The notes under the pieces: generated by a model
The model's input: only the letters and a program-made list of their open reading frames with translations
Told to the model about the DNA's origin: nothing
Database searches by the model: none
Shown here: one piece after another, positions 1-64,000 of the stretch
Layout of the letters: each line of letters starts with the position of its first letter
Position numbering within the stretch: the stretch's first letter is position 1
Program-made: the position numbers and the translations under genes
Source of the DNA: Haliotis cracherodii
Lineage: Eukaryota
Direction of reading: 5' to 3'
Length of the DNA: 64,000 nt
NCBI RefSeq assembly: GCF_022045235.1
Contig: NW_027266266.1
Span: forward strand, 20,584,001 to 20,648,000

Positions 1-975
1 TATTCGAGACAGGAAGATCCCAACCCTCTGGAACACGATAATGGCAAGTGCCTTATCTGCGACAATGAAATTTCGCAAAGTAGATACAATTTTATGAATA
101 TCAACTTCTTTATATACTATTAAAACTAGTAGTCCATAAAATTGTGTCCACTTCGTCAACCGTCAACTCCGGACTTAAGACCGACAAAATAAACCGATTT
201 CCTGCTATTGGTGTATATCTGTCATTTTCTACTGTACTCTTTTGCCGCTTTGAAACTTCTTAACTACTTTCGTTAATGTATTCTCACCTATATATCATTG
301 AACGGCTGTCACGCTATGATCCGCCATTTTGAAAATGGCGTTACGTTTTGCAGTAAAGTGGCACACTTGGAATGCTGTCAAATGTTTACATTTATTTGCA
401 ACAATATGTCCACGTGAGTACACTCACATAGGATAACCACCCTTCCAGCTTGATATTTGTGCTATTTCGACTATTATTCATAACCAAAACTGAGGGAAGA
501 CGTATCCGAGACAATAGCATTAGTAGGACACAGACAGGACCAGAAATAGAAATCGTTAGGAAATGTATTCGTAGATTAATATTTCATGAGAACATTTGTA
601 TCCAAATGAAGTGAGTGATTTGGGGTTTAGCGTCTGTTCAGTCATATCACAGCTTCCCGTCAGCTTAATGTGGGAGGCAAGACTGTAGAGGCACAGGTCG
701 TAGACACTTTCAACCCGCGGTACTGTTGTCTAAATGCCGTAAATATTTTATTCTGAACTGGCATGTGGCAACAATGAAAAGGTAAGTGTTTTACAAAGAA
801 CTACATATAAGAATATAAAAAAGCGACAAAATCCGTTCCATGTCGAATAGAAATCTCATAAATACGATTCCGACAATATCATAAGCATGTGTTTATGAAT
901 CACTATCAAATAGTGATGATACCAGGTGTCCGCGAAAAGGTTAAACGTATATACGTAATACCCCTTTAAAAAACA

Positions 976-1702
976 TGTGTGTGTGTGTGTGTGTGTGTGT
1001 GCGTGCGCGCGCGCGCGTGTGTGTAGGTGTGTGTGCGTGTGTGCGTGTGCGTGCATGGGTGCGCGTGTGTGTATGGTGGTGTCTGGTGGTATGTGTGTGA
1101 TGGCGTGTGTGTCTTTGTGTGATGGCGTGTGTGAATGTGTGATGGTATGTGTGTGATGACGACGTATGTGTGATGGCGTGTATGTATGTGTGTGATGGCG
1201 TGTGTATATGTGATGGTATGTGTGATGGCGTGTGTGAATGTGTGATGGCGTGTGTGTCTGATGGTATGTGTGTGATGACGTATGTGTGATGGCGTGTGTG
1301 TATATGTGTGATGGCGTGTGTGAATGTGTGATGGCGTGTGTGTCTGATGGTATGTGTGTGATGACGTATGTGTGATGGCGTGCGTGTATGTGTGTGATGG
1401 CGTGTGTATATGTGATGGTATGTGTGATGGCGTGTGTGAATGTGTGATGGCGTGTGTGTCTGATGGTATGTGTGTGATGACGTATGTGTGATGGCGTGCG
1501 TGTATGTGTGTGATGACGTATGTGTGATGGCGTGTGTGAATGTGTGATGGCGTATGTGAATGTGTGTTGGTGTATGTGTGTGATGGCATATGTGAATGTG
1601 TGATGGCGTGTGTGAATGTGTGATGGCGTGTGTGAATGTGTGATGGCGTGTGTGAATGTGTGATGGCGTATGTGAATGTGTGTTGGTGTGTGTGTGTGAT
1701 GG
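976..1702. repeat. (GT)n microsatellite grading into a ~20-bp GT-rich minisatellite (gtgtgatggcgtgtgtgaat and variants)
   Basis: Directly visible tandem units; explains the His/Thr-rich ORFs at 856-1769. Confidence 0.95.
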
Positions 1703-2207
1703 TAAGAGCAACGATCCATACCGTCTGGGTACGCTGACACACAATAAGTCCTCGGTTGCTACGGACCAATTCTAACCAGGAATCCCCACTTGTACCTAAT
1801 TTAGTCGCCTCTTACGACTAGCAGTAGGATGCTGAAGACACATTCTACCTCCTGAGTCCCCACGGAGTGTCCAAACATGAAATTAATACAATTAGGATAC
1901 CAGTGACAAGCAACCAGTCACGTCACCAGCCTGACCAATTGATCCATTTGGTCACCTACATAAGCATAAGCGCTTTAGACCTATTTTCTTCCCCGGAGTC
2001 ACCACGAATAATATTCTATATATACAAATGAATCCCATCGGATGATGATGTGGGCAGTCCCCTGTGTAGCACGAGGAAATATTTAAATTGTTTTCAGTAA
2101 CGATTGGTGAAATTACGTTGGAGCAAATGTTAATGCCTCATATTAATCATTAACAGAATTGTCTTTTGCGTTTTTCTGAATAATAATGATAAGAAGAAGA
2201 AGAAGCA

Positions 2208-2605
2208 TGCGACAAAACCCTTTCCATATCAAATAGAAATCTCTATAGAAGTCCATTTTACGATTCCGACTACATCGTTCGCATGTGTTTATGAATAACT
2301 ATCAAATAGTATGGATACCAGTTCCCCCGGCCCCACCGGTGGCACCCATCACAAACACATGCAAAGGAAAGTCAATTGTTCAACTACAAAACAAGGGAAC
2401 ATATGGTAGGGAATTGGATCGGACCTCATTTTTGTCACTGATGCGTCAAGTTTGGAAATGTTCTCCACATGTCTACCATAAAACTTTTTGAAAGCTATAC
2501 TCAGGCCTTGAATGTTGTAACCGTGATCGAACAACTTCTGAGCAAGAGTTATATGACGCTCTTTGAAATAATGGTGGTAAGAACGTGCTCGGTTGTATCT
2601 CAACA
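2208..2605 (-). mobile_element. 3' fragment of a Penelope-like retroelement (RT C-terminus plus 3' UTR)
   Basis: Minus-strand ORF RYNRARSY..FKERHITLAQKLFDHGY...AFKKFYGRH is homologous to the copy at 46.8-47.3 kb; it is followed by a 3' tail ending ggaaagggttttgtcgc that recurs across the window. Confidence 0.7.
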
Positions 2606-2714
2606 GTTGTTGGGCATGCCAGCACTGGATTGTCTGGTCAAGACTCTACTGTTTAAAGCCAACGTCGTATTGGTAGGAGTTCTGCTCTGCGGCGTCAGGC
2701 AACAAACACTCACA

Positions 2715-2895
2715 TTTTTATGCAAATTGTGTGAGTTGCGGGTTCTACCGGTAGAACGGGACAGGCTTGGGTGGTCACTGGTTTTCAGTGATCCATCCAT
2801 ATAATTTACACCGCTATTTTGCCTTTAACGCCGAATGGAATCTGTTTTGTTTGATAATCGAGACTGATTATTCTCTGACGTTAATGTTTTTATTG
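2715..2895 (+). mobile_element. Dispersed repeat, tail type B (same core as type A, different 3' tail); other copies near 6717-6830, 7425-7560, 10612-10745, 17345-17630, 19685-19870(-)
   Basis: Recurrent ttttcaccgctattttgcctttaacgcc.aatggaatctgtttcgg.gataatcgagactggtta..ctctggcgttga, preceded in several copies by gcaggacatgc...ttcgcgaacacctg. Confidence 0.65.
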
Positions 2896-5180
2896 CAACT
2901 ACATGCACGAATCATCAAGAAAGCAAACCTCAGAGGACATACTTCTTAGTGCTATCACGCTTGCCTGGGCATATGAGCCCTAAAAGCCGAATAAAGTTTT
3001 TTTCAAGAGACCAAATTTGCAATGCAAATGTAATATTGACTTTATGAAAGGAACGTTCACGCGGAATCCAAAGCATATAAATATTCTATGAATGTAAATA
3101 TGACAATAAGAAAAAAAATGACTTTAAATATTTATATTGATTGTTGGAGACTGTGTACCAAGTTCCATTGGGAACCTTAATAGTCAAATATGAACAACAA
3201 TTCCTCCGTGGAAAAGGGTTCAAACAGTGCCCAGTGGACATAGTTTCACAATTATCTCCAATTATTAAGCACAACAGATATTTCGATTTGTTCTCAAGCA
3301 GCCAAGAGCGTTGTACGCTGGGGCCAATATATCGACATGCTGCAGGGGCTGATCGTGCAAAGTGTAGAGCTTCTAGAAAGCCGTTTCTGTGTAACAACTG
3401 TGACTGTAGGTACAAACGAGATCAATAAAAATCAGGTAATGCATGTTGTGAAATTTGACAACTTGGTTACCATAGTAACGTCATGACTAGTGGCATCTAT
3501 GGAAACAACAGAACATGTTAGATGAAGATTGGGATACTATAGCAGGGTTCTGGAATCTGGCGCCAGAGAATTTGGTATGGTGCATTTGTAAATGAAGTGA
3601 GCTCTTTTGAATCTAAATTTACATGTTTCTATTGTGTTATTGTTTCAAGACAAACAGAGCATGTGTACTTAAGGTTTATGACTCAAGTTATGTAGTCATA
3701 TGATATCAATAATGCTTTGTGCTGTGGAGGAATATATAAGCCGGTTACTATAGAAGCGCTGACCAAAAACGTCAGGGTGTATTTGTATTGAGATTCCTAT
3801 CAAATATTAGTATTAGTATTGTTCAGCGTCAGGCAAATCCACAATATTCTGTTTGAATACATTGCAATCGATATTGTTTTATGTCATTTACATTAGAATT
3901 AGTCAACGTAATATAATTATCGATGCATTGATTACTATACGTTATATTGCATATTAATGATACATTGCACGATTTGAAAGATTTTGTCGATAAACGTTTC
4001 AGGTCTAACTCGTGATTAACAGATACTTGACGTTTCTGCGCACACAGACGCGATAAAAAAACATTGATTAATGTGAAATGTTAGTCCATTCGACTGACGG
4101 TTTCATTCGAGGCAAAGAAATCGTTTCAAAAAACAATATTATGTGATTACAAAAAAAACCCACAATTTATTATGCAACAAAGCGAAATGTCCACAGAAGT
4201 TTCTAAAAACTACACTGAGCATAATACAGCATTGCATATTAGTCGACTGCAGTGCAGTCATGTTTTCACGAACTCCAGTATCTCGAATTACCTTTTACGT
4301 CGATTTAACCTGATGCTCCCAGCACGATCCGTATCTGAATCACGAGTCTTATTCTGTTTTCCTCGAACTACTGCTCAAAACAAGCTACGGAACACCCACA
4401 ATTGGATGAATGTGTGTTATAACACCCACCTGCCTCGACAGCTTAACTCATGGAAACAAAGCGGGTGGTCTTTAACTTGTTTTGAGTAGTATAACTTCGG
4501 TGTTCCCTGGGACATAAATTGACGCGATTTTGTTGCATGGTTTATGTACCGGTATGAAAGACTTCACATTTTGACACCACAATGTTGAATGACACAACAA
4601 CACCTTGCGTCCCACAGTTGATAATGCTTAAACGATCTTAACCCGTGAAATCATCACATTGGCTTTTATGCTGACTAATCCATCAAAGTGCGTGGTTACC
4701 ATTGCTTGTAATGGCATTATCGATGACTCAGCAGGTGATCGACTTCAAAGGGTTTGATTACCCGGCGTACATCGACAGGACCATGGAGTCAGAGGTTATG
4801 TCAAAGGTCAGAGATTCGCCGATTTTGGCATAAATGAAATATTACGAGGACGAATTGTTCTTATGCAGTCAGTGACTTCATTATCCTCATATTCTATCAC
4901 TCAGTCTCTTATATTGACAATATTCAGAAACGATACAAACTTATATATATTTTCGCATCCAAACTACTGTTTTTCGCATCCATCAACGCGATATATTGTC
5001 AAAGACGACGTGGCATTGTGTTCCCGGTAACTCGTATGTCGAACTACGGATATATCGATCTATGTCAAGTGTCACCACGACTGTTTAGTAATTTTCCATG
5101 TGTCATCACAAAGATATAAAATGTATAGGTTTGTTCCTTCCACTTTGATTAATCTGTGAGAGACAACGGAGGAGGTAGAG

Positions 5181-5696
5181 TAAGGAACCTTTTTGGCTCA
5201 CGGGAAATGTCACGTTTGAAAAAATCAATCTTTGAGATATTGGCATGACATTATCAGACACTTTCAAATTGTTGACATCTATCCTTTTTTCTTTCTTACA
5301 TTTGCAAGTTTTCGACTTCTGTCGTTGTCAAAATGCAAAAAATGAGATAAATTTGGCAGATTTTTAGGACTCAAAATGATAATTTGACCCAAGATGAATT
5401 AAGCAATGTATATTTATGGACACCAGCTTGGGGCATAGCTATGCTCGTGCTCAAAAATTAGAAAAAAATCGACCCATGGAAACCTCCAAAATATGTCTTT
5501 TTTACACATTGTATCCATACCTGTTTATTTAGTGATGGCATACGTTCCAAACCTGCATTTGTTGAAATGAACAATGTTTAGCTCTCGTCCATATGAACAT
5601 ATCTGACCGCTTTCCCAAGTTTCCAAGTTCCCAAGTTCTAAAAGGCTTGCTCAATTTTTAAATTATACAGAACCTGTGAGCCAAAACGAGCCCTTA
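5181..5696. mobile_element. MITE with ~24-bp imperfect terminal inverted repeats
   Basis: taaggaacctttttggctcacggg (5181) versus the reverse complement of 5673-5696, taagggctcgttttggctcacagg. Confidence 0.55.
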
Positions 5697-5829
5697 TCCG
5701 AACTTGTCCTTTGAATAGTTCTAATGCAATTCTGATTGTATATTGATTGTATCTTGTGAATAGCGTTTGATAGTGATTCAAAAACACATGATCCTGATAT
5801 AAGCGGAATCGTAAGCGGGGAATCGTTAT

Positions 5830-6692
5830 TTACGTTTATGTATTATTACAGCAAGATCTGGGCGTTACGTTTGTTTATTATTACAACATCTCCATCTGTG
5901 TGTTACGTTTGTTTATTATTACAACATTTCCATCTGTGTGTTACGTTTGTTTATTATTACAACATCTCCATCTGTGTGTTACGTTTGTTTATTATTACAA
6001 CATCTCCATCTGTGTGTTACGTTTGTTTATTATTACAACATCTCCATCTGGGCGTTACGTTCGTGTATTATTACAACGTCTCCATCTGTGTGTTACGTTT
6101 GTTTATTATTACAACATCTCCATCTGGGCGTTACGTTTGTGTATTATTACAACGTCTCCATCTGTGTGTTACGTTTGTTTATTATTACAGTGTCTCCATT
6201 TGGGCGTTACGTTTGTTTATTATTACAGCATCTCCATCTGTGTGTTACGTTTGTTTATTATTACAACATCTCCATCTGGGCGTTACGTTCGTGTATTATT
6301 ACAACGTCTCCATCTGTGTGTTACGTTTGTGTATTATTACAACATCTCCATCTGTGTGTTACGTTTGTGTATTATTACAACGTCTCCATCTGTGTGTTAC
6401 GTTTGTGTATTATTACAACATCTCCATCTGTGTGTTACGTTTGTTTATTATTACAGTGTCTCCATTTGGGCGTTACGTTTGTTTATTATTACAGCATCTC
6501 CATCTGGCCGTTACGTTTATTATTACAGTGTCTCCATCTGAGTGTTACGTTTGTTTACTGTTACATCATCTCCATCTGAGCGTTACATTTGTTTATTATT
6601 AAAGTGTCTCCATTTTGGCGTTACATTTGTTTATTATTACAGCATCTCCACCTGAGGGTTACGTTTGTTTACTGTTACAGCGTCTCCACCTG
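5830..6692. repeat. 38-bp minisatellite, ~22 copies (ttacgtttgtttattattacaacatctccatctgtgtg)
   Basis: Unit starts at 5865, 5903, 5941; explains ORFs 5838-6602. Confidence 0.97.
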
Positions 6693-8673
6693 ATCGTGTA
6701 GAACTGACGTAGATGTATGACTTTCGCGAACACCTTTGCAATTTTCAGTTATCCAATCACAGAAGTGTTACCTCTATTTTGCCTCTTACGCCCAATGGAA
6801 TCTGTTTCGGTATCCAATGCCGTTGACATTGTATATTTATGTCTATACATCTACGTTAAAGCAACAAAAGAGATTGATGAACACGCACAATATTGCGACT
6901 TAGTATTAACATATGTGGTAAATAATGACAATCTGGGCACTAAAATTGCTTTCCGAAAGTCGGTCTCCGATATATTTCCCATGTCACTAAATCCCGAGTA
7001 TACTTGTGGCTACATATCGTGGATAAAGTGTGACATTTGACTATGGCCATACGCTTCTGATACAACTCCACATTCCAATCTGATCCAACGTTGGTCATTT
7101 TAAAGACAGGGACCATTTATCCGGACCCCATGAATTGGGAAACCTCGCGTACCGGACGATATTTAGGTAAAACAAAATATATCCTACATGTACATAAAAT
7201 GCTTCTATCCGGAAATCCGGTTTCCGGATCCTGACAGTGAATTTCAAATACCAAATTCCATATACAAACGGTCACCACTGTACATTATACAGGCAATATA
7301 GGACTTTGACGCTCATCTTTTCGCGAACACAAGTATCATTACGTTTTGATAGTGTTTCATAACCACATGGTCATGATATCGGAATCGTCCACGCGATTCT
7401 GGTTTTAGCAGCGATTTTCCTGCATTATGGCAGGACATGCTTTCACTTTTCGCGAACATCACATCACTGATTGTCACCGCCACTTTGCCTTTAACGCCCA
7501 ATGGAGTCTGTCACGGTGGATAATCGAGACTGGTTATCCTTTGGCGTTGATGTTTTATGTTTATAAATATGGAAAGTGTCTTGTTGCTTTGATAAAATTG
7601 AGCGTATCCTGCCCCACTTGTGACACCTGTCACAAACACATTCAAAGGCATGTCAATTTTTCACCTGAAAAAAAACCCACGGGAACAAGTAAAAATAGGG
7701 TATTGCGTCGGACATAATTTTGGTCACTATGAAACTTTATGGTAGCTTTGCTGAAGCCTTGAATGTTAAATTCATAAAGCTTGCATACACTTTGGTCGTA
7801 GATTGCGTGTCAAGCAATAACTGAGTTTTGCCGTTCTGCAGTTGAAATGCTTGTGTAAACCTTTTACCGATTGTGTCATAAAATGAGAGTATTGACATTT
7901 TTGCGAATATGGTATGATACACATCCCCTCTTGACAAACACCATTTATCCACAGGACTACAATGTTTCGATTCGATTTTGATATTTTGATTAGAGATTTT
8001 GATTGCATGTTAGGGTTTTCTCATTTACTACGACTATGAGTGCGTATGCCTCAGAGACTCTCAAAATCCCATCTCCGAGTGAAACATGAGACAATCATTA
8101 TGTTGTCTATTCTGGGGTGTATCTTAAAATATCGGTATATGCAGTTTCAGGAAAATGTTTTTAAAATGAGCCAACCACCATTAGGACATTTTAAACACCA
8201 TCGATTTCAAAACGACGTCATCGCTTTGTATATGATCTATACCTAAAAAAAATGGTATAACGATGAATGACCGCACAATGCACGGTAAAATAAGCAATCA
8301 TCTTATATCGTTGGAAATAATGTCATCCCAAACAGAAACGCCCCCTCGTCATATTGTCATAGCTGTTTTAACAGTTTTTCTCTCATTCTTTGAAACTGCA
8401 ATTTCACATTTCTTACAATTATGTAGTATTCAGTGACGAAAATTATTTCAAACAGTAATACTGCAATTGGAAGTGTTTTTTTTAATTTATGGAACACTAC
8501 AAACACGAAAACGTCGTTTTTTCCTCCATATGGCCTTTAGACGTATTTTCGATGGTTTTAAAACGACGCCCTATTGGATGTTTGTCGCTGTCAATCAAGG
8601 TATTGCTCTACTTTTTCTGGTAGGATCACGTGGTAGGTTAGAGGCGCATGCGTGTTATAGTCTCAGGTTCAAC

Positions 8674-9118
8674 CAATCTCATTAGTCCTATTACGGTTGA
8701 CGTCAGACCGAGCTTTCCCGAACTTTGACCGAACAATGAATTGACTGACAAGAGGTCGACATCAGCCAATCAGGCAGCTTTCTCATGCTTTACGGCACTA
8801 GTTTCAAACTGGCGACTACACTTTGAAATTCTGACAAATTTTCGATTAAAAATTTGAAACCTGAACAAAGAAACATTTTGGAATGGCTAAAAGATGGCCT
8901 AGATTGTATTGATTCAGTCCTAAAGACCGAACTGTCGTTCGGAATACCCCTTCGAGGTTGCATGATTAGAAATCACATTCCGACTGTCACTTTCCTGATC
9001 TGGTAAGCGACGCTCTGATTGGTCGGATGAAAGGTCGTTCTAACGTAACCTGTAATGGGATGTCCTCAGATCTTTGTTTCGCGGTAGCGATACCTAAGAC
9101 TTGCTTTTAATGAGATTG
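8674..9118 (+). mobile_element. Non-autonomous AcademH-like DNA transposon with a RecQ-type helicase remnant
   Basis: Termini caatctcatta...taatgagattg; 9-bp flanks aggttcaac/aggttccat; internal NLKPEQRNILEWLKDGLDCI (8851-8910); homologous to 61097-61565. Confidence 0.6.
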
Positions 9119-9139
9119 AGGTTCCATTAAAATATAGCA

Positions 9140-9340
9140 CACCTCCGTGGTCTGGTAGTAGAGCGTCTGCCCAGTGAGCGGAAGGTCGGAGGTTCGATTC
9201 CTGCCCGCGCCATACCAAAAGACCTTAAACGATGGTACTTGTTGTTACTTTAAGGGGACAACACTAAGACAGGAGCGCCTGGGTGTCAGTATACTGTGTC
9301 TAAGCGGGGTATCCATGCTTAACACACACACACACACACA

Positions 9341-9396
<56 letters not shown>

Positions 9397-9415
9397 CACA
9401 CACACAAACACACAC
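9140..9415 (+). mobile_element. tRNA-derived SINE with a Meta/MESC-like central domain, ending in a (CA)n/(CACG)n microsatellite
   Basis: A box tggtctggtagtag, B box ggttcgattcc, then cataccaaaagac...atggtacttg; homologous to 43670-44043. Confidence 0.7.
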
Positions 9416-9840
9416 TGTGCACGCTTTGTAGTGAAGGTAACGTGGAAAGTGAAAACCACTTTTTGATGATTTGTGACCAATATAAAACACTGCGTGAGAA
9501 GTACATGTCTGATTTATGTACATCATAGCCTACACGTAACGAATTCAGTGTGCCTTTAGCATTAACGGACGCTAATTAGGTGATACAGCTGGCTGTATAT
9601 ATTTACCATGCAAATTGCTTTCAGAGAGATCCATGTTGACTGTGATTATGTTTAATGTTATTCATATTATATGTCGACTAGCCACCTGTATGAACATCGG
9701 CCCCGTCCAACATGCTTCGTGAATAAAGAATAATTCTATGTGCATAAATTTTGAACTCATCCCTACCCATTACACTCCAACCCACCCTACACCACCCCAC
9801 CCCCACCAACCCTAACCCAACCCCACTCACTCACTCACTC

Positions 9841-10230
9841 ATTTCACGAGTGTGGCGTCATATAAACATGACGTCAGTAATTATTTGCCTGTATTGTACT
9901 GTTTGGTTCACGAGTGTGGCGTCACATAAACATGACGTCAGTAATTATTTGCCTGTATTGTACTGTTTGTTTCACGAGTGTGGCGTCATATAAACATGAC
10001 GTCAGTAATTATTTGCCTGTATTGTACTGTTTGTTTCACGAGTGTTGCGTCATATATACATGACGTCAGTAATTATTTGCCTGTATTGTACTGTTTGTTC
10101 CACGAGTGTGGCGTCATATAAACATGACGTCAGTAATTATTTGCCTGTATTGTACTGTTTGTTTCATGAGTGTTGCGTCATATATACATGACGTCAGTAA
10201 TTATTTACCTGTATTGTACTGTTTGTTTCA
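9841..10230. repeat. 64-bp tandem repeat x6, each unit with a perfect CRE palindrome TGACGTCA
   Basis: TGACGTCA at 9869, 9933, 9997, 10061, 10125, 10189. Confidence 0.95.
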
Positions 10231-11195
10231 ACAAATCAGTAAATGAGCTATCGTGTGACTGGATTATTATTTTCTGGTCCATCGTTGGATTGCCGGGTTT
10301 GGTTACATGCGTCTGTCGCATGACAGGACTAGTGTGTGAGTGAGTGAGTATGGTTTTACGCCGCTTTTAGCAATAATACGGCTGTGTACACCAGAAATGG
10401 GCTTCACACATTGTAGTCATGTTAGGAATCGAACCCGGGTCTTCGGCGTGATGGTGGCCCTTGCCGTGATATTGCTGGAATATTGCCAAAGGCGGCGTAA
10501 AACCATACTCACTCACTCACTTCGGCGTGACGAGCGAACGCTTTAACCACTGGGCTACCCGACCTTCCCCTATGACGGGACTACCTATGTGCGGTGTCCG
10601 GCAACAATACTTTTTTTAATGCAAATTTTGTGCGTGGCTTACCATTTTCGCAAACACCTGGTGTCATCACTGTGGTCAGTGGTCCATTTTCACCGCCAGT
10701 TTGCCTTTTACACCGAATGGATTCTGTTTCGGTTGATAGGTTGGTCCATTCCCTGTCCCTAACGATGCAAAGATGTTTAGTTTGAAAATAAATGCATAAA
10801 ACCTGAAGTAAGTATATTTTCCTGTGTGGTACAACCATGCACTCATTACGTATTCGTTGCCGTCATCGTCGACGCTGGTGCCGTCACAGAAGACCATTAA
10901 GCGTTTCTGTATGTTAAGCTAATTGCCAGCTCTACAATGCGATCGGTATGGTAGCAGGTGTTACTGTTATCTGTCGTGACGATTTTCTACATGGATCAAG
11001 ACATGATTTCGAGTTTCTTAGTTGTTTTATAGCTGTTGATACAATAGCGTGACTTGCTCGGGTAATGAATAGTCCCTCAGAAGTAATCCCATGTAAGTTG
11101 GAGGCAGTTTTATATTTACGTCACAATGAACCACGAAGAGTTCAATAAGACACTGGTAACGCGACTTTTGGTGTTTCAGGTGAATGAGGTGAAGG

Positions 11196-11259
11196 ATGGG
11201 AAGTTTGGGAGAAGACATGGCGGATAAGCCAGACGATAGCACGGACATACCATTGCAGG
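11196..11259 (+). CDS. DAT: Predicted first coding exon of DAT (exon 11180-11259): [21 protein letters not shown](G)
   Basis: Acceptor ttttggtgtttcag ends 11179; strong donor CAGG|GTAAGT at 11260; two in-frame ATGs in good Kozak context (11196 aggATGG, 11217 gacATGG); in-frame TGA just upstream (11190); phase 1 matches the acceptor at 35209. No homology support. Confidence 0.7.
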
Positions 11260-14200
11260 GTAAGTCATATATACATATATGCATGTAAGCTGTCTCTCTG
11301 GTGTGTCAGACTGGTGTGTAGTGTGTCAGAGTGGTGTCTAGGGCGTCAGAGTGGTGTGTATGGTGTCAGTGTGGTGTTGAGTTGTCTGTGGTGGTGTGTA
11401 GACTGTCTGTGTGGTGTGTAGGGTGTCAGAGTGGCGTGAAGGGTTCCAGTGTGGTGTGTAGGGTGTCAGAGTGGTGTCTAGGGCGTCAGAGTGGTGTGTA
11501 GGGTGCCAGAGCAGTGTGTAGGGTGTCAGAGTGTTGTGTAGGGTGCCGGATCGGTGTGTAGGCTGTCACTGTGGTGAGAGGGTGTCACTGTGGTGGTGTT
11601 AGTGTGTCAGTGTGGTGTTGAGTTGTCTGTGGTGGTGTATAGGGTGTCTGTGTGGTGTGTAGGGTGCCAGAGCGATGTGTAGGGTGTCAGAGTGGTGTGT
11701 AGGGCGTCAGAGTGGTGTGTAGGGTGCCAGAGTGGTGTGTAGGGTGTCAGAGTGTTGTGTAGGGTGCCGGAGTGGTGTGTAGGGCGTCAGAGTGGCGTGA
11801 AGGGTTCCAGTGTGGTGTGTAGGGTGTCAGAGTGGTGTGTAGGGCGTCAGAGTGGTGTGTAGGGTGCCAGAGTGGTGTGTAGGGTGTCAGAGTGTTGTGT
11901 AGGGTGCCGGAGTGGTGTGTAGGGCGTCAGAGTGGCGTGAAGGGTTCCAGTGTGGTGTGTAGGGTGTCAGAGTGGTGTGTAGGGCGTCAGAGTGGTGTGT
12001 AGGGTGCCAGAGTGTTGTGTAGGGTGCCGGAGCGGTGTGTAGGCTGTCACTATGGTGATAGGGTGTCACTGTGGTGGTATTAGTGTGTCAGTGTGGTGTT
12101 GAGTTGTCTGTGGTGGTGTATAGGGTGTCTGTGTGGTGTGTAGGGTGCCACAGTGGTGTGTAGGGTGTCACTGTGGTGATAGGGTGTCAGAGTGGTGTGT
12201 AGAGTGCCAGAGCGGTGTGTAGGTTGTCACTGTGGTGTATAGGGTGTCTGTGTGGTGTGTAGGGTGTCTGTGTGGTGTGTAGGGTGTCTGTGTGGTGTAT
12301 AGGGTGTCTGTGTGGTGTGTAGGGTGCCAGAGTGGTGTGTAGGGTGTCAGAGTGGTGTGTAGGGTGTCTGTGTTGTGTGTAGGGTGTCAGAGTGGTGTGT
12401 AGAGTGTCACTGTGGTGATAGGGTGTCAGAGTTGTGTGTAGGGCGCCAGAGTGGTGTGTAGGGTGTCTGTGTGGTGTGTAGGGTGCCAGAGTGGTGTGTA
12501 GGGTGTCAGAGTGGTGTGTAGGTTGTCACTGTGGTGATAGGGTGTCAGAGTGGTGTGTAGGGTGCCAGAGTGGTGTGTAGGGCGTCAGAGTGGTGTGTAG
12601 GGCGTCAGAGTGGTGTGTAGGGTGCCAGAGCGGTGTGTAGGTTGTCACTGTGGTGATAGGCTGTCATGATGGTGGTGTTAGTGTGACAGTGTAGTGTTGA
12701 GTTGTCTGTGGTGGTGTGTAGGGTGTCTGTGTGGTGTGTAGGGTGCCAGAGTGGTGTGTAGGGTGTCAGAGTGGTGTGTAGGGTGTCAGAGTGGTGTGTA
12801 GGCTGTCACTGTGGTGATAGGGTGTCAGTGTGGTGGTGTTAGTGTGTCAGTGTAGTGTTGAGTTGTCTGTGGTGGTGTGTAGGGTGTCTGTGTGGTGTGT
12901 AGGGTGCCAGAGTGGTGTGTAGGGTGTCAGAGTGGTGTGTAGGGTGTCAGAGTGGTGTGTGGGGTTCAAGTGTGGTGTGTAGGGTTCCAGAGTGGTGTGA
13001 AGGTTCCAGAGTGGTGTTAGGGTGCCAGAATGGTGTGTAGGGTGTCAGAGAGGTGTGTAGAGCGTCAATGTAGAGCGTCAGTGTGGTGGTGTCTGTGTGG
13101 TGGTGTTAGTGTGGTGGTGTTAGGCTGTCAGTATGGTGTTAGGCTGTCAGTATGGTGTAAGGGTGTAAGTGTGGTGGGCACTGTCCATATTCTATATCCA
13201 TTAGGGTACTATCCATACATTTTATCCTCGAGGGCAATGTCCATATTCTATATCCATTAGGGTACTATCCATACATTTTATCCTCGAGGGCACTGTCCAT
13301 ATTGTATATCCATTAGGGTACTGTCAATACATTTTATCCTTGAGGGCACTGACTATATTGTATATCCATTAGGGTACTGTCCATACATTTTATCCTTGAG
13401 GGCACTGTCCATATTGTATATCCATTAGGGTACTGTCCATACATTTTATCCTTGAGGGCACTGTCCATATTGTATATCCATTAGGGTACTGTCCATACAT
13501 TTTATCCTTGAGGGCACTGTCCATATTGTATATCCATGAGGGTACAGTCAATACTTTATATCCATAAGGGCACTGTCCATTCTTTATATCCAATAGATCA
13601 CTGACCATAGTTTATATCCATAGGTCATGGTCACAAAAATATAAGCTTAAGGCGTGTGCACAACAAACGCCATGTTTAATACCGATATCAAACAATTCAA
13701 TTAGTTTTAACTTTGTAAACACAAGCGACAAAACCATTTTCATAATCATTAAAAATCTCTGCTAAATGCATAGTCCTTTGTATGAATCCGCCTGTATTAC
13801 AAGCATGTGTATATGGATCACTATGAAATCACATTTATAAAGAACAAACACTAAGTTTGACATATATGATAAAACTAGAATATCACAGATTTGTAGCAGG
13901 TCATTAAATTAATTGACTCTTACAAAACATTTTAATGCATAAAGCCGGGCTATAGATCGCCAGCAATGAAAGTTACTGTGACTGGACTTACGGTACCTAT
14001 GCTAACAACACCATCCCTCTATGTGCTGGCGATTGCAGACAGGTTAAGCCGAAAACAAGTCAAGATGGGAAAAAATAAATAAAAAGTACACAGGCACAAA
14101 CATACTTTGAATGGTGTGGTCTTACATGCTCTCTCAGAAAGGCTGGACTGAGGTCATCGTCACTAACCTTGACCCTGAACCCTGCGTGTAGCTTCAACTC

Positions 14201-17200
14201 CTAACTAGAGATGATCGATTGTCTGCAATGGTGTCAAGCAATAGAGTTAATTTTGCAGTTAAAGTTGTCTACATTGGCCTGTTTCAAATCAATGGGTCTA
14301 ACGTTGAAGTTATTCTTTGCCGAAGGAAGTTTAGTTTCAAAACACAAGGGGCGTATTCAGTTCAGTGTTGAGGGTCAAGGTCACGTTAATCCCGATGTGC
14401 AACTAAAATTAACGTGCTTACAGAGACTGCACTTGAACTGTGAATCTTTGTATTGTTGTGAAAAATTCTATATATTGATTTAGTAATGCTGATTACAACG
14501 CAGAAATCAATGTGTTTACCTGTTGCATTCATGTTAAATCAGTTGGCTAAGGTCACAGACTCAATTCTGAAAATAAAATAATTGTAAAGGCTTTTAAACA
14601 AAACGATATTTCTATGAGTTAAATTTGTCAAACATTTCTCGTAGTTTTTTTAAAATACTTTAGCTGTAATATTTGGAAATCAGACAAAGGTCTCAAGATT
14701 AGTCCTTTCGTTAAAAACTGAAATGTAGAATCGTTGCAGTATAAATTTATGATCAGTCAGTTTCATCACTGACTGGGTATTCCAGCCTTAACATGCATAT
14801 AAAATTAATAACCAAGAACAAGCTTGCAATGTCTCATTTTGTATCATTTTCAGTCTCTAAAACAAATGAACAGTTATAGAATGAACCCACCATAATAGAA
14901 TTGAATCTTTATTATAGTTTTGTGGTTTTCACCATTATAGGTAATTAATACTAATTATAGCCGTTGGAAGTAATATCTATAGTTTAATATCATTTCACAA
15001 AATGATAAAATTTTTACGAGATTGAGTTCATAGCACTGCATCAGAAGGAACTTAGTGTAAACACGTTGTTATTAACTAAACAGATTTTGAAATCCTTGCT
15101 AAAATCATTTTCGGAATTTCGAAATAAACTCAGTTACTTAAATCGTTTAACAGGTAATTAAATCCAGATTGAGTCTAGTACGATCTGGTTTTGAGGAAGC
15201 CAAGTCCCTGATATGCTGCCAGACTAGCCAGGTTTTCCTGCAGGCGTCGACGAAAGCAAACAGCTAAATCTCTGAGTAGCATGTACCACTTTTCTCTGTT
15301 TACCAAACTACCCAACTGAGCGGCGCCTCACGCCTTGAGAAAGCAGGGGGTGAAATAACGGCACAGGGCGTCACAGCGATCTCTATATGTGAATACACTG
15401 GCTCAATTGCCTTTTACTTCGATCTCTTTATTTCTGGCCATTGGACATTGATCCATCGAGTAGCAGATTGGCAAACCGTGTTCGTCGTTTATGGGTGCCT
15501 GTATACATCTAGTTAATAGCACTCAGTGCCAATATAATGGATTATCGTCAAACACAATTAATAAGGTAGAAAAGCATCATTAAGTCATTACGTGCCGTGG
15601 TTATAGACGACTTGATCCCTTTCATCCAACGATAGCCTTTTCTTGAGCTTCGGTGACTGCTGGCTTCAAGAAGTACTTCGTCTCCTCTTGTACCAAAGCC
15701 CAGCGTGACAAAGCATTACGGGGCTGGGTTATCTGATTTTCTTAGTTTAGGTATCCTCTGCTTATGTTATGGTAATATAAGCATATTTGCTTCAATGGTC
15801 TATTACATTTATATACAGTGCTGGAAACAATTTGAAACATGTAGCAATCCATATCCTATGGTACCAAGGCTAATATTCAGGGTCAGGGTGTGTCTAATTT
15901 ACTTTGCTTTACTTACTTATCCTCTGCTTATTTTATGGTAATATAAACATATTTGTTAAAGTGGCTTATTGCATTATGTAAGCTGCTCCAACCTAGTGGA
16001 GAATGTAGTAGACTAGTTTATCTTCAATTGTACCAAATGTTAGCATAATAAAGCATTGATGTGTCTGCTTTGCCTCATTATCCTATGCTTATGTTATGGA
16101 GCATTGTGATAACAAAAGCACAATTGCTTTTTTGGCATATTGATGTTATACCGGAGATTCCAGACTAGTCTTCAATGAAATCGCATTCACTGATAAAAGT
16201 ATCTGAATGTAATGTGTGAATTTAACTTAGCTTGTTGGACTTCTTTGAAAACAGAGTGAGTGAGTTGGGTTTAACGCCGCTTTTAACAGTATACCAGTTA
16301 TATCACGGTGTGTCACCTTAATAGGGGAGGACAGCCTAAAGTGAAGCAGGTCTCAGACGTTTAACACTTCGGTGAAACCCACGAGCATGGGTATAGTGCT
16401 GACAAACCTAGAAACATGATCGGGGCGAACCGGGATTCGAACCAACAATCATGGGTTTCTGGCGTACCCAAGGGACGCAACTCTGCACAGCGAATCGCGG
16501 CGCCTTAGACGACTGGGCCACCCGTACACCCCTTTGGAAACAGAAATGCTACCTGTAACAATACTGGCAATAACGTAGACCTGGTAGGGCGTCTCTCAGT
16601 TTTGATGAAAGTGTTTCTCAGAAACCATGCAGAACATAGAGATTACTACACGAGTGTCAGTTATGTACCATTATTCTTACACCGCGTTAGATTCGAGTTA
16701 GATACGACGGGCACGAGTGCAGTGCTCTGTTTCTTACAAACCCTAATGTCACACCGTTTTAGCATTGAATTGGTGCATATTTTCTCTACCAACGTGATCG
16801 CAGTGGGGCATTGATGCTTTACACAACGGTCATGGCTAACGTCGTCTGGCACACGGCTTACTACTCCTGCTTTGTGTGAATCTCCACATAAACGTTTTAG
16901 CGATAACTTGATTAGCAAGGTGATGATGATCAAACAACATTTATTTAACTCTCCCTAAAGTTTCGACACGGAAATAGGTGCATTCGACTGGAGCACGATA
17001 AACGTATCAATGTAATATAATCAGGAAAGTAGTCCGTCATTATCTGACCTTAGGTCATCACCATGGAGTAGCCAATCACGGAACTGGAAATCGATCACAC
17101 AAATGTTTGATACCATTTTATTTTAAAATGGGATTATTGAAAATTCGCAACCTGATTGGACACATTACGCTAAAATAAACTTTGAATATAAGTTTTAGCA

Positions 17201-20200
17201 TAAAGTAGTTAATATAGTAGTAGTAGTAGTAAGCATACAGTGCTTCAAGCATTTGTTTATTATATAAATAATAATTTCCATAATCATAAGAAATATTCGC
17301 GAAAAGCAGCATTAGAACGATCCCGGCACTGTCAACTAGAAAGCAAGTGATCCATTCATATAATTTTCACCACTATTTTGCCTTTTACGCCCAATCGAGT
17401 TTGTATCGGCAGATAATCGAGTCTGGTTAATCTCTGGCGTTGAAGGGGCGGTCGGGTAGCCTAGTGGTTAAAGCGTTCGCTCGTCACGCCGAAGACCCGG
17501 GTTCGATTCCCGACATGGGTACAATGTGTGAAGCCCATTTCTGGTGTCCCCCGCCGTGATATTGCTGGAATATTGCTGAAAGCGGCGTAAAACCATACTC
17601 ACTCACTCACTCACTCTGGCGTTGACGATTCATATCTATGAATCCCTGTCAAGCAGTAATGAGGACAGGTGTTCGCGAAGAGGTGAGCGTATCCTGCCCC
17701 GACGGAGGAACCCGCCAGGTGTTTGTTTGAGTTTTGATTTAAAATATTTTGGAACACCCTTAAATATGCTCACCATAGTTTGATTGAAATTATCAGTCAT
17801 TCATTGATTCGTAATCTTCTGCTCGTGACAATCCATGATATAACATCAAATAAATGAAAGCGACAAAACCCTTTTCCATAATGATAGCAACGCTCTGCTA
17901 AAAGCAGCGTCCATTGTACGAATCCGATTTATCATAAAAGCCATAATAATGTGCAATTTACATTTTCAATGTAAGACAAATAATACTAACATTTACAGTT
18001 GGCCAGTGGTTGGCCTTGTAGGTCTGTTGACACGTAGCGTGTGCATATGTAAATATCTAACTTCCTGTGCCTTTGATATATAAATGGTTTATTAATGCAC
18101 GCACTTCTTTTACAATCATGCTGCATTGTTTAGTTCCATCTTTGTTAAAGTGAGTTGGGTTTAACGACGCTGCGAACAGTTTTCCAGTTATATCAGGGTG
18201 CGTCAGCTTAACGTGAGAGGAAAGGCCGACGAAACCTTGAAACATAATCGGGACAGGGCAATTATGGCAGGGCAATTGCGATGTGCGGCGCCTAGGAATA
18301 TATACCTTTGTTTAATAACACATTGTACCTACTCCGTGAAGACCCGGGTTCAAATTCTCCACATGGGCACAATGTGTGAAGCCCATTTTTGGGGTCCCCC
18401 GCCGTGATATTACTGGAATATTGCTAAAAGCGGCGTAAACCCATACTCACTCACTCACTCACTCACTCCGGGTTAGAATTGCTCTTCAGCAACCCGTGCT
18501 TGTCGTAAGAGGAGACTAACCGGATCGAGGGGTCAGGCTCGCTGACTAGGTTGATGCATGTCATCGCATCCCAATTGTGTAGATCGATCCTCGTGATGTT
18601 AATCACTGGATTGTCTGGTCCAGACTCGATTATTTACAGACCGCCGGCATATAGCTGGACTATTACTGTGTGCGGCGTTAAACGACATACAAGTGAGGTG
18701 AAATGGGATTTAACGGGGATCGGACCCCGGTCCTTCCGCTCTCCGTACAAACGCTCTAACCACGAGACCACGGAGGCGGTTAAACGACAAACAATCCAAC
18801 ACATTGCGCCCATCTTGAGAATCGTGAGGAGCGACCACTAAAATCACCAGGCTACCCCATCCGCAATTTTCTAATTGTATATGGCAACATAATCATTTAT
18901 TGTATTTATTATGATAACTTCCCATTCGCTCTAAATAGATTCGTTTGAGCCCGACTCTGATTACTTGACGCTAAAATTTCCGGCCAATCAACTGACACGA
19001 ATGAGCGAGAGAAAGTCTGTGAAAAGTTAATGATAAGAGAGATGGTGACGTCACTTCCGAAACGAAGATTTGGTGGCGAATGGTTCCAGGGTATTTGTCA
19101 TAGTAGAATGGAAATCTAATACCCTGGTCATCGAGGACAATTGGGGAATGACAGAAAATATTTTGTGATAGGATTTCGAGGTGAATCAATCAGGAGAGAC
19201 GTTATGATTTAGCGTTATTACTGCTATGAGTAACGGGGCTTCAGATGTCAGTGTTTCAGTGTAGGATCTAATTGGAAGCGACAAAATTATAATGCGACAG
19301 GCGCTCAAGTCACAAGAATCAGATTCAATGCAATGTGATTTTATTCAGCCTTTTGAAACTGAACAGGCTCTATGGGGTCTACAGTTAATGGGTTGTGACG
19401 TGGTATTGTGATATATGCATTTATAATTTATTTGTGACGGTATTTCAGCTTAATGTGGGAGAAAAGCCCGAAGTGATGACGTTTACCAGTTCGGTGAATC
19501 CAACGAGCACCGGTATGGTGCTGACAAACCTAGAAACATAATCGGGGCGAACCGGGATTCGAACCAACAGGTTTCTGGCGTGCCCAAGGGACGCAACTCT
19601 GCACAGCGAATCGCGTCGCCTTAGACGACTGGGCCACCCGTGCCCCCGTATTGACTCAAAGTCAATATAATAAAATGTTAAATCCAGATAATAATCAGTC
19701 TCTATTATCGTCCGAAACAGATTCCACTCTGCATAAATAGCAAAATAGTGGTAAAAGATTATATGAACCTATCCCTAAAAATCAGTGATGTCACCAGGTG
19801 TTCTCGAAAAGGATATGCATGTCCTGCCTAACTGTACCACCAGCCATTCACGCAATTTGCATAAAAATAATGATTTAAAAAACCCAAAAGTACGTGTGTA
19901 CTTTTAACTATGAAATTCAGAAGAAATACATATGGTGCAAAAAAATATAAATGTATATGGTACATAACCGTGTAGAAATTAACCACTTATTCACGCAACT
20001 TTTGAAAATGATATGTTCAAATTGAGACACGTACCGATCGACATAACCTGGAGTCTCCTCGTTTGACACAGAATGTGCTAAAACCGGTCTAACCTATCGG
20101 TAAGACCGGTGCGTCGTGATCGCAACACCACAGCTGTGGCGTGAATTAGCTCTGCTATTATCATAGATAGCCTCTGTGATACTCACATTCGAAAGGCCAC

Positions 20201-23200
20201 CTGACAATTTAGAATACATTTATAATATCCACCATGAGAACGATGGCACAGTCAGTTGTGATGGCTTTTTATTTCCACTCATAAGGTATGTTGCATGCGA
20301 GAGAAAACGATATTGCTGTGTGTTTAGAATCATGTCCCTTGGCTCTGATAGATGCAAGATGACACATATGCAATTTCATTTAACTTCGTAAATGAGTATG
20401 ACAAATATTTCTTTATTTAAATATGTTGCTCATTCGGTGTATCCTTGGTCAAAACGTTGTTTAATTTAGTTTGGTTTTGGTTATTTGCATGTGCTTCATA
20501 TCTAGAATACAATTATGTATTCCATATGATATAAAGCATGGCACACGTGTATACCTGTTAACTATATATGTCTATAAATGTCTCATATACAAAATCATTT
20601 GATGATTAAGGTTTTGGTTTTGTGCTTAATGTGTGATTTATATCAAACTAAAATATAAATTATATAATATTAAGAATGGTCCACATTCATACCTGATACC
20701 TATATATTTTCTTTATTTTGATTATTTTTTTCTCATACACCGAATCATTTGTTCATAACACTGTTGAATAGGGTTTTGGTTTGGTTATTACTTGTATTTT
20801 ATAATCAACTAGAAGAAAATGGGTTAGGTTCATATGATATAAAGTATTGCACATAGGTACAGCTTGTACAGTAGACACAGTAGACATAATAGACACGGTA
20901 GACACAGTAGACATAGTAGACACAGTAGACGTAGTTGTTGTAAATGATATCAATAACCAAATGAATCAAAACCTTTTTCTTCAAGTGAGGACAGATATTT
21001 CATTTACCTAATTTTGTCGAGTGTCTTTTTTTAAATGTATTTCATTATAGCCAACTTTTAAAATACTTTGTCGACCGATTAATGATATTAATTCATTATG
21101 AGAACACATATGTTCTGAAGCATGAAAAAATATAATATATGAAAATAGTTTCTTGTTTATGTAATTTTTACAGTAACTATTACCCCCTAAACTGAAAGCA
21201 ATGTTAATTGATGTGTTCCCACGCAGGGGCAGGATACGCTCACCATGCAGAGAACACCTGGTATCCTTATTTTCTAATAGTGATTCATAAACACATGCTT
21301 ATAGTATCTTCGGAACCGTTCAATGGACTTAAAGCAAATATATCTGTTTAATTATGAAAAGGTTTTGTCGCTTTTATTATTACATACACGGTTCAATTAT
21401 AACTCCACATAAGTGATATACAGACGTTTGTATTGTAATTCACATAAGTGATATACAGATGTTTGTATTCTAATTCACATAAGTAATATACAGACGTTTG
21501 TATTGTAATTCACATAAGTGATATACAACACTTTCAATTGTAAATCCACCAACGGGGATTCCTTGTCAGCATGGAATGGATTTTTCGCTTTTATTCTCAG
21601 GCGTTATGCAACTATTAGATAACAACCTTATTAGCTAAAGTGCACGTGGTGTCTGCAAGTGACTACATCAGGAATGTATTGAGGTCAAGTGTGTAACGGT
21701 ACTCACAGTCACGCACAAGACACGTGTGTAATTTACTCTGAATTCAGTGTGCACCTTATATCAATACATATATCTCTCAATCAGGGTGGATGTTTGTGTA
21801 TTTTCAGCTACTCAATCCGAGAAGGCTAAATTTATCTCTTTTTATGTGTACATGTTTCATTTAAATATTTAGAACTATAAATGTCAAGAGGGTAAAAACG
21901 TTCGGATTCAAAGAAGAAATCATTCTTTGAACCAAGATCGTGAATGGTCATAGCGTGCACATTCCCATGCAATATATAGATATCGATACCGTGATCTTAT
22001 CTACTACAAAACTAGGACATTTGCACAATAGCCTTGTTTTTCATGACTTTGTAAAAACATACTTCTTTTTTTTAATGAGAAAGTTATGCGATAAATCACA
22101 AAGAACAATGAAGAACGAAGCGTGGTTTAATTCACGGTAAGACATTGTTCTATCATGACGTAATTTCTGGAAATTCGTACATGCACGCACCTTGGTGACG
22201 TCATATATTGGACGACATTATTTTTGAGTGGGAAGTGTCTAGTGAGCTGTTCCCCATAGATGTAGCTGGGCAACGTAGATAAATGCAATGGAGAGCGATC
22301 GCATGCAAAAGTGTGAGAGATATGACAATCGGTATTGGGAGAAAAGGTACAGGTAATCGACTTGCAAATTATGAGAAGATGCGGGAAATACCAAAGACGA
22401 TTCGGAACTGCACCTCTCATGGTCTATTCTCACTGCTGTGTATTATTGTACGATAAACAACCCCCACTCATCGTTTATTTCTTAAGTAATGTGGGTTACA
22501 TAAATGTCCATGTGAAGACCCGGGTTAGAATTGGTCTTCAGCAACCCATGCTTGTTGTAAGAGGCTACTAACGGGTTCGGGTGGTCAGGCTCGGTGACTT
22601 GGTTGATGAATGTCATCGCATCCCATTTGTGTAGATCGATGCTCATGATATCGATCACTGGATTGTCTGGTTCAGACTCGACTGTTTACAGACCGCCGTC
22701 ATATTGCTGGAATATTGCTGAGTGCGGCGTATAGTTGTTTTTATGTCATTGAATACCAGTGTTAAAAAATACTGTGCTCGTCTTTATTTATCGCACTATA
22801 ATGTTAAGAATCATTTACTCTCGGTAAAGTTACTCTAATGATTAACACCATAAGTCAAGCTGAAAAAAAGGGAATCGTAAGGTTCACACAGACTTTTTTA
22901 AATTAGAATTTATGCACATTTTAATGTTAAGTCATTGTACATTTTCTGACTTGTTACTATGTCAACAAGTGAAATACAGCAGCTTGATTTCATTGTACAC
23001 CCAGTGCGTACTTGGCTTCTGCTCACACATGAATCGTAATTAACTATCCAAAAGGGATATACATCGGTTTCAACTTTAAATCCTTAAGTGATATACAAAA
23101 GTTTCAACTTTAAATCCATTAGTTATATATATCAGTTTCAACTTTAAATCGTTTAGCTATATACATCAGTTTCAACTTTAAATCCTTTTGTGATATACAT

Positions 23201-26200
23201 CAGTTTCAACTTTAAATCCTTTAGTGATATACACCAGTTTCAACTTTAAATCTTTGAGTGGTATACATCAGTTTCAACTTTAAATCCTTTAGTGATATAC
23301 ATCAGTTTCAACTTTACAACCTTTAGTGGTATACACCAGTTTCAACTTTAAATCCTTTAGTGATATACACCAGTTTCAACTTTAAATCTTTGAGTGGTAT
23401 ACATCAGTTTCAACTTTCAATCCTTTTGTGATATACACCAGTTTCAACTTTAAATCCTTTAGTGATATACACCAGTTTCAACTTTACATCCTTTAGTGGT
23501 ATACACCAGTTTCAACTTTAATTTTTTTGTGATATACATCAGTTTCGACTTTAAATCCTTTAGTGGTATTCACCAGTTTCAACTTTAAATCCTTTTGTGA
23601 TATACACCAGTTTCAACTTTAAATCCTTTTGTGATATACACCAGTTTCAACTTTACATCCTTTAGTGGTATACACCAGTTTCAACTTTAATTTTTTTGTG
23701 ATATACATCAGTTTCGACTTTAAATCCTTTTGTGATATACATCAGTTTCGACTTTAAATCCTTTTGTGATATACATCAGTTTCAACTTTAAATCCTTTTG
23801 TGATATACACCAGTTTCAACTTTACATCCTTAAGTGATATACATCAGTTTCAACTTTAAATCTTTGAGTGGTATACATCAGTTTCAACTTTAAATCCTTT
23901 AGTGAAATACGGCGTTTTCACCTTTAAACTTTTAGTGATATACATCAGTTTCAGTTATAAACCCTTATCTTTTGACGGGTTCCATCGGTTGGCAGGTTTC
24001 GCCCAGCTTCTCGCGAACACTATTTGATAGTGCTTCATAACCATGCTTAAGCGGGGTCGTGAGATGAGGAGATCTTTTTTATGATAATGGAAAGGTTTTC
24101 TTCGCTGTCATTTTGTATACAAGTTTAAGTTATAATGATATATAGCCGTTTCTCTTGTAAAGTGATATACAACTGATTCAATTGTAAATCTACATCGTGG
24201 GGATTCCGGATCAGACTGGGAACCACGCAATACGTGCTGGTCACGTAATGAATCCAGTGGTCAGACTCGGTGGTTGGTTGAGTGGTTGTCATCGACAGTG
24301 ACAGCAAGGATCGTTGCGCATAATGTCAATCACTGGTTTGTCTTGTCCAGACTCGGTGTAAAACCCTTTTAGTTATTACAGTAAACTACGTTATAATGAG
24401 CACGCTTATAACGAACTGACGGATATAACGAACTTATTTTTTTGTCCCGGCCACTGCTGTATCTATGGTGTACACATGCTTTAAACAAACTATGGTTATA
24501 ACGAACTATGGTTATAACGAACTAAAATTAGTTGCCGCATATGTACAAGATAACATTCAACTTGCACCTATTGTTACAAAGTTTATCCTATAGTAATGGT
24601 GTGTATAAATAATGTGTGTGTAATGTGTGTGTAATGTGTGTGTAATTGAAATAGAAGTGCCTCATTTTTCAGTGATTAACAATAAGCAAATTTCTTGGAT
24701 TGAAGGATAAACAAAATAAACAGACTTAATGTACTTTTTCAAGTCATATACAAGGAAATGTCAATTCCACTGTTACATAACAGACATAGAAGTAGAATAT
24801 TATCATTGGCATCCGACCTTCCTTCATTATTTCTCAGCCAGACAGATTTTCACGAAACGTAACACATATTGAACGATATTGTCACAGAGTTATTGAAGAC
24901 AACTAATTCTCAGGTCCCAACAAGCTTTTCTATGTTTGGTACTCTGAAACTCTGAAATTTTTTCCCAGTAAGTTATAAACAACAGTTTCATTTATAAATC
25001 CTAGAAAGTTTTAAACAACAGTTTGAATTATAAATCCAAAAAGTTTTAAACAACAGTTACAATTATAAATCCTGGAAACTTTTAAACAACAGTTTCAATT
25101 ATAAATCCAAGTAAGTTATACACAACCGTTTCAGTTGTAAATCCCAGTAAGCTATAAACAACAGTTTCAATTGTAAATCCCAGTAAGAAATAAACAACAT
25201 CTTCAATTGTGAATCCCAGTAAGCTATAAACAACAGTTTCAATTGTAAATCCCAGTAAGAAATAAACAACATTTTCAATTGTGAATCCCAGTAAGCTATA
25301 AACAACAGTTTCAATCATAAATCCTAGAAAGTTTTAAACAACCGTTTCAATTGTAAATCCCAGTAAGCTATAAACAAGTTTCAATTGTAAATCCCAGTAA
25401 GCAATAAATAAGTTTCAATTGTAAATCCCAGTAAGCTATAAACAACAGTGCCAATTGTAAATCCCAGTAAGCTGTAAACAACAGTTTCAATTATAAAAAT
25501 CCCAGTTAGCTATAAACAACAGTTTCAATTGTAAATCCGAGTAAGCTATAAACAACAGTTTCAATTATAAATCCCAGTAACCTATAAACAACAGTTTCAA
25601 TTGTAAATCCCAGTAAGCAATAAACAAGTTTCAATTGTAAATCCCAGTAACTATAAACAACAGTTTCAATTGTAAATCCCAGTAAGCTATAAACAACAGT
25701 TTCAATTGTAAATCCCAGTAAGCAATAAACAAGTTTCAATTGTAAATCCCAGTAAGCTATAAACAACAGTTTCAATTGTAAATCCGAGTAAGCAATAAAT
25801 AAGTTTCAATTATAAATCCCACTAAGCTATAAACAACAGCTTCAATTATAAATCCAAGTAAGTTATACACAACCGTTTCAGTTGTAAATCCCAGTAAGCT
25901 ATAAACAACAGTTTCAATTGTAAATCCCAGTAAGAAATAAACAACATCTTCAATTGTGAATCCCAGTAAGCTATAAACAACAGTTTCAATTGTAAATCCC
26001 AGTAAGAAATAAACAACATTTTCAATTGTGAATCCCAGTAAGCTATAAACAACAGTTTCAATCATAAATCCTAGAAAGTTTTAAACAACCGTTTCAATTG
26101 GAAATCCCAGTAAGCTATAAACAAGTTTCAATTGTAAATCCCAGTAAGCTATAAACAACATTGCCAATTGTAAATCCCAGTAAGCTGTAAACAACAGTTT

Positions 26201-29200
26201 CAATTATAAATCCCAGTTAGCTATAAACAACAGTTTCAATTGTAAATCCCAGTAAGCAATAAACAAGTTTCAATTGTAAATCCCAGTAACTATAAACAAC
26301 CGTTTCAATTGTAAATCCCAGTAAGCTATAAACAACAGTTTCAATTATAAATCCCAGTAAGCAATAAACAAGTTTCAATTGTAAATCCCAGTAAGCAATA
26401 AACAAGTTTCAATTGTAAATCCCAGTAACTATAAACAACCGTTTCAATTGTAAATCCCAGTAAGCTATAAACAACAGTTTCAATTGTAAATCCGAGTAAG
26501 CAATAAATAAGTTTCAATTATAAATCCCAGTAAGCTATAAACAACAGCTTCAATTATGAATCCCAGTAAGCTATAAACAACAGTTTCAATTATAAATCCC
26601 AGTAAGCTATAAACAACAGTTTCAATTGTAAATCCCAGTAAGCTATAAACAACAGTTTCAATTGTAAATCCCAGTAAGTTTTAGACAACCGTTTCAATTA
26701 TAAATCGCAGTAAGCTGTAAACAACAGTTTCAATTGTAAATCCCAGTAAGCAATAAACAAGTTTCAATTGTAAATCCCAGTAAGCTATAAACAAGTTTCA
26801 ATTGTAAATCCCAGTAAGCAATAAATAAGTTTCAATTATAAATCCCAGTAAGCTATAAACAACAGCTTCAATTATAAATCCCAGTAAGCTATAAACAACA
26901 GTTTCAATTATAAATCCCAGTAAGCTATAAACAACAGTTTCAATTGTAAATCCCAGTAAGCTATAAACAACAGTTTCAATTGTAAATCCCAGTAAGTTAT
27001 AGACAACCGTTTCAATTGTAAATCCCAGTAAGCTGTAAACAACAGTTTCAATTGTAAATCCCAGTAAGCTATAAACAACAGTTTCAATTGTAAATCCCAG
27101 TTAGCAATAAATAAGTTTCAATTGTAAATCCCAGTAAGCTATAAACAACAGTGCCAATTGTAAATCCCAGTAAGCTGTAAACAACAGTTTCAATCATAAA
27201 AATCCCAGTTAGCTATAAACAACAGTTTCAATTGTAAATCCGAGTAAGCTATAAACAACAGTTTCAATTATAAATCCAAGTAAGCTATAAACAACATTTT
27301 CAATTGTAAATCCCAGTAAGCAATAAACAAGTTTCAATTGTAAATCCCAGTAACTATAAACAACAGTTTCAATTGTAAATCCCAGTAAGCTATAAACAAC
27401 AGTTTCAATTGTAAATCCCAGTAAGCAATAAACAAGTTTCAATTGTAAATCCCAGTAAGCTATAAACAACAGTTTCAATTGTAAATCCGAGTAAGCAATA
27501 AATAAGTTTCAATTATAAATCCCACTAAGCTATAAACAACAGCTTCAATTATAAATCCAAGTAAGTTATACACAACCGTTTCAGTTGTAAATCCCAGTAA
27601 GCTATAAACAACAGTTTCAATTGTAAATCCCAGTAAGAAATAAACAACATCTTCAATTGTGAATCCCAGTAAGCTATAAACAACAGTTTCAATTGTAAAT
27701 CCCAGTAAGAAATAAACAACATTTTCAATTGTGAATCCCAGTAAGCTATAAACAACAGTTTCAATCATAAATCCTAGAAAGTTTTAAACAACCGTTTCAA
27801 TTGGAAATCCCAGTAAGCTATAAACAAGTTTCAATTGTAAATCCCAGTAAGCTATAAACAACAGTGCCAATTGTAAATCCCAGTAAGCTGTAAACAACAG
27901 TTTCAATTATAAATCCCAGTTAGCTATAAACAACAGTTTCAATTGTAAATCCCAGTAAGCAATAAACAAGTTTCAATTGTAAATCCCAGTAACTATAAAC
28001 AACAGTTTCAATTGTAAATCCCAGTAAGCTATAAACAACAGTTTCAATTATAAATCCCAGTAAGCAATAAACAAGTTTCAATTGTAAATCCCAGTAAGCA
28101 ATAAACAAGTTTCAATTGTAAATCCCAGTAACTATAAACAACCGTTTCAATTGTAAATCCCAGTAAGCTATAAACAACAGTTTCAATTGTAAATCCGAGT
28201 AAGCAATAAATAAGTTTCAATTATAAATCCCAGTAAGCTATAAACAACAGCTTCAATTATAAATCCCAGTAAGCTATAAACAACAGTTTCAATTATAAAT
28301 CCCAGTAAGCTATAAACAACAGTTTCAATTGTAAATCCCAGTAAGCTATAAACAACAGTTTCAATTGTAAATCCCAGTAAGTTATAGACAACCGTTTCAA
28401 TTATAAATCGCAGTAAGCTGTAAACAACAGTTTCAATTGTAAATCCCAGTAAGCAATAAACAAGTTTCAATTGTAAATCCCAGTAAGCTATAAACAAGTT
28501 TCAATTGTAAATCCCAGTAAGCAATAAATAAGTTTCAATTATAAATCCCAGTAAGCTATAAACAACAGCTTCAATTATAAATCCCAGTAAGCTATAAACA
28601 ACAGTTTCAATTATAAATCCCAGTAAGCTATAAACAACAGTTTCAATTGTAAATCCCAGTAAGCAATAAATAAGTTTCAATTATAAATCCCAGTAAGCTA
28701 TAAACAACAGCTTCAATTATAAATCCCAGTAAGCTATAAACAACAGTTTCAATTATAAATCCCAGTAAGCTATAAACAACAGTTTCAATTGTAAATCCCA
28801 GTAAGCTATAAACAACAGTTTCAATTGTAAATCCCAGTAAGTTATAGACAACCGTTTCAATTGTAAATCCCAGTAAGCTGTAAACAACAGTTTCAATTGT
28901 AAATCCCAGTAAGTTATAAACAACAGTTTCAATTGTAAATCCCAAGTGACAAGCAAGAGTAATTTGACAGTGATTCCCATGCTCATAAGTGTCACCAGAG
29001 TGATACAAGTAAAAACAATGCATCACTTCGGGTTTTCTCCCTCATCAAGCTGACACGACCAATATACCTGTATTCTAATCAAAGAGGCGACATATGTATT
29101 AAAGGTAACCATTAACTAGATTGAAATACATCATAACATGTTAAGTTTGCACATAAAATGAACATTGAGTGACTTAAATAAAAATTGCCAGGATCACCAA

Positions 29201-29581
29201 ATAGGAGTGTTGTACGCCGCTTTAGTAATAATCCAGCGACACTCACTCACTCACTCACATTCGTGTCATATACAACCAGCACATATACAACGCATATACA
29301 AATTAAACCACTCGGGGCATACAAGCTAGCACATATACAATTAACATCAACAAATGGACCTTTCACTGTTCCTACAGACCGTTAATCCGGAAACTACTTA
29401 CACCGGACGATTAAACCGGGAACGGTAGCAGCCGCACTAACAGGGTTAAGCCTTAGACTCGGCATATTGCTTGGGGTGTTGTTAGTAAATTAGGAGCAAT
29501 ATGTCTGATTAATATATCATTTACATTTATGACCGTCTTCAAAATGTACAACCAGCACGAATACATCACAAACACAGTTAT

Positions 29582-29618
<37 letters not shown>

Positions 29619-32600
29619 GCACGCACGCACACGCGCTCGCACGCACACACACTCGTCACGTGCACAACGCTAACCAGCACGTAAACAACACATATAAAAT
29701 AAAACACATGCACACTCGTCACACACACGCGCGCGTACGTACGCACGCATGCACGCATGCACGCACGCACGCGCGCGTGTGTGTGATGAGTGTGCATGTG
29801 TTTTATTGTATATGTGTTGTTTACGTGCTGGTTAGCGTGGGGATTCCGCGTTAGAACTGACCCCATCCACCTATGCTGGTCCCCCGTGGGGATTCCGCGT
29901 TAGAACTGACCCCAGCAACCTATGCTGGTCCCCCGTGGGGATTCCGCGTTAGAACTGACCCCAAGCAACCTATGCTGGTCCCCCGTGGGGATTCCGGGTT
30001 AGAACTGACCCCAAGCAACCTATGCTGGTCCCCCGTGGGGATTCCGGGTTAGAACTGACCCCAAGCAACCTATGCTGGGCCCCGAGGGGATTCCGGGTTA
30101 GAACTGACCCCATCCACCTATGCTGGTCCCCCGTGGGGATTCCGCGTCAGAACTGACCCCATCCACCTATGCTGGTCCCCCGTGGGGATTCCGCGTTAGA
30201 ACTGCCCCAAGCAACCTATGCTGGACCCCCAGGGGATTCCGGGTTAGAACTGACCCCAAGGAACCTATGCTGGTCCCCCGTGGGGATTCCGCGTTAGAAC
30301 TGACCCCAAGCAACCTATGCTCGGCCCCCAGGGGATTCCGCGTTAGAACTGACCCCAAGCAGCCTATTCTGGGCCCTCTGCCACAAAGCGATCTTAGCAC
30401 TACGACTATCGTACATCCCAGTTTTAAGATGCGAATCAGTGGGTCAGGTGGTCAGACTTGGTGACCTGGTTGATTGCTTGTCAGCATGTCCCGACGGCAT
30501 GGATCGATGCTCACAACGTCAATCAGTCACTGGGTTTTCTTGAACAGGCTCAACTATTTACAGGCCGTCTTCGAATAGCTGCAACATTGCTGAGTGCGGC
30601 ATTCAACACTAAACCAACAAAGTTTTAACCTATCCATTTCCATGAATATGATTGCCGCTAAGGCAGTGTCGCATTTGCTTTAGTGTGCATATCTTCTGTT
30701 CGTTTGTTTTTAACGCCGCACTCAGAACTATTCCAGCTATATTGCATCAGCCTGTAAATAATCAAATCAGGACCGGACAATCCAGTGATTGACATCATGA
30801 GCATCAGTCTACGCAAATGGGATACGTTGACATGCATCAACCAAGTCAGCGAGCCTGACCAGCCGATCCCGTTAATAGCCTTTTTACGACAAGCACAGGC
30901 TGCGGCAGACCTATATTCTTACCTGGATAAATATTAAATATTAATAGCATTAGCAAATCGATCACAGTATTGAGGCCATGTTATGGCAAGAGGCACGTAT
31001 GGAGCCATATGTTTCTAGAGTTGTTTGTTTTCTTTTTTCTTTAGCTTTTGGTCTACCGTTTTATAATGTTTGTTTGCTAGGTATATCTTTGTTATTGTGT
31101 CGTATGCTGATGTGTCGAATTCTCGGTTCTTTCGAAATGATTGTTTGGTCCCGCGAATTCCTTTAATATCATTATTTGACCTCTGATAAAAGATAACGCA
31201 TATGTCGAATCATTGGTTGACGGAAACAATATTGCTCTGATAAGTCGATCTGGTAATAAAACTTTTCATCCTGTAATAAATAACTATATGTTACAATGTA
31301 ATACATAAATAAACTGGTAAGCCGTATAAAAGGTAGCTAAAGACAGGAATATTGTAGCGTACACGAGGCAAAAGACAGACAGGAATACTGTAGCGTACAC
31401 GAGGCAAAAGACAGGAATATTGTAGCGTACACGAGGCAAAAGACAGGAATATTGTAGCATACACGAGGCAAAAGACAGGAACAGACAGAAATATTGTAGC
31501 GTACACGAGGCAAAAGACAGGAATACTGTAGCGTACACGAGGCAAAAGACAGGAACATTGTAGCGTACACGAGGCAAAAGACAGGAATATTGTAGCGTAC
31601 ACGAGGCAAAAGACAGGAACATTGTAGCGTACACGAGGCAAAAGACAGGAATATTGTAGCGTACACGAGGCAAAAGACAGAAATATTGTAGCGTACACGA
31701 GGCAAAAGACAGGAACATTGTAGCGTACACGAGGCAAAAGACAGGAATATTGTAGCGTACACGAGGCAAAAGACAGGAACAGACAGAAATATTGTAGCGT
31801 ACACGAGGCAAAAGACAGGAATACTGTAGCGTACACGAGGCAAAAGACAGGAACATTGTAGCGTACACGAGGCAAAAGACAGGAATATTGTAGCGTACAC
31901 GAGGCAAAAGACAGGAACATTGTAGCGTACACGAGGCAAAAGACAGGAACATTGTAGCGTACACGAGGCAAAAGACAGGAACAGACAGAAATATTGTAGC
32001 GTACACGAGGCAAAAGACAGGAATACTGTAGCGTACACGAGGCAAAAGACAGGAATATTGTAGCGTACACGAGGCAAAAGACAGGAATATTGTAGCGTAC
32101 ACGAGGCAAAAGACAGGAATATTGTAGCGTACACGAGGCAAAAGACAGGAACAGACAGAAATATTGTAGCGTACACGAGGCAAAAGACAGGAATACTGTA
32201 GCGTACACGAGGCAAAAGACAGGAATATTGTAGCGTACACGAGGCAAAAGACAGGAATATTGTAGCGTACACGAGGCAAAAGACAGGAACATTGTAGCGT
32301 ACACGAGGCAAAAGACAGGAATATTGTAGCGTACACGAGGCAAAAGACAGGAACATTGTAGCGTACACGAGGCAAAAGACAGGAATATTGTAGCGTACAC
32401 GAGGCAAAAGACAGGAACAGACAGAAATATTGTAGCGTACACGAGGCAAAAGACAGGAATACTGTAGCGTACACGAGGCAAAAGACAGGAATATTGTAGC
32501 GTACACGAGGCAAAAGACAGGAATATTGTAGCGTACACGAGGCAAAAGACAGGAACATTGTAGCATACACGAGGCAAAAGACAGGAATATTGTAGCGTAC

Positions 32601-35600
32601 ACGAGGCAAAAGACAGGAACATTGTAGCGTACACGAGGCAAAAGACAGGAATATTGTAGCGTACACGAGGCAAAAGACAGGAACAGACAGAAATATTGTA
32701 GCGTACACGAGGCAAAAGACAGGAATATTGTAGCGTACACGAGGCAAAAGACAGGAACATTGTAGCGTACACGAGGCAAAAGACAGGAATATTGTAGCGT
32801 ACACGAGGCAAAAGACAGGAACATTGTAGCGTACACGAGGCAAAAGACAGGAATATTGTAGCGTACACGAGGCAAAAGACAGGAACATTGTAGCGTACAC
32901 GAGGCAAAAGACAGGAATATTGTAGCGTACACGAGGCAAAAGACAGGAACATTGTAGCGTACACGAGGCAAAAGACAGGAATATTGTAGCGTACACGAGG
33001 CAAAAGACAGGAACATTGTAGCGTACACGAGGCAAAAGACAGGAATATTGTAGCGTACACGAGGCAAAAGACAGGAACAGACAGAAATATTGTAGCGTAC
33101 ACGAGGCAAAAGACAGGAATATTGTAGCGTACACGAGGCAAAAGACAGGAACATTGTAGCGTACACGAGGCAAAAGACAGGAATATTGTAGCGTACACGA
33201 GGCAAAAGACAGGAACATTGTAGCGTACACGAGGCAAAAGACAGGAACATTGTAGCGTACACGAGGCAAAAGACAGGAATATTGTAGCGTACACGAGGCA
33301 AAAGACAGGAATATTGTAGCGTACACGAGGCAAAAGACAGGAACATTGTAGCGTACACGAGGCAAAAGACAGGAATATTGTAGCGTACACGAGGCAAAAG
33401 ACAGGAACAGACAGAAATATTGTAGCGTACACGAGGCAAAAGACAGGAATACTGTAGCGTACACGAGGCAAAAGACAGGAATATTGTAGCGTACACGAGG
33501 CAAAAGACAGGAATATTGTAGCGTACACGAGGCAAAAGACAGGAACATTGTAGCGTACACGAGGCAAAAGACAGGAATATTGTAGCGTACACGAGGCAAA
33601 AGACAGGAACATTGTAGCGTACACGAGGCAAAAGACAGGAATATTGTAGCGTACACGAGGCAAAAGACAGGAACAGACAGAAATATTGTAGCGTACACGA
33701 GGCAAAAGACAGGAATACTGTACCGTACACGAGGCAAAAGACAGGAATATTGTAGCGTACACGAGGCAAAAGACAGGAATATTGTAGCGTACACGAGGCA
33801 AAAGACAGGAATATTGTAGCGTACACGAGGCAAAAGACAGGAACAGACAGAAATATTGTAGCGTACACGAGGCAAAAGACAGGAATTTTCCAATAAAAAA
33901 AGCTGCACCTTGACAGTTGATATAATGTCATTAGGCTTCCTTTTGTCAAGTTGCATCTCGCAGGTGGTGATGCACTGACGTCATCACTTTCTGCGCTCCT
34001 GGCTGCACTACAGATTAATCAAAAGGGGCCTCCGTCCAGACTAATGATCAATAATGCATTGCAAGGAAATGTCACCTTAATGAAGCTGTCAGCTCAATTC
34101 TAATCCTGTTTTAGATTGTTTGTTTGGCTTAACGTCGATTTTGATTCATGTTGAATATATCAAGTTGAATATTGCCATATCAATACACTAGATCAAGAGT
34201 GTGATTCATGTATGTTCCTTCATAACACACAATAGAGCATTAACGTTTTAAAGATTTTGGATTTTCGTTAACATGGTAAATATCATATTCATTTTTAAAG
34301 ATTCCTGTTTAGAAGGATTCGTACTGGTAATGATTCTTGATCTGTCTGAACTTTACCGTGTTTCACGACCTGAGTCACTTAAGCTGTCTACACCCGGAAA
34401 TAGATATCGCTGAAATACCTTAAACCTATGAAAGGAGTAAGGTGGCTAAGCGTCAACGCATCCCAATGTATTTGTACGCCAAAGAACCGAGTTCGATTAC
34501 GAGTATGTGAGTGAGTGTGCTTTTGTGCCGCTTTTAGCAGTATTTCAGCAATTTTACGGCGGGGGACACCAGAAATGGGCTTCACACATTGTACCAATAA
34601 GGGGAATCGTACACCGACCTTCGGTGTGACGAGCAATCGCTTTAACCACTAGGCTACCCCACCGCTCCCGTATCGAGAACTAAAAATGTAGGACAAAAGA
34701 AAGTATACACACACGTTTGATGGTGGCCTATAATTAAACAAACAAGAAATGTTTTTTCGCCGCCCCTGATTACTCACACAGATTCAACCTGCTGGGGCCT
34801 TCCTCGGGACGCTTTTTTTATTTTTTAATATATTGTTTTTAATTTTCACATCTGAAATATCATTGTTCGCTTGGCAAGCTGGGTATTGTGAAATAAATTT
34901 GTGTTGTAAAAAATATTTACATCGTTCACCTCCTTTCAGAGATAAGACAAAAACTGTGACCGACAAAAATTGTCCGTGAGCCATTATTTTCTTTTTCGTC
35001 CAGCCCTTACTGTAACGCAGAAGCCCTAAATAAAGTCTAGATTTTCTAGAGGTCTCCCAACTCACAGGGGCCCCTTTTCAATTTAAGTTGTTTGTTTCTA
35101 TCCAATATATTTTCAGAGACAAAGCGTTAGACTGGACAGCAATAGTTTCTGTCGCGTATGTCTTGCGACGTAAAATCTGTCTCATTCGGTTTCTTTTTCT
35201 ACACACAGGTAAGGCCCTGGAGAACTGCACAGCGACGGAGAACACGTACATGATGCAGCCACAAGGGGTGCCGGTGAAGGGGGATGTATCGGTAGACGAG
35301 GAAGAGAGGGAAACGTGGGCCAAAAAAATTGACTTCTTGTTATCAGTGGTTGGCTTTGCCGTGGACCTTGCAAATGTCTGGAGATTCCCGTATCTGTGTT
35401 ACAAAAATGGCGGAGGTAAGGGAGACAACCCATTTAGTTATTTAAGGGAGATAACTCTCATATCGTATGCATACACTTTTTCTTATGAATTCATTGTCCA
35501 TTGATAAGTCACCAAAACCTATAAACGTTATCAAAACGCTAATTGACTGATCTTTTGTGAGATACTCATTAATATGATACATCACCATTGAATATCCATT

Positions 35601-38600
35601 TCTTGTTTGTTTCACTTTAGCAACCACCAAGCATGGTGGAAACTTTCTTTTGGCTGGCAGTTAATACTAATTAAGTCAGATTTGAAAAACAAAATTTATG
35701 TTTTTCAAAACTCTTAATATCATATAAAAGGTCAAGAACTGACAGTGGGCAGATGATTTGTAGTTTCTCGTTTCTTGTTCCTAAAATATGTCCTTATATT
35801 TACAACAACTCTCTTCTTATTTCAGGCGCCTTCTTAATACCCTACCTTCTTATGTTGATTCTTGGAGGGATACCATTGTTCTATATGGAGCTGGCTTTGG
35901 GTCAGTTTAACCGGACAGGAGCCATCACGTGCTGGGGTAGAATCTGTCCGCTATTTAAAGGTAATAAATGGTGGGGTTTTATATTTTCAAGTGAAATTTC
36001 TTGTGTTTATCCTGTTGCTGAAAATGTAAATCAAGTCAATTATTAAAAAATCGCATGGCGTTATTTTGACGTGACGCCAACAGCATATTCACCCTTTAGT
36101 AGCTAGTCTGTATGTGTTGCCCGCTCGTCCTAAATTACCGTTCGGCTAAAAAATAAATGTATATCCATCCATTCGCCCGCCTGAATATACATGTATAGTT
36201 TACCGTTTGTGATTTTTAGAAGAAAAAAGCTCTTTCTGTATTTAATTGGAAGAATGTTCAAAGACAGGAAGTAGCTCTGCCCGTAGCTTTGTTTTTATAC
36301 AGCTCTCCGCTTTTTCCGTGTTTTTAACACAGAAAAAGCAGAGATACCGAGTCAGAAGCACTCAACACCGAGTCTCGAGTCATTACAAAATATCGATGCC
36401 CTGTTCATCGGAACGTGCACTTTTCGAAATTGTTCAAATTTCATAACTTCATCCTGATGTCAAGATTCAAATTGTGAAACATTTTGGCACTGTCTTTACT
36501 GACACATTTAGCAGTTGTATTGTATACCAAAGTTATTTTGTTTCTATATATATTTATTCTTTGTTTTAGTTCTACCGCGCTCCCACTCCCTCTAAATCTG
36601 AACATTGAAATGAGAAAGACACTAAACAATATGACATGATAGGATCTTAAGTTGCTTACCCCGCTCACAGAGAGCCGGGTTAATATATATTTAATACCTG
36701 TGCTTTAGTTGAAATTAGTTGAAAATAATCGAGTCTGGACCAGACAGTCCAGTGATTGACATCATGAGCATTAATATGATGAAATGCATCAGCCAAGTCA
36801 GCGAACCTGACCACCCGACTCCGTTGGTCGCCTCTTACAAGTATAGTTCCTAGAAAATCATTAAATACGTATGGTGGGCGTGGAAAATACAAAATATATT
36901 GCCCCGAAAGGAAACATTATCAATTTCTTATCCAATAAATCATAAAGCACGTTGCTATCGCTATCTAAACTGTTTTATGCATGTGATCAGGTTCGTTTAA
37001 GGGTTGGTTTTTAAATGTATTTTCCAAATCAGGTCCTTACTCCTTTGGCACAATAGAACATGCTGCGCCAAGTATTTGGACATCGAACATCGTCGTCGAT
37101 ATCGATAAAAATAATACCCACAGGAAAAAAGGAGACATTGATTTAAATTCTAGTGTATTAGAATTTTCGAATAAGTCCATTTTTTTCAATGTGACTGCTT
37201 CTCAACATCAAAATAAGGCTATATTGGAATCGATGCAAACTTGAATTACTCCCATCAAGAAATGAACACTGCAGCTGAAAAGCGTGCAAAAACCTTATTT
37301 TAACGACCATACATTTTACGTAACTTTCTTTTTACCCATAAAGTGCTAATCGAAAAGAAATTGGATCTCGTTAGAGTTAGCTCCCTTAGAATAAACGCCA
37401 CATTCAGACGTTAAGGGAGGGTTTATTGTAATGATTCAAGTCAACCGTCGACTGACAATGGCCGTTAACGATCGTTCGGGTATATTAATGGAACTTTGAC
37501 GTCAGTTCCGGTGTGGTATTTGCTCTGATGGCGGACTGACACGGTGCGGAGCGTGATTAGAGAGAGCACACATAGTCCGCCGATTGCTTAACTGAATGCG
37601 AAAATGGAGTGTTTTAGATTTCAATTGGGGACGTGTTAATTTGATAGGTTGATTTCCGGGGAATTAACCCCGATAGTGGTGAATTCTTCAAGATATGCAT
37701 TTCAATAAAGAGGGGCTGTGTTCACACTTTCAACGACAAGATACCAATCTTGTAATGGCGGTCTGAATGATAAGAACTAGTACAATTAGCTTTCTTGACC
37801 CTAGCCTGCAGAGAGCCACATCTCAATGATTGTGATGGAGTCGATCTAAGATAACCTCATGTTCATTTAATTAATGGAAAATGAGTCTGTTTATTATACA
37901 AATATCAAGCTTTGCTGAATGTCATTTTTTCGTGCCATTGGCAAATATTCAACTTTTTATGTTGCTGAAGGTTTTTATGTTTAAATGAACTAAAATAATC
38001 TTGATTCATGACACGATCAATACTTAAGATTATGAAAAATGCATTGTATTAGTGTAATATCAGCACACTAATTGTTACGATAAGCATATGCACAATTATA
38101 CTGAGAGCAAATGTAGGTACCTTTATGTTATCATACTTTTTGTGTTTGAATATTGGCGGTCAGCATAACCTTTCACATAGCGTTTCTCTTGTTCAGATTC
38201 TAAAGCCTTTAAGCGTTCTATTTTGTAAACCTCAATTGTAGAGGACGAGATCAATTGCTTAATATAAAGTCAGTTCACACCTGCTTCGATCTCTTCATAT
38301 TAGTAACAGTTAGGTACAAGATCATATTCGTTGTAGTTAGGTACAAGAATCAGCTTTATGTCAAACGGTTGGTTATGTTGGAACAGGAAAAATATAAAAC
38401 GGTTGAACTCTAACATCGTCTTTTTGCATATTAGTCATAACACTGTGCATGATGTTGTGGAAAGTCAAACTCATGCACTTATTAAAATGGAATGTATGCT
38501 TGGCGTCAACAATATACACCCTTTAAATAATATTCTGAAGTTTAGTTCGGCAAACAAATGTTTCTCAACTTTGAATTTGACGTTTCTGGTTGGCCTAAAT

Positions 38601-41600
38601 GAAAGTATACTGAATGTTGTGAAACTATATTCTAGATATATTGTGATAAAATGTTTTGGCAAATACCAACACATATTACTGAATTCATGATCATACTATG
38701 GTGAGGTCATCTCTTTCCTCTGGTTCTCAAGAACAGGATTGAGCTATTAGATATCAGCCACCATGTCCATACATACCAATGATTTCTGGTCAGTGTGTTG
38801 TAGGGTGGTCGTGGTGGTTGTGTTCCGGTCGTCTATGGTTCCGTGGGACTGTGTGCCATGATTATCATGGTGGCAAATATCTGTTTGGCCCATTTTTTGA
38901 AAATGTGCCTTCACAATGGCCCTGCTCGGGGATAGAGTTGCATACAACGGATCTACTAAATGCTCATTCGAATATCAGATTTACACCAAGTATCGTCCTT
39001 CCTCTGTCTACATCATTTCTTGCCAAATGGCTTCATTAAAACGTCCAAGGCATTCTTCCTACATTTATATACCTGACACGCCAAAACAGCAGAAATACTG
39101 TTTAAAGGGGAATACTACTGATACTAATTTCTTGACACAGCATTTAAACACATAAACCGGACAGTTATGTTGAAGTTAACAAACTTCCGCATCTCTGGAT
39201 TTTCCAAGTGTAATTCCACCCAGCCCAATACAGTGAAACCTCGTTAATCCAAACTCTACCAGAAGGTATGATGATGAGATTTAGGCACACAGGAACTGTG
39301 AAATTTTGGACGCGAGGAAAACCTTGAGAAATATAAACTTTTTGTACTTTCAAATCATGCATGTTTTCGACTTTAAGGTTAAAAGGTGTCCAATAGAATG
39401 GGTTTAGGTGTTTCAAAAAGCGGATTTTTTAAAATATTTGAACACAGGTATGTCTTTGAGCCAAGCTTAGATTTTTGGAGGAAGATGGTTCAGATTCAGC
39501 ATGGGTAACGGACTTGCTAAACAGTTAAGTTTACTCTTAAAGTTTGAAAATGTGGCCTTTGTCGCTCATTTGAATCATAATTAGGCACTAAATCGTGTCA
39601 AGAGTTCAACATTTGCCAACGTTAGAAATAAATAAATGACTGGTCGGAGTGAGTGAGTAGCAATACGCCGCTTTTAGCAATATTCAAGCAATATTTGGCG
39701 GAGAAAACCAGAAATGGGCTAGTTGGAGGTCATATGAACATGTCCAATAAGTTTCAAGATAATAATAATTCAAAGATTATAATGGTAAATATATAAAACA
39801 AAATACCGATAGTTATATTTGAAAACACTATTATTTTATACGTTATCTTGTTTGTTTGTTTATTTGTTGTTTCACGCCGCACTCAGCAATATGCAAGCTA
39901 TGTTGCGGCGGACTGTATATAATCGAGTCTGGACCAGACAATCCAATGATTGAGATCATGAGCATCGATCCACGCAATTGGGATACGATGACATGCATCA
40001 ACCAAGTCAGCGAGCCTGACCACCGTTAGTCGCCTCAACGTAATGTTAATCCTTCTGGTTTCAGCCTAGCAACAATTTGATAACGTTTGTGATGTTTTGG
40101 TCAAAACCAATTTTGAAGTGTATACTTCTTTTGCCCGGTAATGTATTTCCAAAAGACACATCGATGTTTGTGATATGTGAAAAAAAAAAAACTTTTTTCC
40201 AGTTAGTATTGTACTGTCCTCGATATTCACCCACTTTTTTTCTGTGTATTTCAGGTATAGGCTGGGCGGTAGTGCTGATTGCCTTCTATACAGACTTTTT
40301 CTACAACGTAGTCATAGCATGGTGTTTGCACTTTTTCATTGCTTCTTTTACTTGGGAACTGCCCTGGGTACATTGCAATAACAAATGGAACACGCCCCTT
40401 TGTTACGACGGTAGTGAAAGAAGGAACCTAAATGTCTCCACAAATATCACGGACCCCCTGTGGGCCAACTCGAGTGAGTTCACCGAGTACAGTATTCTGA
40501 CTGACACCACCACCACCTACAGTATCAACATCACCGGCAACTCCTCCGACCTGCCCAGGCGGTCGCCGGCGCACGAGTACTTCGAGTAAGTAGATTTATT
40601 TCTCATACTTTAAGCGGAGGATGGGTAGTTTTGTGGTTAAAGCATTCGCTTGTCACGGCGAAACCTGGGTTCGATTTTCAACATAGGTACAATGTATTTG
40701 CTCATTTCTGGTGTCCCCCGCCATGCTATTGATGACATATCAAATCTAAATGCGGCGAAAAACTATACTCACTCACCCCCATTCCCAAAATGGGTTTCGG
40801 GACTCTTAAAGGTAGTCATCGAATCATCGAATGGTAAAAGGCTGAAGACCTGAAGTAACACGTTGTAAGACGTCATAATGGAATTCCCTTTCTGCATACT
40901 TCAGGAGTACAACATCTTGATTAAGCGTATTTCAAAAGCAAATTAATTGAGTATACATTGTAAATAGTCAGGTTTACACAAAACCGAAACCGTTTGTAAA
41001 ACGGAAACTTGATCGACTATGTTTTTAACACTGTCTGTATCAGTATCACACGCATGTAAACTGGCGGGCAAATGAAAGTATACACTTGAAAATTGCATTT
41101 GACCAAAAAAAGGCCGTCGCTACAAACCTAAGGTCCAAAACACAAGCATGATATCTGAATGAAATACATCACCATCCAAAAAACATTTTTTGTTTGTTTC
41201 ATTTTGGGCCACCATCAAACGTGTGTGTATACTTTCTTTTGTCCGACATTTTTAGTTCTCGATACGGGGGCGCTGGGGTAGGCTAGTGGTTAAAGCGTTC
41301 GCCCGTCACGTCGAAGAACCGGGTTCGATTGCCCACATGGGTACAATTTGTGAAGCCCATTTCTGGTGTCCCCTGCCGTGATATTGCAGGAATATTGCTA
41401 AAAGCGGCGTAAAACCATACTCACTCACTCACTTAAGGTATAGCCAGGTTCAGAAATTCAGGTCTAAAGCCTGATTATACACCAAGATTTCATGAAACAC
41501 ACGGATGGGTGACTTTGTGAGGAATGAAGACGCGGAGGGGACCTTAGTTAAAATAGGTATCCAGTACTCTATTACTGCCCAGAGGTCAGGCTCGGTGTCT

Positions 41601-43734
41601 TGGTTTGTTGCGTGTTATAGTATCTCGCTAAACGGTGCTCATTATGTCAACCACTGGTTTGAGGACTATTGCTGACTGTGGATTTAAATAATATACTAAA
41701 ACACATACTAACTGTGAGGGATTATATGACGCGGTGCAGGATGGATAGACTTAGAACAATTGTCGCCCTGTTAGGGAATCGAACCCGGTCTCATGTGTGG
41801 TCATATTGTTTAGAATCAGATAAACAGTTATCATTGTATTGTTTTCCCCGTTTGAATGTATATTTTTATTCCATGACAAACGTTGACTGTTTGGCATTTA
41901 ATTTCTCATCACAAATCGGGTTTTGGAGTCAGTGATAGGATCTATACAAATCTACAGTATTGTCATGTTACATGTAACTTCACTTCACTACTCCTGTAAC
42001 ATATCGGTGATCAGTTTCATTCAACTTGATTGCTTTCTGTCTCAATTCCTCCGCCTCCGGGGTTTCCCTCATTAATGGACCAACAACAGAGCCGATAGCC
42101 TGGGTCTATTGCACATCACTGCACTGTAAGGGGCCAATCGTTTAATTTCTCTCTGTGTCAGTTTGGGTTGGGAATAGAGGGTGGGAGTAAGTGGTAAGTG
42201 CTTAGCCTTCACGTTACCATCCANNNNNNNNNNNNNNNNNNNNNNNNNNNNNNNNNNNNNNNNNNNNNNNNNNNNNNNNNNNNNNNNNNNNNNNNNNNNN
42301 NNNNNNNNNNNNNNNNNNNNNNNNNNNNNNNNNNNNNNNNNNNNNNNNNNNNNAACTGTGTGTGTGTGTCAGTGTCTGTGTTTGTCTGTCTGTGTGCGCG
42401 TGCGTGCATGCGTGTGTTGGCGATGGGAATAAAGGGAATTAAAGGGGCGTTAATGTGTTCCCATGATTCGTGGATCCGGGAATTTGTTTCTGGGCGAAAT
42501 CACTGGGAATAGTACCGACGATGTTCCACTTGGTTTGTCAGCGTCTGTTAGTTGTTACCCAACCACCAGGTAGTCGCATGGAATAAAATGGCACGAGGAT
42601 TAGTCGGCTCCTGGTTGGAGGGGGTCAACCAGGTGCATTTACAACACTGACATTATCTTAGCTCTTTCTGAAGCTAAGCTCTTGTCAGCACAATATCCGT
42701 GCACGTAGGTTTCACCGAAGTGGCAAACGTCTGAAACCTGCATTACTTCGGGCTTTCCTCCCACATTAAGCTGACACGCCGTGATATAACTGCAATACTG
42801 TTAAAAGCGGCGTAAAACCCAACTCACTCACTCACTCATGGACATGTGTTGATACGAGGGAAACAGTGTTTAAGGCGTTTCAACAGCGAAGTTCGTGTCA
42901 ACTTTATCGATAGCAAGTTGAACCTTCGTGATCTATCACATATTGGATTCTTCTAATGGAGTAGCCATTAGCAAGAGTAGCTACCTACTTCACTGCAGTT
43001 AACTTGCCTGTAGTGAACAGTTCCTTTTCATCTTGTAATGCATTATCTTGTAACATCCATTGTCAATAGCGAGTACAATGAATAAGACACCATTAGGGCA
43101 GTTTTGAGTTATTTAAGAAATTAGCAAGAGCTCAGTTCTAATAAAAGCGTGTTTCTGATATTTGAATAAATATGAGCAAATATGTTACTCACGCTGATTT
43201 GTCTGTGTGTAAAGAAGGTATAATGATTAGGGTTATCTGAGGTCAGGGAATTTCTAAAAGTCTTTTTCAAAATACATGACTATTTTACCTTGAAAATCGA
43301 ATATATTCGTGAAGTTGACGTCATTCCGATCATTTATGACGTCACCTTATAGAGGTCACGTCGATCTTCAATGATTCCAAAGCAGATTTGGTTTCCAGTA
43401 TATCTAGCACCTCATGCCGTCCAAAATATTATGATTTTTGTATCTACCTATCTGTTAGAGCCCTTCCTTATACACTGCCGGGCAAAAGGAAGTTTACACC
43501 CTTGTATTCACCCACCTTGTTGATGGTGGCTACAATTGGAACAAACAAAAATAGTTATTCGATGGTGATGTATTGGAAACGGGTATCATTGTGTTTTGGA
43601 CCTTAAGTTTGAAATGTTTAGGCGACTGAACCGTTTTGATAACGTTTGAAATTTGTTTTTAATTTGAGCTGAGGTGAAATGGAATTTAACGTGGCGTCCA
43701 AGCCTACTGCACTTATATAGCGACGTGGATGCAC

Positions 43735-43774
<40 letters not shown>

Positions 43775-46700
43775 CTGCTTGTACTGGTCCGGACTAATGC
43801 CGATTTTATAGTGCTATCCCACTGAGACACCATGCCACAGTTTAACATGAATACCCCACTCAGGCACAGTATACTGACTCCGAGCCGACCAGTCCTTATT
43901 TTATCCCCTTAATGCCGAGCGCCAGGCAGGGTATTAACAAGTACCATCTCTTTACGTCTTTTGGTATGACGCGGCCGGGCATCGAGCCCCGGACTTTCCG
44001 CTCCCCGGGCGGACGCTCTGCCACTAGACCACGGAGGCGGTCTCTTTTACCAGGCAGTTTATTAAACATATAGTTTTATTATGGTACCGACCGCCAAACA
44101 TTCGTCGATGTATGACTGAAACAATGCACATGCAGCCGATTTTAACTCACTCACTGCCAGCTAATAACCTTTCTGTTAGTTTCTTCAATAGAATTCCCAA
44201 AGAAATACTTTATGTTAGTTAAAAAGTTAACCCAATGTGTTCTATTACATATAAAACACAATAGGAATACTTGATCACATGTGACTTGGTATAATTTGTT
44301 TTCAATGACGCCAAGGATCCCATTAGAACCAAGACGACTTAAGGTTGTGACTGTCCTGCACCGACGACAGTATCTACGTTCAATATCTATTCTTATACAA
44401 CCATCAACTCACGTTGAACATTTTATGATTGCATTCTGCATTTTGTGATTAAGATGTTTTACCTTGCTTGTTTTTTACTCAATTCACCCCATGATACTAA
44501 TAAACTAAAATGAACTTTTCGACATGCACTCTATATTTTCAGACATTACATTCTCATAGGAACATTTATTCACTCTGACGCCGTCATCAGCTGCACGAAT
44601 TGGCGTATATCCGTGCACAAGCACACAGGGAGAGATTATACACTCGGCTGTAGGATGTTAACAACATCGATTTTATGTCATGAATCTTCTTTACTTAGCT
44701 GAGGACACATTTAGCATAATTACATCACGAACAAAAATAATGTGTTACTATGCCATATGTTTGCTCGGAAAAAGATAAAGTGCTATACAAATCACAGTGA
44801 TGTTAGACCTTGATAGATTTATTATGACATTGTCATCCCTGGTTGCTGTCAGTGCCAGAAAGGTTTATTCTGGGGTCACGGTAGTTCAGTTGTCTTTGGA
44901 ATAAATTTCGATGTACAGAGTTGTGTCCCTTAGTCATGTCAGGATCTGCTGATGTGATTCTTTGATAGGTTTATTATGACATTGTCATCCCTGGTTGCTG
45001 TCAGTGCCAGAAAGGTTTATTCTGGGGTCACGGTAGTTCAGTTGTCTTTGGAATAAAATTCGGTGTACAGAGTTGTGTCCCTTAGCCGTGTCAGGATCCG
45101 CTGATGTGATTCTTTGATAGGTTTATTGTGATATTGTCATTACTGATTGCTGTATATGCTACAACTGTCTATCTTTAGGTCACGGTGGTCCAGTTGACTT
45201 TGATGTAAATTTGCTTTGCAGTGTTGTGTCCCTTAGCCATATCAGGATCCACAGATGTTGAGTTCGAAAAAAACTTATTTTGTTCTGACAATAATCCTTG
45301 GTTTGACAACATCATTCACATTCCTTTTACGATTTACTTGCGTCCCTTCCCTCCTCTATTAATCAGACAAGTGTATAAAAGTGAAATACTGTTCAAAACG
45401 CCGCAAACGCCAACTCACTCGCTCGGATTCATCCGTCGAAGTGTCTTGACTGACATATGTCCACATGAGTCTTTACCAGAACCATGCCTACAAGATGTTA
45501 ATGATCTTAACTGCCCACAACTTGTGTTTTGTCAAAAAAAAACAGCCCGATACATCATAATTAAAATATCATTAAATATTTTGTTAGGTAACTATGGTTA
45601 TAAGTACAGTCATCCTCTGTTATCCAGGGTTACAAATATCCAAGAGGAGCTCCATCATTGCCAAGTGGCGTCAAAGTGATGACTGGAGTTGAACTTAATT
45701 CCTGTTAGCTAAACTATGGCGATAAACATACCATGGTTTAATGACGTTAGGAATTACACCCATGAGCGAGGGAAATTCTGTGCTGAGTTAGTGATAGGAG
45801 AGATTGAATTGCTAACGTCGTAAGCTTTGGTTGCAAATGGTTCCAGTGTAATTATCATGGAACCCAGACATAACACACGGCAAAATCGTGAAGGGATTTC
45901 AGAAGAGATAAACGTAAAACCAGCGTGCATGCTGTGTAAATCAGCGTAGCGTATTAACGCAAAGTGCGCCGACGGTTTTTGCGTTTATAATTCCATAAAC
46001 ACAAGAGTATATTGAAGACAATTCTTCTCAATAAATACGTTTAACAATGTTAACTCTTCGGGCTGCTTCATTAACGTGCAAAAATTGTTGCCAACAATAC
46101 GAAATCAGTGTCACCGATACAAGCACCGCCCATTCTATTATCCGCCAATCGGGAAACAAAACTTCGTTTGTAGGCATGGCATAATTTGTTTTGGGTTTAT
46201 GGAATCATAACGCAAAAAAATGCTTGGTTAGCCAATCAAATGTCACGGAATCACTTGCAATTTATTGATTGTGAAATATTAGAAACACATTGCTGAGTTA
46301 TTTTATGTCTACATAATGATACGTTAAGCATTGCCATGGTATCTCAGTTAAACGTGACTTGCCTTTCAAAAAAGCCGAAAACAGATTTAACTGTATTTTT
46401 GAAATTTATGCACAACACCAGATCTGAATAGGATTTCATAATACAACTCTTTTATTCCTACCCCATACAATGTGTGAAGCCAATGTCGTGTGACCCCGCC
46501 GTGATATCGCAGAAAGAGCGCTAAAAGCGGCTTAAAACTCACTCACTCTATATCCCTTAGAGTGGTTTTGCCATGTATTTGGACCGTGGAACCCCGTTAT
46601 TCCGGACAGTAGCGCTTCAGACTAACGAATCATGGTCACGAAGTTACTTCANNNNNNNNNNNNNNNNNNNNNNNNNNNNNNNNNNNNNNNNNNNNNNNNN

Positions 46701-49700
46701 NNNNNNNNNNNNNNNNNNNNNNNNNNNNNNNNNNNNNNNNNNNNNNNNNNNNNNNNNNNNNNNNNNNNNNNNNNNNNNNNNNNNNNNNCAAAAGTAAATT
46801 AAATAAATAAATGCAACTAAACCCTTTCCATAACCATGCTATAGTGAGGAAATACGGACATATTGTGTAAGTAATATCAGGAGCAGAAGTGGCATCCGTC
46901 ACAAACACATGTAAAGACAAGTCAAGTGTTCACCTGAACAGACACGGGTAAATATGGCACAAGTCACGATAGGTAAATTGCATCGGACATCATTTGATCA
47001 CTGATGTGTCAACTTTGGAAATGTCCTCAACATTTCTGCCATGAAACATTTTGAAAGCTTTACTAAGGCCTGGAATTCTATGAACCAGACCCAACAGCCT
47101 ATGAGCAAGAATCGTACGACTCTCTTTGAAATCTTCGAAAAAGCAGCATGTTCCATTGTGCCTCAAAAGTTTTGAAATGTAAACACCAAAGGCTGGAGCT
47201 GCTCGAAAACTGCTCGATATAAAAGGAAAGTTGACAATGGAAAAAGTTGAAGTCATCCCTCTTGTCAAACAGTCTTGTGGGGAGTGTTTTTGTCACTCTG
47301 TGTCTTTGTGCATAGTTAAAACACATTTCCGCTAAACATACGCTCTTGCTTCAGAATTTTCTATGACCCTGTTCACTTGTAAAACGTTGCCACAAAAAGC
47401 AAATAGATAAAACAAATATAATTATTGGAAATGTCTTACGGTGCTAGTGGGAAAATCCATTTAATCACAATTAGACATTTCACGTTGGCAGCAAAATCGA
47501 GCAATAAAATATAGCTATGGGAAATTATTTTGCATGCGTGTCTATACTGAAATTATTACCAAGATTGGATTTAAAGCAGCACTGGTGTGTTTATAAACAT
47601 GAAGATAACTTATTAATCTAAATGATATAGAAATGTCATGCACATTTCCCCTTGTGTTATATGTGAATGAATGTATGCATGAAACGAANNNNNNNNNNNN
47701 NNNNNNNNNNNNNNNNNNNNNNNNNNNNNNNNNNNNNNNNNNNNNNNNNNNNNNNNNNNNNNNNNNNNNNNNNNNNNNNNNNNNNNNNNNNNNNNNNNNN
47801 NNNNNNNNNNNNNNNNNNNNNNNNNNNNNNNNNNNNNNNNNNNNNNNNNNNNNNNNNNNNNNNNNNNNNNNNNNNNNNNNNNNNNNNNNNNNNNNNNNNN
47901 NNNNNNNATGAAATGTATGCCGTAAAAGGTGCTAAGTCGGCGCTTTGAAATACAAGATTCACGACTGTGTCGAGTAATGATCAGCTTTGAATTTTAGGAC
48001 TGATTTCGATCTTGTGGTTCTGACAGAAAGAAGATTGTTCGAAAAGTGTTTTTGAGAAGGCTCTGTCCCAGATCGATGTTTCACTTAATGTATGAGGAAA
48101 AGCCCGAAGTGATGCAGGTGTTAGACGTTTACCATTTTGGTGAAACCCACGAGCAAGGGTATGATGCTGAAGCCGTGTGACTCGTGGTCAGAGCGGAATT
48201 AAACCCAAATCACTCACTCCCTTCACTTCAGTTTTAATAACACGTTTAACTCGGTTCCAAGTACGTCTTCGGTTCGTTCGTCCATGGTGTATTGTGATGC
48301 GGTCGACTTTCTGCCTGAAGTCATTGTCAAGTTTTGTTCAAGTATCTTTTTTGCATGTATGAACCCTTGTCCCTTGCAACCAAAGAACGCATGTGTCTAG
48401 AAAGTTTAGGCTTCATAACAAAAATATTTCTAGGACACATTTTCTCACGGGTATGGTGCTGAAAAAATAGAAACATAATCAGTCTGTACCGGGATTCGAA
48501 CCCACGATCAAAGGTTTCTTGCACGCCTAAGGGACGCAACTCTGCACAGCGAACTGCAGCGTCTATGAAGATGGCCACCCGTGCCGCCGCAAGAAGATGA
48601 AACACACTGTAACACCGTATGGAATCTTTCTTCACAAAATAAGTACCGGACGAATAAATATGATAGTGTGTGTACTATAATGTCCAGTATCTGAGACAGT
48701 CGATGAGAGACCCAGTAATAATCGTACGACGCTACACGCATGAATTGTTGTCCCTGACTTTAACATGTTTGCATGTACTTACTGGCATGGAAATCTGTGT
48801 ACAATCAAGATCGGAAAGGGGAGTGTTAGGTCGCCTTTGTTTCTCTATCGGGGAGGGGTTAAAGAGTACACTTTCAACGAACTGATCGACTAGAGAAACA
48901 CACTGAATTGATTTTCTCTTTTATCAGTTTACCAGCCATCGATCTTGACAGGTATACGTGGCTCCTATATATTGGTTTATTGGTATTTGTCGTCTCAAAG
49001 TGTGACTTTCATTATTGAGAATCGTGAAAAATTGATATTCCATCTCGTGGTTTATGATGTGAATCTTAATATGACCTGGACTGATTGGGGCCATTGTTAC
49101 TTTCTGTGTTGTTTATTTGATAAAAGTATCCCGTCGTGTATTCAACAAATCATTTTTGAATATGTGTGTAGAATTTAGTTGAGTTCAGATTATAGTGAGT
49201 GAGTATGGTTTTACGCCGTTTTTAGCAATATTCCAGCAATATCACGGCGGGGGACACCAGAAATGGGCTTAGTTCAGATTATAACAGAGTGAACGATATC
49301 GAATTTGTTGACCTCAATCTAGTCCCATCCCTAGCCGGGCGGTCGGGTAGCCTGGTTCGAACGTCACGACAAACATCCGGGTTCGATTCCCGATATGGGT
49401 ACAATGTGTGAAGCCCATTTCTGGTGTCCCCCGCCGTGATATTGCAGGAATATTGCTAAAAGCGGCGTAAAACCATACACACCCAGTAGTTCTCGATACG
49501 ATTATGCGTGTGTTTCATGAAATCTTGGTGTATAATCAGGCTTTAGACCTGTATTTCTGAACCTGGTTATACCTTACGTGAGTGAGTGAGTATGGTTTTA
49601 CGCCGATTTTAGCAATATTCAAGCAATATCACGGCGGGGGACACCAGAAATGGGCTTCACACATTGTCCTCACTCACTCACTCACCCATCCCTAGTCAAT

Positions 49701-52474
49701 ACTATATCAATGTAGTTTTAGTGATAGCAGGCCCACTAAGATTTCTGCCGCTCTCTTAAATACTAATGGACAATACCGTCACCTAATTGTTAATTCAACC
49801 ATAATCGTCAAATGTCACGCCCAAAATCAAGGTACGATACAATCAGCATGCACATTGTGGAGTCTGTTCCCGATATGTTCGGCTAAGACATTACTGTTGT
49901 ACACTCGGACCCACTCGGCTTATTCTGTTGACTACCCAGTGCCTGTATTTGCGTAGTAATATGAACAAACTCACTCTAAACCGTGTCCCGCCGCAAATGG
50001 TTCGTTCGCATGACATTTTGTGACAATAGGTTATTCTGTGCTAATGAAAATTAGTCAAACACATTGATTTAAATATAGAATGAAGGTTATAAAAATTCAC
50101 GACTTCCATCAGCTGGTTATGTTGTTTCGCGTGATAGTCACGTGCACGAAACAAGATCCAATATGGCTTCTAGTCGGTGCTGGCGAAGGACGTATTGGAC
50201 TGGGTAGAGCCGAGGCGACATTACTGCTTGAAATGGGATTAAACCTCATTGACCCACCCATAGTAAGGAACAACGACGTATAGCTTGTGTGTACATGTCT
50301 GCTTCCAATTGGATACGCCTATAATCAAAATGTTAACAAATTGTTTCAACCTAATACACCTAGGATCTGGAGTGAAGACAAAAATGCCAGTCATCGCCAC
50401 AATTCGTGGATGCAAATGTGTTTGTTCCAGAAGCAAATGGTCGAATTAGCCTTCTTGACCCATTAGCAGTCTTGTTCCGGGTGGGCTTGAGTATCTCCTT
50501 TATCCGAACATTAACTTACAGACGCGGCTTCCTGGAGCTGCACGAGAGTGGGGGACTGTTCGCGGTCGGGGAACTCAAGTGGCAGCTCGTCCTGTGTCTC
50601 CTGGGAGTCTATGTTATCTGCTACTTCAGTTTGTGGAAGGGGATCCACACTTCAGGGAAGGTAACTCTGCTTTTACCTTCCTTAAGGGGATGCAACTCTT
50701 TCAAACCTAATCGAAGCCATACCAAATAAAAGTCTGGAAGTCACTGGCGAATCCAGAAGGCGGAGTGCAGGGGGTGCACATCCCATCTTTCTTCAAACAC
50801 CATATTTGTGAACTGTCTCTTCGACAAAGTTACTTTGTAACTTTGGTATTATGTGCATCCAACCTTTTTTCAGAATCCTAGAACCGGCTCTGAACGTATT
50901 AATAAACTGTTGCCGTCATGCATATCTCCGATGTAAATATATACGCTCATCGTGTGTAATATGTTAATGTTATATTGATAATCTTCAAAATATTAGTAAC
51001 ATCAGAGACCATAAAATCAAAATTGAAAGAAATATTTTATGTTCTCCGGTTATTGAAGCCATGTTACTCAATACTGGAAAAGGAGGTAACTCTAAATGTG
51101 TGTTCCAGGTGGTGTGGTTTACGGCTTTGTTCCCCTATGCCGTGCTCCTCATCCTGATGGGGAGGGGCGCGACGCTCCCGGGGGCTGCGGAGGGTATCAA
51201 GTATTACCTCAACCCCAACTTCACCAGACTCGCTTCGCCTGAGGTGAGTAGACGGTGGGGGTTTGGAGACACCAGTCTGTCTGTCTGTCTAGATTGATAT
51301 TCAGAATTGCCTATTTCTTTTGGAACTGTACTGAAAATACACTTACATATAGATAATACTACAATATGTTCTCCATTTTATTTTTCCAATTTCAACTAAA
51401 TATGGGAGGAACACATGCTTGCAACAGATTTTCTAACTCTAACGATACGATGATCATTATTTTTGTTTCCTAAGGTCCATCTTCCCGAGGCAAGGTAGTT
51501 AACTGCCTATAAAAGTCCAGATTCCTCTCTTGCCGAACTAGGCTGAAATGTAAGGTGTTATATTTTGGCTGGACTAACGAGTCCCTGCATAGTCCAATCA
51601 AAATCGCGAAACGAAATCGCCACCCGGTTCGTAAAGTACCGTGCAGATTTCGGTGGATTGCAGGATTTGCAAAGTATGTGTCCCGTCAACCTAGCGTCAA
51701 CAGATATTTTCCAAATCTTTTCATAGATTTAATCAAGGTGTTCACGTGATTTGATCTTGATTATCGATCAGATCGTCTCGACTGAGAGCCGCCATTTTGT
51801 TCGAAGCCAATGCAAGTGATATGAGAAGTGGAATCTGATTGGTCATTAGGTGGCGCTACGACCGAGCTTAGAAATTCCAGCCTAGTTCGGCAAGGGTGGA
51901 AACATGACATTCACAGTCATGTCTCAGGAAGATGCTTTAGTTGATGGTGATACAGTGTATAGAACATTTAACACATACAAAACAATTGAGATTTAATCTA
52001 ATCTTCTACACCTAATTAAACTCCATATTGATAATGATACTCCAAAGCGTGTCATTTAAGCACTTGACATTAGAGGCGGTCCATTTGAAATCCGGGGGAG
52101 GAGAGGGGCTGGGATTTTGAATCGCGATTAAAAAAAAGTAAAACACCCTTCCCGAATATCAAATGGTCAGTCCCTAACTCTCTTCCTCTGTACCAGGTGT
52201 GGGTTGACGCCGCTACACAGGTCTTCTTCTCCCTGGGGCCAGGGTTCGGCGTGCTGTTGGCCTTCGCCAGTTATAATCCCATCACCAACAACGTGTACAG
52301 GTGAGAACAGGACCATGGGTGGTGCATGGGTTACCAAAACCATGTTACATGTCTCTCTCTCTCTCTCTCTCTCTCTGCTAATCTCCAGGTGTATTTGTCT
52401 GACTGTTAATCACAATATGTCTGTTCATCTGCAAGTGTGTGTATCAATCCTCCCCCCCTCTCTCTCTCTCCCTC

Positions 52475-52511
<37 letters not shown>

Positions 52512-55500
52512 ACCCGTCCGTCCGTTTCTTTCTATCTCTTTCCATCTTTCAGTCGTGTTGAGAAAGGTAAATATGTCTTTGTCTATCCATTAAATTCATA
52601 AAGACTTTCATTAAAATACTGTTTTACCATACTCAATCCATTAATCGTACAGTAACGGTTTTATTACCAGGCCTGAGTCATGGAGCTTGCAAACAAGGGC
52701 AGGAGGACATTTAATTTTAGAATGTACTTTTGCCCATGTATCCACGGAGTACATGCGTGCTTCATCTGGCCATGACATACACGATCGACCGACTGCATTC
52801 AGTTCAGATCGCGTTCTTCATGACCCGTCAAATGTTTCAACTACAAATGGCGAAATCTTGTCTTGTGGGTTCATTACACAAGCCGGCCTTTGGAAAGCGG
52901 GAATTATTGGCGCAAATTCGTCCTTCAAGAAGCGGACGACAAAAGGACAATGCAGCCATATTGGACGACGAGATGTCATCGATTATGCCAATATGGCTCT
53001 CATGCCTGAGTTTCTGGAAATGGAAGAGAGAAAAAATTTCCCGCCAAATTTCATTAACTTTTGACAGTAGGCAATGGGGCGGTTTCCTTGAGCACTTGAG
53101 AAAGGCTGGTTAGAGATTAGCGCTGCAGAGGTATGGCGGGAATTGATGTGGGGTCACGCGCTCATCTTTGGATACCCTCGAGCCAGAACATTATGCAGAG
53201 GGCAATATTTCTGAAGGGAACGGAAACCGCTTCCAGACTGTGATTGGCAATACTGTCAACTTAAGTTAAAATTACTCAAAGCCGCGAAGTCGTGGACCAG
53301 AGACGAGGCAATACAAACGTCATAATTGGCCATCACTCGTATAGTATGGTTAATTGCTACACCGGAAATCGCCTGCCCAGCAAAGGTCACTTCCACTTTG
53401 TCCTCCGTGAAAGGTGTAAAACTTGAAAGGATTGCGACTGTGATATTTTGCCAATAAATGGGCGATGATTGTCTCTTTAGATGGAGAAATGCCGTGGTCC
53501 GGGGGACGTCGTAACACCCAGTGTGCAGCAGCGTTGCAGCGTTAGATCATTCTCTTTGTGTAAATGATCGCGATATAACGTTGTTTATATGGTCAGATTT
53601 AAGTTATGTCATTGCTGCACCCGTCTGTATTTTTCAAACCCCAATATGTTTTATTCTTTCTAAATGTATAAAAAATGCATGGTCGTGCACAGACTATGCT
53701 GATGTAGCTGCGCTGTTGTTTATATTTTCTATTATCTTCATTTTTGTATGTTTTACTTTCACGTTAAATGATTGTTTCACTTAATGCATATTTAAACATT
53801 TGGTTATCCGTATAATCAATAATTTAATTCCATTTCTCTCATGGCGTTGGGGTAGACTAATGGTTAAAGCTTTCGCTCGTGACTCCAGTGTCCCGGGTTC
53901 GATTTCCCATATTCAGTGCATGAAGCTCATTTTAGGTGCCGCCGCTGTGATATTGCTGGAGCATTTCTAATTGCGTCGTAAAGTAAAACCAGACTCCCTC
54001 ACTCATTCATTCATCCATCAAATTATTCCTTTAACGACAAACAAACTGTACTACGTTTATGTTTACTGGTGATTTGTATGCAATGCTATACGACAGAAAC
54101 CTATACGTTCTCCTCGTTGAAATCAGATTACCTTCCTTAAACGTGCCAGGATCCGAAGATTCGCCCCCGATTATTATCCTTCAACTGTCAGCATCATATA
54201 TATTTTATTTCACCAAAGCGGCAAAGGCAAACAATTGACTTGCCTCTGCATGTGTTTGTGACAGGTGCCACCGGTGGGGCAGGGTACGTTAAGCTTTTCG
54301 CGAACACCTGGCATCATCGCTATTCGATAGTGATTCATAAACAAATGCTCATGATTCACTCGGAATTCACTTTCAGCAGAGATTTCTTATGAATATGGAA
54401 TGTGCCTGTCGCTTTTATCTACACAGTAAGCTTGAAAAATTAAATTACTTTTTTCTCATGACCCCCATCCCCTCTTTTCAAGCGTTTTAAAAAATCATAT
54501 AAAGCAAGGATATTCTTTAACTGGCCTAAAGTTGACACGACATTATATAACTGAAGACCCGTGAAGTCAACCCAGGCTTGCCGTAAAAGGCGACTGTGCT
54601 TGTCGTAAGAGATGGGATCGGATGGTCAGGTTCGTTGACTTGGTTGATGCATGTATTGCAATTGGTTTCCCAATTGTGTAAATCGATGCTCATGATGTCA
54701 ATGACTGGAGTGTCCAGTCCAGACTCGATTATTTACAGACCGCCGTCATATAGCTGGGATATTGCGGGGTCAAACAAACAAACAAACAAATGATGAATTA
54801 AATCATGTTCAAAGCGATTTCCCGGCTAACCCTCTGAAGTAAAAACACCATCAGAAATCCAGGACAAAAGGTACTAAAGGAATATTTGCGTTTGGGTCTC
54901 TAGATGCTGTGACCATAAATCGTCTCAGCCAGCGAATGCGTCGTCTTCTTTGTTCGTGTCCAAGCGGTAAACGTTAGACGCGTGTCAGTTTACATGCTGA
55001 TGGATTCGTTAAGAGGGTCATGTTTTGATAGACAATACCCGGGAACAACAAGCTATCGAACCTATGCACAGCAAGGAGGTTTTGAAAAGCAGTTTGGGCC
55101 TGTTCGTTGAAGCTTATCTCCCTTGCAGTGCATGTACACAGATTTGCTCTTCACTCAAAGACCCGGTTTGGAATCTCCACGTGGGTGTAATGTGCACCCC
55201 TCAGTGTGTGAGTGCTGGGATATTTCGTTGCCATTATCGTCCTCATCACTCACAGAAGTGCAGAGTATATAAACAGCGGTGTAATTTTTTTCGTGGCTTT
55301 CTTTTGATTTGGCTGGCTTCAGATCCAAAACAAGCCGTGTCCACAAACTAAAGGGTAGCCTAGTGGTTAAAGCGTTCGCTCCTCATGCTGAAGGTCCGGG
55401 TTCGATTCCTAACATGGGTACAATTTGTGAATGTGTGTCCCCGCCCTGATATGGTAAAAAGCGGCGTAAAATCCCACTTACTCATTTACAGTGGGAGTGA

Positions 55501-58500
55501 GTGAATATGGTTTTACGCCGCCTTTAGCAATATTCCAGCAATATCACGGCGGGGAACACCAGAAATGGGCTTCACACATTGTACCCATGTGGGGAATCGA
55601 ACCCGGGTCTTTGGCGTGACGAGCGAACGCTTTAACCACTTGGCTACCCGACCGCCCTACTCATTCATATGTAATACATAAGAATATCAAGGGCGTGTTT
55701 CGTGTTAAGTTTTGATAATACTAAAATGATGATATATTAATGTAATGATATACGTCAGGCTTGTGCCAGAAATCTATGTGCGTGGGTTCGAATCCCATAT
55801 TCTTCCAGATTATGTTTGTCAGCGGTATACCGGTGCTCGTGGATTTCACCAAAGTATTACAAAACTACTTTCTATGTTATTCCTCCCACATCCAGCCCAT
55901 ACGCCGTGATGTTAAAAGAGAAGTTAAACCAAATTAATAAATGTGTTACCAAAGAAAACGTTATTCAAGGGCACCGTGGGGATTCCGAGTTATAATTGAT
56001 CCCCACTTACATGTGATTGTTATAAGAGGCCGCGAAATCTAGGGATGGTCAGGATCGGTGACTTGATTAATTGCGCGTCATCGTACGCTGACAATGTTTG
56101 ACATTGTTCATAACATCAACCACCAGTTTCAAGTATTATTTACAGGCCGGCATCGTATAGCAGGAAGAGTGCGGCGCAATCTCATTGAAATCCGATCATT
56201 AACACCGATACGATGCCTCTCTGAGTGAAGATCTGGGGACACCTTCACAGGAGGTCGCGTCGGGTGAACCCTGAGCGAACTATGACCGACCAATCTAAAT
56301 AAAGGATGCGTGTGCTCTTTAGCCATTCAGATGCCCGCTTTCTGAATAATTCGGTTCATTTCTTTACCACCTCTATTCGAAAATTTCAATCTTAGCATAA
56401 TGAAAATATAACTCAAACAAAACACAAATATAGTCTTGATAGGATAGTTCACCAAATGAACTGGAATACTATGGCGCTCAGAAACGACTGGAATGATAAA
56501 ATATCCACACCAAGATATTAGCGCGGCTGTATTATTTTCCGTTCGGAACTCTCCGATTATATTCGCTTTCGAATAAACATAGAACCAAATCCCTGAGATG
56601 TATTTATTATCCCGGTTTCGTCTTTTACAGGGACGCTCTAATCACCAGCACCATCAACTGCCTGACCAGCTTCTTTTCCGGCTTTGTCATCTTCATGATC
56701 CTTGGCTACATGTCCGTCAGGTCTAACCAGCCTATCGATAAGGTGGCCACCGACGGTAAGATCGCGCACATCGGACGTTATGTACAAGTATATAGTCATA
56801 ATCGTACCTTTCGCAAGCAGATATACACCAGCAAGACCTATGGGAATTCGACACATCCAAGTTCGACACAGAGAGGTTTGCCTGTGTGTGCTTTGGCTGC
56901 TACCCGCAAAGATCCGGGTTAGAATTGTCCGTGTCAACTTACACTGATCCAAACAGGTGTCCAAACAGGTGTCCAAACAGGTGTCTTTATGGATTGGCGG
57001 GATCGGGTGGTCAGGCTCGCTGACTTGGTTGATGTATGTCATCGATCCCAATTGCGTGGATCGATGCTCATGATATAAATCACTGGATTGTCTTGTCCAG
57101 ACTCGATTATTTGCAGACCGCCGTCATTTTGCTGGAATATTGCTGAGGGTGGCGTTAAACAACAAACAAACAAACCAAATTTATGGTCTGGGTGGTCAGG
57201 TCACAGCCAATTCTCGATATATCGTACTTTGTTCTTCAGAACTCCAAGTTTCCCATTTGCTTCGAAGCAGTTACATATTCTGTAATGGTAACACAAATGA
57301 AACTGTGTCACTTTTTTGGTGCAATGCAGTCTCGACTAATTCAACCACTGTTCTTTATGTTCTTTAAGTGGCCATGTTTCTTTCAGGGCCTGGCCTCGTT
57401 TTCATCGTATACCCGGAAGCTATAGCCACGCTCCCGTGGTCATCGTTTTGGGCCGTCATATTTTTCCTCATGTTGCTAACCCTGGGTCTTGACAGTTCGG
57501 TGAGTAGCAACCGTTTGTCAACAATAAAAACATCACCAGTTTTCTCTGAAAGGGGGAGACCCAGACATTCATTACCTTCAACACCTTCAGTGCGACGCTG
57601 AGCACAGATTTCTTACCCTTGCTTTCACCAACTTCACAGGGCCCGTGAAGATCCGGGGTAGAATAGGTCTTCAGCAACCCATGCTTGCCGTAAAAGGCGA
57701 CTGTGATTGTCGTAAAAGGCGACTAACGGGATCTGGTGGTCAGGTTCGCTGACTTGGTTAAAGCTTGTCATCTATACCAATTGCGTGGATCGATGCTCAC
57801 GATATCAATCACTGGATTGTCTGGTCCAGACTCGATTATTGACAGACCGCCGTCATATAGCTGGAATATTGCTGAGTGCGGCGTTAAACAACAAACGAAC
57901 CAACCAACCAACTCCACAGCCTAATGAATAAGGAGAACTCAGTACGTTGCTTCATCAGGCCTCTGTTGTAAACTGCCGGGCAAAAGAAAGTATACACCCA
58001 TGTTTGATGATGGCTCGAAATGAAACAGATAAGAACTGGTTATTCGATGGTGATGTATTTGGTACGGGTATCATAGTTGTGTTTTGGACCTTAAGCTTGC
58101 AATGTTTCTGCGACTGTTTTTAGCCTAGTAACGTTTTGATCAAATTCAATTTTGAAATGTATACTTTGTTTTGCCCAGCGGTTTAATCGGCATTGGTCCG
58201 ACATCTCTTAACGTTAGTTTAAATAAATATCCGAACATTTTGTCATTTAATAACGTCAAAAACCAGTGTGTCTTCTGAAAATATTGATGCATTCAAAATC
58301 AAAACGCCACACGTTTACATGTCAATCCTAGAGATATGTACAAAATCGAATTTCTGCCATATGCTACATGTACGTGTCAAACAAATATTTAGGCATCAAC
58401 AACGATCACAAACTAAGCAATTAAACGACGATTCCCTAGTAAAATTGTAAGTATCAGTGTGTGTCGCTAATTGACCAGACAATATTGAATTGATTTGTCA

Positions 58501-61500
58501 AGAATCTGGTACAACTGCATCCTTTCAGTATTCATCAGAGAGGTTAAGAGTGCGCGATTGATCGTTGACGGGACGGTAAATAACTTCATGACTATTACAA
58601 AACAAGCAATAGATCATCCGAAGCACACTCACTGATGCAGATATTTCCAATATTTGTTCAGAACCAAGTATCTTATCATTACCAGCAATATGCATAAGTG
58701 ACACACGTGTTGATACAACACTGTCACGCCACCTAGCGGAGAGTCCGAACAGCCGGAAGTCCAAACCTTCTTGAAGATGGCCGACTTTGAGGCAAGAGGT
58801 TCTTGGTCGATTTTATCGCTATATTCTGCTCCAAAACCTGATTGTCCGTTTACTTCATTGGAGGCAGGCATTTTCCCATTCATTTGCTATTAACGCCGGT
58901 CGATGGCGCCACTACTTAACTTCCGGTATGGCATGGACAAAGAGAAGGGTCTTTCAGAAGGCAAACATGACGCAGTTGACACGGACAATTAAGAGGTACC
59001 CGGGGCTTGTATATGTGATCAATACGCGATTCACAACGAAAAACGGGCGTTATAGTATGGTCCTTGGCCATAAACATTGAACGGGGTTGATGTTAAGGAT
59101 TAAAGAAGTCATGGATACTACTGCCCTGTTGACGAAAATAGCCGCACCCACAAACGTTACTTTGTTAGACAAGTAAAAACGATAAATGTCCTAGTATGAT
59201 TAGGACTGGCCATATTCTTACTGCAGGCGTAAAGTGTTAGTGTGTTTTCTAGGGGCGGGTTCTGAAGTAGATTTAATTGATGGAACGTAATCAATAGAGG
59301 ACATGAAATGAACTAGGCAATAACTAGGGTGTGCATTTCAATGTTTTCCATGTCAGCACAAAATATATCGTATTGTCAGGTTGTACTGATGGGTACATTT
59401 TATATCGACAAATAAGAGTTATAGTGTGAGATAGTAAAATATATTGTATTGTATTGTATTGTATTGTATTGTATTGTTAATCAGGGACAAACTGGTCGCG
59501 AAATCCTACATACTGCACGCAAGTAAATTGAAAAAGGACTCTATCTAATTCACACACATACAAACAGGCGCACGCACGAACGCACGCACACACACACACA
59601 CCACTTAAAATTAAGTTTAAAATACAATACACAGTCGAATGCTTCATACACTGTCTGCAGCGCTAGCATTTGTAGACTTGTTTCAGTTGGGGAAGTGACT
59701 TCCTCTGAGAATGCAGAATCCTAGGTCACTTGTAGAGTTCTGTATTCTCTGAAACCCCTATTTTGTAACCTGGGATACCTACAATTAAGGGTTTGAGTCC
59801 ACTGGACCCCCCAAATAAACATCCCAGGTAAATACCTGAATTATTACAGTACATTACGTAAAAGGCGACCATGCTTGTCTTAAGAGGCGACTCACGGGAT
59901 CGGGCGTTCAGGCTCGCTGATGCATGTCATCGTATTCCAATTGCGTGGATCGAAGCTCATAATGTCAATCGCTGGACTGGCTGGTCCTAGCTTGATTATT
60001 TACAGACCGCAGACACTACACTACCCNNNNNNNNNNNNNNNNNNNNNNNNNNNNNNNNNNNNNNNNNNNNNNNNNNNNNNNNNNNNNNNNNNNNNNNNNN
60101 NNNNNNNNNNNNNNNNNNNNNNNNNNNNNNNNNNNNNNNNNNNNNNNNNNNNNNNNNNNNNNNNNNNNNNNNNNNNNNNNNNNNNNNNNNNNNNNNNTAC
60201 TCAAACACCCCAAACTATATATTTACATATGAAATAGATTTTTTTTAAATCGTATGCTGTATTAACTTTCTGACAAAACAATGTTGTTGTTTACAAAGTG
60301 ACATACTCCTGTTGAAATACAGGGACCGAAATTGATCATGTGATGACGTGTTTTGTATTTATTCCATAACAATAATTATATAAAACAATTATAATCTATC
60401 TTTTTAACTTTACTAATAATTGCAACAATATTTTAAAAGCTGTTTCAATTATGAATGTGTTCGCTAGTACATCTCTTCTGCAGTTTGGAGGATCAGAGGC
60501 TATACTGACGGCTGTTGGTGATGAGTTCCCGATCCTCAAAAGACACCGTGAACTGTTTGTGGGAGGGCTGTTCACGCTATACTTCTTCGTGGGACTTGCC
60601 AGCTGTGCTAAGGTGACCTAAGTAATAGTCAACAACTTGTTGAATAATGGCTGGATGTTCACGACGGTCTATGTATAAACTAGTCCGGGCCAGGTGCATA
60701 ACGTGTTTGTGGAATTAAAATGGTTCCATTCTTGGTTTGCGCAGCAAAATTAGCGCTTTTTGCCAAAATTATAGTACCATAGTGCACACGCAAGTGCGCA
60801 TGCGTGGCCTCTAATTTTGACGCCGTGAGATTTCCGGGCTTAGAATATGTCTTTACAAAATCTGTTTGTAGAAAGGGGCGGCTGAATGGATCTGGTGGTC
60901 ACGCTTAGTAACGTGGTTGGTGGCGTGTCAGCATACCCCAAAAGAGGTGGATCGATGCTCATTATATCAATCACTGACTTGATTATTTACGGAACGCCGT
61001 CATATAGTTGGGATATCGTTGGTTGCAGCGTTAAGCAACAAACAAATCTAATTCGACATGGTGTGATTTAAATATTGTTTTAGGCAGAAGTCGGCACGAT
61101 CTCATTACAATCAGATCTTAGTCCTCGCTTCCGCTGAACAATGATTTGATGACATCTCATTAAATGTCGCGTCACAAAGACCTTTCGGGAACTTGGACAG
61201 ACCAATGAAATGACTAAGAAAAAGTCGACATTATCCAATCAGGAAGCAGCTTTCTAGAGCTTTACGGCACAAACTTGCGACTACGCTTTGAAAAATGTTT
61301 TGAGGCTCTCGACTCACAATTTGAAGACCATGGAAGCGTATAAGTGCCACGGTATTATCTATGTTGATGATAAATATATTTTTTACACTTTGGCACCAAT
61401 ACACTTCCATAGAAGACTGAAGAAAAGACATTTCTGGAATGTCTAATATATAAGCGAGGTTGTATGGCAGTACTTCCTACGGGTTATGGAAAGTGACCCC

Positions 61501-62700
61501 AAATTGGATGTCCTCAGATCATTGTTTAGCATTAGGAGAACTAGGATCTGATTGTGACGAGATTGGAGTCAGCTACATCACAGCAGACAGTGAATACTAT
61601 AACCAATCAACGTACAGCTTGAACAGCGCCATCAGGTCACCATGACCCACGATCTGCAATGGCAGACATTGTTACCACCCGATTCTCATTTAATGCTCTG
61701 GAGCATTGAGAACTGGAACAAAACACTGTTGCCAATAATATAATATCTTTTTACATAATAAAACAATTGAGATATATTGTTTCCTTGTCCCGGATATGTT
61801 CTGAATGCATAACACTGGAGACGTTTTCTAAATCTTCGGGAACATTGTGTTAGATTATAATAATTAGGATTTGATCTTAACATTATTCTATTATTCTATA
61901 AGGCAACTCAAAGTCAGATGACAAAGTCAATGAATTCCTTTTTGAAGCATTTCGTTATTGTCAACTAAAAAAATAACTATTCAGGCTTTTGTGTCCAATT
62001 ATGTTAGTTGTAAATAGTCGAATGCATGTATCGATATACTAAAGTAAACTTCTAAAGTTGTTTTTTTCCATAAATACTGCTCCTGGAGCTTTTTTCAAAT
62101 CCTATTGATTATCAGAAAAATATGTTCGAATTAAAATCTGGTGTTTCAGGGTGGAGCTTATGTCGTCACTCTGTTTGACAAGTTTGCAGCCGGTTATTCT
62201 ATTCTGTTTGCCGTATTCTTCGAAACTCTTGCAGTCTCGTGGGCTTACGGTATGTATATCAGTCCAGTGCACTCTAAATATATCGACACCTTCATAGATT
62301 CTGGAAATTGGTCTCTTAATAGGCCGACACCTGATTAAGTCCTGTCTGAACTGAACTCTTAAAATACAGACACCTGTTTTGGTTCTGTCTAGACTGGACT
62401 CTTAATAATCAGACACCTGAGTAAGTTCTCTCTAAACTGACATAGCATTTTGGTCCTGGCAAAAATGTGGAATATCCTCAGAAAGTGTAACTGTTAGGTA
62501 AGAAATTGTTGTCTAAACCAACATTGTTTGTCTGGTTTCAGTGGTCGGTTTAGACAAAATGTATCCATTTAACATAAACCCAATGTGTTGTGTGTGCAGG
62601 AGTGGACCGTTTCTCCGAGGACATCTGCGTGATGGTGGGCCACAGGCCGGGACCCTACTGGTGGATCGTCTGGAAATACATCGCACCCGTGTTTCTAGTG
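11196..62700 (+). CDS. DAT: SLC6 sodium-dependent dopamine transporter, invertebrate DAT type; 12 coding exons visible, 3'-incomplete
   Basis: Spliced exons (64+207+135+331+139+135+104+125+113+129+100+101 = 1683 nt, 561 codons) stay in frame, with GT-AG introns. Motifs: [92 protein letters not shown]. The first exon is less certain than the others. Confidence 0.93.
11298..13176. repeat. G/T-rich 20-bp minisatellite (gtggtgtgtagggtgtcaga), ~1.9 kb
   Basis: Directly visible 20-bp period with variant blocks. Confidence 0.97.
13177..13622. repeat. 56-bp tandem repeat built from two related 28-mers
   Basis: gggcactgtccatattgtatatccatta + gggtactgtccatacattttatccttga; unit starts at 13400 and 13456. 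Confidence 0.95.
16255..16532 (-). mobile_element. tRNA-Leu-like SINE (family 3); other copies 19440-19648(-), 42680-42838(+), 48080-48590(-, interrupted), 18148-18240(-), 55750-55935(+)
   Basis: Reverse complement: ggtggcccagtcgtctaaggcg (A box)...ggttcgaatccc (B box), body gtgggtttcaccgaag...cctccc, tail ccgtgatataactg...aaagcggcgttaaacccaactcactc. Confidence 0.82.
17444..17613 (+). mobile_element. tRNA-Asp-derived SINE (family 1), full length with 12-bp TSD; ~15 copies or fragments in the window (e.g. 10332-10571-, 34505-34669-, 40613-40775+, 41265-41432+, 49195-49270-, 49335-49684+, 53843-54015+, 55352-55485+, 55495-55657-)
   Basis: A box tagcctagtggttaa, B box ggttcgattccc, tRNA-Asp-like cgctcgtcacgccgaagacccgg, (ACTC)n tail, TSD ctctggcgttga at 17432-17443 and 17614-17625. 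Confidence 0.92.
21407..21530. repeat. 35-bp tandem repeat x3.5 (acataagtgatatacagacgtttgtattgtaattc)
   Basis: Directly visible. Confidence 0.9.
23056..23965. repeat. 34-bp minisatellite, ~27 copies (ttagtgatatacatcagtttcaactttaaatcct)
   Basis: Directly visible. Confidence 0.97.
24379..24545. mobile_element. Left end of a pogo/Tc1-like MITE
   Basis: TA|CAGTAAAC start followed by repeated ttataacgaac subterminal motifs; no matching right end found. Confidence 0.4.
24962..28945. repeat. 36-bp (with 33-bp variants) satellite, ~4 kb, with higher-order duplications
   Basis: Unit cccagtaagctataaacaacagtttcaattgtaaat; identical or near-identical spurious ORFs recur at offsets of 1703 and 747 bp. 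Confidence 0.97.
29667..29838. repeat. Long inverted repeat: 70-bp arms, 32-nt loop
   Basis: 29667-29736 is the reverse complement of 29769-29838, with 2 differences. Confidence 0.92.
29836..30375 (+). repeat. 49-50-bp minisatellite, ~11 copies, derived from the head of a family-2 element
   Basis: Unit ccgtggggattccgggttagaactgaccccaagcaacctatgctggtccc; matches the single-copy head at 55974-56005; the element body follows at 30420-30620. Confidence 0.92.
31340..33886. repeat. Highly homogeneous 32-bp minisatellite (~78 copies) with periodic 42-bp variants
   Basis: Unit agacaggaatattgtagcgtacacgaggcaaa; source of the 836-890 aa ORFs in all three minus frames. Confidence 0.98.
35209..35415 (+). 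CDS. DAT: DAT coding exon 2 (N-terminus and TM1)
   Basis: ttctttttctacacacag| acceptor; encodes [68 protein letters not shown]; donor G|GTAAGG. Confidence 0.95.
35826..35960 (+). CDS. DAT: DAT coding exon 3 (TM2)
   Basis: ttcag| ... [44 protein letters not shown] ... |gtaata; phase 1-1. Confidence 0.96.
40255..40585 (+). CDS. DAT: DAT coding exon 4 (TM3 and extracellular loop 2)
   Basis: ttcag| [22 protein letters not shown]...[15 protein letters not shown]...SPAHEYF |gtaagt; phase 1-2. Confidence 0.96.
42224..42353. other. Assembly gap; others at 46652-46788, 47689-47907, 60027-60197
   Basis: Runs of N; all intronic, and exon phases on either side are compatible, so no coding exon needs to be hidden in them. 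Confidence 0.99.
43670..44043 (-). mobile_element. Near full-length tRNA-derived Meta/MESC-like SINE with internal (CA)n, nested in a Tc1-like MITE
   Basis: Reverse complement: ccgtggtctagtggcagagcg (A box), gggctcgatgccc (B-box variant), gtcataccaaaagac...atggtacttg...ccctgcctggcgctcggcattaaggg; domain name from memory of mollusc SINEs. Confidence 0.72.
44815..45260. repeat. 152-bp tandem repeat x3 (third copy diverged)
   Basis: ttattatgac at 44819 and 44971, ttattgtgat at 45123. Confidence 0.9.
46800..47285 (-). mobile_element. Degenerate Penelope-like retroelement fragment (RT C-terminal/thumb region plus 3' UTR), frameshifted
   Basis: Two overlapping ORFs give [12 protein letters not shown] / [28 protein letters not shown]...AFKMFHGR, resembling the [10 protein letters not shown]....YGVYISQL.RY motif I recall from invertebrate PLE reverse transcriptases; clade (Naiad-like?) unverified. 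Confidence 0.72.
50522..50660 (+). CDS. DAT: DAT coding exon 5 (TM4)
   Basis: ttacag| [46 protein letters not shown] |gtaact; phase 2-0. Confidence 0.96.
51109..51243 (+). CDS. DAT: DAT coding exon 6 (TM5)
   Basis: ttccag| [45 protein letters not shown] |gtgagt. Confidence 0.96.
51478..51934. mobile_element. MITE with long imperfect TIRs, superfamily unassigned
   Basis: ttcctctcttgccgaactaggctgaaat versus reverse complement ttccacccttgccgaactaggctggaat; outer catcttcccgaggca / catcttcctgagaca. Confidence 0.7.
52070..52177. mobile_element. ~105-bp MITE, 27-bp TIRs including TTA/TAA ends (Harbinger-like)
   Basis: ttagaggcggtccatttgaaatccggg versus reverse complement ttagggactgaccatttgatattcggg (21/27 identical). 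Confidence 0.6.
52197..52300 (+). CDS. DAT: DAT coding exon 7 (TM6)
   Basis: taccag| [34 protein letters not shown] |gtgaga; phase 0-2; translated by hand, this frame is not in the ORF track. Confidence 0.96.
54231..54420 (+). mobile_element. PLE 3'-UTR fragment, tail type A; other copies near 821-950(-), 7300-7420(+), 7595-7650(-), 13720-13835(-), 17635-17720(-), 17855-17945(-), 21205-21380(+), 23975-24110(+)
   Basis: Shared core ggtgccaccggtggggcagg..acg.t.a....ttcgcgaacacctg plus gatagtgattcataaacacatgct...ggaa.gg.tttgtcgcttt. Confidence 0.7.
56631..56755 (+). CDS. DAT: DAT coding exon 8 (TM7)
   Basis: ttttacag| [41 protein letters not shown] |gtaaga; phase 2-1. Confidence 0.96.
57387..57499 (+). 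CDS. DAT: DAT coding exon 9 (EL4 and TM8)
   Basis: tttcag| [37 protein letters not shown] |gtgagt; phase 1-0. Confidence 0.96.
57640..57907 (+). mobile_element. SINE-like retroposon with a non-tRNA structured head (family 2), full length with TSD; other copies near 18333-18690, 22510-22732, 30420-30620, 30700-30930(-), 36725-36845(-), 39848-40040(-), 54550-54790, 55973-56180, 56905-57180, 59855-60012, 60822-61045
   Basis: TSD ccaacttcacag/ccaactccacag (57628-57639, 57908-57919); (CAAA/CAAC)n tail; 3' end ccgccgtcatatagctggaatattgctgagtgcggcgttaaac is shared with family 1. Confidence 0.85.
57971..58183. mobile_element. Tc1/mariner-like MITE with TA TSD; relatives at 34683-34760, 35500-35663, 40060-40145, 41057-41254, 43471-44060
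   Basis: ta|aactgccgggcaaaagaaagtatacac ... tgtatactttgttttgcccagcggtt|ta; shared internal ttattcgatggtgatgtatt...gtgttttggaccttaag. Confidence 0.78.
60484..60612 (+). CDS. DAT: DAT coding exon 10 (TM8 end and TM9)
   Basis: ttctgcag| [43 protein letters not shown] |gtgacc; not in the ORF track. Confidence 0.95.
61097..61565 (+). mobile_element. Non-autonomous AcademH-like DNA transposon with a helicase motif I remnant
   Basis: ~55-bp imperfect TIRs; internal [27 protein letters not shown] (motif at 61464-61493); degenerate 9-bp flanks aagtcggca/gagtcagct. Confidence 0.65.
62150..62249 (+). CDS. DAT: DAT coding exon 11 (TM10)
   Basis: tttcag| [33 protein letters not shown] |gtatgt; phase 0-1. 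Confidence 0.96.
62600..62700 (+). CDS. DAT: DAT coding exon 12 (TM11)
   Basis: tgcag| [33 protein letters not shown] |gtatgg; phase 1-0. Confidence 0.95.
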
Positions 62701-62945
62701 GTATGGTCATTAGTTATACAGCTTTATGGAGTAAATACAAGTAACGAGGAATCACCCATTATATGTCCCGATTTTATTAATTATTATATAACTGAGCCTT
62801 GACGAGAAACTTTCAATATTCATTCACGAGGAAAAATATTCAGTTATTCCGAATCGCGAGAAGGTTATCTTTTATATTGCCAATGGTCTGCTTCTTAAGA
62901 TAATGAAGAAAAATGTTTGTTACCTGATCTCAAGTGGGGGCATTA

Positions 62946-63462
62946 AGGCCCTGTTACACTATCAAAAACTTTGATAAAAAACTTGGTTTTTCTTGGTCCA
63001 AGTTGGACTGTTTACACTCATCAAAGTTTTGGTTGAAATTATCTTGCCACAGTGGATGCTACTGACGAAGAATGTTTGGCTGTTGTCACATGTATTTTGT
63101 GTATTGCCATGTTGAGAAGGCGGCATCGGGGTAGGCAAAGGCCTATTTGGTCCCGAGAATGGCTGCTCGTTGTTGAAACAAATCAGTTAATTCTTCCAAC
63201 ATCTCGTCAGTCAAAAATAGTTGACTCATGCACTTCCGGTTGAAACAGGGTAAATGTTCCTTGCAGTCTGATTGGCTAAATTAAATCAACGTCATCAAAC
63301 TTTGATCAAGTTTGACGAGAAATAGGATCGGTTTCTATTCCATCAAAGTCCCGTCAAAATCTTTGTCAAAGTTTTTGACGGCATGTTACACTATCAAAAA
63401 CTTGGTCAAAATGGACTTTGACCAACTTTTTGATCAAAGGTTTTGATAATGTAACGGGGGCT
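62946..63462 (+). mobile_element. PIF/Harbinger internal-deletion derivative
   Basis: TTA TSD (62943-62945, 63463-63465); ~35-bp TIRs aggccctgttacactatcaaaa / agcccccgttacattatcaaaa; internal remnant LRRRHRGRQRPIWSREWLL resembling a Harbinger transposase N-terminus. Confidence 0.8.
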
Positions 63463-64000
63463 TTAGTTGGCCTACTGTTGGAACACAAAGTTGTGTAACG
63501 TTATGAACAATGCATGACGTCATTTGGCGTTCATTTGACGTCGCTGTGGGCATCTTGGCAAACGATGAAAACAATAGAACAATCGGAACGAAGTAGCCAA
63601 TCAGCATAGAGCAACCAAAAATACTCTCGTTATCTACTCGCTAATTACTTGTTGCTTGTTGGTTATTCTATGATTACTCGTAGATAATTATTTTATTAAT
63701 CCAATCATCCACACCTGCAATCATCTTCAAGGGTATATATTGCTATGGGTTTCATAAGGGTGGATGGTGAAGGGACATATACGATTTTGCCGCGAAAGAA
63801 ACCTCTTATTTCGACATCTTATTTCGATATCCTAAATCAATAGACTTACCGAATAACATAGATATTATTTACCACATACAATCGAGAAAAAGTAGGGAAT
63901 TTTTAACCTATTTTAACCATTTCTTCCATACACATATATGATAAATATTAGTATTTATAATGTAAATGTTAATCTGGAATTTTTTTCTCTTTTTTTTCAC

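What the first reader, a model, noticed from the sequence alone, without database searches (positions are those of the whole stretch)
35190..35421. Recursive-splice-like AG|GTAAG site at the end of a 24-kb intron could delete TM1 in frame
Seen: the acceptor ttctttttctacacacAG is followed immediately by GTAAGG. Splicing to the predicted upstream exon regenerates CAGG|GTAAGG, almost identical to the original donor CAGG|GTAAGT and carrying the same intronic hexamer as the exon's own donor (GAG|GTAAGG at 35416). The exon is 207 nt, phase 1-1, so use of the regenerated donor would remove 69 codons, including the substrate-binding Asp of TM1, without a frameshift. Known: RS-exons in long introns of neuronal genes are governed by such donor competition, and the exon junction complex suppresses re-splicing. 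Inference: a switch between functional DAT and a transport-dead isoform.
Basis: partly seen in the sequence, partly recalled or inferred. Interest (0 to 1): 0.7.

Follow-up and report, generated by a model that had tools for sequence, protein, structure and literature searches.

The report
Latent splice donor, abalone dopamine transporter
An exon of the abalone dopamine-transporter gene starts with letters that recreate a splice signal once it is joined to the previous exon, but every assembled transcript examined keeps the exon and related snails lack the signal, so it is likely an ordinary silent site rather than a switch to a dead transporter.

Summary
The gene is abalone (Haliotis) DAT. 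A 23,949-nt intron ends in AG|GTAAGG. The 207-nt, phase 1-1 exon carries TM1 and Asp74 (human D79). The predicted upstream junction 11259→35209 is seen in RNA contigs. Skipping would remove 69 codons in frame.

The switch is not supported. In 7 of 7 RNA-like runs laid (5 studies), one contig keeps the exon and no second contig covers the next exon. Contigs drop rare forms, and tissues are unknown. The regenerated donor pairs slightly worse with U1 than the exon's own donor (-9.4 vs -10.1 kcal/mol). Eight of 8 other gastropod DATs have Glu/Asp-Lys at this position, which excludes an exon-initial GT if the intron sits at the same place. In distant orthologues the +5 G is lost synonymously in 4 of 8. 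Such sites are common: 3.6% of human exons, 93.8% of them constitutive (PMC6224609).

Verdict: a putative annotated RS-exon, likely kept silent. Side result: this genome shows what look like true fly-type intronic ratchet points elsewhere.

The parts
11180..11259 (+). Upstream exon: first coding exon of DAT, ATG at 11196, donor AGG|GTAAGT
   Evidence: Model identical to P0010; its last 30 nt are the loose end before 35208 in contigs of X6 and X14
11260..35208 (+). 23,949-nt phase-1 intron; no polypyrimidine-preceded AG|GTRAG site inside it
   Evidence: only weaker YAG|GTAATT/GTAATC sites at 14941, 15154, 22353
35190..35208 (+). 3' splice site (pyrimidine tract, then ACACACAG); 61-nt AG-free zone
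   Evidence: spliced contigs begin here
35209..35214 (+). GTAAGG: first six exon bases (rest of Gly22, Lys23, first base of Ala24); forms the regenerated donor AGG|GTAAGG after splicing
   Evidence: U1 duplex -9.4 kcal/mol; +6 is A in organisms B, C, D
35209..35415 (+). 207-nt coding exon, phase 1-1, N-terminal tail and TM1; included in all spliced contigs seen; in-frame ATGs at 35250/35253 match the start of RefSeq isoform X2 (P0008)
35364..35366 (+). Asp74 codon, equivalent to human DAT D79
   Evidence: Alignment to PDB 9jkh_A; numbering
35416..35421 (+). The exon's own donor GAG|GTAAGG, used in the transcripts seen
   Evidence: GT..AG joint of 410 nt in X2, X6, X14; U1 duplex -10.1 kcal/mol
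35826..35960 (+). Next exon, 135 nt, also phase 1-1; same length (45 codons) as the TM2 exon skipped in honeybee AmDATΔex3

Best explanation
This is the TM1-encoding exon of abalone dopamine transporter; it is included in every assembled transcript examined, and the donor-like site it recreates at its upstream junction is likely kept silent. Steps: (1, shown) the 24-kb intron is removed between 11259 and 35209; (2, shown by sequence) this creates AGG|GTAAGG; (3, shown) the 410-nt downstream intron is removed from the exon's own donor at 35416; (4, inferred from human and fly work) the regenerated site loses because an exon junction complex sits just upstream of it and the own donor pairs at least as well with U1. 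The short downstream intron may also often be removed first, leaving no nearby acceptor (inferred). The GTAAG is likely a by-product of the usual AG|GT preference at exon starts in a phase-1 Gly codon, followed by a Lys codon that is conserved for protein reasons.
For: Inclusion in 7 of 7 RNA-like runs from 5 studies: X1, X3, X4, X11 and X2, X6, X14. In 6 of 7 runs the depth over the next exon equals that of the single inclusion contig. X11 shows 9.55 vs 9.22 expected and also has intronic contigs. 0 of 7 Haliotis proteins in the cluster lack the exon. U1 pairing is -9.4 vs -10.1 kcal/mol. 8 of 8 other gastropod DAT proteins with an alignable N-terminus have Glu-Lys or Asp-Lys here. In 8 distinct distant orthologous loci the Lys codon is AAA in 4, against 1 of 24 AAA at Lys codons inside the exon core. 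[quoted passage not shown] The site does not match this genome's ratchet-like class, whose second donor usually lies 20-90 nt downstream (18 of 30), against 207 nt here.
Against: The regenerated donor is a good one: stronger than 7 of the gene's 12 native donors in the window. It has the same intronic hexamer as the competitor and follows a long intron. GTAAG is unchanged in organisms B, C, D, though they differ at only 4-5 of 207 exon positions. All 8 distant orthologous loci also start the exon with GTAA, so the GT start may be old. The genome seems to use recursive splicing elsewhere. Contigs cannot exclude a rare isoform, the tissues are not on record, and EJC repression was not tested in abalone. 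PMC6224609 found no EJC effect on annotated RS-exons in fly S2 cells, while PMC8184009 reports EJC repression of regenerated sites in fly.
Confidence: 0.8

Rival explanations
1. Regulated recursive-splicing switch: in some neurons or stages the regenerated donor is used, giving an in-frame DAT without TM1 that cannot transport and may lower full-length DAT.
For: Strong regenerated donor, in-frame deletion, long upstream intron. Ratchet-like sites elsewhere in the genome. A transport-dead, down-regulating DAT splice form is known in honeybee, though from the next exon (PMC6838227). Exon-start GTAA also occurs in 8 of 8 distant loci.
Against: No skipped contig in 7 of 7 runs and no skipped protein among 7. 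The motif is absent in 8 of 8 other gastropods by protein sequence and broken synonymously in 4 of 8 distant loci.
Confidence: 0.07
2. A minor skipped form exists but arises by ordinary one-step exon skipping or splicing noise; the mature RNA would be identical to the recursive product.
For: The exon is frame-symmetric, so a skipped form escapes nonsense-mediated decay. The two routes give indistinguishable mRNA (PMC8184009 passage).
Against: No skipped form was seen at all.
Confidence: 0.08
3. The AG|GTAA start is an old, selected feature of lophotrochozoan DAT that helps define the exon after a long intron (U1 or acceptor recognition) without causing skipping.
For: G|GT AAR starts the matching exon in abalone and in 8 of 8 distinct distant loci; scallop DATs also have Gly at this position.
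Against: Invariance of the T is not significant: 5 of 15 four-fold sites in the same exons are also invariant. The next exon also starts GT in 5 of 6 distinct such loci. Other gastropods lost the Gly.
Confidence: 0.05

Closest known systems
Annotated (mostly constitutive) RS-exons repressed by the EJC, human and mouse (Blazquez et al. 2018, PMC6224609; abstract, passages, sections 14 and 15 read)
   Same: A coding exon that reconstitutes a good 5' splice site at its upstream junction and is nevertheless included.
   Different: Mollusc; EJC dependence, spliceosome binding and RS-lariats not tested; scored here by U1 duplex energy, not MaxEntScan.
[quoted passage not shown] CkIIβ, CG31156 (Joseph and Lai 2021, PMC8184009; passages read)
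   Same: Regenerated site in a coding exon with poor conservation; those authors call their cases functional but evolutionarily fortuitous.
   Different: Their sites are weak and in short introns; this one is a good donor after a 24-kb intron, and no activation has been shown.
Drosophila intronic ratchet points and expressed RS-exons: Ubx-m1, msi, sm, kuz, Bx (Joseph et al. 2021, PMC8605326; passages read)
   Same: Acceptor directly followed by a donor, after a long intron; outcome set by donor competition, exon elements and prior splicing.
   Different: Ratchet points have ultraconserved junction motifs and short, poorly conserved, normally skipped exons. Here the exon is long, essential, conserved and included, while the motif is labile.
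Honeybee AmDATΔex3 (Zhang et al. 2019, PMC6838227; abstract and section 17 read)
   Same: In-frame loss of one N-terminal exon of an invertebrate DAT gives a non-transporting protein that lowers full-length DAT.
   Different: It removes the 45-codon TM2 exon, which matches 35826-35960 here by length and content (that exon starts GC, not GT). It is seen in RNA, whereas the TM1-less abalone form was not seen.

Membership tests
Putative annotated RS-exon (PMC6224609 definition) | Real exon spliced to a preceding exon | tested here: met
   Junction 11259→35209 in contigs of X6 and X14
Putative annotated RS-exon (PMC6224609 definition) | Reconstituted donor above the score that covers 90% of the species' donors | tested here: inconclusive
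   MaxEntScan not available. By U1 duplex energy it beats 7 of 12 native donors of this gene, so it very probably passes, but no species-wide threshold was computed.
Functional RS-exon (alternative or EJC-sensitive) | Skipped mRNA detected | tested here: inconclusive
   Not seen in 7 of 7 runs or 7 proteins; contigs show presence, not absence, so a rare form is not excluded
Functional RS-exon (alternative or EJC-sensitive) | RS-lariat starting at the exon's first base, or skipping after EJC loss | not testable with these tools
   No raw total-RNA reads or knockdown data were offered
Drosophila-type ratchet point with cryptic RS-exon | Short cryptic exon (second donor within about 100 nt), normally excluded from mRNA | tested here: not met
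   First downstream GTRAG is at +207 and the exon is included
Drosophila-type ratchet point with cryptic RS-exon | Strongly conserved AG|GT donor motif | tested here: not met
   Glu/Asp-Lys in 8 of 8 other gastropods (intron position inferred from protein); +5 G lost in 4 of 8 distant loci
Drosophila-type ratchet point with cryptic RS-exon | Associated with a long intron | tested here: met
   Upstream intron 23,949 nt; the second step would remove only 617 nt
Invertebrate dopamine transporter (SLC6) | Full SLC6 transporter with the monoamine-type TM1 Asp | tested here: met
   561 of 561 residues identical to P0010, annotated DAT-like; PF00209; Asp74 aligns to human D79. Substrate not assayed.

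The most novel reading that the evidence does not exclude
An old lophotrochozoan DAT junction (AG|GTAA, kept in abalone and in a distant animal lineage) is used recursively in some dopaminergic neurons to make a TM1-less, dominant-negative transporter. This would be a physiological recursive-splicing switch on a neurotransmitter transporter in a mollusc, in a genome that also seems to carry fly-type ratchet points.
Probability: 0.07. Interest if true: 0.65.

Novelty: new member of a known kind. Interest (0 to 1): 0.16.

Why it matters
As it stands it is one more exon with a latent regenerated donor, a class that covers a few per cent of exons in the animals studied; it matters little. If skipping were shown, it would link recursive splicing to control of dopamine uptake in a mollusc. 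The side observation is the more promising lead: clustered, co-oriented ratchet-like sites with short hidden exons elsewhere in the abalone genome. Our searches found no paper on recursive splicing in molluscs (the library lacks most subscription journals).

Tried and rejected
Run search: no RNA holder listed on record. 21 runs were listed, 17 guessed to be RNA. I laid 7 of those 17 and 1 of the 4 of unknown kind. All are contigs, so no read-level percent inclusion, lariat or sawtooth test was possible. The whole 24-kb intron exceeds the laying limit, so skipping was sought as a second contig or loose end at the next exon. The loose-end tables were cut (1950 rows hidden, 51), so the argument rests on the depth and piece tables.

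Conservation in close relatives (B, C, D) is uninformative at about 2% divergence. H. asinina and H. rubra keep Gly-Lys, but their codons could not be seen.

A search with residues 1-52 of the protein for a skipped isoform returned only the known cluster (1 of 6 candidates); this is a weak test. The protein-representatives job was still queued and gave no result.

Of 80 metagenome loci, 57 had the monoamine-type TM1 motif. An exon start could be assigned in 9 (8 distinct); the other 48 were left out.

Left out of the gastropod count for truncated or unalignable N-termini: P0019, P0020, P0024, P0027. P0017 is a second model of the Pomacea locus. The bivalve, cephalopod and unnamed proteins P0003, P0021, P0023, P0025, P0026 could not be aligned at the junction.

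No strict ratchet point was found inside the 24-kb intron. Searches had script errors (ATG off by one; one locus empty), corrected; notebook entry 1 still holds the uncorrected 11197 and 35827. Look-ups of earlier findings near this place returned nothing. No paper on abalone DAT was among the 9 listed (listings only). No supplements were read.

Full report
Observation. The sequence is as described. The acceptor AG at 35207-35208 is followed by GTAAGG. The exon runs 35209-35415 (207 nt) and ends in GAG|GTAAGG. The upstream coding exon is 11180-11259, ATG at 11196, donor AGG|GTAAGT, so the intron is 23,949 nt. Twelve exons in the window translate to 561 residues identical to the start of P0010, a RefSeq protein named sodium-dependent dopamine transporter-like of Haliotis cracherodii. 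The last two exons lie just beyond the window. Skipping the exon removes 69 codons without a stop, including Asp74, which aligns to human DAT residue 79. That loss of TM1 abolishes transport follows from general knowledge of SLC6 transporters and was not tested.

Is it more than chance? AGGTAAG occurs 5 times in the window against 5.85 expected. Five of 12 exons of this gene begin with GT, as expected from the AG|GT preference around introns; phase-1 introns often lie in Gly codons (PMC3096672, passages read). Four of 11 internal coding exons are frame-symmetric. The downstream phase-1 boundary is shared by many distant monoamine transporters, so frame preservation is inherited gene structure. 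In human, 3.6% of exons reconstitute a donor, 93.8% of those are constitutive, and 21.7% of genes hold one; fly has about half the share (PMC6224609, passages and section 15). One such exon in a gene of this size is therefore unremarkable.

Donor strength. With the U1 5' end taken from this genome, duplex energies are -9.4 kcal/mol for the regenerated donor, -10.1 for the exon's own donor and -10.0 for the original donor. The regenerated site has G at -2, so it is one pair short of its competitor. This is a crude score, not MaxEntScan.

RNA. Seven runs guessed to be RNA, from five studies and three coded organisms, were laid on the locus; they are 7 of the 17 such runs listed. Each has one spliced contig that carries the exon and goes on to the next exons. 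The 410-nt GT..AG joint is listed for X2, X6 and X14, and adjacent record coordinates show it for X1, X3 and X4. For X11 it is inferred from a 135-nt gap between the listed pieces. In X6 and X14 the letters before the exon are the last 30 nt of exon 11180-11259, which confirms the predicted partner. Depth over the next exon equals the single inclusion contig in six runs; X11 has a small excess (9.55 vs 9.22) and intronic contigs as well. So no skipped contig was seen. Contig depths were 6.6-75, tissues are not on record and contigs drop rare variants, so this shows dominant inclusion and not absence of skipping. None of 7 Haliotis proteins in the cluster (5 species) lacks the exon. The one shorter isoform, P0008, starts at the Met-Met inside this exon and lacks the upstream part instead.

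Conservation. Organisms B, C and D keep GTAAG and change +6 from G to A, and D keeps the own donor. At 4-5 differences in 207 nt this says little. Gly-Lys is in all five Haliotis species. Eight of 8 other gastropod DATs with an alignable N-terminus have Glu-Lys or Asp-Lys (Gigantopelta, two Patella, Littorina, Babylonia, Nucella, Pomacea, Batillaria). With a phase-1 intron their exon would start with A. That the intron lies at the same place is inferred: two gene models of the Pomacea locus diverge exactly before the Glu. Three scallops have Gly-Thr, which cannot give GTAAG. Against a simple reading, 9 unnamed animal contigs (8 distinct: L044, L048, L051-L054, L082, L095) encode a DAT-like exon of 210-222 nt whose inferred start is also AG|GTAA. 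The start may therefore be old. But the T is no more invariant than expected (5 of 15 four-fold sites are invariant), and the next exon also starts GT in 5 of 6 distinct loci. The +5 G is lost by a synonymous AAG→AAA change in 4 of 8, while Lys codons in the exon core are AAG in 23 of 24 (Fisher p 0.009, but the sequences are related, and A-rich codons near exon ends are, from recall, a known bias). If anything this points away from selection for a strong donor. These acceptors are inferred from DNA only.

How it most likely works. After the long intron is removed, a donor-like site exists at the junction, but the exon's own donor is used. By analogy with human (PMC6224609) and fly (PMC8184009, PMC8605326; passages read), an exon junction complex upstream of the junction and donor competition keep the site silent. 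This step is inferred. The fly evidence is mixed: PMC6224609 saw no EJC effect on annotated RS-exons in S2 cells. I put about 0.8 on a silent site, 0.08 on minor ordinary skipping, 0.07 on a regulated recursive switch and 0.05 on a conserved helper role.

Comparison with the genome's own ratchet-like sites. The pattern of ten pyrimidines, N, CAG|GTAAGT gave 30 hits in G000, against 8 for a one-base control and 20 for the reversed pattern (counts are lower bounds). Seven pairs lie within 150 kb, all on the same strand, against 0.11 expected under uniform placement. Within each cluster the loci are not copies of one another. Eighteen of 30 have a second GTRAG 20-90 nt downstream, against 10 of 120 control windows. 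This is the layout of fly ratchet points with cryptic RS-exons; no RNA was laid on them and the host genes were not identified. It makes recursive splicing plausible in abalone. It also shows that the DAT site, a long included coding exon, is not of that class.

Known versus new. It works like, and by sequence probably is, an annotated RS-exon of the constitutive kind; it fails the tests for a ratchet point. A dead DAT isoform made by in-frame exon loss is known in honeybee, but it removes the 45-codon TM2 exon (PMC6838227, abstract and section 17). Searches for recursive splicing with 'mollusc' gave 0 papers and with 'mollusk' 2 general reviews seen only as listings. None of the 8 papers listed contains 'ratchet point'. 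Verdict: real motif, ordinary class, switch unsupported; interest 0.16.

Noticed in passing
G000:C6:25862147/25886487/25946128 (+); C5:17958519/18011618 (-); C7:13952533/14015460 (+); C56:6339046/6392046 (-); C34:3381165/3510651 (-); loci L012-L041: Thirty strict ratchet-point-like sites genome-wide. Seven close pairs are all co-oriented (0.11 expected), and 18 of 30 have a second donor 20-90 nt downstream (control 10 of 120). Likely fly-type recursive splicing in abalone; host genes and RNA not examined.
   Followed up: partly
window 11180-11259 and 35250-35255: RefSeq isoform X2 (P0008) starts at the Met-Met inside the TM1 exon, so it lacks the coding exon 11180-11259. That exon itself begins AG|GTGAAT. 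RNA contigs extend up to 634 nt upstream of the TM1 exon, so further 5' UTR exons exist; a donor-like AAG|GTAAGT at 781/782 is an untested candidate. A different upstream exon would change the strength of the regenerated donor.
   Followed up: no
window 35826-35960: 135-nt phase 1-1 exon matching the exon skipped in honeybee AmDATΔex3; no skipped contig was seen in the runs laid.
   Followed up: partly
L044, L048, L049, L051-L054, L082, L095: Distant DAT-like exons with pyrimidine-poor acceptors and weak own donors (GTATAA, GTGTCA, GTGCAG). There the exon-start GTAAG/GTAAA looks as good as or better than the real donor. L054 has a second AG|GTAAG about 30 nt upstream of the inferred acceptor.
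   Followed up: partly
G000 genome-wide: At least 107 matches to the SLC6 TM1 exon, many in clusters on C2 and C78, suggesting a large expansion of this transporter family.
   Followed up: no
P0007 and P0009: The two H. asinina isoforms differ by one residue just before the junction (Pro-Gln-Gln vs Pro-Leu-Gln), hinting at duplicated alternative upstream exons; H. asinina and H. rubra also lack ten residues in that exon.
   Followed up: no
G000:C6:9319493-9362260: Tandem array of more than 30 U1 snRNA genes at about 565-bp spacing.
   Followed up: no
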